Below, in pieces: positions 1-64,000 of a DNA stretch of 64,000 nt. Each line of letters starts with the position of its first letter. Within the stretch, counting starts at the first letter, position 1. The position numbers were made by a program, and so were the translations under genes. The notes below the pieces were generated by a model that saw only the letters and a list, made by a program, of their open reading frames with translations, ran no database searches and had not been told where the DNA came from. Location of the stretch: positions 1 to 64,000 of the forward strand of contig CALSCP010002018.1 of the NCBI GenBank assembly GCA_943704425.1. The letters are read 5' to 3'. This DNA is from Ministeria vibrans ATCC 50519 (lineage: Eukaryota > Protista > Filasterea).

Positions 1-1161
1 GTTTGGCGCTTGCTCTACCGGAATGCTGTGACGAGCGCGTCACAGTTGAGGTTGAGGGCCACGCTGGAATCGTTCGCGGTTCGCCCTGGCTTCTCACACC
101 CAATCCAGATCTGGCGCATCGTGCGGTGGCTCTCTCGGGGCACATGGATAGGTTTCACGACCTGACGCCGGAGCAAGTGCGGCATTTGGACAAGGAGGCA
201 CTGTTGACGATGATCGAACAGAGCGAACTTGAAGCGCGCGAGATGCCTCTAGACTACCACGACGTGGTTCGCCTGGTGACGGAGCGGCATCGCTTGAACA
301 ACTCTGTCGTCATGTGGTCGCCGACGCCTGAATACGCCGAGGAGGTCAGGCGGCACGTCAATTGCACGTCGGGATGCACCTCGGCCATTGCCCAGGCTTA
401 CCTGCGACGCCGCGTCGTCTTTGACGGCGTCCTTACACGCGACGAATGCCGCATGCTGATTGAAGCGCAAGAGAAGGCGGGCTCGCCGCCACAGTCACAC
501 GATGTACAAGAGAACCTCTTTGTGCGCACTTTGTACGTCCCTTCACCATGTCCATCTTCCTCTCCTCCCTAGGGCCCTGCGCAAGAAGGACGGCACCACT
601 TTACGCGAGCCGATCTGCGCGATCTTGTCGAGGCCGATGTCTCCCCCGAACGACTTGAGGTGTTTTTGCAGGGTGCAGAGCGAGTCAAGGCGCTCATCAC
701 GGCGCATTTCCAGCCAACACATCCGCTACATTTCGACTTGGTGGACATGACAGGGCGGCGTAAAGAGCCAGCGCACACGGGACTGACCGGACGACATGGA
801 CTGCACGCGGACAATGCGGGTGTGGCCGAAGACGGGTCGTACGAGAAGACTGACGAGCACTGTTGTGCCTGGCGTGAGTATAGTGCACTACTCTATCTTA
901 ATGGAGAAGGGGATCCTGGTAAAGATGTGTTGTCACACAACGAAAAACAAAATAAATATTCTCACTGACCGACCATATACATCGTTTTATGATCAGACTT
1001 TCCGATGGCGGGCGGCGACTTTGCCTTCTCCGAGGACTCGTACGGGTCGGGAGAAGCGCGGCTAGCCCCCAAATGTGGGCGTATGGTTGCCTTCACATCT
1101 GGCTACGAGAACCTTCATGGCGTGTACCCGACCCTGAGTACGACATCCATCTCTGTGTGTA

Positions 1162-1197
<36 letters not shown>

Positions 1198-1435
1198 ATG
1201 TGTACGTTTTGTGTGTGTGATTATTTGTGCATGTATGTATGTATGTGTTGGCAGTTTTTTTTTTATGATTGTGGGGTGGGGTGCGTGTGTAGGCGGCAAG
1301 CGATATGCGATGGCGACGTGGCTCTCGGATGCGTCACATGACGAGCCTCACCACTTTGATGACGACATTGCTTGGTACTTGGATATCCTCGATGGGAGAC
1401 AGCGCGACGACGAAGGCGACGACACAGAAGACTGA
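1..1435 (+). CDS. Prolyl 3-hydroxylase (leprecan/P3H)-like 2OG-Fe(II) oxygenase, 5' end outside window; introns about 522-572, 919-996, 1138-1292
   Basis: Spliced frame gives RVVFDGVLTRDEC...LHADN...REYSALLYLNG..DFPMAGGDFAF...PKCGRMVAFTSGYENLHGVYPTLSGKRYAMATWL. This matches the P3H catalytic domain (HxD...H...R). The introns are GT-AG and keep the frame. Confidence 0.8.
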
Positions 1436-1477
1436 CATGAATGAGTGTAGTGAAAAGGAATGGTTACAAATTTTAAT

Positions 1478-5162
<3,685 letters not shown>

Positions 5163-5704
5163 CTCCGCCGCTCGACTTCTTGACGTGTTCGCTATCTACG
5201 CTTTCTAAGGCTCTCAATTAGGCCAATCAACACCCAAAGCTCTTCTACAACTAATAAACTCGAACTCGAATGAAAATTATGAATAAAAAATTAAAAAATG
5301 ACGCTCTATTTGAGTGTTTTGATGTACTTTCTTTAACTCCAAAATGATATTAAAAAGGACACCGACGCCAAATCATTTCACGGACTAGGTCGTTGATTAT
5401 GAATTCACTTATTCTACACCCTGTACGAGACTGATTGGATTGCGCTTGAAAGTGAAAGTGTGTGTACAAGTTGCTGACAATCAATATCACTCGCCACTAA
5501 TCACACTATTATACTTTTTCCTTTTCTTGTTGAACTTCTCATTCGCCCCTCAACAACTTTCGACGCGCCGCCCAGGTACGTCTATACCTTTGTGGAGTCT
5601 GATATTCAACAATCGTTTGACCCCCCCCTGAAATATGGATAGCTTGTCGCCTCCTTGTAGGTCTTCACAGGGGAAGGGCGGAAACCGCCGGAATTTGACG
5701 TGGA

Positions 5705-8700
5705 ATGCAGGTGGCTCGTCTCTCTCTCTCGACAGCCGCCCCCACGGCCAGTCTTGCGTATCATTCAAGCACAGGCTCGGCCAATGCGGCTCAGTTGCGC
5801 CACGCTGCAGCACAGGCGCGCCAAAGGGTCTCGCTGCGCGATCGTGGCGCTCCTTCGACGGATTGTCGTCTACAACAACATCCGCTCGCACTTCCTCCTG
5901 ATGGTGCGTCGCAGCCCTCTTCAAGCGCCCACGACAAGGACTCGAACGGCACCGTCGACGTTGACGAAGCGCTGCACGGCGTCCACAACGACGACGATAT
6001 TATCGATGGTGAGGAGGACCGTTCAGCATTCAGTCGCGTCCGTTGCCGTCGCAACTGCATCAAGGACACCATGATGCTGGCAAACCTTCTCTTTCTGCTG
6101 CTGGCAGCTGCCGTGTTTGGCATTGTCGTATTTCTCCTCTCGCAAAGCTCGGAATTCCGCACCATGTTTGGCTATGCCAGGTGGGGCATTGCCCTGGCCA
6201 TCGCCATGGCGCTCCTTTGCGTCATCTCTCTTCTCGGCTGCTGCGCCTCGTGGAACGTTCGCTCACGCTGGCTTCGTCGCTATGTCATAACCACCAGCAT
6301 CATGTGTTGCGTCGAATTGGCACTCATTATTGCTGCGTCGGTCGTGTCTCTCAATGACATCGACGAGTACCTTCGCGACAACTTTGTCTCGGCCTCGTTC
6401 GAAGATCGCCAGGCTGTTCAAGCATTCTTCTCGTGCTGTCGCTACGACGCAAACACGGTCACCACCTCGGACAACGACCCGCTCACGTGCTACCACTTTG
6501 GCATTGTGACGCCCGCCAATCTCATCACCACCTTTTGCGCACAGCCCATGCATGACTGGGTGCTCACCTTCACCCGCATCATCGTCATCCTCACCGCCCT
6601 CATCCTCCTCTTTCAACTTATTTTCATTACCATTTCCGTCTGGCTCATCCGGGAGTACCGTCGCAAGCGCACCCACCACGTCACCTTGCAGGTCACCTCC
6701 ACTGGGCTCACCATCATCTCCACCGTGAGCGGGCGTGAGCTCACCCGTCGTGACGCCCCCCTCGCCCGTGCTGCCGCTGGATCCCTTGACGTCGAAACAT
6801 TGCACGGATCAAAGCGCGCGTCGTCGCAATCGTTGGCTCAAGGCAATCGACCATCGAGTGTTGCGGGGCGTCTCAAACATCGACTTGTGGATTTTCTTGG
6901 CTACGACGAGCGAGAACGCGACACGACTAGTTCGGCCGTATGGAACGGCCAAAGTCGACCCGAACGCTTGCTACACAAACGCGAGCGTATTCTCATTCCC
7001 TTCTCGTCGCGTTACTCAATGGCCGCCGAGAAACGCAGGCGGCAGCAGGAGCGCGAGCAACGTCGTCGTCGAGTGCGCCAAGAGCGACAAAGCAGCGAAC
7101 CCCCTGCAACCACATGGCGCACACGGTGTGCCCAGGCGATGCGCGAGTCGCGTCTTGCTCAGTGGATTGCCGTGCGACAACATTCGCGCACGCAGCAGGT
7201 GGAGTCACGCCGTCGTCGCGAGAGCACACAGGGACTTATGATGGCACATCAGGCCAAGAGGAACAAGGTCGATGACGAAGAATCTCTCTCCGTTGTGGGC
7301 AGTCTTCCATCATCGTCAACGGGAGTGTCTACCATGGAGCGCGTGCTCGGTGAACTGGGTCTTGATGAGATGGAGAAGCGCGTTTACTACGCAAGTCGGA
7401 AGCGGAGGATGGCGGGTCACGCCGAATGGAGCGAGTTGGAGGGGCCACGCCTTCGGCTCTCGGCCAACGACATCGATGATGATGACGTCGACACGGAAGA
7501 ACACCGCGTCAGGAGCGTTGTCGTAATTCGTACGGCACTCTCGACACCCACAGATCTAGACGCCATGATCTGTGTCGGCTCAGACGCCACCGATGAGCGT
7601 CTACAAGCGCCTCGATCGAAAAAGAAAAAGCACACGTCAAGGTCGTCCGCCAAACGCAAGGCACCGCCTGATCATGAGACACATGACGTACAGCGCCAAG
7701 ACACAGTGGCTTTACAGTCACAACCGGGCAGTACTGTAACTACGAGTGCGACGCCGACAGTCTGCAAGTGGCACGGCCAGCGCCCAGCCAAGCCAGTTGA
7801 TATTGCCGTAAAGAAGTCGCGTACATCGTCCCAGTCTGTCTCAACAGCAGCCGCTCTTGGTCCCATTGCCACTGCCACCTCCCATGAACAACGCCTTTTT
7901 CGTCGCTCACCCAGCCAGCCCGTCGCCAGCGAGTCACCCGTGGCCACCGTCGCGATGCTCCCGCCTTTTACTTCCGAGCCATCCGACCGCGAACCTCACC
8001 TACACGCATCTGCTCCCCTACACCTCCCACCCGTATCGAAAGCACTCAAGCACCAGCTACAGAAGCAACAGCCTCGCTCGTTGGGCAGTCGCTGGTCTCG
8101 CCGTCGTCTGAGTGCCAGTGAGGTCGATCCTCCTACCAATATTGCACCACCAAAACGTCGCAACATGTCAACGCCCCAATCCCAGAGCGCTAACGCCGTC
8201 ACCGAGAATGCCGCTGCCCTTGGCGCCCATCTCGCTTCTCAAACTGGTTCGTTCTACCGTGACGAGCGCCACGAAGAGACCCGTCGCGCCGTTCAACTGG
8301 AACAGGCTATGCAGACCCGTCTGCGCAATTTACGCACCAGTCCCGACGCAACCAAAGGAGCAACTGCATCACAAGCACCGCCGCCTTCATCACATCAAGC
8401 TCCACTTCTCACCGGCGCGAACTCTACTGCAACACCAACAGCAGCTGCACCTCTACTTGTGAGCTCGCCCCGTCTCGCGCGCCTGCAGAGCACAACATGT
8501 ACTCCCGATCGTCATGAGCGAGAACGCCAAGTGCATGACTGGGTCTCAACCACGGTACTTGCCTCGGCTTCTGCACCACCTTTATCAATGCAGCAGTCAT
8601 CGGAGACACCAGCGGTACCAAAGAAGAAGAAAAGCGTCACGTTTCCGCTTAAGGGTGCAGGTCGAGATCGAGACGAGACCGCCGTGACCGTACTTCCTTT

Positions 8701-8791
8701 GCGTGCTGAAGTGCTGCAACAGGGTCCCGCCACACCCGATCAGTCTCAGAAGAGTCGTCTTATTTCCGATTGGCTTAGTCATCACGAGTAG
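5705..8791 (+). CDS. Tetraspanin-like protein with ~700-aa disordered C-terminal tail (1028-aa single ORF; exact start uncertain)
   Basis: Four TMs: MLANLLFLL, ISLLGCCAS, CCVELALII, LILLFQLIF. EC2 QAFFSCCRY..DPLTCY..FCAQ. The tail is Ser/Pro/Arg rich. Confidence 0.8.
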   Translation: MQVARLSLSTAAPTASLAYHSSTGSANAAQLRHAAAQARQRVSLRDRGAPSTDCRLQQHPLALPPDGASQPSSSAHDKDSNGTVDVDEALHGVHNDDDIIDGEEDRSAFSRVRCRRNCIKDTMMLANLLFLLLAAAVFGIVVFLLSQSSEFRTMFGYARWGIALAIAMALLCVISLLGCCASWNVRSRWLRRYVITTSIMCCVELALIIAASVVSLNDIDEYLRDNFVSASFEDRQAVQAFFSCCRYDANTVTTSDNDPLTCYHFGIVTPANLITTFCAQPMHDWVLTFTRIIVILTALILLFQLIFITISVWLIREYRRKRTHHVTLQVTSTGLTIISTVSGRELTRRDAPLARAAAGSLDVETLHGSKRASSQSLAQGNRPSSVAGRLKHRLVDFLGYDERERDTTSSAVWNGQSRPERLLHKRERILIPFSSRYSMAAEKRRRQQEREQRRRRVRQERQSSEPPATTWRTRCAQAMRESRLAQWIAVRQHSRTQQVESRRRRESTQGLMMAHQAKRNKVDDEESLSVVGSLPSSSTGVSTMERVLGELGLDEMEKRVYYASRKRRMAGHAEWSELEGPRLRLSANDIDDDDVDTEEHRVRSVVVIRTALSTPTDLDAMICVGSDATDERLQAPRSKKKKHTSRSSAKRKAPPDHETHDVQRQDTVALQSQPGSTVTTSATPTVCKWHGQRPAKPVDIAVKKSRTSSQSVSTAAALGPIATATSHEQRLFRRSPSQPVASESPVATVAMLPPFTSEPSDREPHLHASAPLHLPPVSKALKHQLQKQQPRSLGSRWSRRRLSASEVDPPTNIAPPKRRNMSTPQSQSANAVTENAAALGAHLASQTGSFYRDERHEETRRAVQLEQAMQTRLRNLRTSPDATKGATASQAPPPSSHQAPLLTGANSTATPTAAAPLLVSSPRLARLQSTTCTPDRHERERQVHDWVSTTVLASASAPPLSMQQSSETPAVPKKKKSVTFPLKGAGRDRDETAVTVLPLRAEVLQQGPATPDQSQKSRLISDWLSHHE

Positions 8792-9474
8792 ATGGAGTAG
8801 CGCCGTACAAACTGTGTATTTTTAAAAAAATGAAGTCAAAATAGCATAGAGCAGCACAATTGGAACTTCCGTCGTAGAGTTCTTGACGATAATGCCTAAT
8901 GGCATAATGCCCCGAGGAAAGCCCAAAGACCGACTAATACACCCGTGAAAAGAATGTACGGATGTAACGTAAAAATTAATTGCTCTACACACAATACTTC
9001 CGCCATAAGTAGCCCCTAGAAAGATAGGCCAATAAAGCCATACTCCATAGACGGCGGTCGGTGAGAGACTGCCAGACTGGGAGTCGAATCAGTCGATATA
9101 CCCACAAAATACTCTATCGCAGCAAGCGTACGGAGATTTCGAGGAATTCGCGATTGAGGTACGTTTCAGGCACGTACACACCGAGTTCACACCGAGAGCT
9201 TGTGGACCTTATTCGGTGACAGTCACGCCCGCAGCAGCAGCATGAAACTCCTGAGACGGTTCACGTACGGCAGTGGCCAGTGATTGGGACACCATGGGGG
9301 CACTCACTTGGCAGGATGCTGGGGACCCAGCCTGTGCATGTGGCGCGGGCCATTCTACGCTGCGTCAAGTCTCAGTCTCAATCAGAAAAAAAGGTATTGC
9401 CAACTATATTTTTCTCTCTTTCCCTCTCTTCGCCCCCCACTCTTGACGTCATCCACCTCCTGCACCGTTCTGCG

Positions 9475-12400
9475 ATGAAGTCGGTGCTTGTGACTGCGCT
9501 TTTCCTCTTCGTCCTTTTCGGGAATGTGTCCGGTACGCCGTCTCTCGCCCCTCTCCTTCTTCTCTTCTTCTTCCCACGCGCCCTTTCAGTTTTGCACCAC
9601 CGTGGTGCTACCCCTCGAACATTTCGATCCACCCTTGTCTTAGCCACATCTTCTTTTTTTTCTTTTCTGCTTTGGGGGACCTGAACTGTGACGTCACATT
9701 GCTTACGTCTTTTTTTTCTTTTCTTTTTTTTTCTCTCAGCGTTGTTCTGTCCGCTCGACGTCGCCATCACCACCGGCACTACCGTGACCGAAGTAAACCT
9801 CCTTTTGCTTCTCTGCGACGAGGTTAACAGTGTCGTTGTCGACAAGTCGTCCTTTCAAAATCTTCTGCCTCTAAATGGGCTGAAGAAAGTTCGAGGCGCT
9901 GTCACCATTCGCGACAACTCGCAGCTCACTGTGATCCAGCTCAACAACCTTGAAGACGTTGCTGGCAACTTCCGCATCGAGAACAACGCCGACCTCGTTA
10001 CTGTCAACCTGCCGAAACTTCAAATTCTTCAGAAGAATTTCAGTGTGGTTCTCAATAGCAAACTCGATGCTGTCCACCTTGTCGCGCTGAAAAAGGTACG
10101 CCCTCCCCCTGCGCGTCGTGTGTCACGTATACCCCAATGCCCTGCACAACGACTCAAGGCAAACCCCGGTCTAACCCACTGTTTTTTGTTCTCTCCTCGC
10201 AGGTGCAAGGTAGCGCCATCGAAATCGTGGATAACGCAGTGTTGCAAGATTTTGGTGCCAGCAACGTCATATTTGATACATTCGGCGACACCAACTACGA
10301 TCCCCTTCCGCCCCACCTGACTATTCGCGGCAATCCCATTCTCGAGAACATACAGCTTTTCGCGGCCACCAACGACATCGTCATGGACGAGCTGCCGCTC
10401 TACTTTGAACTTGAAGACTTCAACGTCGCAAGCGATTTGTCCAGTTTTTTCCGCTTTGCGGCAGCCTTCAGCCACGTCCACGTTCGCAACTGCGCCAACT
10501 TACAAACATTGCATGGCCTCGAACAGGTCACGAGCGTTTCCGAGTCTATTCTCGTCGAAAATTGCCCGTCACTCACCAAAATCGAAGGGCTCGGTTCGAC
10601 CAGCGTCCAGCTCGTCGAGAGTTCATTCCACTCGCTTGTTCTGCGCAACCTCAGTTCCTTCATCAACCTCGAGACTATTCAGACCTGGCCTGCCGCCACA
10701 CTCGCCCAGCCTCTCCTTCTTGACATCTCCGACTGCCCCATTCTGCTGCACATTGATCATCTGCAGCTCGTGTCGGGCCAACTCGCCAGCCTCGTTCTAC
10801 ACAACTTGCCCATCCTGAACTCGCTCACAGGCATTCAATCTTTCACGGGCGTCCTTGGAAACCTCACTATGTCCCGCCTCGACACCATCGCGAACCTCGG
10901 CGCCTTTGACTCTGGCTTTACTCTCACCTCTGCCTCGCACGTTCGCCTTGAACTTCTTGAGTCGCTCTCCTCGATCCTTGCCTTCCATTCCGTCACCGAC
11001 GTCGCCTCACTGGCCGTTGTCAACTGCTCTTCGTTGACCCAGTTTGGAGGTTTCTCCGCCCTCGTCCACTCACATGGTCCACTTCTGCTGAGCGACCTTC
11101 CTTTGCTCGATCGCTTTACCGCCGTGACCGACTCCGACTTGTTTCCTGCCGTTACCAACGTCGACGGCGACCTCACCCTCGTCGGTTTGCCGCAGTGGAA
11201 TTCCATCTCCGCCACCCTGTTCCCCTTGCTCGTCGCCGTCACCGGCTCCCTTCACCTTGACACGCTGGGCCCGGCCCAACTCAACGGCTTTGCCAACCTT
11301 GCCGTCATATCCGGTGACCTGCGTGTGACCAACCTGAACTCGCTCATTGCCTTTTCCTCCTCCACCTTTGGCCTGCTCAATTCCGTCACCGCCATAGACG
11401 TCTCCTCGTGCGCCAACATCGCTCAAATCGACTCGATCGCCTCGCAGCTCAGCGCCCAGTCCCTCACTGTCGCTGGCTCTGTCACCTTTTCGCAAAACCC
11501 GTCGCTCGCGTCCGTCGACTTCCTCGACAAAGTCTCGTCCATCGGCGGCTCCCTCACCATCGATACGTGCGGTGCACTCGTCACCATTGCCTTCCAGGCG
11601 ACCCTCGCCTCCATCGGTGGCTCCCTCAACATTGCCTCTAACGGCGCCCTCACCACCATCACCAGCCCCACCATTACTATCGGCGGCAACGTCGACATTC
11701 GCCACAACTCCCAGCTCTCCTCCGTCTCTGGTGTTGCTCATTTTAGGACTGGTGGTGTCATTTCCATCACTTACTGCGACGCACTCGGTACAACAACAAA
11801 CCAAAATCAAAACAATCAAACCTCTTACTGTTCGNNNNNNNNNNNNNNNNNNNNNNNNNNNNNNNNNNNNNNNNNNNNNNNNNNNNNNNNNNNNNNNNNN
11901 NNNNNNNNNNNNNNNNNNNNNCTCGCTTCGACCGTCTCCATCGACGCGGTGCGCATCACGGATAATGCAATTTTGGCCTACTTGGACCTCTTTCGGTATA
12001 CTACCGACGACGTAGTCATTGCCAACGACCTGTTGGTTCACAGCAACCCCCTCCTTAACAACGTCACCGAGTCTTTTGCCCACATCTCAAACGTGGAGCT
12101 GCTCAGCGTGTCCGACACAGCCGCACCCTCCCTCGACTTTTCGTCGCTCACCACGGTAAACTCTGACTTTCTGTTGCGCCGTAATGCGGCGAACAGCATC
12201 AACCTGACCAAACTCGACGAGATCCACGGAGTTCTCGACATCTTCGACAACGTCTACTTGAGCGCGATCAGCCTTCCTTCGTGCACCGACATCGACGACA
12301 TTGTGTTGCGCAACAATGCTCAGCTCGAGTCGTTTGTGGCCTCTGGCTCGAGTTTTGTACTGGGCGCTTCTATTGCCGGGCCCATCGACGCACCCAGTGA

Positions 12401-15400
12401 GTGTGTCGATCGTTACTTGGCGCTGAACGATGACATCGACTCGAGCGAGTGCCGCCGTCGCGGCAGTCTTGTCGTCGTTGGTAATCCACTCTTGACGACC
12501 CTCGCGGTGGGCTCCACGCTAGGCATCCAGACAATTCCCGGCTCAGTCTATGTGCACGACACAGCCCTCGTGACGCTCGACGGCCTCAGCACCATCTCGA
12601 GCATCGGTGGCAATTGCTCCTTTTACAACAACACCGAGCTCACTTCGTTCTCCGCACTCGCCTCACTTTCCATTGTCGGTGGCTTCATTGACCTGCTCAA
12701 CAGCCCACTCGTGTGCACCAGCGAACTCGGACCCTTTGCGACACTCCCTATTCGCAACCAATCGCCCCTTGCAACCTCATTTGACTGCGACCTTCATGCG
12801 TTCCTCAGCTCCATCAATACGCAAATAGACATCACCTGGAACCAGCTCGACACGATGCTGCCTGATGCACATGCCCTCGTTCTCAGTAGCGAATGGTCCG
12901 ATGCGAGCACCGTCAAGGCGCTCCCTCAATTCGCATACCTTCTGCAGGAGACTGCGATGACGAGCGTGCTCCAGGAAGTGAGTCGATGGGACGATGCCAT
13001 CGCCGTCATGGACGCCCTTTTCGTCAACGTCACCCTCTTTGCACAGTTCGACATGAGCATCACGAACCAACTGCCGGTCATTGCCGTTACGCTGCTGCAC
13101 AACAAACTCGTTCAGGCGACGAGCACGCTGCAATTGCTCCTGTGCCAGTCGTCCGTCTCCAACGCCATCTTCCCGACCATTCCGCCGCCTAGCCACATCA
13201 ACCTTTTCTCGTCGGCCATCGACTCGCCGCTCATCGACACCAACCTTCCGCCCAGTTCGAGCACTGGAGTGTTTGGCGCTACGCAGTCTTTGGGTCCTGA
13301 CTTCTTTCCCCTCCTATCCTTCTGCCACTTTATCGACGTCGGTGTGTTTCCAAGCAACCCACTGCGCAGTTCGCTTGTAGCCCAACAGAGCGCCAACTAC
13401 ATTGATTCGCCGCTCGTGGTCGCCTACGTGTCGAGCTCTACTCTTCCATACACGGTGCCCAAGTCGTTTACCATTTTCCGTGGCAATCGCACCACTCGGG
13501 CGCAGTGCGTCAACTTTGACCAGACTTCCTCCTCGTGGGTGTCCACTGGTTGTACGACGTCCGTCTCCAATGCGACGCACACCGTCTGTCAGTGCCCCAT
13601 TACGACCGGCAGTGGCATTGCCGTCGGACTCGTGTCGCTCAACCTGCCCTTTAATGTGGAGCTCCCGGTCAATCTGACAGTGAACACGGCCGAATCGGTC
13701 GAGGAGACGGCGTCGTTTCTCAGGCAACTTGTCACGGCAATCCCTTGGACGACGGCGGGCCTGGGTGGCGGTGACAATGGTGGTGATGGTGGTGGCGGTG
13801 GAAATTGGACTTCGCCACAAGACACTGCTACCTCGCTCGTCGAAACATTGTCAGCCATTACCACTTATACGCTGTGGCACGGCATAACACCTGCAGGTCA
13901 GACCGACACGCTGTCGACTCTCGACGAGCTTTTTGAGCCCTCGAGTCTCGACCTAATGAAGAGCGCGAACAAGACTGGCGCGTTGACGGGCGTCGTTGAG
14001 GACGTGGGCTTCTCCATGCTGGTTGATCAGCCGTGTGGGTCGCACCTTACACCGTCGACGACAAGCCGCTTTTCCATGACGGCCGTGAGCTCAACGACGC
14101 CTGCCGGCACCTTCCAGAGTGGGAACACATGGTTTACGCTGCCCGCGGCGTTTTCCTCGAAACTGCCTGCGTCCACGTGTCACAGCCTCAGCTTTGTCGA
14201 GTACAAGATCAATCCATTTGTGTCAGTGGAGGAGGCGCAGGAGACCGAGTCGACTGTGGCGTCGTTTAGCGTGCGCAATGTGACCGTGCGTGACCTCGAC
14301 GAGGCCTCCAGCATCGAGTTTACCCTGACGCGTTTTGACCTGACACGCGACAGTGTGTGTGCCTTCTGGAACACGAATGAGTCGCGCTGGAGCACGGTCG
14401 GCTGCACCACCGTGTCGCGTGTGGGTGCGACTGTGGTGTGTCGCAGCAATCATTTGACCAACTTTGCGCTCATTTTTGATGCGCGTGGCAGCAGCGTAAG
14501 TGCGGCGGTGCCCTTGGAGGTGCTGACGTACATCGCGTGCATCTCCTCCATGGTCTGCTGCTTCCTTTTCGTCGCTGTGTTCCTGTACCTCGAGAAGCTT
14601 CGCTCGGGCCCTATTCTGCTCAACATGCAGCTGTGCGTTGCTCTCTTCCTGACCAATTTGGTGTTCCTGACGGGCATCGAGCGCACGTCGGACGCCAGCT
14701 TGTGCACCGCCATTGCCTTTGTGCTCTACTACCTGTTGCTCGTGTGCTTTCTGTGGATGGTGTGCATTGGCCATCGGCTGTTTGCATCGCTTGTGCGTGT
14801 CGAAGTGAACCTCAACAGCGACGGTCAGTCCGCCATGGTGCATCGCTATTCCCTCTTTGCATGGGGTCTGCCTCTGCTGGCCGTTGCAGTGTGTGCTGCC
14901 GTGGAGTTCTCAACGGACGAGCGTCTCATCGGCTTTGGTTCTGCTTCGAGCTGTTGGATATCGTCAACAATGGGCCTGGTGGGCGCCTTCCTGGTTCCCG
15001 TCGCACTCGCCGTGCTCTTCAACCTGGTCGTCATTATACTTGTGGTGCGTGCGCTCAGTGCCAGTCGTAATCTGCAGAAGGCGTCGATGAACCGGCGCGA
15101 CGTAGTGCGACAGGTTATCATCTACACGGGTCTGGTGGCGTCGCTTGGGCTCACCTGGCTCTTTGGATTTATGGCGATTGCCACTGGTGAGGTTGCCTTC
15201 TGGTATCTCTTTGTGCTGTTCAACGGAGGCCAGGGCATCCTACTCTTTGTGGTGTACGTGATGCGCTCGCGTGTGGTCGAGGCGTTCCGCGAGAAGCGAC
15301 GTGCCTCACCTCGTCGCNNNNNNNACATGGTCCAGAGCGAGTTCACAACGGCCGACGTGACCGAGTCAATGCTGCTCGACGTCGAGGCAAACATGTCGAT

Positions 15401-15713
15401 GTACATGGATGGCGACACGGGTCTGTATATCGAGGACGATATTGGCGAGGACGATATTGGCGAGGACGACGATCTCGGTTCATTCAACCCATTTATGCTC
15501 ACCGAGCGTCGCGCCCCTTCCGCGCTGGGAACTTCCACTGCGAGCGTCAGTGTCGCCGACTTTCACGACGAGGAGATATTCATTGATGCGGACACGGCCG
15601 CGCTAGACAGCGTTGAGGGTGTCACGCAGCAAGTCAGTCACTCTCCCTCACGCCGTCGCGCTTCCACTGACAGCAGCAATCCTAACCTGAGACGCCGCTC
15701 GTCGCGAGTCTAG
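9475..15713 (+). CDS. Adhesion (class B2) GPCR: signal peptide, receptor-L-domain/LRR-like solenoid, two GAIN/GPS units, 7TM; introns 9533-9739, 10096-10202, probably another from ~11788 into the gap
   Basis: Signal MKSVLVTALFLFVLFG. Repeats LxxLxxV.G.LxIxxNxxLxxI. GPS CAFWN..RWSTVGC..VCRSNHLTNFALIF. Seven TMs with secretin-family motifs (YYLLLVCFLWM, AWGLP, CWI, LGLTWLFG, FNGGQG). Confidence 0.88.
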
Positions 15714-15758
15714 TGTGCTCATCAGCTGTACAGAACCCAGACCTTCTCATCTTAATTA

Positions 15759-16638
15759 ATGNNNNNNNGGCATCTACGGAAGAGGACAGGCTCGTGGCCG
15801 AGGTGGACGTTGTGCTGCTGGACATTGAAGGAACGACGACGCCCATCTCGTTTGTCCACGACAGACTGTTCCCCTACGCGCGCGAGAACGTTGACGCATA
15901 CCTGGAGCGTGAGTGGACGACACTGGCGTGTGTGGGCGTCGTGGAGGCGCTGAGGAGGCAGGCGGAGGCGGATCGGGCGGAGGAGAGCGGTGCGTTTGGC
16001 GCAGCGCCCGCTGTTGCGACGGCCGATCCGGCGAGCGTGAGCCGCAATGTGCTGTGGAACATGGCGCAAGACAGGAAGATGACGGCTCTCAAAGAACTCC
16101 AGGGCCTGATTTGGAACGCCGGCTACGCATCGGGCGAACTGAAGGGCGAGTAAGCGAATTCGCGTGCATGTCATTTTGCTCCAACTCCCTATAGGATGTT
16201 TGAAGATGTCCGTGAGGCACTGCAGAAATGGACGGATTCCGGAAAGAAGGTGTACATCTACTCGTCGGGTTCGATTGCGGCGCAGAAACTCATCTTCGGC
16301 TATTCGGATGCTGGCGATCTCCTTCCGCTGCTCAGCGGTCACTTTGACACAACTTCGGGGTCTAAAGTGGACGCGTCCTCATACAAAGCCATCTGTGCAG
16401 CGATCGGAGTTGATCCGGCGCGTCTTTTGTTTGCGACAGACAACATTCGAGGTTCGGCTACTCTTTAGTGTTTGCACTGCTCTCACACAGAACTCACACT
16501 ATCATAGAGGCATACGCATCACGGTCGGCGGGCAACGTGGTCTGCGTGGCAGTGCGCCCCGGCAACGCCCCACTTTCCTCCGCCGACGCCTCCACCTTCC
16601 CTTTAGTCTCCTCCCTTCTCGATTCGCGCATTCATTGA
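15759..16638 (+). CDS. ENOPH1: Enolase-phosphatase E1 (MtnC/Utr4, HAD family, methionine salvage); 3 exons; start lies next to an N gap
   Basis: DIEGTTTPISFVHDRLFPYAR, DRKMTALKELQGLIW, YIYSSGSIAAQKLIF, GHFDT, RPGNAP. Confidence 0.92.
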
Positions 16639-16895
16639 AATAGTATTATATTGTTATCTTCTGTTACCTTCTTCTTTTCTTCAACAAGCATCATTCGTTT
16701 CTGCTTCAATATCTATTTTCTTTTCAATCACTAAAGCTATATGTTGCCCGTGTGCATTCAACTCATTATTTTGGATTCGTCTTTTTTGAGGGGGGAGACT
16801 TTTTACACGCATTAATTTTATTTTAGAGCGACACGAAAGAGAGTAGACGATAAACATAGTATAGTGTTACGATTAGAAGGGGGATGCTTGTTGTT

Positions 16896-17325
16896 GAGGA
16901 TGAATGTCGCACAACGCTCACCTTTGACCGCGTAGATCGCCATTCAAAAAGATGGGGTTGCCGCAGTGACCGGAGGATTGCAGAGGAACACACACAGCAC
17001 ACATCCCCCATATTTTGCAGACACGCCATGAACAGCAAACACCCGGGGAGGGAGTCCCAGCAATATACCATCTCACCAACACTCACTCTGTGTCATTACT
17101 ATTAATACTTTTTTTTTCAACACCAAAATATCAAAGACGAAGACTTAGACACAGACATAACACACAAACATAAACACAAACAAACAATGATGCTCCCCAA
17201 ATGTCAAACACAAAAACACCAAAAAGAAGGACGCGTTTTCCTCTCTGCAATCTCCTTTGATCACTGTGCGACCACCATTTATGAATGGCGACCTACCGTG
17301 TCAAGGAGAGCGCAGGCGCGCCCTC
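16896..17325 (-). other. Long imperfect RNA hairpin / inverted repeat immediately 3' of the eIF5A stop
   Basis: 17282-17296 pairs with 16932-16946 (15 bp). Further helices lie on both sides, many needing G:U pairs on the minus strand. Confidence 0.7.
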
Positions 17326-17334
17326 GGAAGGTGT

Positions 17335-18003
17335 TCACTTTGGCGCCTTTTCGGCGCGGACAGTGGTGATGCCCTCTTGCTCACGACCGTCGCTGAACTC
17401 CACGCCAATGTAGCCGACGTAGCACGTCTGGTCATAGTCCTCGAGCACGTCCTACGTATATCCCATACAATATGAGAATAACACAGTAACCAAAATCATT
17501 ATAATTATTACGCCAATGCGCTGGGCCAGCTTTTCGTTGGACACGCGAATAGTGTGCATGTCCTTGCCAGACTTTGACATGGCACTGACGTAATCGTCCT
17601 CGTCAATGCTGATGGCGATAAGATCGTAAATTTTCACATTCGGCTTGCTCATTTGCGAGTGGTGATTGAACATATCCTCGACCTATTATTAGTGAATGAA
17701 TAATAGTTATTAGTTATTAGTTATTATTATTATTATTATTATTATTAATTTTTATACTTATGAGGTTTTCTTTTAAAACTTATTAGTATTATTGTTAATG
17801 CTCTTGAAAATCATGCTAATCAGTATATAGTATGCGTGTGTGCAAACCTTTTTTCCCGTAAAAATGTCAATGGCGACCACAGTCTTCTTGGCGGCGCCGT
17901 GTTTTCCAGACGAGAAAGTGCTCACATCGACTAGTTTAACCGCTCGACGATCAATCTCCATGATGAGACCCGTTTTGAGTTCAGCAAACTCCACACGAGA
18001 CAT
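17335..18003 (-). CDS. EIF5A: Divergent translation factor eIF5A, 147 aa; exons 17848-18003, 17512-17682, 17335-17451
   Basis: KLVDVSTFSSGKHGAAKKTVVAIDIFTGKK..ED...PNV..YDLI.IDEDDYVSAM; the hypusine Lys in GKHG is retained. Confidence 0.85.
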
Positions 18004-18109
18004 TGTGTATGACAGTGTTGTAAAAAAAGAAGGTGTTTGTTGGTTGAAAAGGGGAAAATGAGTGATGAAGAGGATTGCGAATTCACAGGATGCAGGATAC
18101 CAAAAATTA

Positions 18110-18143
18110 TTGCGCAAATTGCGCAACAAAGGTGTTGCGAAAT
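18110..18143. promoter_or_regulatory. Tandem TTGCGCAA palindromes (C/EBP-type bZIP sites) upstream of eIF5A
   Basis: TTGCGCAA at 18110-18117 and 18119-18126; variant GTTGCGAAAT at 18134-18143. Confidence 0.35.
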
Positions 18144-18829
18144 GACGACACTCGCCACTTGTGACGAGTCAAATCATGATGACAGATCAGCAAGAATAAC
18201 GGGGCTGTTTGACTATCAAGACTAGCTCGCGATCGTTTGCAATCGTGACCAGAGCTTCCAATAGAGTGAAAAGGTAAAATACTCAGTGCGAGCTAGTTTG
18301 ATTCCGATTTTTTTTTTTTTTTTTTTTACTGTTGCCTTTAATTTACAGTATAACTAGTACAGACAGTACTTTCATGCGCAAAATTACGCTCAACACCTGC
18401 ATATTTTAGACTTACTAAGTGAAGAACTGTACGATGACACTCACATAATAATAGACTTCTCTCGATTCTTCCGCTGACTGTGTTGGGCCTTGGGGGTCTA
18501 TACTCTATACCTCGGCTGCAATGCGCTCCCGTGGTGCACGGGGAGGAAGGGCGGAGGGGGCAGAGCTGCAGAGTACAGATCGGCTGATGCGCTTGTTGTC
18601 TTGACTGTGTGTTAGGATAGTAATCCAAATCAAGACTCGAGTCAAACAAAAAGTTCAATTTTATTTTTATTTTCCTTTTAATTAATATTGTGAAACACCG
18701 ACAGTAAAGTCAATCATAGGGCAAACATAGGCCATAGCTAAAGAGGTACTATTTCTACTAATGAACAGAGTCATTATCTCAAGTTCTCAAATCTCAAAAG
18801 TCAAAATTCAAATTTTTGTTGTCTTACAG

Positions 18830-20952
18830 ATGGCCAGCCTCGTGGAGTGGGCAAACAAGAAGCTGACGGCATTGCTTGGCGGCGATGCGATTGATCTGGC
18901 GACGTTTCTGTGTAGCCTGACGACGCCCGACGAACGCTTTGCCCTTCTGCTCGACCTTGTCGGACAAAAGGAGGCCGAGAAGCTCGCGCGCGAGTTTGAG
19001 GTGCAGGAGAGTTCGGCAGCACTTGCTGGGCAGGCGTATCGCAAAGAGCGCACCGACGAACGCGTCTCGTTTGCGTCAAAGAAAAGTGCGTCGTCGAACA
19101 AGGCAAAAGCAAGCGCGTCTGAGGCCCCAGCAGCGCCGTCCACCGCGACAGCGTCGATAGGATCCAGTGGTAACAATGGTGCATCTACAGATGCGTCTTC
19201 AAAGCGCTCCAAGTTTGTTCCCCTTCCCGGTAATTCATATTGTGTTGCGTAACTAATTTGCATGAGTCGCTGATTGTGATTGTGTGTGTGTGTGTGCGTT
19301 GTGCGCAGGCCAAGGCGTCGTGCTGCTGCCGGGCCGCAAGCTTTGTGAGTGTCAGGTACACATGAGTGGTGGGTGTGGTGTGGACGTCGCTGAGACTGAC
19401 GTCTGATGTGATGTGTGTGGTAGGCGAGCGTCCATGCGCTCATTTCGAACTGTGGGACGTGTGGTCGAGTTGTGTGCGAACAAGAGGGCGCCGGGCCCTG
19501 TGTTTACTGTGGAACGGTGGTGTACACGGAGGCTGAGCGAGAGATTCTGCAGCGCAACAGCAACAAGAGCGAGAAGTTGCGCAAGGAGCTGGACAAAAAG
19601 TACGCGGGGGAACTTGAGCTGCGCCGACTAGCGGCCGAGAAGCACCGCGACCGCCTAGTGGAGTTTGATCGCACACACACACGACGCACGAAAGTAATCG
19701 ACGACGAAGCAGACTATTTTGCGACGCAGGGCAATGCGTGGCTCACAGACCGCGAGCGAGAGGTGATAAAGGCCAAGGAGGACGAGTATCGCGAGCGTCG
19801 CGATCGCGCGCGCTTCGAGAGAATGCTCACGATTGACCTGTCGGGAAAAACAGTCGTGGTTCGACAGGAAGAGACGGTGGCGCCGGACGTGCATGAAGTG
19901 GGGCGCCAGTTGGAGGAGCAGCTGGAGGAGGAAGCACGGGAGCGCAAGCGGAGAGCAGAAAAGTGGGCTCAAGAGGAGGGTACAGCATCGTGTGGTGTGC
20001 GCACGGACTGCGACGCACCCGACAACCTGCGTTTTCCTCCGCCCACTTATGTCGCTGGGAAAAGCACTGTAGCTGGTGCGGGCGGGGGAAGCAAGGGACA
20101 AGCAAGCAGTGCAGTATCGCTTCAGAGGTAGGACGCCCGAAAGACGGTGGTTACAATATATTTTACTGTTATTATTATTTTCTTTACAGGGTACAGGACA
20201 GCGGTTTGAGTGAAATGGGGGATGGGGGAGCGTGTATGTCGATGCACCAGCCGTGGGCATCGCTGCTTGTGCTGGGCATCAAGCGTCACGAGGGCCGCTC
20301 GTGGTACACGGGCCATCGCGGACGCCTTTGGATAGCCGCCGCAGCCAAGGTTACTGCACACATACAATTATAATAATAATAATAATAGTTATTATTATTA
20401 TTTTATAAGTTTATACGCAGACACACATACAGTGTCAGATACTGTTTTTCTTTTTTTTTTTTGCCTGGGTCTGTGTCTGTCTTTGTCTTTGGGTCTGTCT
20501 CTATCTGTCTCTCTCCCATACTCTTTGCTGTGTTCCTGCTGACGTCCCTTTTCTGTGGTCTATTTGCGTAGGTTCCGGATGCCGAGACGACTGCGGCCGT
20601 TGAGGAGCAGTACCGGGCGCTGTACGAGGCGCGTGGTGAGGCGCCGCCTGACTTTCCTCGCGATTACCCGCTCGCGTGCGTGCTCGGCTGTGTCGACATG
20701 GTCGACTGCCTCTCTGCCGAAGAGTACACTGCTCAAGTCCCGGCTCCCGCCCAGGAGAGTGAATCGCCCTTTGTCTTCCTGTGCCGACGCGCGCGTTCTC
20801 TACCCTTCCCTTTGCCAGTCAAGGGCGACCACAAGATATGTACCCATCGTGAAGCCCTTGTTTTCCATGATTTAACTGTCTGGTCTTCTCATATAGGGAA
20901 ACTCGATCGGGCGATTCACGATGCAGCACGCAGAGCCCTACTGCCCCTGTAA
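18830..20952 (+). CDS. TRIP4: Activating signal cointegrator 1 (zf-C2HC5 + ASCH domain), ~6 exons
   Basis: CECQASVHALISNCGTCGRVVCEQEGAGPCVYCG; RDRLVEFDRT..RRTKVIDDEADYF; SMHQPWASLLVLGIKRHEGRSWYTGHRGRLWIAA. Confidence 0.93.
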
Positions 20953-21053
20953 CAATAAACTTGAATGTTTGTACTATAGATTTAGATTGTGCAGCGCGTC
21001 ACTCATCCNNNNNNNNNNNNNNNNNNNNNNNNNNNNNNNNNNNNNNNNNNNNN

Positions 21054-21283
21054 CCTTTTCTCTTCTGCGTCTCCGTCCCCCGGGGTCGTCACACCCAGCC
21101 TCAGCCCTTCCTGTCTTCGACTCCTGAGCGATAAGATCCTTTTCTCTTCTGCGTCTCCGTCCGCCGGGGTCGTCACACCCAGCCTCAGCCCCTCCTGTCT
21201 TCGACTCCTGAGCGATAAGATCCTTTTCTCTTCTGCGTCTCCGTCCGCCGGGGTCGTCACACCCAGCCTCAGCCCCTCCTGTC
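21054..21283. repeat. 84-bp tandem repeat (~2.7 copies) running into an N gap
   Basis: Units start at 21054, 21138 and 21222. Confidence 0.85.
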
Positions 21284-21725
21284 CTTCTCCATGGCGTCCA
21301 GACGTGCTTGCAGTCGTGCCAGTTCTTGCGTGACGAGTTTGCGCTCCTCCTGCTCCTGCCGCAGCTTTTCGTCGGTGATCCGGGCCTGCGTCGCCTGCGC
21401 ATCCAACGTGCCATACAGCGAGTGGTCGCCATACGCGTACTTACGAGCCTGTGCACCGCAGAGAGTGAAACCATAAAAAAGACGCATAATCAAACTCACT
21501 GCTGCAAAATACCTGTGCCCAAGGCGACAGAGGACGCTCTCCGCCCCGCACCCTCGTGCACGGATAGCGTCGCTCATAGACATAACACATGAGGTAAGTG
21601 AAAATGGACGCTTTGGCGCTGATGACAATGTAGCGAAGGTGCTCCGCCGGATGCATGCCGCGCCGACGCGTCGCCTCCGTCGCCACCGTCTTGCTGGCCC
21701 ACACAAGTTTCTGAAAGAACGACAT
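21269..21725 (-). CDS. Hypothetical ~130-aa protein with a hydrophobic segment and C-terminal coiled coil, 2 exons (possibly mitochondrial)
   Basis: MSFFQKLVWASKT...YIVISAKASIFTYLMCYVY...WAQ | ARKYAYG...ELARLQARLDAME; phase-0 GT-AG intron. Confidence 0.6.
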
Positions 21726-21804
21726 ATCAAGTGCAATTTGAATAATAATGGTAGTTTGGTTGGGAATTCAACTATGGAAAGATCAGTATTGTTAATAACT
21801 GATT

Positions 21805-22624
21805 ATGCGCGTTGCCCTGATCATTGTCGGCGCTCTCGTGGCATACTGTGTGGCTGAAGAGGCTGGCGAGGAGGCGTTCACTGAAGCGCAGCGCAAGGCG
21901 CACGAAGAAGCGGAGTGGGTTGCACCGCCCGACTTCCTCGGATCCACTGTGGTGCCCTTCACGATCAAGCCGTCGGGGGCGAGCGACAAGGTCATTGCCG
22001 AGGTGGGCGGCCGCAAGTGCATGGTACGAGCATCGCGCAGCTGAGGGTTGTCAGAGTGAGAAAGAGAGAGTGAAAGAGAGAGGAGAAAAAAGAAAGTGAC
22101 AGCTCGCGAAACGAATTGCTAGTTTGCCTGGCAAGCGTCCGGGGGGACCAACGAGCACTGGGAGATGAACTTTTACATGGACCCCGGTACGATTGGCGGA
22201 CGCCGTCACTTTTCACCTTTGCGTCACTCATTGTCTGTTTGTCATTCTATTTGTGTGTTGTGTGTGGGATAGCGCACAACGCGTATGGCTGCGACGTGAC
22301 GCTTCCCGACCATGGCAGCAGCAGCTACCTGCTCTTCCAGAAGTTCTCATTGTCCATCTCGGGCCTCAAGATCACTGAGTCGTTGGAGAACCTTGTCAAG
22401 CTGAGCAATGATCACACCGAGCTGGAAGACGAGGAGTACACCTTCGGCAAAGATCGCATCGCCAGTATTGACACAGCTCTTCAAAGGCAACACACTCTCA
22501 CTTCATTTGTTTTGCTCGATGCACTGTAGTTACGTCCACGAAGGAGTTCCGAGGACAGCTGTTCGGCCTGCGCATCTACTCGGAAGAGACGACACTCACG
22601 ACGCACGAGCAACCTGACCTGTGA
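21805..22624 (+). CDS. MYDGF: Myeloid-derived growth factor (UPF0556) homologue, 4 exons
   Basis: Signal peptide; TVVPFTIKPSG..CM|FAWQASGGTNEHWEM..YGCDV..SSSYLLFQKF..FRGQL; KDEL-like C-terminus QPDL. Confidence 0.8.
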
Positions 22625-22828
22625 AAACTGACAAATGAAGTCCAAAGTAAACAAGCAAGCCACCCAATGTGAATATACCTCAAGGGTTTCGAACAAATAA
22701 TATAATTGTATACTAATAATTCATTGAATTTTAATAATTAAATTGTTGGTGATGATATACACAGTGATACGTAGGGAGAGAGTGAGAGAAAGAGTGAGTG
22801 TGTGTGAGAGAGTGCCTGTGAGTGTGCG

Positions 22829-22905
22829 TTACTGAGCAGAACCACTCCAAATCTAGATAAAAAAGAGTTTGAGAGAGTTTACGAGTTAGAGAGAGTTTGC
22901 AAGTT

Positions 22906-22997
<92 letters not shown>

Positions 22998-23016
22998 AAG
23001 AAACAAAGTGATAGAG

Positions 23017-23109
<93 letters not shown>

Positions 23110-23332
23110 AAGAAACAAAGTGATAGAGAGAGAGAGAAACAAAGTGATAGAGAGAAACAAAGTGATGGAGAGAGAACGAAACATAGTAATAGAGAGAGGA
23201 GAAAGAAACAAAGTGATAGAGAGAGAGAAACAAAGTGATAGAGAGAGAACGAAACATAGTAATAGAGAGAGGAGAACGAAACATAGTGGTAGAGAGGAGG
23301 AGGAGCGATAGAGAGAAAGAATAATAATAATG

Positions 23333-23363
<31 letters not shown>

Positions 23364-24210
23364 GTAGCTGTGACTTGAGCGTACGCGGATGGTCTTGTCC
23401 CAGCTACTGGTGCCCATGACAAGTCCGTCAGGTGAACATGCCACGCACGTCGCCTGCTCCTTTGATGGCTACACAGTATCACCATGGTTTAATTAGACCC
23501 TCTCTCTCTTCGTGTGTCATTCTTCTGTTTGGGTTTGCGCACCTCAAACCAGTCAAAGCGCTCTGCCTTGAGCGTGTCGAACATGTGCACCCCATTAGCT
23601 TCGGTCGCAGCAAAAATTACACGGCCACTGAGGCTGAGCTCGGCACAAGTGATTGGGCTCGCAATGGCGTCGCTCGTGTACGTCTGCATGCAGCAGTCGG
23701 AGCGCAGGTCAAACAGCGCACACAGCTCGTCGTCCCCCGCCGACAAGAACGAATGCCCGTCCCGCGAAATCCTATGCATACAACACTTAGTCTATCTCTG
23801 TTACACTCCCAGACAAAAAACAGCCACTCACAGATATACACAACATCCACAGTGGCCACAGGGACACTCTGTCTCTCTTACTTGACACAGTTGATATCAC
23901 TGGTGTGTGGCTCACGAAAACTTTGCACGCTCTCGCCAGTGCGCAGATCCCACACTTTGACTTGACGATCGGACGAGCCACTCACGACAATGTTCTGCCG
24001 CGACGAAACAGCAACACTATCAACATCAACAGCAACAAGAATAAAGAGGCGAATGAGAATGGTGAATGAAGTGCGTGAGATGAGGAATGCGCCACCTGTT
24101 GACGTCACGCGCATGGCCGCGGAACTCAATTACTTTGGTGCCTGTGTCGATGTTCCACAGGGCACATGTCATGTCCCCCGAGCTGGTCACAATATGTCGC
24201 TCATCCTAAA

Positions 24211-24253
<43 letters not shown>

Positions 24254-24532
24254 CACAGACACACACACAAACACACACACACGAGAGGAAGGTCAGTGAG
24301 TGACATTGGTTTACGGTGTCATTTCTTACAGCGGTAAACTGACACGACGACACATAAGACGAATGGCCCTGCAACCGACTACATGACAACAGGCGAGAGA
24401 GAAAAAAAAAACGTCGATTAGAGGGAGGGAGGGTTTAAGAGAGTATCAACGTAATAAAGAGGAGAAAAGGAAGGAGGAATGAGAAGGGTCACAAAGTGAG
24501 AGAGAGAGGAGAAAGAAACAAAGTGAGTGAGT

Positions 24533-24626
<94 letters not shown>

Positions 24627-25569
24627 AAAATGAGAGAGAGAGAACAAAATGAGAGAGAAAGAACAAAATGAGAGAGAAAGAACAAAATGAGAGAGAAAGA
24701 ACAAAAATGAGAGAGAGAGGAAGGAGTGAGAATGAACAAAGTGAAAAAGAACAAAGTGACAGAGAACTTAGGCGTACACGAGGGGCGTCGTTGGGAAGCC
24801 GTCCTGGGGCACGCCCGCCTCACGCACTGCCTCGAGATCGTAGATCGTACAGTACGAGTCCAGCCCTCCGCTGGCAACGTGTCTCTTGTTAGGCGAAAAC
24901 GCACACGTGGTGACGTAACTGCTTCCCAGTGACACGACTGCACTCTACTCACGCAAAGACGCATTAATACGTTTGCACACTCACACACTCACACACTCCA
25001 CTACGCACACACACTCCAGTACGCACCTTCACTTCTAGATATGAGTCCCACACAATCATGTTTCCATCGTCCGAAACAGACACACAGTGCCGACTGTCGG
25101 GAGACCAATCCAGTGACAGTACTTTTCCAAGATGGCCTTTCAGCTACACACACCCGCACACAAAATGTCAATCGAACACTTTCGACGTGCGTCTCTCCCT
25201 CGCCACCATACCTCGCGTCGGCGCTTCAAATTTAGTCTGGCCAGCGAAGGAATACCAGCACACGATTCGGCAACTGTGTGCAAAGAGCAGACGTAAGAAT
25301 AAGACTCGACAGTCATATATTCTTATAATAATGATATATCGTACGTGACTTGTCCCGATTCTCTCGTCGTTTTCTCTCCAGTTTGTCGTGCATTGCGGCG
25401 AGTTCGCGCCGCAGTCGTTCAAGTTCTTTCACTTGCGCCTGCAACAGCCATCCGTGTGAGTGTGTGTGTGTGTGTGTCTGTTGTGGTCAGTTTTCATAAA
25501 ACGGAAAATGTTTCCCTCTCCTCCTCAACAGCACACGTTTCCATCCACACGCAACATATCCCGTTCCAT
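22829..25569 (-). CDS. GNB: Heterotrimeric G-protein beta subunit (divergent), ~11 exons
   Basis: N-terminal coiled coil [13 protein letters not shown]; [26 protein letters not shown]; SGGLD; [15 protein letters not shown]; HTSDIN; LFDLRSD; [11 protein letters not shown]. Confidence 0.88.
22908..23362. repeat. (GA)n tracts, AGAAACAAAGTGATAGAG minisatellite and (AAT)n in the last G-beta intron
   Basis: Direct inspection. Confidence 0.9.
24495..24720. repeat. (GA)n tract and GAACAAAATGAGAGAGAAA minisatellite in a G-beta intron
   Basis: Direct inspection. Confidence 0.9.
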
Positions 25570-26108
25570 CACTTCGTTCAACAGATCCCCGCGGCTATCT
25601 CGCCACGACCCACGATCTCACGAAAGGGTGACTTGTTTTGTGACGTCACCTCGTCGTTTGCCCTCTGAGCTGCAGGCGAGACCGGAGATCCCATTGCGGA
25701 CATTGCTCCAGTGAGCATCAACGTCAGGTGCCGGCTACAACTCTGTCGAACGTGTTTCTTTCGAGTGAATTTAGTGAGTGAATTTTTTTTTTTAAAAAAG
25801 TTCAAAATGATCGCGATCACAGGAACAAAAGTTCTTCTTTGCATTGCTTCACTGAATACTGATCACTCCAATTAAAAACAAATAGCACGGTAAAGCGCGT
25901 GCGGACGCCTCTGCTGCCTCCCCCTGCGCTGTTCTGCGCTGCCCTGCGCTGCGGTGCCCTCGCCGCAGCCGCCCCAGTCGCCTTGCGCTGTCGGCCACCG
26001 TGGCACCGTCCCTCCCCGCCCCCTCCGAGCCCCTCTCCCCGCGCCCCCCATCCAAACCACCCCACTCGACCCTGCATCTCCGCTCACGCGCCCTTCCCCG
26101 CCCTCTAG

Positions 26109-27110
26109 ATGGCCGCCTGGACCGCTGTGGGAGTGACCGTCGCCGTTCTGCTCGCCTTTGTCGCGTGCGGAGCCAGCGCCGAAGAGTCCGCGTACATCTT
26201 TGCCTCCAAGGTATGCCACTTCCCCTCCCCCCCTCCCCTGCCCCCCCTGCTTCCCCCACACTGTCTTTCATCATTCCTTCACAGTCCATTTTTTTTTCGT
26301 TCGTTTTTTTTTTTTTCTTGATNNNNNNNNNNTTCGTTCGTTTTTTTTTTTTCTTGATTTGACAAACTCCTTTGAATTCATCATACCCTGCGCACAATCG
26401 CCCCTGTGCACGCCTTGCATGGCAATAAAACTGCCAATGGACGGCACTGCCGCCGGCACTGAGACTCATCGTGGCGCCCCAAGCGCAGAAGACGCACAAA
26501 GGGACGCAAAACCATCTCTCACGTCTCTCTCTCTCTCTCGCTCGTTTTTTGCTCCCTGCAACTATTCCCCTAGACGGTGATGAACGCCAAAGCAGTCCAA
26601 GGAAGAGAGCTCACCATTACCTACAACTTGTTCAACACTGGCGACGCGTAAGCACCGGAGACACAAGAGAAGACACCCCTGAATGACTTGACTCAACACC
26701 ACTCGCTCACTCGTAGTGCCGCTGAGGATGTGACGCTCGACGACGAGTCAGTCGACGACGGATTCAAGCTGGTCCATGGTTTTGTCTCGGCCAAGTGGGA
26801 GCGCATTGCGGCTGGCCAGAACGTCTCGCACGTTGTGGTTCTCGAGCCTCTCGGCTACGGTTATGTCAACATGTCGAGCGCACTCTTGTCGTACAAGTCG
26901 GGTGACGACGTCATCACGTCCGAGACGTCCACGCCTCCTACGCTCATCGTCTTCGAAGGCAACGCCTACGCCCGTCTCTTCCAGCCCCACAAGTTCGAAT
27001 GGTTTGTCTTTGTCGTCCTTGCCCTTGCCGCCATCTTCGTCCCGTACTCTTCCTGGAGCGCCTCCGCCGCAAAGTTCGCTGTCGCCCCATCCTCCAAGAA
27101 GAACAAGTAA
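26109..27110 (+). CDS. SSR2: Translocon-associated protein beta (signal sequence receptor beta), 3 exons
   Basis: Signal peptide; FASK|..AVQGRELTITYNLFNTGD.AAEDVTLDD..WERIAAGQNVSHVVVLEP; TM followed by KKNK. Confidence 0.92.
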
Positions 27111-27229
27111 TAACTCGTAGTAAACGATTCTCCTTTTCCATTCTGCTTCTTTTTTCATTTTTCATTCATTTTGTCACACACCACACCACACCACACCACA
27201 CACGCACACACTCTCTCTCTCTGAATCTC

Positions 27230-27803
27230 TCATGCAAAATCGGTGTCAATGGCAACGCAATGCTGCATGGCGTACTTGAGACGCACAACAAGCACGTCAA
27301 GGGAGTCGTACGGAGGCAGCATGACAAAGCGTGCGCACGTACTGCTCGTCGGCAGCGTATCGTTGGTCCCCGACATCGGCGCTACGCCAAACGACGCCGG
27401 CATGCGCCCACTGCCACACGCAAACTGCAGGAAGCTGCGCAGCTCAGCCTGCGAGAAGGTCTCCAGCGCCGCCCAGAACATTTTGATGAGAGGAGCACTC
27501 GCAGAGAAGCCACGGTACTCGGTGATGGAACGCAGTGCACGCACATTGATAGACACAATGCCAACAATGCGCGGCGACAGCTCAACACCCCGCACAAGCG
27601 AGATTGAAAACGCCGGAAGTACACTAATAAGACCCCGTCGCATCGCCTCCAGTTGCTTGTCAAACTGACCCACACACATCTACAAATCAAATCATAATAA
27701 GAAAATAATAGAGAATCGAGAGATTAAATAATAATAATACAAATAATAAACGTCTTAATAACATCAATAGTAACAATAAAATCAATAATAAATCAATAAA
27801 CAA

Positions 27804-27869
<66 letters not shown>

Positions 27870-30800
27870 TAATTTTATTATTAATACCTGCTTGGCCTTG
27901 GCGACATAGTCGAGACGGCTGTCCATGGTGACGGGAATGCGTGCGCCACCTGAGACTACGTCGGCAAGAGAACCGTCGCTTAGAGAGACGGTCATGTCGC
28001 AGTCAATAAGGTCGTCGGGCGAGAGCGCTCCCGCAATGGCCTGCAGTCGCTGCACCTCCGCCTTGTCGACGTTGTTGTAGTCTGAAAAGGTCACCTGCTC
28101 GCCACAAACTTTCTGCCACACAAACGTCGCAAAGTCGACGGGAAGGTACATCTGGTGGCGCAAACAGCCGCCCAGCATGCGCCCAATAAATTCAAACTGC
28201 GCCAGTTGCTGTGCACTGGTCGCGTTGACACGCGGCACAAACGCTCCGCCGTTAGGCGTCACGACCAACAAATCGCTTGCGGCACTTTGCAGGTCCAGTG
28301 CAATCTCCGAGAGCGACTCGCGAAACACACCGCCATAGTCGTCGGCCTTCTCGCCCTCAAAGCCCACCTTGAAAAACCCGCGTGGGTTGGAGCTGTGGAA
28401 GATGTGTGCGGGAAAGGCACCCGCCGCATTGAACACCTGCTTGAAGAAGCTCGAGTCGGAGTCCTCACTCGCAGGTTGCGCAAGGTAGCGCCGCGCCGCA
28501 ACACGGTCAATCGTAATGCGAGGCCGATCGTCCGCCTGCAGATAGTGAAACGTCACGCCAATCATCGTCTCGGAGAGACGCCAGCGCGTCGACACAAACA
28601 GCACGTCTCGAGCATACAGACGCACCGCACGGCTCCAGCGCGCCCGCACCGATCCCGTTCCATCCGCAAACGGAAGCACGCGTGTAATATCGCGCGAGAT
28701 GTACGCGAGCACACGCGCACGACGCTCCACCTCGGCAACACCCAATGGCAGCAGCTCGCGCGACAGGTCCTCTTCGCGCGCTTTAAAGTTGCCCTCGAGC
28801 ACCCACTCGGCTTCGTCGTCAGTTCCTCCGCCCTGCTTGGGTGCCTGCTCCCAGTCTCGCAGACCCGCCGCACGCGACGCACTCGACACGTACGTCGCAA
28901 TGTCGCGTGTCATCGCAGGTGTCCACGGATGCGCCCCGCCCGACGCCATCTGCGTCTTGGCCGACTCGTCGCGCTCGTGCGTCTCGTAAAACGCAATCAA
29001 CTGCTTCTCCCACTCCTTCGTCCCCGACGTATCCACCGCCTCGTAGCCATGCGGCACCGTCGGCTCCCGCAGTTGCTTTTGCTCGGTGACAAAGGCGACG
29101 GAACCGGCCGACGCATCGACACTCGTCACGTTCGCCGTCTCGCTCGTGCTCAACCCGACACTCTCCGTGTTGTCAAACGACATGTACGGCATCACGGCAA
29201 TGCTGTCCGTTGTAGGCCATAGCGAGGGACGGAGTGACAACGGCGATGCCAACGGACGTCCATTGCGCCGAAACTCGAGCGATGACCCCGTCACATTCAC
29301 CAGCACTCCAATCACATCGCCACTCTTCCACTCAGATGAGTCCACAAACGTCCATGTCATGGGTGTTTCATCATCTTCCGTCGCTGTGGTCGTCGACGCC
29401 GAAGCATCACCAACCTTGTCAGAGCTGCGAGCGGGCGACTTGCCCTTGCCCTTGCCCTTTGACGTGCTATCACCCACACTCTCAATCTTTTTCACAGCGT
29501 CACGCACATGCACCACCCTGCTCTCTTCTTCTTCCTCCTCCTCCTCTTCCCACTGATCATCATCATCATCATCCTCATTCTCATCATGATCAACATCATG
29601 ATCAACATCATTATCCTCGCCACCTTCCTTCTCCTTCTCCTTCTCCTTCTCCTCCTTCTCTGCCACCTCGCTCTCAATCTTGTCACGACTCCTGTCCTTG
29701 GGTGTACGCTGAACCAGCACGCCCACACACAGTCGTTGCAACTGCTTGCTGCTGGCTGTCGCCGACACGTGTATCTCAAAGTAGAATTTGCCCTTCTTTT
29801 GTGCCACGGCTGGCAGCGACAGCCGATTGCCCGCCACCAGGTCCATCTGTGTCTCGCTCTGCGGTGCGTCGAGACACCACACATTTGGCAGTCCCTGGCC
29901 CGTGCCCAGCTGCTCAAGCAAGTCGCTTGCTGCCACACACAGCGACAGTGCGCTGTCCGACGTGTCCAGCATCTCCTCGTCAAACTCCTTCCAGTTGAGA
30001 ATTGCCGAACTCTTCTTGCCCGTCTTTTTCTCGGCACGCGCCACAGTCGCAACCAGCGGTTGCTTCCACGCCAGCGACGCTCCATGGCACGCCACCATCA
30101 CCTCAGCGGCCGCAAGAAGCAGGGGCGAAGCAGCACGCAATTTGAACTCGCGATGGAAGTGCACGACAAACAGTGCGTAGATGTGGGCCATGGCTTGGCT
30201 CAGTTCAAAGCGCTCCGACTCGGGATATTCGTCGGCGCGCCCCAGCAACTCCACAAGCATCTTAAGAGCGACCACGCGTCGCTGTGCACAGTTCTTCTGA
30301 GCGGCATACACCAATGACAGCGTGAGGTTACGCGTGAGCACATGGGTGGCGCCTGTCTGTGACGCCTGCACCACAGCCAACACGAGCGCAGCGCCAACGT
30401 CAAACTGAAATGTCGGTCGACGACCCAACGGCAACTGGGGAGCAAGGTCACGGAAGACAAAAGGTCGCTCGCCCATGTTGATGCGAATGCGTAGGTGCTC
30501 GCCCGACAGCGACACCGTCGGCACCAGTCGTGTCTCCAGCATGTCGTCCTTGTCGCCCGTGATAATGCCGTTCTTTGTGAAAAAGATGCTGTGCGTCTGG
30601 GGATTCCATCCGCAGCCAATGGTGTCACCCACGTAGGAGGCTGCGCCGTTGCTCAGACCCGTGCCCGAGCCCGTGCTGTTGAAGTAGCCGCCGTCGTCGG
30701 CGTGCATCGCATACGAGCGCGGTGTCCAGCCCACATTCGTATTGGGCCCAAACCACATGGGTGCAAAGCCAATGGCAACGGTGCGTCCATTGGCGAACGA

Positions 30801-33800
30801 CGAACACGACAAAATGTCGACTTCGTAGTACTGCACTCCCTCATTCTCAAACTCCTCAGTTGCTTGCAAAATTGCAATGTTGTTCTGGCGGTCCACCACT
30901 TCGCCGACAAACTCGTAGACGTCGTTGTAGAACATGACGGGTGTCGTGTCGCAGTGGTAGGAGCACTCCATCATGGACAACCAGGTGCGCACCGTCGACG
31001 ACGCCGCCTGCTGCGCCAACAGCTTCGACTTGGTGCTCAGCATCGACTCTGCCTCACCCAACAGCAGTCGACTTAGCGGCACGTTCGCCGACGACTTGAG
31101 CAGACCTCGCACGCACTCCGCCGCCTGGCCAACACCCATGTAGGATTGTGTTGAGAGCACTGCAAGTAGACGCAGCAGAGCGCCGTAGCGCGACTCGGCA
31201 AACGACTCCGTGTCGGGCCAGTACGCCAAAATAGACTGGCACAGGTCACGAGCGACCAGTATCGCCGTTGTCATTTCGACAGCGCGTATAGTCTTCTCGC
31301 GCACCTCACCCGAGCGCAGGCGATTCGGCATGCTGTACACGTCGATCGTGTCGCTGCGACTGTGCGGCTTGGCGCTCTTGGATCGTCCACCGGACAGACC
31401 GGGAGCCGCAATGTCGTCGCGTTGCGACTGAATCTCAAACGTACCACGAATAATGCCCTCGGTGTGCGTCTCCTTGCTCAGCTGCCACTCGGGCTCGCGC
31501 ACGCTCTCACGCAACATCTCCGACGTCCACTTGACACCCGCTGTGTCCTCGTGGTCCAGCGACGTCGGCTTCCACGTCGCTTCTTGGTCCACCGTGTTCC
31601 ACACACTGTAGCGCGATTGGTCGCGGTCATCGCGTGCTACGTAGCCACCGCGGTAGTTGTTCGCGGGATCGAGCAGGTACGAAAAGAGCTTGCGCACATG
31701 CGTACGCAACTTCTCCAGATCACTCCCAACCACGTCGTAGGCATCCTGGAACATGGTGGGCGGCATCTTATACTGCCCTTGCACCGAGGCGAGGTAGCGG
31801 CGAACCTCGTCCGTCTGCGTGAGGTGCTGCTTGCGGTCGGGATCGTCGTCGTCCTCGTCCATTTCATTGCGCGCGCCGTCGCCGCAGTGAACGCCCGATC
31901 GCAGCAGCCAGCTTGCTTCGACCAGATCCGCATGACTGCGCTCGGCGCCCGTGTACGACGCATCGAGCGTCGCCAACAACAGCAGACTGTCAAGAAGACC
32001 TTCGCTCGCGAGAACGGCCTTAATGGCATCGTTGCGCGTCTCCTCCACGACCACAAAGTCGCATAGGGACGTCAGCGCCGCGTGTAACAATGAAGGGTGG
32101 CGAGGGGCGCCACAGCCGGTGTCAATGGTCGCCAAGATCGACTGCAACGACTCGAGAATCATGGGCAGGCGCATCGGGTCGGGCTGGCAGTCAGGCGCAA
32201 CACTCAGTTCGTCGGAGACGACCACGTTGACGTCAGACCCCGACGAGGAAAAAATGACAGACATCTTTCCGAGCAGCGGAGCAGTCGTCAAAATGGAGCA
32301 AAGACCATCGTCGTGGCCGTCCGACGGTCGTGCCTTGGCACCAGGCCGCACCACCAAAGATGAGGTACCCAGCAACTTGAGCCCGAGCCAGAGGCGCTGC
32401 TCTTCATCGATACCAAGTGTGTCGTCCTTGCTAAGACGCTCAACCGCCACAGCCGACGACGACGACGACGTTGCCTCGTGTGTGTTGGACGATACACGGC
32501 GCAGAAAACGGCCGAGCACAACACCAAAAGTGCCGCGCCAGTGATGCGCCTGTGCCATAGCACGGAGCAATCCTACTGCCGCGGCAATGCGACCCGCCTT
32601 GCTGTGCGACGGATCGGCAACGCGCGGCGACGTGAGCGCCACCAGCACCGACAGAGTGCGAAGGCCTTCCAGGCTCTTGCTGGCGCTGTCACTGGGCAGG
32701 TCAATATTGGACAGACCCAGCGCAGGATCAGGCCACGACACACCCCACAGACCGGAGGCGCCGCTCTTGGCAATCGCATTAAAGTCGGCCACGACCGCTT
32801 GATCGGCAGCAGCCGGTGAAACCTCGGCGCGTGGCAAGAGTTTGAGGAGAAGCCCAAGAGCGAGGTCGCGCACAGTCACCAATGACACGTCGCAGGTGCA
32901 GGTGACACCATTGAGCCGCTGACGCTCTTTGCGCGCTGCCGAGTCCGACGCAGACTCGGTGGCTGGCTGGCGTGTCACGACACCCGCGTACTGTGCACCA
33001 CTAGTCACAATCTCTTCAATGTCGTCGTCTTCGTCCTCCCACTGCTGGTCGTCGTCGACGTCGGCCCTCTCGTCCATGTCTTCGAAACTCGCTTCGACGG
33101 GCGATCCGTGTGACAGGACCACACGCAGTGCAGCAAAGAGCACGGCAAGACGAGCCGGTTCGCGCGCCAGCAGGGCCGCCACGAGTGACGGAGCACTGTC
33201 AAAGAGTGTGCCAAGGTGACACAAACATGTGGCCGCCTCGCGCCAGGGGAACTCGGGCTTGCTCAGGAGCGACGCGGACGTCTTGGTCGAACCCAAGTCA
33301 CAGCCGGGCAGAATCTCTGTGACGTCGGAGAGTTTTACGGACGTCCCGCCGCCCGTGATGGACAGGGCAAGACGCGCGACGGTGATGCGCACCACATTCT
33401 CCAGAGTCGCCTTGGCGACGGGGGCGTCGCTTTGGTTTGCGTGCAGCGCTGCCATCCACAACATCGACTGGCGCAGCGAGTGAAGCGGAAGCCAATCAGG
33501 CGTCGCCGGACGACCGTACACGGTCAGCTTGCCCACGTCGAGGTTGTCCTCAAAGCGCTTGGCGGGTGTTAGCAGTAGCAGCGTGACAAAACTGCCGAGA
33601 CGCGGACGATCGAGGCCCATCGAGATGAACTTCTTCATCTTGGGCTTTTCCTGGCCACCGTCCGTGTCGCTTTCGGGCACGCCAAAATCAAAAAAGGCGC
33701 AGGGCAGGTGTTGTGTTGAGTCAGCCGGGTCGCACGAGCGCACCAGTTGGGCGTACTGTCGTTTGCGCATGTTCCAAAAGTGGAACAGCTCATTCGACTC

Positions 33801-36800
33801 GGGCGGGAGGCTCGACACAAAGGCAAGTGCGGTGCGCAGAGGCGACGTGTACGAATCGTCGACATTACCCAGACGGATGCGAGTGATCCACGAAAGGGGC
33901 TCCTCGACGCGGAATGTAATGCGAATGTTGCGTTCTTTGTAACGGCCCGTCGAATAGCACTCCTCTGATGACATCCCCACCACATTTTGCGGTCCAAAAT
34001 CCGGCGCAAACAGGTAGCCATCGGTGTCATGCAGTACGAGACGAAGCTTTCGCGACGACCCTTCCTCCTCTTCCTCCTCTGTTTCGTCCTCGCCAGTGTC
34101 CTTGTCGTCACTGTCTCCATCCTTGTCTACATCCTCGCCACTCTCGGCTTCCTTCGCCTTCGCCTCCCTCTCCTCATTCTCTTCCTTCTTGGTCTTGTTT
34201 TTGGTGTCGACGCCCTCAATCTTGTCCTCCATCACATTCGGACTTTCGCTCTGTTTGACAGCGAGCAGTGCTGCAAAGTCAAGGTCAAGGGTGATTTCAA
34301 AGTCATCGGGCGACAGCTCGGTGCTGATGACGCGGAGCAAACTGCCACGCTCCTCAAGGTCAGTGCCAACACGCAGGCGGTGAATGAGCACCGAAAGAAG
34401 GTTGTGCCAGGCGGTGCGCACGTACTTGACGGTGCGCTCACCGCAAGCCGCAAGGTAGAAGGCAACGTCCGCGTCGCGCGCCACATCCTCTTCCTTCTTC
34501 TTCTTCGCTTCGGCGCCCTCTGACTCGTCCTCCAGCGAGAGCACTTCATCCAACAGCGCCGCACCCTTGCAACACATCGATTTGAGATAGACACTCGTCG
34601 CCCTGTGACTCGACACCTTGGACAACACCCGATTGGCAACGTCAAAGCCCCAAGCCTTGCGCAAGCCCACATTGCGGCGCTCCACCACCGAGCTGCGCAG
34701 CTTGCCAATGTTCGCGTTGTCGTCAAGCACAAATTCGCTAATGATTGACGCATCAATGCCACTTGGGTGAGGCTCTTCGCCAATCCGCGTGCCGTGCAGC
34801 AGCGCATTGGCCGAGCGCCACACATTGGAGAGTTTGCTCCAGCCGCTTCCCTTCGCACTTGCACCCGCCGATGGGTCGACGAGACGCGACGATGACAGGC
34901 GGGAACCTACAGCGAGCGATGCAGGTGTACTTGGTGGAGCAGCAGCAGATGCAGCGGTGGCGGCGGCACCAGCGGCAGCAGGAGCCACGGCCGGAGAGGA
35001 AGGGAACACAAACGGATTGGGTGTGGCCGAGTGGCGAACTTGAGCACTGCCAGGCTGAGAAGCGGGTGCCGGCGTCGGAGTGGGCACCGAGGCAGGATGG
35101 GCAATGGCCGCGGGCAAAAGAGTGAGCAAAAAGAGAGCACGACGACGAATTTGCACAAGCATCGGCGAGAGTTGTACACGTGCACTTGTGGATGCACCCG
35201 ACGAGCCACCCGCCTCGCTGGCGGACGACTCTTCGCCGGAAATCATGGATGAGCTTTGACGCTGGAAAACACGACGCCGCAGCACAGCGGCATCATCATT
35301 GGCAGGAGGAGCGTCAGCGCCATCATCATCAGCAACAGCAGCAGCAGCAGCAGCAGCAGGAGTCGTAGTCGACATGGCGGCAGCCGTAGATGCTTCAGGG
35401 TCGGTCGAGGTCATCATGGCGAGCAAATCGTCGAGGTCATCTTCACCCTCGTCGGCGGCCATTTCCGAAGCATCGTTGTCACTCAGGTCAACCAGTGCGT
35501 TAGAGGTGCTCTGGCCACGCGGTTGTTGCTTAAGACGCAACTCGGCACGGTGCATTGTCGCCTTTTTGAAGACACCCCCAAGCGACGAAGGAATGTCGTT
35601 GGTGGAGCAAACTCCTCGTTCAAGAGCGTCGGCTGCATCGTAGCACTCGTGTGCGAGGCCCAAATGCCAAATCATTGCTGCAAAGATGGCAGACAACACC
35701 GAGTCAACGGCCTGGTCGACACGCGTGCCAAAACTTGGATGCATGGGGCGGTACTTGGTCGCAAGCATCTTCTCAAAATCGCGCTTGTCGCCACGCGCCA
35801 GCGCCACAATGAAGGCGGCAATGTGAGGCTCGACAGCAGCACTGTCGCTTGACGCCTCCACCGGCGCATTGACATTGTCATCGTTAGTCTCCTTGGTTGA
35901 GTCGAAGGATGACGCCTCGCTCAGAGCCTTGTTGAGACCTTTACGTGTGAAGCCTGCGCTGAAGAGGGGCGATCGTAGCCAGTGAGCTGAGGCGCCGTGT
36001 TCGGTGACGAGCGGCGCGAGGGCGACGGACGAGAAGAAGCCGAGGATGCGGGCGACAGCAAGTTGCACGTCGACGGCCCAGGGCACAATGGGCACGCTTG
36101 TGGCGTAGTGCGCGGTGACGTTGACCTTGTAGCCCCAATTGGAGGAGTCGTCGGCAGAGGCACGGAATGTAAAGTTGAGACCATTGGCATTGTCAATGTG
36201 GTAGGGCATGGCGGGAAAGGTGTTGTCGACAAAGTCGCCAGTGTACTGACCACTGCTGCCAAAAAAAAAGTGCTCCAAATCGGAATTCTCGTGCGTTGTG
36301 ACGCGCAGACGGTCCAGTGGACCTTTGGTGTTGCAACGCGGGTCAAACTCGAGTGTGAAATGCGTTGCACCTGGACACTCAATGTCGCGGCTCGACAGTG
36401 AATTGGGCGCGTACGGATGCTTGCTTTCAACCACAAAGGTACGCGTCGAGTTGATAATGGTTGCCTTGGGCGTATCGGCGTCGGCGGCAGCATCAGAAGC
36501 AGAGGCGCTTGCATTGAGTTCGTCAAGGGCCACAAGCAGGTCGGTGAGGTGAGGCGCAATGGTTCGTGCCACAGAGCGATTCGAGTGCAGCGCGGAGTCG
36601 AGCGAGCTGACAAAGTGCACAACGAGGCGTCCGACCGACGACTCTTCAAGCATTTGCAGGGCCACCTCGCGATTGGGCAATTTGGAGGCGAGTTGCGTCA
36701 GTGTGCGACTGTGGCGACACAGAATCTCGCCATACTCGGTGATTAGAAGCGCACCCGTGGCCGGCTCAGCAATGTCCTTAGCCCACGCACACATGGCAAG

Positions 36801-39800
36801 CTGGAGAGCCTCGAGAACGTCGCCGACAATGGAACGCCACGGAGTGGACTGAGATGAAGTGGCGGACGAATCGGAGGTAGGCGACTCTGCCGAGGGTGAT
36901 TTGGTGATGGTGGGGCTGCTGGCGGGAGTGGTGCTAGAACTGCCACTGGCATTGTTCTGGGCGCTGTCGGCAGTCGATGCGTGCGAGACAAAGGCGGTGC
37001 GCTCCAGGTCAAAGAAAGCACGCACAGTGCTCAGCTGCGAGGTGAAATCTTCGACTGTGGTGTTGCGATCGTTGACGGGGAATGCAAGGAGACGCATTGC
37101 ACCGGCGGTGGTCCGATGGTCAGCAAGTACGGCGTGGTAGCGCAGACTCTGCGCTTCGGTAAGGGGATCCTGACTTTCCTCAGTAGCCGAACGAATGGAG
37201 GCCAGCAGCAGATTTGAGCGCAAAAGAGGCGTGGGATAGGCGAGGGGAAACGAGGAGGCAAGGAAAGCGGCGGCCGCGGCGTAGATGTCCTTGTCCGTCG
37301 ACTCGTCAACAAGACGTTCAGCGGTGGCGCGTGCGCGGTCCATAAAGCCCGCCTGACCACCGTCGGCAAGATCGAGCACATGCGCTGCTGCCATGGGGCC
37401 ATCGAATTCACGCAAAATCATGCGAACGTTGACAGTGAGCAAGTTAAGGGTGACAAGCGTGTTCGCGTAGCTTTGGGGTGTCGAGGTGCTTGGGTCACGC
37501 CAGGTGTCGGCGGAGCGACTAAGAATGTGCGCGAGCTGCACAATCATGCCGGGATTGGGGTCAAGGAAGATGCTTGGCGAGGACTGGAGGGCCAGACGTG
37601 TGCATAGAGTGCCGCCAATGTCCCAGTTTTCGTCGCGCGTCAGCGCTGCAAGTCGACCGGGAACGGCAAGGATCATGGTGGCCGCAGTGATAGGCTCCAC
37701 CTTGCGGGTGCGACTAGACGCGGCGTCAACAGTTGACGCTTCCAATGAATGGACACGCTCAAAGGCAACGTCGTGAGCGTGCAGCGCACTGAAGGTGCCA
37801 GTGAATGCGTTGGGCAGAGTGGCGCAGGTAGCGAGGAGACGTTGCGAGTCGGTGGGTACCAGTAAGAGACCGGTGTCGTGCAGACCACACAGCGTGATAC
37901 GATCCATGCCCTTCTTGTCGTAGACGAGCGTCTGACCAAGCGAGCGACCGTCCTCGAGCGAAAAGTTGAGCAGCATACGAATGGAAGTATCGTCGTCGAC
38001 GTCTTCGCCAAGAACCGTAGCAAGTGCTTCGGGCAAAATGGCCTCAGGCGGTGCAAAGAGAGAGAGCACCTTGCCGGCCGAGTAGAAGGTCACCTTGTCG
38101 AGCTCGTCGGTGTTGATCTGAAGGGGCCAGTCAGTGTCCTGCGACGTGGCGGTAGCATACGCGGCGGCACGTGCCAAGCCAGCTGGCGACAAATCGTAGC
38201 ACCACTGCGAGAGGCTCGCAGCCTCACCGCGACACACGACTCCGTGGGCATTGCTTGGACTCGAGTCGCGCACTAGAACCCCACGCCCCTCATTGAGCGG
38301 CCAGCAGGCAACGACGCCTGGCTGCGAGCCAGTGGCAAAGCGCCGGCTGTCGCGCAGCACGTCGGCTGCCGAACGGGCAACCTTCCACACGGCGACGTGG
38401 CCAATAGAGCCGTGGAATCCGGCGCCAATGCACGACACGGAGGTACTGCGCGCACGTTCGACAAGTTCGACGCCACCGGAGCTCTCTGTGGTGGCACCTG
38501 CGACAAGGACTCCGTTGCGATAGAGTGACCAAGGGCTGTCGGGGCCCTTGGAGACGGCGGCCCAGTGCACCCAGCCGCACAGCTCGGTTTCGGCCGTCGA
38601 GGCGAATCGCAGCGCCGAGCGACCGTGCGTGCTGTTGTTGCGTTCGGCGCCCACAATGAAACCCTTGATCTCGAGGGAGAGATCACGATGACGAAACACA
38701 GTCGCCGTGTGCGCTGACGCGGACGCGGCATCGAAACGCAGCCACGCCGAGATGGTGATGGGTCCGCGCGAGAGCGTGTCTGGCAGACTCGCGCCGTTGA
38801 AGCGCACAAAGTTCTTGGACTCACCCGTGAAGGTGTAGCCTGCGGCGGCAAGTGACGGATCGGGCGAGGTGCCCACGTCGGGAGCGGTGATGCGGGACGG
38901 GATCAACGACAAACTGCGTTCGTCGGTGAGATGCGAACCGCCTGGGCCAGTGCGGGGCACAATGCGCATGACAGACACGTCGGTAGGCTTCCACTGGAGT
39001 GCCCAGGCGGCAAGACCGTCGCCGACAATGCACAGAAGAGAACGGTCGTGAAGATCGAGGCCCCCGATGTTGCTGAGGCTCGACGGGTTGTGCACCGAGA
39101 GAATTTTGTCGCGCGGCTGCAGACGATAGAGAAACTCGCCGTCGAGTGCCAATGTTGTGTTGGGGTCCACGTCGAATTCTTCGTTGACACGCGCCTCGTC
39201 GTCGACATGGGCGGTCGTCGAGCTGCCGAGACGTACTGAGATGAGACCCTGAGTGGCAGTGACGACAAAGGCGTCGTGCCCAAGGGACGCAATGGCGAGC
39301 ACATCGTGAAGCGGGTGTGACAGCTGCCACTGGCGCAGGGTGGGATCCCAGGGCGAACGAAGAGGGGCATACGCTGCCTTGCGCGCAAACTGATGGAGCG
39401 GCTCGGTGAGAGCCAGACGAGACTTGGACGAGGAGGTGGCGGCGGAGGCTGAGGAAGGGGCGTTGCTGTTGCCGGAGTTTGTGGTGAGCAAGAGGGATGC
39501 GACGCTGACCAAGTCGCGAAGACGACCACGCACAAGAGCAAGACGCACACTCTGGTCGAGTGCACCGGTACTTGCAAGGAATAGAGCCAGTTTGTCGAGC
39601 ATCTCGTCGGAAGGCAGCGGGGTGGAATGAGTGCGGCCAGGCATGGCGGACGACGACGACGACAACGCAAACGAGTGTGGGGCAGACAGAGCACGGAGCC
39701 AGCGGGCCGTCAGCGCATGAAGGTGGCGCAACATCTTGGGGTCCACTTGGTCAATGGTGGTCTGCTGAAACAGCATGGTGAACGCGAGCTCGGCTGAGAA

Positions 39801-42800
39801 GGCATCCGTCGAAAGGGTGGATGTATCTGTGTCGCTGTCGCTGTCGTCCGAGTCGTCGTCGTCGTCACCACGTGTCTGCTCTGTCCCTTTACCGGAAGAA
39901 GACACACCACTGCCAGTCGCACCGCTAGCCGTTGTGGCAGTGGATGAACTTGCGAGTGTTTCGGCCGTCGAAACGAGCTCCTTGACGACAGCGGACGCGA
40001 CATCGTTGGCCACCTGTGAGCGGCGGGTGGCCAGGTCCTCGTACGCGCCAATGTCGTGTTCTGTGTTGAGCGAGTCAACATGAAGCATGTCGCGCAAGCT
40101 GTGGAGCTCGTCGGCAATGCGTGTACGGCTCTTGGTGGTGTGTACCGCCGTGGGGTCGACAAAGACGGGCTCGAAATTTTGGAAGAAATGTAAGCCACGC
40201 AGGGGTTCGAGTCCATCGGCGTCCTCTGCAAGAAGAGTCGTGTCGAAGAGACGACGCATGGAGAAGGACGAGGCGACGGGTTCTTTGGCGCCACCAATAG
40301 CGTGCAGCGTGTGACGACGACGGCGTTGTTGCGAATCATTGTGTCGACCCGAACCACTGTCAGAGTTGCGCTGGCGCGAGGAGGAACGCTGCTGCTGCTG
40401 TTGTTGTTGTTGCTGCTGCTGCTGTCGAGACTGCGCACCACTCTCGCTGCGGGTGCTGTTGGTGCTGTCCTGACGGCGGCGTTGCTGAGTGGGTCCGCCG
40501 TTGCCCGACGACGCAGTACGATTCCGACTTCGACCGGTCCTTGAGTCTCGCGAAGCCCCATCATCATCATCGTCATCATCATCACCATCACCATCACCAT
40601 CATCATCATCGGCATCGTCGTCGTTGTCGTCATCGTCGCCAGCCCCGCCGGCGTCGTCCTCCTGCCCAGCACGCCCGTTGTTGCTGTCATCGCCGTTCGC
40701 TTCTGCGCGATTGGTCGTCCCTTGGCCCTCGTCGTCGTCGTTGTCCCCGCCTCCTTCGCTGTTGGACATCACTACGCTAAGCACCAACTGTACGATTGAA
40801 AAGCGGAGGTTATCAGTGAAAGTGGGATATGAAAAAGGTCAAAAAAAAAACGAGAAAAAAAAAAAAAAAAAAAAAAAAGAGTAACGTACAGTACACTCGT
40901 TCAGTGCTGCTGCTGTCGCAGTTCGCTTCTCAGACAGCTCTTGCATATTTGACTGTATCACAAAAGAGAAACAAAAATTGAGCACAGACCTCTCCTCTCT
41001 CTCTCTCTCTCTCTCCAACACGTCTTTTTTCTTTCCCCATCACTTTGTATGTACTCCCTCCTTTACTTTACCTTCAGATTGGACTCGCATAGATATCTCT
41101 CATCTTCAAGCAACACAATGCTCTCCTTGAGACGGTAGTTCTCAGTGAGCAGTGCGACTCGCTCATCAGTGTCGCTCTCCGGTTTGCTCTCGTGCGACTG
41201 ATTGTGGCTGTGCGAGTTGTTGGGATTGTTGTTGCTGTGTTGGTGAGGGGGGTTGTTTGAATTGGAGGTGTCTGTGCTGGCTTCCACCAGTGCCTCCCGG
41301 TCCCGACGGAAGTGGTGCTCGCCGCGTGCACGGTAAAAGTCCACTTGACGCTCTAACCTGCGCAGCGAGTCGATCATCTTGGCTTCGTTTCCTGCAACAA
41401 GCACTGGCGGCTCGCCCACCGACTCGTACTCCCCGACAATGTCTGACAGGCGCGCCAGTGTTACTGCAAGCTCACGTGACACCGCGTACGCCTCGGCAAG
41501 CGCCGCAATCGCCACATGGGCATCATCCGGTACCATCACCACGCGATCGCCCAGCACCCCACCACTACTACCACCACCCGCGCCACCACCAGACCCACTC
41601 GACGACGCACTGACCATCATCGACACACTGCGCCCTCCTTTGTCCTTCTTGTACAGCGACCCTGTCTTACTAGCCCCAGTAATGCCTCCTCCACTTGCAC
41701 TGTGGCCACCAACACTACTACTGATCGAGTAGGTTCCACCAGCATTGCGCACGGCAATCTCCGTGTCGCGCACACTCACTACCTCCTTGCCACCAACCGA
41801 CTTGCGCACAGGCTTCCGTCGTACCACACCATCCTCTTCGACAACAACACGCCCGCGCACAGCATGATGCGTCACATTCTGCGTCGACTCCACCACATCA
41901 ACCCCAAACTGGAATTCGTCGCTCGTCGTAAGCTCCACCGCTTCGCTCACTTTAAGCGACTCAGCCAGTCGTCGCCCGTTCACAAACGTCCCGTTGCTAC
42001 TCTTTGTGTCCCGCACAAACAGCCGTGCATCTTCAATCCACAGCTCAGCATGAGCTCGTGACAACACTGGAGGGGAAAAGATGTGTGTCAATATAATTAT
42101 TATAATTATAATTAAAAAAAATTAATAAAGAACACAGCTCATAATTACAATAATAATAATATAAACAAGAGAGTTGGACAATTCATTGCAAACGAAATCA
42201 TTTATACCTTTGCTGTCAAACATGGCGTTGTCTTCGGCCGGTTTGGGCTTGCCTACGCTCCGACCCACTTTGATGATTTGCTGTGGTCGGAACTGAAGTC
42301 GGCGTGTCTGAAAGGCGCCCTCATCGCGCGGCTCAAGATAAATGACAAGGGCGGAGGGTGAGTGAGTCGGCGTGGATACTTCTTCCTTGGGGATCGTTGG
42401 TGGAGTGACCAGCGGAGTGGCCGCCGGGGCATTCTCCGCCACGGTGGCTCGTGCGGCAGAGATGCCCGTCGAGGACAACTCGTGGGCTGTGGCAGCGGGG
42501 TCTTCTTGGAGTGTGGCAAGCGAGGCAGAGCGCTCGCGTCCGGTCTCACAGTCTTCGCTGGTAGTGCGTGTCTGCGTGTCGCTCTCAGAGCTCTCGCGTG
42601 GCTCATCTTCGGTTCGGTCTCTGTCGTCGCCGCCGTCTACACCAAAGGGCGTCGACTCGCCATCGGGGATGGGCGTTGATCCTGGCTCTATGTGGACGTA
42701 CGGCGTCAGCATTGGCAATTCGTTCAAACGCGCGATAGGAACAGGAGAGACGGAAAAACACATCCGAATCTACGAATCTTGCAGTACGGAAAAACGTCGC

Positions 42801-43301
42801 CCAGGGCAAAAGGGAGGAGAATGCCAGAGAGAAACGGGGCCAGACCATCGGTTCAGTACAAAAAAAAAGCATTTGGACGAGCAACAAAAAAGGAGGTCCA
42901 CAGACGCAGGATGCCTGCTTGGGGTGGCGGGGAAGCATCAAGAGAGCAGGAGGGTTGTGTGGGGGCGGGATAGGGGCGCGACAGGGGACGAGAGAGACAG
43001 AGAGAGACAGAGAGAGAGAGATGAAGTTGTGACTTTGGGACTCCTTTGCATCATTGCCCAAAGCAAAGGAGGAGTCCAAGCACCACTGCAGCAAAGTGGA
43101 GGAGGGAGAGGGCGGAGGGGAGTGAGGCCTGCGGCGACGCCCCCAAGCGAGTGCGTCACTTGCTCTACAGCCCGTCAACTTTGACGTGGCCCTTTTTTTT
43201 TCCTCTTCCATTCTGTCGAAAGCCCTCATACCTGCACTCTGAGTGGTGTCGTCCATCCGAGATACTCTCAAAGGGGGCGGTCGAGCTAATCGAGAGCTCA
43301 T
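27230..43301 (-). CDS. Giant (~4985 aa) HECT E3 ubiquitin ligase: SLMAP-type FHA + coiled coil, LamG-like, CUB-like, SPRY x2, HERC-type HECT; exons 43232-43301, 42208-42687, 41072-42066, 40890-40952, 27888-40787, 27230-27679
   Basis: HECT: FEGEKADDYGGVFRES, FLQFACG..R, LPTSSTC, AIDTD. SPRY: YYEV..IGF..SYAMHADDG..GDTIGCG. CUB-like: ESKHPY..LEFDPRC. FHA: VGRS..NAMFDSKVLSRAHA..DTKSSNGTFVNG. The HECT and FHA parts are each high confidence; their joining is inferred from in-frame splice sites. Confidence 0.75.
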
Positions 43302-44471
43302 TGCCAACAAAATATTTGTAATTAAATTTTCTTATAAAAATATGAACAAGAATTATTTGACATTTTGAGTTACTCTGACCATCAATCATCTGTTCCATTT
43401 GCCATCATCAGTCTTTTTCAGCAACTGGCCTCTTCTCCCCCTCCCCATTTTAGGTCCTGCCCCTGTAGCTTTTGCCCCTCCAACCCCATTGGTACATACA
43501 CATATGCTTGTCGTCTTCGAGAGTCTTCTTGGTGTGTTTCATTTTTTGTTTGACAGCTCGAGTGGAAATGTCTCTTTTGAAGCAAACTCGAGCGGGATCG
43601 TCGCGCAATCCCACAGATCATCTACACACCTACCATAAAAGCACATTGTATGCAATAGTAGCGTGCGCAATGATGTGTGACGAAGCTTTTATTTTTGAAA
43701 AACCTAAAAGTTTGCCGTCGTTTTTTGACACTTCATCACTCGCGCGCCATTTTGCCTCGCTGTTGCCTCCTCTCTTGCACTATGGCCTTTATATATGTGC
43801 ACGTCGGCATCCCCTTGCGTTGTATTGGCTCAAAATCCCCGTCCTGCTCCGTATCCAAGGACAAACTTTCAACTCCTCAAGTGCCCTTCGAAAATGCACA
43901 CAAACAGAGCATCATCGGCCGTATTTGCATTAAATACGCTTATGGTGAACATACTTGTGTATCTTCACACGTAATTGTGTCACAGATGGTGCAAGTGTGG
44001 CGCTCATTTGGTTGTGGCGACGAAATTTTCGTTTTGCGCAAAATTCCGACGTCATCCGCAAACAATATCCAGCTCCATTGATCTCCATGAATCGCGCACT
44101 TGGCTGTATATGGGAGTATACACCCAGTTTCACTGTCTTGTGTCAAAGAATTTTCTTTGGAACAACCAGAGCAGCCGGTTTGGGGGGCATGCAGAGAAGC
44201 GGGATGTTCAGGGCATTTTGTGCTTTTTAGCTTTTTAGCGGGTCGTTTTGATGGTGTTGCTTGCTTGCATGTCACTTAATATTACCTCTTGAACAAGTTT
44301 TCTTGCCACTTTTTCTCGCGCTCGACGCAGATTTGTTAATATTTTCGTTGTTTGTCGCCACTTTTTTTTTACCATTTCGTCACGTTTCGAAAAGAATCCG
44401 CAAGCTCTTATCTTCAAGCATTCTCTACAGTTTCTTATGATACACAGTCGTTGTATTCACTCACTTACTCA

Positions 44472-44507
<36 letters not shown>

Positions 44508-44544
44508 TTGCCGCACAGATCAAACTTATTCATCACCATCAATC

Positions 44545-45974
44545 ATGTCCTTCCCTACGCGCGTTGTCGACATGCTCAGTAAATTTGCCACCGACCAGGT
44601 GGCCCACGCCCCCTTGACACGCAATGTGCTTGGAGACGCGCGCAGTGCGGCAAACGCCGCCAACTCGCTTGTGCACCCGACGGCGGCGCACAAACGTCAG
44701 GCGCTTGGTGACATTGGCAACAAGCAGAAGCGACTCGACACGGGCGCGACTAAACGCCACGTCGTGCGCGGTACTTCTGCTGTGCCCAGAGCTTATACTA
44801 CTTCGACGACGTCCGTGGCGACGCGTGCAGCTGCTCGCAAGCCAACCACGCGCACCGCGCCAAAATCGTCGACGAGTGCTGCAGCCTCAGCCGCACTTGC
44901 AAGTGCGCTTGCAGACGCGACTGTGCCCGATGTGCACATGGACACAAGCGAAGACACAGTGGCGGAGACTGCCACAGGATTCAGTTCGGAGATGCTTCGG
45001 GCGGCGGGCATTGAGGATATTGACTCGGCCGACTCGGAGAACCCCCAACTTGTGTCGGAGTACGTCAGCGAGATCTACGAGCACCTGTGGGCGCAAGAGA
45101 TCACCTACAAGATCAATCCAACCTTTCTCAGCAAGCAGAAGCACATCACGAGCAAGATGCGCTCCGTGCTGCTTGACTGGATCGTCGACGTCCACTACAA
45201 GTTCAAACTGTGCCCGGAAACACTCTACCTCACAGTCAACCTTATCGATCGCTCTCTCGAGGTAAAAATAGAAGAAGAAAAAAGTCAGTAGAAGAGGTGC
45301 TGACAGAAAAAAAAAACGCAGGTGATTGCAGTAGCGACAAAAAACTTGCAGCTGCTGGGAGTGGCGTGCATGCTGCTGGCGAGCAAGTATGAGGAGATCT
45401 ACACGCCCGAGCTGCGCGACTTTATCTACATTTCGGACAATGCGTACAGCAAAGACGACATTCTGGAGATGGAGACGCTTGTACTGAGCAAGTTGCAGTT
45501 CAACCTTGGCGCACCGCAGCCGCTACACTTCCTGCGACGCGATAGCAAGGCAGCGGGTGTCGACGCAAAGACGCACACCATGGCCAAGTACCTCATGGAA
45601 CTATCGCTGCTCTCCTACGACATGTGCCAGTTTAAGGCCAGTGAGATTGCCGCTGCGTCGCTGTGGACCGCCATGAAAATGCTGCAGAGCGGCACGTGGA
45701 CTCCCACAGTTGAGCACTACAGCCGCTACAGCGAGCACGCCATTGGCCCGTGCGTCTCTGCCCTTGCCGTCCTCGTTGACCGCGCTCCTAAAGCCTACGC
45801 CGACGATAAACCCGCTCGTGTAAGTCGTTTTTTGTCGTATTCTCTTTTTCTTCATCTGACAATTTTGCCTTGCTTTTTTTTTAGTCCGTGTTTGCAAAGT
45901 ACAAGAACCCAAAGTTGTTCAAAGTGTCGCGCATTGCGGAAGAGTATGCCCGGTCAAACCGACTCGCACACTAA
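44545..45974 (+). CDS. CCNB: Mitotic B-type cyclin; exons 44545-45261, 45322-45819, 45886-45974
   Basis: D-box RQALGDIGN; cyclin box MRSVLLDW..ETLYLTVNLIDR; LASKYEE; PLHFLRR.SKA; MAKYLMEL. Confidence 0.93.
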
Positions 45975-46083
45975 AACGGTCAAAAAGAACAACAGAAAAA
46001 CTCGATGGTGTGTTCCGTTTTAATTATGTAACAGGCGAATAAACATGATTTCATGTGCAAAAGAAGCAAAAAGAATAAGTTTA

Positions 46084-49000
46084 TTACATTCGACGTTGAG
46101 AAAATTCGGGAGCCGATGCACCAGCGCCAAAAGCAGAAGAAGAAGAAGACCCAAAGGATGACTGGGAAGCAGTGCCAAAGGCACCAAAGCCACTTTGCTG
46201 CTGCTGCTGCGGCTGCTGCGGCTGTCCAAAAGCAGTAGAAGACCCAAACCCACCGCCACCGCCAAAAGCACTGGAGGGCCCTGCGCCAAATCCTCCGCTG
46301 CTTTGATTCGCCGCCACCGCGCCAAATCCTCCACTGCCTTGACTCGCTGCCACCGCGCCAAACCCGCCTGTACTGCGAGACGACGATGAGGCGCCAAAGG
46401 GCGTGGCTGTCTGCGCCTGACTCGCTAGCGCGCCAAACCCACCACCACCACCACCACTGGTTGCCGATGCAGCTCCCTTGCCAAAGACACCCGAGGTGCT
46501 CCCCCCTGTACCCGCTACACTGCCAAATGTCTTTGGAGGCGACGCAGCACCACCACCAAAGGCAGGCGCAGAGCCAAATGCAGGAGCAGAGCCAAACGCT
46601 GGAGCAGAGCCAAATGCAGAAGCAGAGCCAAGCGTAGGCGACGCGCCGAATGCAGGAGAGGAGCCAAAAGCAGGGGAGGAGCCAAAGGCCGGGGAGGCTC
46701 CAAACGCAGAGGGCGACTTGGTGAAGCCGGTAGAGACAGCGGCGGGAGCGGCGGGACTAGCTCCAAAAGCCGGTTGAGAGGCCCCAAAGGCAGGTTTCGC
46801 GGCGGCGGTGGATGCTGCTGCTGTGGTTGTTGATGTCGCTGCTGTGGAGGTACCAAATGCAAGCTTGGACCCAAACTGTGGGGCTGAGCTGCCAAAGCCA
46901 CCTGGTGCGGTCGATTTCGCTGTGGTTGATGCTGAGGACGCAGACAGGGTCGCACTGCCAAAGACGGGCTGGGTTGCGGTCTTGCCGGTGGCCCAGGAAG
47001 GCGCACCTGAGGCCGACAGAGACGAAAAGGACTTGGTCGGAGCAGAGGCAGTCGTACTGCTGCCACTTGTTGCTGTGGTAGCGGTGGTGGTAGCAGGAAA
47101 GAGAGACGATGGAGCCGCAGTCGACGATGGAGCCGCAGTCGACGCTGCAGTAGTCGGTGAACACACCTTGAGGTCGCCAAAGAGATCGCCGGCGTCGACG
47201 TCATCGCCGTTGGCATTCTCGTCGGTAGCATCAGCGGTATTGTTTTCGTCGAGAACAGCAGCGTCGCCATCGTCGTTGTCGTTGTCGTCAACGACGTCGT
47301 CAATGACGGGGGTTGAAGGGGTAGTGCTTTGATTGTTGTTGTCGTCGTCGTCGTCTTCATCGTCAAAGGTGAGTTTGCGCGGAAGCCCTTCAATGTCGTG
47401 GACTTCATCGTCGTCATCATCATCATCGTCGTTGCCATCGCCCACAGTTACACTTGCAGCAGTACCATCGTCGTGAATGGCAACGGTCTTTTTGTCTTCC
47501 TCTGATGATGTAGCCGGCGGTGCCACAGACGCCATCGACGTTGACGTGGACGGTTTCAGAAGCGACGTTGTTGCAGTGGCATCAGACCCACTCGTTGCGT
47601 TTGTGGACGGTGCTGCTGCTGTGGTGGTGGTGGTGGTGGTTGGCTTGAATAAAAAGGTAGGTGCAGCCGAGGTGGTTGAGACTGAGCTTGTTGGAGCTGC
47701 GGCCGTGGTGGTCGATGGTGGTTTCAGAACAAAGGCAGGTTTTGCCGCTGAGGACGAGGGCGCTGCTGAGGCCGTCGATGGCTTAAGGGTGAACGCTGGT
47801 GCCGCTGCAGGCAAAGTTGCTGATGCAGATGTTGCCGTAGTTGCCGTAGTTGGTGTGGCTGTTGTCGTGGGCTTGAGGGAGAACACTGGTGTCGACGTGG
47901 TTTGTGCGGTCGTTGAGGTTGGAACGGTGGTAGAGGGCGTCGTTAATGTGGATGAGGCGAGTTTGAGACCAAAAGGAGCTGTCGAGGAGGAGGCTGCAGC
48001 GGACGCGGGGACTGTTGATCCCGTTGAGGAGGTAGTGGAAGTAGCAGCGTCAGTCAGAGGCTTGAGCGCAAAGGGAGCGGGCGCAGTCGCATGACTAAGA
48101 GGTTTAAAAGAAAGGGTAGTGGAAGTTGCTGCTGTCCCTGCTGCCGATGATACTGCAACAGTAGGGAATGAGGGAGGGGCAGATGCGGAGGAGGATGAGG
48201 AGGGTGCGGGTGAGGCGGGAGGGATGCCGCCCTTGAGCGACGCAAATCCAGAAGTAGACGATGAGGTGGTGGTCACGGGCGCACTCGACTGGGACAGTTG
48301 CTTGGAGGGCATGAGAAAGGGGCGCGTCTTGGCCGTGTCCAGTGACAGCAACGGTGGACCCCCACCACCACCACTATGATTATTTGTAATAGTACTACTA
48401 CTACCTGATGTAGCAGCTGTGGTGGTTGTCGTGGAGAAAGTGTCTGGTGCAGCAGCGATAGGTGCAGCGGTGGGAGTGTGCGAGATTGGTGAGGATGGAG
48501 GTGAGAATTCGCGTTTGAGTCGAGGCGAAGCACTAGAGAAGAAGGCAGTGGATTGCTCGGCTTTGGTGACAAGTGGAGTCGAAGTGACTTTCGACGGTGG
48601 AGGCGGCTTGGGACGCAAACGGGGTGATGCGTGGCGCAGTGTACGATGTTGGTCCATGAGATCGCGCAGGAGATCGACACGAGCAGGTGACACGATTGAA
48701 ACGTTGTTGGGGACGGAGGCGCTGTCGCGATTGGCCGAGGGCAGAGTTGGAGTAGCGGCACGCGACGAGAGCGATGACTGGGCTGCAAAGGCGAGAGCCG
48801 GTGTCGAGGAGTCGGTGAGACCACGGGCGGACATCTCACGCACGAGCGTCTTGACACGCTGAGCCATTTTCCCAGCAATAATTTGGTTAGAATGCAGTGT
48901 TGCAAAGATTGTCTGTGCAGTTGGGCGATTGCGCTGTTGCGTCTGGTGAAAGCCCTGGCGATGCTGTTGCAACGCCGTCTCGTAGCGGTCGTCGAGCTCC

Positions 49001-51640
49001 TGAAGGATGTCGTCCTGCAGTGTGCGCACGGCGTTGATACGCGCGCGGATGGAGTCACGAAGACGCACTGATTCTGGGTCAAGACTGCGCTTTTGGAGCA
49101 TCAAGCGGAAGACTGGGTCGTTGCGTTGCTGCGCGAGAAGACGCGCTTCTTCGCTGCCCGACAGACCCTTGAAGAGCTCTTCGGTAAGCGAGTCCATGTC
49201 TTCGCGCAGCGACTGTACATTCTCCTGAAGACTGCGGCATTCCGTAGCGAGCTCAGCTGTTTCGCGTGCTGTCGCGCGCGCCTTGGCGTTTAGTTCAGCA
49301 ACCGTCTCGCCACTCTTCGAGCGAGCTGTGCCGTCGCTGCCGACAAGCTGTCGCAGTTGATCGAGCTCGCTCGAGAACTCTCTGACCTCCTTTTCAATCT
49401 GGGCCAGTGCTTTCGCCTTGACAGTTGAGGCAGAAGAAGAAGAGGAGGAGGAAGAAACAGCGGTGGTGGGAGCAGGTGCTTTTGTGGTGGGCATTGCTGT
49501 GGTGGGTGTTGCAGTTAGTGGAGCAGCAGGTTTGGCGGGGAGTGCAGCAGCGCTTGGGGTTGGAGCTGCTGCAGAAGATTGGGGGGTGAAAGGAGCACCA
49601 GTGGCGACGGTGCTGATTGGTGTTGTGGTGCTGGGTGCAGGGGTCACTTTGGGAGCGGTAGGCATTGACTTGAGTGTCAGAGGAGCGGACGCTGTGTTTG
49701 CGGTGGTGGGCGCTGCTGCGGGTTTGAACATAAAAGGAGAAGAAGTTGTGGCTGCCACCGGTGCGGCTGCTGCCTTCGTTGCGACCGGCGCTGCTGCTCC
49801 TGCTGCTCCTGCTGCTGCTATTGGTGTTGTTGTTGTTGTCGTTAATGATGATGCCGTGGTTGGTTTGAAAGAGAAGGAAGGCGCGGAAGGAGTTGCAGTC
49901 GTCGTTGCAGTGGCGGCGGGCGTTGCTGATAACTTGAACGCAACGGGAGGCGTCGCAGTTGCCGTCGTCGCTGTTGTCGTCGGAGTCGACGTGGTAGGCT
50001 TGAACGTAAAAGGAGCGGGTGTGGAGGGAGTTGTTGGAGTGACAGTGCCGGTAGTCGGTTTGAGTGAGAGGGAAGGCGAAGCAAGAGGTGCAGCTGCGGT
50101 TGCTGCCGTCGCTGGCTTGATTGCGGATTTTTCAGGGGGCGTGGGAAGGGGCTCAACGGCCGCAAGCATGTTAGGGTACTTGCGAGCGGCGTTGACACAC
50201 GTGTCAACCATGGAAAAGACGGAAAGAGTGTCGTTGGAGGTGAGCATGATGAGACGGGGCGAAGGAGGACCGGTCGCCATGACAGACGGGTCGGCGGGCG
50301 ACGGGAACGAGATGGGTTCGGAGGCAGTGTAGTCGATGGCAAGACCCACTGTGGTCGACATGCGACTGTCTGTTTCGTCGGGAGACACGTACATGACAGC
50401 GGTCGCCTGGCCCGTCTCGGGCAACTCCCATCTCTCCCAGAGAAGTCCGTCGGTGCTCTTGCCCAGCACAACCACATCTTGCGAGTCGTTGTGCGCGAGC
50501 ACGACCACGGGCCAGTCGCGTGCACACACGGCGTGCACATAGTCGGCCTGCGTCGAGCCAAAGTCTTTGTAGAGAACATCCTCGAAATGGAAGTACTCTT
50601 GCTTGTCGTTGACCTTGTGCAAGACGCAAATTTTAGGATTGGGCAAGTCGTCGTCGTTGTCGTCGTCGTCGTTGCCGTCACTCTTGTCGGTGGGGCGTGC
50701 TTTTTGGCCATCTGATAACACCGGCGTGGTGTAGGCGACGGCAAACGAGTAGTTGCTGATCCACTGGATGGCGAGGACGAGGGGTGGAGGCCCTTCAAAC
50801 TCGGGTGCGGAGTAGCGCGTTTGAAGGACAAATCCGTCGCGAAACGTTGTGAGCGATCCATCGCGACAGCCACACACATACTGCGATCCTTTGGGACTCC
50901 AGTCGACGGCAAGAACGGGTGCAAGCGTCGCTGGGGAGCGCATCAAGTGAGTGCACCCGCTGCCAGTGACACTCTCCCAAGTGTCGGCAACCCCATCGGC
51001 CGATGCCGTCACAATGTAGCCCGACTTGGCCACGTGGGGGTTCCACTGGAAGGCAATGAAGGTTGACGCACGCGGATGGGCCAGACGAAAGCGCGGCTCG
51101 ACTGTGGCGCCGTCGGCAACGCGTGCCAAATCGCGCAAATCCACAAAGAGAATCTCACCGCCCGCCACCACTGCAATGGTGGTCTGATCGGTCGACAGAT
51201 GGATCATCGTGGGCGTTTCGGTGGTCTTGGGCAGCCCGGCGTGGACGAGCGACGCAGGCAAAGTGTACGTCTGGTTTCAAAAAAAAAAAAAAAAAAGATA
51301 AACGANNNNNNNNNNCAGTCGTCGAGGCGTAAGTATGCGCCGGGCAAAGATTAACAAACAAACGAAAAAACTTACACGAGCACAAATTGAAAGAAAAGCC
51401 TCTGGATTAATCTCACGGACCTGGAGCAACTGATCGCGTCTCTCGGACGGCATAGACTGCAATGGTAAGGGGGGAGATCAGGGTGAGTGAGGGTGGAGAG
51501 AGACGAGAGACGGCTCAGCGAAGAGACGCGAACATTACGGCTATGATTGAGCGTGCGGCGTGGTCGAAGTCGACGCCACCCGCCTCAAGCATCGCAATGA
51601 TGTCCTGCGTCGAAGGACCTCCGTCCTCCTCGTCAGACAT
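46084..51640 (-). CDS. NUP214: Nucleoporin Nup214/Nup159-like (beta-propeller, coiled coil, FG repeats); 5' exon boundaries approximate because of a gap
   Basis: WSPKGSQYVCG propeller; central helical region (RSLDPES..R..IR); C-terminal PAFG/GGFG/SFG repeats ending FSQRR. Confidence 0.85.
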
Positions 51641-51835
51641 GATAAACGAAACAAATTTTGATCTTCAAATTGAAAGTTGAAACTTCCGACTTTTGACTCC
51701 TAATAAATTCTACACTACTCTCTCTCTTTACTTTCGACTGTCGATTAAAAAAAACTTAATGTACAGTAATAGTGTAATATCTCTCGCATGGTATTCTCCC
51801 GGATTCTCGTCCGAGGGGGCGTTCAATTTAGGGAG

Positions 51836-54528
51836 CTAGCTGCGAAGTACGGAGACCTAGGGAAAACGGAACGAGGGAGTCATGACAACGGCAAACGAAG
51901 ACTTGAGTTCATACCACTCCGGAGGCAGTCGCCACGGAAATGACGGGCGCAAGCAGCGCACTTTGCACATCGTAGACGCCGCTTCCAACATCGACAGCAC
52001 GCACCAGCTGCGACGCACGCCACACACATACATGGTGGTCAAAGGAGCCGGAGAAGAGGAGAGCACCGTCGAGAGACCATGCGAGCGAATAGACAGCCTC
52101 GGTGTGGTGTGACAGCGTGCGCAGACAAGCACCTGAACTCCCGTCCCACACTTTCACAGTCGAGTCAGCGCTTCCACTGGAGAGACAGCAAAACAAGGGA
52201 GAGGGGAAAAAAAAAAGATTAATAATTAGAAGGAAGGGAGAAAGACACAGTTGGGTGGTACGTTGCGACAAGAGGAGGAGACTGAGGGGACGCCGGACAC
52301 CATTTGATGGTATGAATTTCGCCCGTGTGTTCCGCCAAGTCATGGCAGTACTGGTTCTCTTCCATGGTCCAGATCTGCACATGGTCGCACAAAGGTCAGT
52401 GAGTGAGTGAGATAGAAGAAGACGAGAAAGGAGAAGGGAGAAAGTAGTAAGTGAAGAGCAAGAGACGGAGAAGGGGAGAAGGAAAAGAAATAATTATAAT
52501 TATACCTTTGCCGTAGTGTCGTCACTGCACGACGCAAGCAGTCTGTGCTCAGCATTCCACACCACTGCGTTCACATCATTCTACACATGGACACATACAT
52601 AAATATTGACATGGTCACAGAGAAGGAAGCGACGTGCTTAGATGTACCATATGACCACGAAAGGTCTTCAAGGGATCTGACGCACCAAAACGTGACACAA
52701 CAATCTTCTGGTCAGACGAGCATGAGGCAAAGTCGGTCTCCGAGAGCCACTCGACATCAAGCACAGGCTGGGCATGGTGCGCATGGGTCTGCTCAGGGGC
52801 GCCTGTGCTTGCATTCCACACGATGGTGCTCTTGTCTGCACTCGCACTCACAAGCTACAAAGTGACAGTGTCACACACACACATATATATATATAATATT
52901 ATAATATATATAATATTATATTATATTATAGATGATATTATTATAATATTATGTACACTTACATACACACACTATTATCTATTAAATATTACCTTTGTGG
53001 ATGATGCATTCCATTTAATGGCAAACATGGGACCCGAATGACCCCTCAGCACATTCACCAGTGTTCCGTCGCGACTCCAAATGCGCCCAATCCCCTCATA
53101 CGACGCTGTGGCAAGCAGAGTCCCATCGCCCTACACAACACACGTTATCAACTCACACACACAAACACACATACACCCATTTCCTACATTCCATTGTAAT
53201 GATGTGACGTCCGAGCCCTTTTCACCGTTGCCTGGTCCGTGGTCAAGCACCGACTTGGCCTCGACCACCGTTCCCTCTGCAGCACTCGGATCCATTTCAA
53301 AGAGACGCACCGTCGAGTCGCCTGACGCAGAGGCAAGCACACCCACACTCGTTGGGTTCCACGCACACCCAAACACCTCTGCACTGTGTCCTACAAGCGA
53401 CACCCCTTGAGGCACTGTAGCAGCAGAACCGGCATCCACCACCGCCGTCGCGCTGGTCGCTAAAGTGGTTCCGCTTAGAGAGTCCGACTCGCGGCCGTTT
53501 GCCAATAGTTGCGATGCCTGTGATGGTGCTTGCGATGTGTCTGACGTCCGTTTCTCTTGTGATGTGTGTTGGTGCTGTTGTTGTTGTTGTTGCTGCTGCT
53601 GTCGCTGGGCGTCGTCAATCGCCGCAATGTCAATCGCCGCCTTGCGAGCTTGTCTTCTTTCGTCGCGCTCTCGCTTGCTCATGGTGCTCTTTCGTTTCCC
53701 AGTCTGAAGCGTACACCACACACAGCGAAACATCGTGTTAGACTCGTGTACACTCGACGGGGAGGGGGGGCGTACCTTGCAGACGTGTGGTGTTACAAGA
53801 GAAAACGGCTCGTGACAGTGCACCTCAGTGCCATCCTGTCAAACGAGAAAAAAAAAAATCTCAGAGCATATTACACACGTAAACACTCGTACCTCTAATA
53901 CGTGAGTCTCCGCCTCCTGGTAGAGGAGTCCACGTTGTAAATAAGTCACAAGAACTCCTGTAGAGTGCGATACGACGAATGAAAAAAATTCGCATACATT
54001 TGTCACAAGATGAGAGCGAATCAATCGACAGAGCGCATCAGGTTTCGGTGCATACGTCATATAAGTGGGCAAATGGGACGCAAGGAAGTCGATTGGGGGA
54101 TTCAGCTTGAGTGTGTGGGCGCAACACGACAAAACGGTGATGTGATGTGTTCAACGGTTTTCGCAAAGAGCCAAAGAGAGTGCATCCAACAATGCACGCT
54201 CAGTCAGCAACCATGCAACGGCCGTGGGAGCCACGTGCAAGCAAGCGAACGGCGTGTGGCGCGATGGAGGAGCGAGAAGGGACAAAAAAACGAGCAATGT
54301 GTCAGTTGGCGTTCATACCGGCGGGGACTTCGCCTCCATCGATGGGACTCTTTCCTACGTGACTCTCCGTCGAGAATGCAAATGCAGAGTGGGTAAAACC
54401 TAAAGGAAGAAAACGCGCCAAAAAACAGAAAAAGTTGGAGTCTCAATGATACTTTTTCATCGTCCCATACCCGACTCAAGCAAGTAGCGATACACGAGAT
54501 AGTTGACCTCGTCGCTTTCGAGGGACAT
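51836..54528 (-). CDS. TBL1: TBL1/TBL1XR1-like LisH + WD40 co-repressor subunit, multi-exon
   Basis: [67 protein letters not shown]. Confidence 0.9.
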
Positions 54529-54677
54529 GACGATCGGTTTGGTAATATTTTGATTTTATTTTTATTTTTGATTACATTCTAATAAATCAATTTTTTTATT
54601 ATTTGGTTTTTGGGATTTTTGTCTCTGTTGGTGAAAGTATTACACACTCATTGGTAGATGTCGCTTGTATTGTCGTA

Positions 54678-55549
54678 CTACATATAATATGTATACATTC
54701 CGGTCTCTTTGGCCTCTCCAGCGGCAAAGCGCTCTGCCCACTTGTGCATCTCGGCGATGGACGCTGTGTCCTTGGCACACGACGCACTCACCTCCTTCAT
54801 GGCCGAGATAAAGTCCTTCTGCTGCAGCGGACGCAACGGTACATCGTCGCTCGCATTCTCTTCTTCATCATCGCTGATCAGCAGAGCATTCTTCTCACTC
54901 GCGCGGTGGTAGCCACCCTTGGTTGTGGCAGTACTCTCCTTGGGCGTCTCCACCACCCCACCCGCTGCTTCCTCACCACTACCACCACCCTCCTTCGCCT
55001 CTTCCCGTTCTGCCTTCTCCTGCGCCAGCTTATCCTTAGCGGCCTTCTCTTCGGCAGCAAGCAGTTCACGAATCGGCTGGTAGGCAGCGGCAACACACAC
55101 ATTCTTTATGTCACTGCCACTGTAGCCATCCAGCAGCCGCGCCAGCTCAGCCAAGTCCACCGAGGCCTCATCCACACACTCATGCCGCAACACCACCCGC
55201 AAAATCTGCTCTCGCTGCTCCACATCAGGCAGGTCAATCAACACTCGGCGCGGCATGCGACGCAACGCAGCCTCGTCCAGGTCAAACGGGCGATTAGTCG
55301 CTCCCAAAATCACCACTCGCTCACTGTTCTTTGTCGTCATTCCATCCCACATGGTCATAAACTCATTCTTAATCTTCCGCATGCCTTCGTTCTCATTCGT
55401 CGAGTCCCGTCGTCCCAAAAGACTCTCAATCTCATCTAAACAAAATACCAAATATCGGAGTGAGGAGGAAGAAAGATACAAAGTCATAGAGAGAGGAGAA
55501 AGAAAGAAAGTAATACAGAGAGGAGAAAGAAACGAGTGATGAAGAGTCG

Positions 55550-55591
<42 letters not shown>

Positions 55592-55702
55592 AATAATAAG
55601 AAAAAAAATTATGATAATAATAATAATAATAATAATAACAAAAAAAATAATAATAATAACAATAATAATAATAATAATAATAACAATAATAATAATAATA
55701 AT

Positions 55703-55738
<36 letters not shown>

Positions 55739-56351
55739 AATTTAAATTACCAATGAACACGACGCAAGGAGATATTTTGCTGGCGAGTGTGAACACGGCT
55801 TTAGCGGCCTTCTCGCCTTCACCCATCCACTTGCTGGTGACGGCACTCATCGAAATGTCTACAAACAGAACAATGTCATAATTGAGCACATACAAAAAAG
55901 GAAAAAAACAGCATACTGAGAAAGTTTGCGCCACTTTGAGAGGCCATAGCCTTGGCAAGCATAGTCTTGCCGGTGCCCGGAGGACCAAAGAGAAGAATGC
56001 CCTTGCAAGGCTTGGTAAGGTTGCCGCGACGGAAAAGCTCGGGACGCAGCAGCGGCAGGATGACGAGCTCGTGAAGAAGCGTCTTGACCTTCTGTAGTGA
56101 TCCAATGTCGTCGAAGGAGACGCCAACGTCGTCACGCATGATCACATTGGAGAGCAGTGCCTTTTCGTAGGTGTTGTCGCACTCAATGTCCAACGGGCAC
56201 TTGATGCGCGTGTCGTTTGCCTTGCTCTTCGCCTTCTTGGTGTCCGACGCACTCAGGCGCATCGGCGCACTCACCGCCTTGAACGTCGCCAGGGCACGCT
56301 GTACATATACAAACGGAAGCACACCCATTCCGGAAACAGATGTCACAGGAT

Positions 56352-56388
<37 letters not shown>

Positions 56389-59300
56389 GCTCATGTCCCT
56401 TTCCACTGTATCTTGAGCCTCCGTCGTCGAAAGTGCAGGCGCGGGGGCGCTTGCCATCGTCGCATCGTCCAAACCCATCTTCTCAGTTGGGGTTGTTGCA
56501 AATGGGGTTGTTGATGCTGGTGGTGTTGTTTTTGTTGCTGTTGTCGCCTCTGCCTCCTCCTCCTTCTCCGTCACCGTCTTATCATTTTCCTTCTTCTCCT
56601 TCTCTTTCTGCTCTTTCTTCTCCTTCTCCGCCTTTTCCTCCTCATCCTCCTCCTCGGCAACCGTCGTGTCGGCTGTAGTCTTGCTTGATACTGCCTTGGA
56701 CGTATCAAGACGGTCGCGTCCCAACTCAGCAATGGCCCAGCCAATAATCTGATCGACGCTCAGTGGCGACAGAGTGCTCTTGGCGAGAATGGACAAAATG
56801 GGCGCACCCAGCTCGTGTGACACGGGAAAATCATCGCACGTGAGGTTAGCCAGAGTGAAGACGGCCAAAAAGTGTCGACGATTCTCAGTGTAGGTGGCAC
56901 GTTGAGTGTCTTGCTCGATCATCTTCTGCCACGCCTCAAGCGCCTTCTCTTCAGTGGGCGGCCACACAAAGAGACGTGTGCCAAACACACGTTGGAGCGA
57001 CGCACGAACATTGTGAGCAGAGCCACTGCCACCACCACCACTACCACCAGAGGGACGGCCCAAAGGCATGATGGCGCGGCGCGATGACGCAGTCGCTCGT
57101 GGCGTGCCAGTGCCTGGGGTCGACACGCTCGTTGAAGTGGTAGTAGCCGTCGACGTTGATGCGGAAGAGGCGTCGCGCTTTGCGTTCTGTGCGGCAACGG
57201 CGGCAGCACGTCGCTCGATGACGGACCAGGGTGATGTGTTGGGGGCACTCCATGTGACCGACGGGCCGCCCGGCAAGCGCATGTATTCGACCGACTGTCC
57301 ACCACCGCCGCCTGCACGACGACCACCGGCGTCGCGGAACATGCCCTTGAACTCGGGAAGAACACCAAACACGTCGTCGTCGTCGCCAGCCATGCCGCCA
57401 CTCAAGAGCGCACTCAGCGAATGTGGGCGACGAGACGAAGGCCCACCACTCATCACAGTCGCGCGTGCCTCGGCCGGCAGCGATGGTAGACGCGCAAGAG
57501 GTGCAGACGCACCAAAAGACGATGAAAAGGCGCCCGAAGGGGTTGCGTCGGACGAGACGAGAACAGTGTCGGGTGATCCGGGAGTCCAAACGGAGGAGCC
57601 CACGAGGATGACTCGCGAATGGCGCAGATTGTTCATGTGTGCACGGAAGTAAGCAAAACGTTGCGAACTCGTGAGCATGCTCTGGCTCAGATTGGGCACG
57701 TGCACAATAACGGGAAGTGGATGCTCCTTGGCAGCGCGTAGCAACCCGGCGATCGCAACGTCTTCGGTGGAGGGTGCCACCTCGCGCTCGACCTTCAGCT
57801 CGTTGGGCGCCACAAACTTGCAGCCGGGAAAATTGTCAATGGTAAAGGCAGACGCAAAGGGTTCGTCGAATTGTACGCCGACATAGCGATTGCCGGGAAA
57901 CACGCGTACAATGCGGCCCGACGACGCAAACGGGGGACCATCCGTGGCGAGCCACACATCGTTGGTGTTGGACGCGTCCGCCGCTGCCGCAGAAGATGGC
58001 GATGCTCCACCAAGAGCGCTTTGAAGCGCAGCAGAGCCTTTGGCAAGTGCTCGAGGCGACGTACCACTCATGCTGTTGTGCAACTCGACAAAACGGCGAC
58101 GTCTTTCACGTTCAGACGACGACGTCTCCGACGAGCCATTGCCGCGTCGAAATTGCTGAAGAAGCGCAAGACGTGTCGTAAAGGGCGTCGCGTGTTGGCT
58201 TCCACTTCCACCACCACTGCCACTCGTCGAATACCGTCCTTCGATGAGCGACGTTGCTGCCGGGCCCACATAGCAAACACGATCCCCAATATTGTAGCTG
58301 CGCGAACTTGTCGATGGACGTGATGGGACTGATTTCTTGGAGACACCGCTCAAGGTGGACGCACCAACACCTCTACTGCGCGCTGACGTACTAACAGCAG
58401 AAGCAGTAGTAGTAGGAGTAGCAGCAGCAGCATCAGCAGAGCCAGCGGCGGCAGTAGACCCCGTGGATCGCGACAAGACTTGACGGACCGTTGTGGAGCG
58501 ACGCGGGGGTCCGTCCGGCACGGAGGACACACTAGTAGGCATCATAGGAGGGGGTGTGGCTGGAGACGGGGCCATGGCACGGCCGCCCATGGGCGGCGTG
58601 TCGCCGGGGTAGGCACGCTTGCGCGAGGAAGACGACAAGGATAAGGACGGTGTTGTTGTCGTGGTGACCGTTGCGGCAGTCGTCGATAAGGCAGCTGGGG
58701 TGGTGGCTGTGAGTCGAGGTGCACGAGAGGGTTCCTCGACAGGGGGTGGACTCTCACCGAGAATGACACTGCCCGCAATAACCATCATACTGTCAGCGTC
58801 GTCGCACTCATCATCACCTTGTCCGTCGGTTGCAGTTCTGGTGACAACCATCGACACATCGTCCGCATCTCCACCACCACCACCACTACCGCCACCGTCA
58901 ATGGTCAAGTTGGTGGATTTGTCGGGTATTGCGCTGTCTGCAAGGTCGTAGTCGTTGACGTCGTAATCATCGGCAATGCTTGCTTCGTCGACAATACTCT
59001 CATCGCCAATGGTGGTGAGGCGCATACGGCGACGCTTCATGCGCTGCGCGTCCTCATCGGCCATCACCATCGAGCCATCGTTTGCCGCAGTGCCGTTTGT
59101 ATCCACATCAAGTGCGACAGGTAGCGGTGACTCGGCACACGCTCCACGATCGTCCACATACACGCCATCGGCAGTGACGGCAATAGAGCTGCGTCGGCGA
59201 CTCACTCGACGTGTTGATGGATCCACTGGGTCAACCGCGTCCGCTTCTTCTCCAGCATCGTCATCGTCCACATCCCCACTATCACCGTCGCCCATGGGGG

Positions 59301-60931
59301 TCGCATCGTGATGCGACGACGACATGCGAACAAGAGCACTGGCCGTAGCTGCAACAGCAGCTGCAGCGGCCGCCGCCACTGCAGCCGTGGCTGGCATTGC
59401 AGGAGGCGAGACAGACGCAGCAACAACAGAAGGGGCAGTGCCAATGGTCGTACCAACAACAGGAGATGAAGATGACGCCTTGAAGATGGAGTGATGGTTT
59501 CGACGGTCTTCGTCGTCAACATCATCATCAACATCATCGTCGTCCTCATCGTCCTCTTCCTCCTCTTCCTCCATGCCTGCCATGACCATGTCCACGTCGT
59601 CATCGTTGTCTTCGTCGTCGTCCACCTCGTTGTCGTCCTCAAGACGCGTGATGTCGCCACTCGCATCGACACTAGCAGCGACAGTGGCACTAACACCATT
59701 GCCAGTGGTGGTGACATCATCAGCTTCACGACGACGGCGACGGCGACGCCCATCGACACCAGCGGTAGCAGCAGCACGGGGGCGTGCAGTTCGGCGCCGG
59801 ACAGAATCGGTGGTCATCTCTGGGGAGTGGAAGGCGTCCAGGACACTTGCGGTGCGACGTTGATGTCGACGGAGGCGCTGGATGCCTCGCTGAATATTAG
59901 TGAAAGGATCATCGTCGTCGTCGTCGTCATCGTCGGCAGCGCCACCCAGCAACATGTCTGTGTCGTCGTCCTCGTCAGCATTCTCTTCGTTTTCATCAGC
60001 CCCCAAAGCACCACCCTCGACAGTCTTGCCATTACCACCACTGCGACTGTTACCACCGCGACCGACAGACGACACGGGCGGAGGCAACACAAGGCTCTCG
60101 GTGGTGGTGTCAAGAAGAAGCAGACCGCAGCCGATTTGGCGAGCGAGCGCACTGACAAGCTGAGTCTGGTACGTTTCGGTGCCCGGCTGGCCACAGAGCA
60201 GCACTCCGTGGCTGAGCGACGCAATGTTGTCGGCAAAAGGCGCCAGTTCAGGGTTGAGCAGGTAGACGGAGACAGCATCCTCGAGCAACTGACGTAGACT
60301 GTCCGAGAGATGGTGAGGAAACGAGTCGAGCGTGTGCGGCAAACTGTCGGGTGTGACAATTTTGGCGGCGTAGTGTGCCGCGTGACGAGTTTCTTCGGCC
60401 TCGCGACGACGACGGGCGTCGGCTAGCGAGTGAGCGGAAGGGACGTAGCGACGAGAGAGCAGATCGGATGGCGACGAGTCGTTCTGGGAGACCAGGTGGA
60501 AGATGAAGGAATAGGAGCAGATGGTGAGCAGGTCGCCGGGACGCAAAGACGTCGGCTCGGCTGCGTCGAGAGGCACAGCCTTGCCGTTGACGTAGGTCGA
60601 TGTGGTTTTGGTGAGCGAGCGCACCACGACTGTTCCTGCAACACGGTCGCGCTTCACTTCGGCGCACAGGCGACTGATAGAGGCGTCGGCAAGCGACACG
60701 TTGCAGCGCCAGTGGCGACCAAATGTGAATTTGTCGTCGACAACGTCTGTGTGCGCGAGACGTCCGTCGAGACTGTAAAAGCGTGCCCAGGCAATAGCGG
60801 GGTTGTTGTTACTGGTACTGTTGCGGCTATTGACGTTATTGTTGCTGTTGGTGAGATCCGCTGCGGCAGATGGCATGGCGAACTTTCGCAAGGCTGCGAA
60901 GTATTCGACTTCTGGAGAATCTTTAGGCTTT

Positions 60932-60962
<31 letters not shown>

Positions 60963-61647
60963 AAGCAGTAGTGGTGGCGGAGGCGGTAGTCACTTCAGCA
61001 GAAGCGGCAGTTGTCGCGGGTGCTTTGGTTGTGGAAGGTAGGTCGCCGTCAGTGTCGGCGACAGGCACGGGAGCGGAAGCAGCAGCGGCGAGTGCGGCGA
61101 CCGACGAAGAAATCTGCAAAAGGTCATCGAGTGCATCCTTGTTGGTGGTGGCGATGTCGCTGGCGGTGTCCATAGAGGGGCATGGTGGGGCGGGCGAACG
61201 GACTGGAGTGGCCACAGATAGGGGATTGGATGTGGTTGAAGAAACGTTTGTCACGTTTCGGTTCGCGTGCGTTTCCGTCCCCAGGCGATTAGGTTGGTTG
61301 TCGGGCAGGACACGAGCTCGTTTGGAGGGCTTTGGAGGAAGCGTAGCGGGCGGTGTGGCGGCGGTGGTGACCGAGGCGACGAGGGTTGGCTCTGAAGGCG
61401 GCGACTGACGAGGGGTGTCCGCCTGCTCATCGAAACTGCTACTTCTCTGGCGCTTTCCGGTGGCTCCTACGGCGCTAGCGGGGGCTGGCAAGGCGCAATC
61501 GAGGCGGGAATCGCCCTCGGGCGCAGCACTGTCAGCGGAGGGCGGGCACGCGGGGGAATCGGACGTTGACGAGGTCGACATGAGTTTGTCGCGCGCCTCG
61601 TCCGGTGCCCCAAACGACTCGCTCTTGCCGCGACCAGCGTCCGACAT
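54678..61647 (-). CDS. Large ATAD1/Msp1-clade AAA+ ATPase of the plant/amoebozoan type (FHA-like domain, split degenerate AAA, intact C-terminal AAA); introns ~55860-55915 and ~55437-55750
   Basis: AWARF..FTFGR..CNVSL; VLLCGQPGTETYQ..ALAR; GDRVCYVG; KPCKGILLFGPPGTGKTMLAKA; FIDEIE; KNEFM..WDG; LGATNRPFDLDEAALRRMPRR. Confidence 0.88.
55551..55740. repeat. Intronic (AAT)n/(CAT)n microsatellite
   Basis: Direct inspection. Confidence 0.9.
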
Positions 61648-62091
61648 TGGCAAATAATAAGAAAGACTTCAAGGGCCACGCAATGGGAGGGGATATTGAG
61701 CGAAATCCACCGAGCGCGAGGGAGTGGTGTGTGACAAAGGAATTGGAGGAGAACGAAAAAAAAATGGATTTAATAATAAATAATTAATCACGAATATTCA
61801 AGAGAGGAGTAGTCTGTAAGTAGAGAGGTCAGAAGGGGAGAGGGGATATGTGCAGAAGTAAGCAGTTAGCAGAGCACTTGTTCTTGTAATGTATTTGTTT
61901 TATTCACTTGTGGATTATTCTTCTGCAGTTGATCCCAGACGGAAAAGGAAAGGGAAATAGCGAGTCGACATGAATACCAAGGATAGGGTACATTACTGAG
62001 TACATAGTTACACACTGTTGTATTGTTGTACTAGCTATACAGAGCACGGCGGCGGAGGCATTGTCATTGAAGCAGCAGACGACGACGGTGA

Positions 62092-62543
62092 TTACTTCGA
62101 CTTGAAACGCTGCTGCTGCTGCTGCTGCTGCTGCTGTGCGCGTCGTGCCGCCTCGGCCGCTGCCTTCTTCTTCTTGCTGCCACCACCAAAGAACTCTTTT
62201 ACAAATGGGATGTCGGAGAAGACCAGTAGGTAGGCGACGAACCAGGCTACAGAGAAGGGGCGAAAAGCAGATGGATGGTGAGTCGACCCGTCTCGCGAAA
62301 GGCTTTACTTTTGTCCTCTGAAGAGACATTTGGATAGGGTGGCGGCGCGCTGAGGATGAGGCGTATGCATGTATATGTATGTGATCCAGGGAGTGGGAGG
62401 GCGGGGTGGCAGAAAGGATAGAGAAGAGAGAGAGAGAGAGTGGTGAACTTACCAAAGACGAGGACGGAAGAAACGAACCCAAGAGAAAGGCAACACTGAA
62501 CGAGAAACCAGACGTGTGCGAGCACAGAATCAAGAGTGATCAT
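62092..62543 (-). CDS. Small integral membrane protein, SMIM13/DUF4750-like, ~81 aa; exons 62453-62543 and 62092-62246
   Basis: Phase-1 GTAAGT..TGTAG intron gives ..VLVFAWFVAYLLVFSDIPFVKEFFGG.., resembling the SMIM13 motif W..VW.LFLS.F.F.REL.G. Confidence 0.55.
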
Positions 62544-62824
62544 CGCACACGGGAGGGGGGAGGGGAGAAAAAGAAGTGAGCTGTCACGGCAGTCACGCTG
62601 CGATTAAATTAAGAGAGTGTTAAGAGAAGCAAGTGAAAGGGTTGACTCACAGTGAGTGGTTGAGTCCATCACTCGTCTGTCCATGACTGATGACCTAATT
62701 GACATAATTGACATGATTTGATTTTTGAACACTCTAATACATTTAGCTTAGTAAACAAAAAATTGGTTCATTCAATCAATAATTATCTCTCTCTCTCTCT
62801 CGCTTTGCCTTTTTCCCCTCTCTT

Positions 62825-62927
<103 letters not shown>

Positions 62928-62929
62928 GG

Positions 62930-64000
62930 CTATCTCACAAAAGAATCGTCTTTGATAGACGAAAGAGTATTACGTCGCTTGAAGCGGTCGCATTCGGGAG
63001 CATGGAGGGTGGCGTCGAGTTTTTGGCAGCGGTCACTGCAGTAGCGCACATGATGACACTCGGGACACGCTTGGAACTCGACCGTCTGCGATTCAAACGC
63101 ACAACATGCCAACGCATGACACTCAACAAAGAGCCATTCGTCGGCGGCCCCGACCACAGTGGTGTCGCCTGCGCTGGCCAAGGTGATGCTGATCAGCTCG
63201 CCGTCGCGGTTGGGCACAAGCGACGCCGCCCGCTGACTCACATGGTCGTCGGGGAAAGGCGGTAGCTGGTTGAGCGCAACGCGATATAGATTGGCTTCAC
63301 TCACACGCAAATCCCGCTCGCGTTCCGTTAGCGCCGCCCATGTGCCCCGCACGCCCTTCTCCGTGCTCACCAACTCAAGGTTCTTCAGACGGTTGTCTGT
63401 CGAGTGAAAAATAAAAACCATACAGCAATGATGAGGTGTCGTGGATGTGACGTCTAACACTAGGTGGTATCTACTGACCTACAGTGACGCCGTTGCGGTG
63501 TGCAACGCTATAGCCCGAAGGTATTCTCCCGCGATGGTATTGCCTGTCGGATACGTGTGAGACGGATGGTCTTTTGTTCTTCATGTGACTCACCATAGTA
63601 ACTCGTGGAACAAGCCCGACACTTGTTCGCCTGTACTGGGATCTTGGTCGTTGCGGATCGCATGTGCGACTATCTGAGCGCCATTCCCGTCCGGCTGGTA
63701 GACGCACTTGGCCAAGAACGAAAACTGTCGGACGAATGGGATGTCGCTCGCATCCAGCAGCATGTACTTTCTCTTGTGGCACAGCGCACCTGCAAGAAGA
63801 GAAAGAGGAGAGAGAGAGGGAGGGAGAGAGGCGTTAGAGGAGAAACATGCGAGAGAGAGAGGAGACAACAACGATTCAAAACGATTGGAATGTGTTGCGG
63901 TGAATATAGACGACGCGTTGTCCGGCCGACACAGGCCTATATCAGTGAACTTCTCTAGAAGAAAGGCTGCCCAGTGCATGCCACAGTCTGATGTGGCCGT
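62930..64000 (-). CDS. MYND zinc-finger protein, 3' part (5' end outside window), multi-exon
   Basis: CHALAC..CPECHHVRYCSDRCQKLDATLHAPEC; GT-AG introns upstream. Confidence 0.75.

What the first reader, a model, noticed from the sequence alone, without database searches (positions are those of the whole stretch)
16896..17337. ~430-nt long-range G:U-rich hairpin beginning 9 nt after the eIF5A UGA
Seen on the minus (mRNA) strand: UGA-ACACCUUCC, then nested helices GAGGG/UCCUC, CGCG/UGUG, GCGCUC/GAGCGU, UUGAC/GUCAA, GUAGGUCGCCAUUCA/UGAAUGGCGAUCUAC (15 bp), CAGUGAUC/GGUCACUG, GAUUGCAGAG/CUCUGCAAUC, CGCGUCCUUC/GGGGGAUGUG and GACAU/GUGUC, closing a U-rich loop of ~150 nt. Many arm differences are G:U-compatible only on this strand, which suggests selection on RNA structure rather than a decayed DNA inversion. 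Known: structures ~8-10 nt after a stop stimulate readthrough in retroviruses and alphaviruses, and eIF5A itself promotes termination. Inference: a readthrough or termination-sensing autoregulatory element (readthrough adds X-TPSEGAPALSLTR), or a dsRNA localisation, editing or small-RNA precursor.
Basis: partly seen in the sequence, partly recalled or inferred. Interest (0 to 1): 0.78.

Follow-up and report, generated by a model that had tools for sequence, protein, structure and literature searches.

The report
Long fold-back in eIF5A-like 3'UTR
The spliced messenger RNA of a likely eIF5A-family translation-factor gene in a single-celled eukaryote carries, behind its stop codon, a single-copy inverted repeat predicted to fold into a rod of about 90 base pairs, which would most likely be cut as double-stranded RNA and so tune the gene's own output, rather than make ribosomes read through the stop.

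Summary
The hairpin is real. Window 16896-17337 folds at -162.6 kcal/mol (z -6.0; 0 of 100 shuffles), ranks first of 137 tiles and is the best non-low-complexity inverted repeat in the window. Spliced RNA contigs run from the coding exons through both arms to a poly(A) end near 16782. No second copy appeared in a deep run.

The G:U argument fails. The opposite strand folds as well (z -6.4), G:U pairs match base composition, and neutral decay gives the strand difference in 5-36% of matched simulations. Readthrough is weakly supported: UGA-A context, 13 added codons, no 3'UTR intron, and an ambiguous helix at +9.

No relative was found, so covariation is untested, and the eIF5A label rests on a motif read by eye. 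Best reading (0.35): an old inverted duplication whose near-perfect basal duplex is a Dicer-type substrate acting on its own mRNA, like Chlamydomonas 3'UTR fold-backs. A functionless relic is nearly as likely (0.3). Known kind; interest 0.3.

The parts
17848..18003 (-). eIF5A-like CDS exon 1, with a hypusine-loop-like motif that looks divergent (judged by eye against recalled knowledge)
   Evidence: ORF; gene model; splice joint skipping 165 nt in RNA contigs. Family not tested by a profile search.
17512..17682 (-). CDS exon 2
   Evidence: joints 17680/17846 and 17450/17511 with GT..AG ends on the minus strand
17335..17451 (-). CDS exon 3 ending in UGA (17337-17335); whole CDS 444 nt, 147 codons plus stop
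16782..17334 (-). 3'UTR, about 553 nt, unspliced
   Evidence: X8 record 12 and X12 record 2 span the spliced CDS and the whole UTR; a 17-nt poly(T) loose end at 16782 in X8; contigs of X12, X16 and X15 end at 16790
17226..17325 (-). proximal (5') arm; firm pairing from 17320, ambiguous GAGGG at 17325-17321
16896..17009 (-). distal (3') arm
17282..17313 (-). best-paired segment, 30 of 32 nt paired, including the 15-bp helix 17296-17282; the best 21-mer is 17302-17282, with one unpaired base on each side
16914..16946 (-). partner of the best-paired segment; a 21-mer read from 16946 would begin with U
   Evidence: sequence
17038..17205 (-). inner domain: 13-bp helix 17205-17193/17050-17038 closing a U-rich multiloop with two sub-hairpins
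   Evidence: P 0.93
17293..17334 (-). in-frame readthrough stretch: 13 codons, then UAG (17295-17293) inside the 15-bp helix
16817..16822 (-). AAUAAA about 30 nt upstream of the poly(A) end
   Evidence: read directly
16788..16792 (-). CCCUC next to the poly(A) site, the preferred predicted partner of GAGGG at +9
   Evidence: P 0.52; in the MFE

Best explanation
The 3'UTR of this spliced, polyadenylated mRNA holds a single-copy imperfect inverted repeat, likely left by an old local inverted duplication, that is predicted to fold into a rod of about 90 bp whose near-perfect basal duplex would be cut by a Dicer-like RNase III, which would lower the level of the host mRNA and perhaps release a 21-nt RNA. 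Shown: the repeat, its excess over chance, both arms in one spliced contig, and no close second copy among the contigs laid. Predicted: the fold. Inferred: origin by duplication, presence of a Dicer in this organism, cleavage, and any effect on the mRNA.
For: Both arms are in the mature mRNA. The best-paired part is Dicer-product sized: 30 of 32 nt paired at 17313-17282, and the best 21-mer has one unpaired base on each side. It lies 11 nt above an internal loop and 18 nt above the firm stem base, close to recalled lower-stem rules of animal and plant pri-miRNA cutting (noticed after the fact). Precedent: in Chlamydomonas, DCL3 cuts fold-backs in the UTRs of coding mRNAs and lowers them; of 118 DCL3-sensitive genes, 8 have miRNA and 21 have siRNA precursors in 3'UTRs (PMC4817775, abstract and section 8). 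miRNAs occur in unicellular amoebae (PMC11014262, passages) and in introns and UTRs in Sphaeroforma (PMC6206976, passages). The 2 strain variants that fall in firm helices both keep a pair (17007 G:U to A-U; 17306 C-G to U:G); 59% of random transitions would, so this is weak.
Against: No small-RNA data and no genome, so neither a Dicer gene nor a product was seen. The fold-back spans 365-413 nt, far above the mean miRNA fold-backs of 132-170 nt quoted for plants, algae and slime moulds (PMC4513859, passage). Uncut polyadenylated contigs are recovered. There is no statistical sign of selection on the mRNA strand: 14 of 256 and 29 of 273 symmetric neutral simulations, and 81 of 309 and 105 of 295 with a mild strand bias, reach the observed -17 kcal/mol difference. 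The one 20/22 antisense match in the window lies in a different register (17311-17290) from the best duplex.
Confidence: 0.35

Rival explanations
1. A functionless relic: an old inverted duplication, or a lone decayed fold-back element, that is transcribed and folds as a by-product.
For: Equal z on both strands. G:U is not above composition. Neutral decay reproduces the strand difference in 5-36% of matched simulations. The arms are only 74% alike, with many gaps. Three distinct variants lie inside the 430 nt, against one in the 444-nt CDS. No Rfam match near a gathering score.
Against: Mild trend towards the mRNA strand (-116.9 vs -99.9 kcal/mol; p about 0.05-0.11 under symmetric mutation). 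Both variants in firm helices keep pairing. The X6/X14 haplotype has 4 substitutions in the neighbouring 115-nt spacer and none in the UTR, though this is one cluster and not independent events.
Confidence: 0.3
2. The fold keeps the stop codon physically close to the poly(A) tail, so a 553-nt UTR terminates normally and escapes long-UTR nonsense-mediated decay; pairing would be kept for that reason.
For: The rod takes up about 430 of 553 nt, and the +9 GAGGG prefers a partner just upstream of the poly(A) tail (P 0.52). Engineered fold-backs suppress NMD in human cells (PMC2689704, abstract). The convergent neighbour's poly(A) lies at 16666, about 28 nt after its stop, so 553 nt may be long for this organism (one comparison only).
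Against: Partly circular: the hairpin is what makes the UTR long, so this explains tolerance more than purpose. The closing helix has 5 bp. NMD in this lineage is untested.
Confidence: 0.15
3. The stem stimulates readthrough of the UGA (or slows termination), giving a 14-residue extension or a termination-sensing feedback on an eIF5A-family factor.
For: Pairing can begin 9 nt after the stop, like the 8-12-nt spacers before long-looped stems in alphaviruses and the 268-nt-loop stem of Drosophila kelch (PMC3159437, passages). eIF5A promotes termination (PMC9661723, passage).
Against: The context is UGA-ACA, not UGA-CUA/CGG, UAG-CAR-YYA or UAG-G. The firm stem starts at +14. Only 13 codons are added, and the +1 and -1 frames give 11 and 19. 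The next stop is about 500 nt from the poly(A) site and there is no UTR intron, unlike plant eRF1-1 (PMC5397192, section 13). No canonical SECIS pattern. Any fold that fills a UTR starts near the stop.
Confidence: 0.1
4. A member of an active multicopy MITE family inserted behind the stop.
For: Geometry of long terminal inverted arms around a spacer.
Against: In the deep run X4 one contig at depth 309.5 spans 16000-17706 and nothing else was laid there at 80% likeness, while a 35-nt repeat at 18581-18615 drew at least five extra contigs. One hit in the window. The only flanking direct repeat of 5 nt or more does not abut the ends. Copies under 80% alike are not excluded.
Confidence: 0.05

Closest known systems
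Chlamydomonas DCL3-cleaved miRNA/siRNA fold-backs in 3'UTRs of coding mRNAs (Valli et al. 2016, PMC4817775; abstract and section 8 read)
   Same: A long imperfect stem-loop embedded in the 3'UTR of a protein-coding mRNA of a unicellular eukaryote, able to act in cis on its host mRNA.
   Different: No cleavage, small RNA or Dicer is shown here; a different, unplaced lineage; the fold-back is much longer than typical miRNA precursors.
3' stem-loop readthrough stimulators of alphaviruses and Drosophila kelch/headcase (Firth et al. 2011, PMC3159437; passages read)
   Same: UGA, a spacer of 9-14 nt, then a stem with a very long inner region.
   Different: The +4 base is A, not C; the extension is 13 codons rather than a long conserved frame; no conservation data; the stem is about 90 bp rather than 11-12 bp.
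Plant eRF1-1 readthrough-NMD autoregulatory 3'UTR (Nyiko et al. 2017, PMC5397192; abstract and section 13 read)
   Same: A termination-related factor with a long 3'UTR.
   Different: No CARYYA context, no 3'UTR intron, and the next stop is far from the poly(A) site.
Fold-back 3'UTRs that suppress NMD (Eberle et al. 2008, PMC2689704; abstract read)
   Same: Base pairing predicted to bring the poly(A) tail near the stop.
   Different: Those were engineered constructs in human cells; here the pairing is natural and the closing helix is short and ambiguous.

Membership tests
miRNA/hpRNA precursor | At least 15 nt of a ~21-mer pair with the opposite arm (criterion i in PMC4513859) | tested here: met
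   20 of 21 paired at 17302-17282
miRNA/hpRNA precursor | Precisely cut 5p and 3p products with 2-nt 3' overhangs | not testable with these tools
   only assembled long-RNA contigs were available
miRNA/hpRNA precursor | Dicer and Argonaute present in the organism | not testable with these tools
   no whole genome held
miRNA/hpRNA precursor | Not another structured ncRNA | tested here: met
   3 Rfam matches at E up to 10, all far below gathering score
miRNA/hpRNA precursor | Fold-back length in the usual range (means 82-170 nt) | tested here: not met
   365-413 nt span against PMC4513859; this counts against a typical pre-miRNA, not against a long hairpin Dicer substrate
Structure-stimulated readthrough site | Leaky context (UGA-CUA/CGG, UAG-CAR-YYA or UAG-G) | tested here: not met
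   UGA-ACA against PMC3159437
Structure-stimulated readthrough site | Stem starting about 7-12 nt after the stop | tested here: inconclusive
   +9 helix is paired, but with alternative partners (0.52/0.22); firm stem at +14
Structure-stimulated readthrough site | Conserved extension and covarying stem; measured readthrough | not testable with these tools
   no relative found; needs ribosome profiling or a reporter
eRF1-type readthrough-NMD circuit | [quoted passage not shown] | tested here: not met
   UTR unspliced in RNA contigs; next stop at 17295-17293
Eukaryotic SECIS | RUGA core, 10-13-nt stem, AA, then GA | tested here: not met
   0 matches to the two strict patterns; 2 to a loose pattern without the leading purine
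MITE | Multiple genomic copies and target-site duplication | tested here: not met
   single contig at the same depth as its flanks in X4; no abutting direct repeat; diverged copies not excluded
eIF5A (host gene) | Profile match and hypusine-loop lysine | not tested
   no profile or homolog result for this protein; a hypusine-loop-like motif and a fitting length (147 aa) were judged by eye against recalled knowledge

The most novel reading that the evidence does not exclude
A divergent eIF5A-family gene senses termination efficiency through its own 3'UTR. A terminating ribosome leaves the rod intact, whereas readthrough to the UAG inside the 15-bp helix melts the basal duplex and switches the mRNA between a cut and a protected state: an intron-free feedback loop on a termination-promoting factor. 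I saw no such circuit for eIF5A in the listings of three paper searches.
Probability: 0.06. Interest if true: 0.75.

Novelty: new member of a known kind. Interest (0 to 1): 0.3.

Why it matters
If it is diced, it would be a small-RNA-hosting 3'UTR on a translation-factor mRNA in a protist lineage with no close relative in the collections searched, extending the Chlamydomonas pattern; it also gives an exact prediction for small-RNA sequencing. If readthrough couples to the fold, it would be an eIF5A feedback circuit that I did not find in the papers searched. As it stands it is a real but unassigned long UTR hairpin, a common class of feature.

Tried and rejected
Whole genome: none held. Rfam: 3 sub-threshold matches, rejected. 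Runs: 22 listed, none on record as RNA; 8 of the 22 were laid, and splicing plus poly(A) show mRNA origin for X8, X12, X15 and X16. Relatives for covariation: the TRIP4-like exon gave itself and one 35% hit; the TRAP-beta-like exon gave only itself; both searches were limited by length. The exon of the convergent neighbour gave 80 kept loci of 194, best 65% identity, and none of these 80 matched the UTR at E below 0.69. A 19-nt arm pattern hit 3 viral contigs with no extension beyond 19-20 nt: chance. Lineage: the AAA exon's best hits were a eukprot gene model labelled Nk52 (recalled as an ichthyosporean) and a truncated MMETSP label (recalled as an amoeba), then fungi, amoebae and plants: unresolved. 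The first inverted-repeat scan was too permissive and was replaced. The first simulation timed out and was rerun smaller. SECIS and frameshift readings were rejected. The 29-nt loose end at 18026 in X8 has no AG acceptor, so trans-splicing was rejected and a chimera is likely. Earlier findings: nothing near or by sequence. Poly(A) caveat: six genomic A's at 16787-16782 could prime oligo-dT; either way the transcript passes the distal arm. No supplements were consulted.

Full report
Setting. The window is eukaryotic: Pfam finds an adhesion-type GPCR, a tetraspanin, TRIP4, HECT, cyclin and AAA domains in 10 of 17 frames scanned. No genome is held. The lineage is unresolved and isolated: two neighbouring exons found only themselves, plus one 35% hit, in length-limited searches of 5.8 billion proteins. 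The host gene lies on the minus strand, with exons 18003-17848, 17682-17512 and 17451-17335; both introns are removed in RNA contigs. Its eIF5A label rests on length and a hypusine-loop-like motif read by eye against recalled knowledge. No profile test was obtained, and the loop looks divergent, so it may be a paralog.

Observation. The hairpin is real. The minus strand folds at -162.6 kcal/mol, z -5.97, 0 of 100 shuffles. It is first of 137 tiles on both strands (tiles phased on the element) and the best dust-filtered local inverted repeat in the window (E 2.4e-4). The firm stem starts 14 nt after the UGA and has 79 bp, plus 13 bp in the inner helix.

Is it in the mRNA? Yes. Single spliced contigs in X8 and X12 (one study) run from exon 1 to 16782 and 16790, and X8 ends in poly(A). 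Contigs of X16 and X15 (two further studies) also stop at 16790, while the genomic-type contigs of X4, X6 and X14 go on. AAUAAA lies about 30 nt upstream. Internal priming on six genomic A's cannot be excluded, and contigs cannot show what share of molecules carries both arms.

Is it a multicopy element? No sign of it. In X4 a single contig covers the hairpin at the same depth as its flanks, whereas a nearby 35-nt repeat drew several contigs at up to 18-fold depth. No target-site duplication abuts the ends.

Is it selected as RNA? Not shown. The + strand folds equally well relative to its shuffles (z -6.39). Under scoring that credits G:U and A:C alike, the arms give 21-24 G:U against 10-11 A:C, where composition predicts 64% G:U, and the excess sits in the GU-rich inner part. 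The arms pair 17 kcal/mol better on the mRNA strand. Simulated neutral decay reaches this in 14 of 256 and 29 of 273 matched cases with symmetric mutation, and in 81 of 309 and 105 of 295 with a 1.8-fold strand bias; the simulation rates were my assumptions. Three variants fall in the hairpin among the 8 runs laid: two in firm helices keep a pair (one gains 0.8, one loses 3.0 kcal/mol), and the third is unpaired in the full-UTR fold. That is a weak hint only. Covariation could not be tested: none of the 80 neighbour-gene loci matched the UTR.

Mechanism. Readthrough has the right rough geometry (PMC3159437) and eIF5A aids termination (PMC9661723). But the context is UGA-A, only 13 codons follow, there is no SECIS, and the plant eRF1 layout of leaky context, UTR intron and safe next stop is absent. 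What the anatomy does offer is a near-perfect 32-nt duplex near the stem base, with a 21-mer paired at 20 positions. In Chlamydomonas such 3'UTR fold-backs are cut by DCL3 and lower their host mRNAs (PMC4817775), and miRNA hairpins occur in unicellular amoebae and in ichthyosporean UTRs. I therefore commit, at 0.35, to an old inverted duplication that acts as a Dicer-type substrate in cis. Dicer, cleavage and effect are all inferred, and the span is more than twice typical miRNA fold-backs. A functionless relic is nearly as likely (0.3). Fold-back protection from long-UTR decay (0.15; PMC2689704), readthrough (0.1) and a MITE (0.05) follow.

A side result. A 22-mer of the 5' arm (17311-17290) is antisense at 20 of 22 positions to 41120-41141, in the frame of an FHA-domain gene; 0 of 100 shuffled arm pairs reached 20. 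The match was found after the fact, does not extend, lies off the best duplex register, and there is no reason for a target to sit in the same window. I treat it as a lead only.

Papers. Passages or single sections were read for PMC11014262, PMC3159437, PMC9661723, PMC6206976, PMC4513859, PMC4817775 and PMC5397192; only the abstract for PMC2689704; no supplements. Listings of three searches showed no report of an eIF5A 3'UTR structure or readthrough circuit; the library lacks most subscription papers.

Verdict. Observation confirmed; interpretation partly supported; new member of a known kind; interest 0.3.

Noticed in passing
window 18581-18615: A 35-nt piece in the divergent promoter region between the eIF5A-like and TRIP4-like genes belongs to a multicopy family: contigs at depth up to 5552 against about 300 in X4, shared loose ends on both sides, also seen in RNA-type runs; one copy in the window. 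It may be a SINE/MITE relic or a small-RNA gene family.
   Followed up: partly
window 41120-41141 vs 17290-17311: 20 of 22 antisense match between the hairpin's 5' arm and the coding frame of an FHA-domain gene; 0 of 100 shuffles as good; found after the fact.
   Followed up: partly
window 15713-16666 (+): The convergent neighbour looks like enolase-phosphatase E1 of methionine salvage (recalled; its first exon had no Pfam hit). It is spliced, with poly(A) at 16666, 115 nt from the eIF5A-like 3' end with no overlap. Both genes touch polyamine/SAM metabolism, which may be coincidence.
   Followed up: partly
window 17627: A coding variant in exon 2 (X4, X6, X8, X15 carry it; X12 does not), at a second codon position, so it changes the residue.
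   Followed up: no
window 16679-16764: Four substitutions cluster in the short spacer between the two poly(A) sites in X6 and X14, with none in the adjacent UTR.
   Followed up: partly
window 18026: The X8 transcript contig carries 29 foreign bases at its 5' end, at a site without an AG acceptor; probably a chimera.
   Followed up: partly
window 10059-15713 (+): A long open frame (1884 codons, with N gaps) encoding an adhesion-type GPCR with Receptor-L/leucine-rich repeats, GPS and 7tm_2 domains.
   Followed up: no

What the first reader, a model, noticed from the sequence alone, without database searches (positions are those of the whole stretch)
40700..43301. SLMAP-type phospho-reader (FHA + coiled coil) fused in frame to a giant HECT ubiquitin ligase
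Seen: the FHA (IKVGRS..EDNAMFDSKVLSRAHA..DTKSSNGTFVNGRRL..FQFGVDVVE) and the following coil (LEDERYLCESNLK|SNMQELSEK) resemble SLMAP. Phase-0 GT-AG introns 40953-41071 and 40788-40889 join them with no stop to the first codon of the 4366-aa ORF. There is no room for a separate promoter, and SLMAP's long coil and tail anchor are absent. Known: SLMAP/Far9-10/Csc1 FHA recruits phosphorylated Hippo/GCK kinases to STRIPAK-PP2A; known FHA E3s (Dma1, CHFR, RNF8) use RING, not HECT. Inference: an undescribed phospho-dependent HECT ligase coupling Hippo/SIN-type signalling to ubiquitylation. It is divergently transcribed from cyclin B.
Basis: partly seen in the sequence, partly recalled or inferred. 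Interest (0 to 1): 0.82.

Follow-up and report, generated by a model that had tools for sequence, protein, structure and literature searches.

The report
SLMAP adaptor fused to giant HECT ligase
In this protist genome the only copy of SLMAP (the phospho-threonine reader that brings Hippo-type kinases to the STRIPAK phosphatase complex) has lost its long coil and membrane anchor. It most likely splices in frame into a ubiquitin ligase of about 4,450 residues, a domain combination I found nowhere else, but no transcript data confirm the last splice.

Summary
On the minus strand lies a genuine SLMAP-type module: an FHA domain with every phospho-threonine contact residue, the SIKE-binding CC1 coil, and the start of CC2. 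Right behind it lies a class-I HECT ligase (Laminin_G_3, CUB-like, SPRY, complete HECT with its catalytic Cys).

New evidence concerns the link. The position was placed by a weak but non-random alignment. So the SLMAP gene does not end at the TAA at 41063.

The first AG after the conserved donor is at 40788, and it joins in frame to 4,300 open codons.

The genome has striatin, SIKE and STRIP genes. Searches of it found no other SLMAP-like sequence.

None of the 150 best FHA relatives among 1.84 billion representative proteins exceeds 1,567 aa.

What is missing is transcript evidence. No close relative exists in the databases to test conservation. Intron-4 retention, an alternative acceptor or an internal promoter could still give separate proteins.

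I put the fusion at about 0.7. The Hippo-to-ubiquitin coupling is inference. An overlapping window of this scan noted the same idea earlier.

The parts
42208..42763 (-). SLMAP-like exon holding a low-complexity N-terminus and the first third of the FHA domain (...IKVGRSVGKPKPAEDNAMFDSK).
   Evidence: The SLMAP profile matches positions 16-48 and ends exactly at the exon end. BLASTP to Capsaspora CAOG_07007 residues 6-53 gives E=3e-9. The Arg that corresponds to human SLMAP R32 is present.
42067..42207 (-). FHA intron, 141 nt, phase 1, 22% GC, GTATAA...TCCAG.
   Evidence: The profile match is contiguous across it: positions 48|49. Sequence read. It is not at the position of the Capsaspora/Clytia FHA intron.
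41072..42066 (-). Exon holding the rest of the FHA domain, a Gly/Ser-rich linker, the CC1 coil (SIKE-binding region in human SLMAP) and the start of CC2, ending ...LLEDERYLCESNLK.
   Evidence: Pfam FHA. PDB 6ar0 SLMAP FHA, E=1.1e-13. CC1 profile 12.9 bits with 0 of 3000 shuffles as high; animals-only profile 5 of 3000. Exon-end match to the motif that holds the conserved YExxAK residues: 25 of 5000 shuffles.
40953..41071 (-). Intron 3, 119 nt, phase 0, AAG|GTAAAG...TGATACAG|. If it is not spliced, the ORF ends KVK-TAA at 41063.
   Evidence: By the weak motif alignment it falls at the same residue (the conserved Lys of YExxAK) and has the same phase as the intron FEFSAK|EMIRK of Capsaspora (L010 7707-7795) and YESAAK|ETLQK of Clytia.
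40890..40952 (-). 63-nt exon, SNMQELSEKRTATAAALNECT.
   Evidence: Same length and phases as the 63-nt exon of Capsaspora (L010 7796-7858) and Clytia (L011 3080-3142). Aligned exon to exon against 21 orthologues it scores 8.1; residue shuffles reach this with p=0.012 and random 21-mers of the window with p=0.0017. Codon usage is uninformative.
40788..40889 (-). Intron 4, 102 nt, phase 0, ACT|GTACGT, then T24-CTCG-T10, then a CTGAT branch-like site 25 nt before the first AG (CAG at 40790-40788). If retained, the protein ends ...NECTVRYSFFFFFFFFSFFF-TGA.
   Evidence: The donor position is conserved with Capsaspora and Clytia. There is no AG between the donor and 40788. GTACG-type donors and T-runs near 3' ends occur in the G-beta introns of the same window. 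Read-through translation.
27888..40787 (-). Giant exon of 4,300 codons, with the first ATG at 40769. It holds an acidic/poly-Q disordered stretch of about 330 aa, then Laminin_G_3 (residues 668-810), a CUB-like 'ESKHPY' domain (about 1450-1560), SPRY (3320-3434, and a second matched stretch) and the HECT N-lobe (from about 4180).
   Evidence: Pfam Laminin_G_3 6.7e-10, SPRY 4.7e-14, HECT 4.2e-15. Blocks shared in the same order with a 4,866-aa PH-SPRY-HECT protein.
27680..27887 (-). HECT intron, 208 nt, phase 0, 12% GC, CAG|GTATTA...TTTGTAG|.
   Evidence: The HECT profile runs on from position 153 to 154 across it. Sequence read.
27230..27679 (-). Last exon: rest of the HECT domain with the catalytic Cys (LPTSSTCARFVMLPPY), stop codon TGA at 27232-27230.
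   Evidence: Pfam HECT E=1.1e-31, profile positions 154-300 of 306. Best solved relative HECTD3, E=2.3e-24, with the SSTC motif aligned.

Best explanation
This is one gene of about 15.5 kb on the minus strand, encoding a protein of about 4,990 residues.

The N-terminus is the genome's only SLMAP orthologue. It has an FHA domain able to bind phospho-threonine, the CC1 coil that in human SLMAP binds SIKE1 and so docks onto striatin-PP2A, and the first part of CC2.

After an ancestral 63-nt SLMAP exon, the ancestral phase-0 donor at 40889 is spliced to the first downstream AG (40788). That joins it in frame to an acidic/poly-Q linker of about 330 residues and then a class-I HECT ubiquitin ligase (Laminin_G_3, CUB-like, SPRY, HECT). 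The rest of SLMAP (long coil, tail anchor) has been replaced by the ligase, probably through a rearrangement inside that phase-0 intron.

Likely mode of action (inferred): the FHA-CC1 head either tethers the ligase to STRIPAK, or delivers pThr-marked clients (in animals, autophosphorylated MST/GCK kinases) to the HECT active site. Phosphorylation, dephosphorylation and ubiquitylation would then be coupled in one assembly.

Shown: the domains, the conserved exon structure, frame continuity, and the presence of STRIPAK core genes. Inferred: use of the 40788 acceptor, the existence of the fused protein, and every functional step.
For: SLMAP identity:
- FHA closest to human SLMAP (6ar0, E=1.1e-13).
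- Named top relatives are animal SLMAPs and Capsaspora CAOG_07007.
- The SLMAP profile gives 95.5 bits.
- The residues that contact pThr and the +3 position in human SLMAP (R32, S52, R53, H55, S75, V107-D108-V109; PMC5663475) are all present in the alignments.
- CC1 is retained (E=9e-6, 0 of 3000 shuffles). CC1 is the SIKE1-binding region (PMC6323126).

The gene goes on past the TAA at 41063:
- Taking the Lys of CESNLK as the conserved Lys of YExxAK (weak alignment), the phase-0 intron after it, the following 63-nt exon and the next phase-0 donor coincide with Capsaspora and Clytia.
- The exon peptide resembles the orthologous exon (p=0.012 and 0.0017). The other 63-nt candidate in the region scores -34.

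The join: the first AG after the donor is 40788 and continues in frame for 4,300 codons. The next two AGs give an early or immediate stop. The donor type and T-run resemble real introns of the same window.

Ligase: the HECT domain is complete and has its catalytic Cys.

Genome context: no other SLMAP-like locus, no second haplotype contig and no coil/tail-anchor remnant were found in the assembly. Striatin, SIKE and STRIP genes are present.
Against: - There are no transcripts, ESTs or peptides.
- There is no close relative: the best hit to the FHA exon in 1.84 billion representatives is 45% identical and not orthologous. Conservation of the join therefore cannot be tested.
- The placing of intron 3 at the orthologous Lys rests on a weak alignment of the exon-3 end (4.4 bits; 25 of 5000 shuffles of the last 30 residues).
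- Exon 4 alone is weak evidence. A free HMM search gives 2.9 bits, which 8% of shuffles reach. Its codon usage is neither coding-like nor non-coding-like (likelihood ratio 0.6). A 63-nt AG|open|GT candidate appears in 21.5% of dinucleotide shuffles of the region.
- Nothing after the junction resembles SLMAP: one search gives no hit, and the best offset (p=0.006) does not survive 24 tests.
- An ATG lies 6 codons into the big exon, and the genome is very compact, so an internal promoter in or near intron 4 is conceivable.
- None of the distant HECT relatives found carries an FHA domain.
- The junction holds a T24 run and a GA repeat, which are places where assemblies can go wrong.
Confidence: 0.7

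Rival explanations
1. Two proteins come from one locus. The SLMAP gene includes the 63-nt exon but ends just after it. This could happen by retention of, or polyadenylation in, intron 4 (C-terminus ...NECTVRYSFFFFFFFFSFFF). It could also happen by use of the TAG acceptor at 40772, which gives ...NECT-TGA with the stop overlapping ATG 40769. The HECT ligase would then be made separately from ATG 40769, from an internal promoter or by reinitiation. Both forms could also coexist with the fusion as isoforms.
For: ATG 40769 lies 6 codons into the big exon with a purine at -3. Read-through of intron 4 meets a TGA after 16 codons. Alternative AGs lie 11 and 16 nt downstream. The genome is compact, with gene ends 60-120 nt apart. 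No HECT relative found has an FHA domain.
Against: The donor at 40889 is at a conserved intron position and is of a donor type common in this window. The first AG is normally the one used, and here it is a CAG about 25 nt after a branch-like CTGAT. Only about 70-120 nt would be left for a terminator, a promoter and a 5' UTR. A pure T24 run is unlikely to be maintained as coding sequence.
Confidence: 0.2
2. Two ordinary neighbouring genes. The SLMAP-like gene stops at the TAA at 41063 (…CESNLKVK), the 294 bases to ATG 40769 are intergenic, and the splice path is a chance finding.
For: The stop follows two codons after the proposed donor. Splice signals in this genome are loose, and almost any shuffle of the region offers some in-frame exon path (4969 of 5000).
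Against: The ORF would end in the middle of a motif conserved in SLMAPs, at the residue where (by the alignment) Capsaspora and Clytia have a phase-0 intron. The next 63 bases match the orthologous 63-nt exon in length, phase and, weakly, sequence.
Confidence: 0.05
3. Assembly artefact. The contig wrongly joins the 5' half of SLMAP to an unrelated HECT gene at the GA repeat or the T24 run.
For: A low-complexity repeat that recurs on other contigs lies in intron 3. The assembly is fragmented into 2,860 contigs and the window has N gaps elsewhere.
Against: There are no Ns between 40700 and 43300. No other contig carries SLMAP-like sequence or a second copy of the junction. Unique sequence flanks the repeats on both sides.
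Confidence: 0.05

Closest known systems
SLMAP / Far9-Far10 (Vps64) / Csc1 / HAM-4: the FHA adaptor of the STRIPAK complex
   Same: An SLMAP-type FHA with all pThr-contact residues. A CC1 coil at the same relative place. The conserved YExxAK region. A 63-nt exon flanked by phase-0 introns, as in Capsaspora and Clytia. It is the only such gene in a genome that also has striatin, SIKE and STRIP.
   Different: It has about 110 extra low-complexity residues before the FHA. The FHA intron is at another position. The long CC2/CC3 coil and the C-terminal tail anchor are missing and, in the preferred model, replaced by a HECT ligase of about 4,450 residues.
Class-I HECT ligases (HERC1/2, HECTD3, HECTD4/KIAA0614, and the protist families HECTHe1/HECTEx1 with Laminin-G3 + SPRY and HECTAm1 with PH + SPRY; PMC3673628)
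   Same: Giant size, SPRY, Laminin_G_3, and a HECT domain closest to HECTD3 among solved structures. The CUB-like, SPRY and HECT blocks lie in the same order as in a 4,866-aa PH-SPRY-HECT protein.
   Different: The N-terminal 1,300 residues have no detectable relatives. None of the relatives found, and no family described in the 2013 survey, has an FHA domain or SLMAP coil.
FHA-RING ligases (Dma1/Dma2, CHFR, RNF8)
   Same: The same logic of a phospho-threonine reader attached to a ubiquitin ligase.
   Different: Those are small RING ligases with an unrelated FHA subtype. Here the catalytic domain is HECT (thioester-forming), and the FHA is the STRIPAK adaptor type with its SIKE-binding coil.

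Membership tests
SLMAP family (STRIPAK FHA adaptor) | N-terminal FHA domain of the SLMAP subtype with pThr-binding residues (human R32, S52, R53, H55, S75) | tested here: met
   PDB best hit 6ar0, E=1.1e-13. SLMAP profile 95.5 + 26.2 bits over exons 3 and 2. The residues are seen conserved in those alignments; the residue list comes from PMC5663475.
SLMAP family (STRIPAK FHA adaptor) | CC1 coiled coil that binds SIKE1/FGFR1OP2 (human residues 167-226) | tested here: met
   Sequence level only. BLASTP to the Capsaspora CC1 region, E=9e-6. CC1 profile 12.9 bits, 0 of 3000 shuffles; animals-only profile 5 of 3000. phmmer against the PDB does not find 6AKM. Binding was not tested.
SLMAP family (STRIPAK FHA adaptor) | Long C-terminal coiled coil (CC2/CC3) | tested here: not met
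   Homology stops after the 63-nt exon. There is no SLMAP match in the next 60 residues or elsewhere in the genome.
SLMAP family (STRIPAK FHA adaptor) | C-terminal tail-anchor transmembrane helix | tested here: not met
   None in the fused reading. Only an artefact-like poly-Phe tail of 14 residues appears if intron 4 is retained.
SLMAP family (STRIPAK FHA adaptor) | Orthologous gene structure (phase-0 intron after YExxAK, 63-nt exon, phase-0 intron) | tested here: met
   Capsaspora L010 7707-7795 / 7796-7858 / 7859-7966 and Clytia L011 3080-3142, against window 41071-40953 / 40952-40890 / 40889-.
SLMAP family (STRIPAK FHA adaptor) | Physical membership of a striatin-PP2A complex | not testable with these tools
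   Partner genes exist in the genome: Striatin 4.1e-18, SIKE 1.5e-5, N1221/STRIP 1.1e-34.
HECT E3 ligases, class I | Complete HECT domain (N-lobe and C-lobe) | tested here: met
   Pfam HECT profile positions 22-153 on the big exon and 154-300 on the last exon, E=4.2e-15 and 1.1e-31.
HECT E3 ligases, class I | Catalytic cysteine in the C-lobe | tested here: met
   LPTSSTCARF aligns with LPESSTCSST of HECTD3.
HECT E3 ligases, class I | SPRY domain upstream of HECT (class-I hallmark in PMC3673628); Laminin_G_3 in the HECTHe1/HECTEx1 families | tested here: met
   SPRY 4.7e-14 (two stretches) and Laminin_G_3 6.7e-10. No HECT phylogeny was built, so assignment to a named class-I family is open.
FHA-RING ligases (Dma1/CHFR/RNF8) | RING finger as the catalytic domain | tested here: not met
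   No RING family appears in the Pfam scans of the exons. The resemblance is an analogy of logic only.

The most novel reading that the evidence does not exclude
The STRIPAK adaptor has been converted into the targeting head of a giant HECT ligase. In this lineage STRIPAK would then carry its own ubiquitin ligase, or the ligase would read the same phospho-marks on GCK/Hippo-type kinases that STRIPAK erases. One polypeptide would couple kinase autophosphorylation to PP2A docking and to ubiquitylation. It would be the first HECT ligase found with a built-in phospho-threonine reader.
Probability: 0.35. Interest if true: 0.75.

Novelty: new variant of a known kind. Interest (0 to 1): 0.62.

Why it matters
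SLMAP is the arm of STRIPAK that recognises autophosphorylated Hippo kinases. HECT ligases usually find substrates through WW, SPRY or similar modules, and the known ligases with an FHA domain use RING.

A natural fusion of the SLMAP head (FHA plus the SIKE-binding coil) to a HECT ligase would be a 'Rosetta-stone' hint. It would suggest that STRIPAK signalling and HECT-mediated ubiquitylation act on the same clients, and this can be tested in animals and fungi, where the two parts are separate proteins.

It is also a clean example of exon shuffling through a conserved phase-0 intron, in a protist whose HECT repertoire appears unusually inventive.

If the transcript evidence fails, what remains is a truncated SLMAP without an anchor next to a large HECT gene, which is of modest interest.

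Tried and rejected
- Word-index protein searches with the giant ORF, over its whole length and over residues 440-1340. They found only distant HECT/SPRY/LamG hits, none with an FHA domain and no orthologue.
- A third word-index search with an INTS2 ORF of the same genome, meant to place the organism. It returned nothing, so the lineage stays unidentified. Adhesion-GPCR, tetraspanin and SLMAP exon structure point to Holozoa or close kin.
- A brute-force GT-AG/ORF intron finder on the window. It was too noisy to train a splice model. Donors read by hand from the G-beta gene are loose (GTACGN, GTGCGN, GTAAGA and others), so a weight-matrix score would discriminate little.
- Codon-usage log-odds for exon 4: uninformative, and the undoubted end of exon 3 scores even lower.
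- A free HMM match of exon 4: not significant against shuffles. Only the exon-to-exon comparison is.
- A search for SLMAP remnants in the first residues of the big exon. 'VVMSNSEG' against 'RSLSNTED' gives p=0.006 at one of 24 offset/length combinations; I treat this as a lead only.
- A search for a second haplotype contig: none.
- The weak CUB-like match on contig C1900 turned out to be a MYCBP2/Highwire-like protein, not a HECT paralogue.
- ESM Atlas look-alikes of the N-terminal region: only generic Laminin_G_3 clusters below 0.9.
- A SARAH-domain search for a Hippo kinase: empty but without a positive control, so uninformative.
- The local Pfam copy lacks PF27557 (CC1_STRIPAK), so CC1 was tested with a profile built here.
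Every search was done exon by exon, so no search or fold of the full fused protein was made.
Full report
**What is there.** All features lie on the minus strand between about 42763 and 27230. Reading 5' to 3':
- an exon ending ...AMFDSK (to 42208);
- a 141-nt AT-rich intron (42207-42067, phase 1);
- a 995-nt exon (42066-41072);
- a 63-nt exon (40952-40890);
- a 12,900-nt exon (40787-27888);
- a 208-nt intron of 12% GC (27887-27680);
- a last exon (27679-27233, stop codon at 27232-27230).

The '4366-aa ORF' of the finding is the big exon read on into the last intron.

**The N-terminal module is SLMAP.**
- Pfam finds FHA in exon 3 (E=1.5e-10).
- The best solved relative is the human SLMAP FHA domain (6ar0, E=1.1e-13), followed by yeast Vps64/Far9.
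- In an exhaustive HMMER search of 1.84 billion representative proteins, the relatives that carry names are animal SLMAPs, Capsaspora CAOG_07007 and fungal FHA proteins.
- A profile of 14 orthologues matches exon 2 at profile positions 16-48 and exon 3 at 49-118. The match is contiguous across the intron, which validates that intron.
- The residues that hold the phosphate and the +3 residue of the MST2 peptide in human SLMAP (R32, S52, R53, H55, S75, V107-D108-V109; PMC5663475) are all present in those alignments.
- Further on, exon 3 retains CC1, the coil that binds SIKE1 and thereby docks SLMAP on striatin (PMC6323126). BLASTP to the Capsaspora CC1 gives E=9e-6. A CC1 profile gives 12.9 bits with 0 of 3000 shuffles as high, and an animals-only profile is reached by 5 of 3000.
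- Direct phmmer against the PDB does not recover 6AKM, so CC1 is divergent.

**Does the gene stop at 41063?** This was the main rival at the start: unspliced, exon 3 ends KVK-TAA.

The end of exon 3 (...LLEDERYLCESNLK) aligns with a motif conserved in SLMAPs (...LQEDKxxYExxAK|ESLRRVLQEK...). The match is weak (4.4 bits), but only 25 of 5000 shuffles reach it. The ORF would therefore end in the middle of a conserved block.

I fetched the Capsaspora gene and mapped its exons. It has a phase-0 intron exactly at FEFSAK|EMIRK (L010 7707-7795). A 63-nt exon follows (7796-7858, EMIRKAIEDKQEVDRRCLDLE), and then another phase-0 intron (7859-7966).

The cnidarian Clytia has the same arrangement: YESAAK | 63-nt exon ETLQKILQEKIEVLQKCSDLE | RLLSNTEDEC.... 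A transcriptome-derived Clytia protein contains the spliced sequence.

The window has CESNLK | 119-nt phase-0 intron | 63-nt exon SNMQELSEKRTATAAALNECT | phase-0 GTACGT donor.

Length alone is not rare: 21.5% of dinucleotide shuffles of the 284-nt region offer some 63-nt AG|open|GT candidate. But the real candidate, aligned exon to exon against 21 orthologues, scores 8.1. Residue shuffles reach this with p=0.012 and random 21-mers of the window with p=0.0017. The only other 63-nt candidate scores -34.

Taken together with the donor at the orthologous Lys, I consider intron 3, exon 4 and the donor at 40889 real and ancestral. Weaker tests agree or are silent: a free HMM search of exon 4 gives p=0.08, and codon usage gives a likelihood ratio of 0.6.

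**What follows exon 4.** There is no AG between the donor and the CAG at 40790-40788. This first AG lies about 25 nt after a CTGAT branch-like site and behind a T24-CTCG-T10 tract. It continues in frame into 4,300 open codons.

The next AGs, at 40777 and 40772, would give a stop after 29 codons or at once. In the latter case the TGA overlaps ATG 40769.

GTACG-type donors and T-runs before acceptors occur in the G-beta introns of the same window, which I read by hand. If intron 4 is retained, the protein ends ...NECTVRYSFFFFFFFFSFFF.

Nothing after the junction resembles SLMAP. One offset gives a weak 'SNSE'/'SNTE' echo that does not survive multiple testing.

**The ligase.**
- The big exon carries Laminin_G_3, SPRY and the HECT N-lobe.
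- The last exon carries the rest of the HECT domain (E=1.1e-31). The catalytic cysteine aligns with that of HECTD3, the best solved relative (E=2.3e-24).
- A 4,866-aa PH-SPRY-HECT protein shares the CUB-like, SPRY and HECT blocks in the same order.
- In the 2013 survey of HECT ligases, SPRY marks class I, and Laminin-G3 plus SPRY marks two protist families. FHA is not mentioned there (PMC3673628).
- The first 330 residues or so of the big exon are acidic, poly-Q and Ser-rich, that is, a linker. Residues 440-1340 have no detectable relatives.

**Genome context.**
- The assembly is 29.7 Mb in 2,860 contigs.
- Searches with exon 3, with the SLMAP profile and with the whole Capsaspora protein hit only this locus. 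I found no separate full-length SLMAP and no stray coil or tail-anchor piece. Coiled coils are poorly conserved, so this is a soft negative.
- No second haplotype contig exists.
- Striatin, SIKE/FGFR1OP2 and STRIP (N1221) genes are present, so a STRIPAK core is expected.
- A SARAH-domain search was empty and had no control.
- In Capsaspora the gene downstream of SLMAP is CKS, not a HECT gene, so the juxtaposition is not ancestral.
- The window is compact: convergent genes end 60-120 nt apart.
- Neighbouring genes (adhesion-type GPCR, tetraspanin) and the shared SLMAP exon structure point to Holozoa or near kin. I could not name the organism.

**Is the combination known?**
- Among the 150 best relatives of the FHA-CC1 exon, none exceeds 1,567 aa.
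- None of the HECT relatives retrieved lists PF00498.
- Full-text searches found no FHA-HECT ligase.

This is absence of evidence within these tools, not a survey of InterPro.

**Verdict.** The fusion model is now the best-supported reading (about 0.7) because the gene demonstrably runs on through an ancestral exon to an ancestral donor, and the first acceptor after that donor opens the ligase frame.

It remains unproven. Intron retention, an alternative acceptor or an internal promoter could give separate proteins (about 0.2). A simple stop at 41063 (about 0.05) and a misassembly (about 0.05) are less likely. The mechanism, a phospho-reader and STRIPAK-docking head on a HECT ligase, is inference from the known roles of the parts.

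**Limits.** An overlapping window of this scan had already noted the same fusion idea (s1-762055). That is the same DNA and is not independent support.

Noticed in passing
window 10137-15713 (+): An 1,858-codon ORF with Receptor L domain, GPS motif and a secretin-type 7TM: an adhesion-GPCR-like receptor in a protist.
   Followed up: no
window 54678-61653 (-): A giant gene with an FHA domain near the N-terminus and a C-terminal AAA ATPase. The AAA domain is split between two overlapping ORFs, by an intron or a frameshift.
   Followed up: no
window 46023/46084 and 27115/27230: Convergent genes end only about 60 and 120 nt apart (cyclin against the Nup214-like gene; the SSR2-like gene against the HECT gene). 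Their 3' UTRs must be very short or overlap.
   Followed up: partly
window 40990-41069; 23000-23300; 24500-24760; contigs C486, C1356, C2383: A dispersed GA-rich minisatellite ('caaagtgat...gagagag') sits in intron 3 of this gene, in G-beta introns in the opposite orientation, and on other contigs.
   Followed up: partly
G000:C1900:5494-19818 (+), loci L012/L014: A 4,775-codon ORF with an RCC1-like domain, PHR domains and SPRY (MYCBP2/Highwire-like), sharing a weak CUB-like match with the HECT protein. An INTS2 gene follows at 23365-26808.
   Followed up: partly
window 40767-40772 (-): If the TAG acceptor at 40772 were used, the SLMAP frame would stop at once, with TGA overlapping the ATG of the HECT frame (TGATG). 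This is a termination-reinitiation-like arrangement and is probably coincidental.
   Followed up: no
window 42067-42207 versus L010 6205-6516 and L011 684-943: The FHA intron of this gene (phase 1, at FDSK|VLSR) is not at the position shared by Capsaspora and Clytia (after GK, before F). Introns have turned over in the FHA region while the 63-nt exon stayed.
   Followed up: partly
window 15713-15800 (+): An enolase-phosphatase (ENOPH1-like...VVLLDIEGTTTPISF...) ORF begins within about 100 nt of the GPCR stop, across a short N gap.
   Followed up: no
window 51279-51296 (-): A T18 run, just after an N gap, directly precedes the 1,725-codon Nup214-like ORF. It is followed by ...aaccag|, which looks like a 3' splice site with a long pyrimidine tract, as in intron 4 here.
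   Followed up: no
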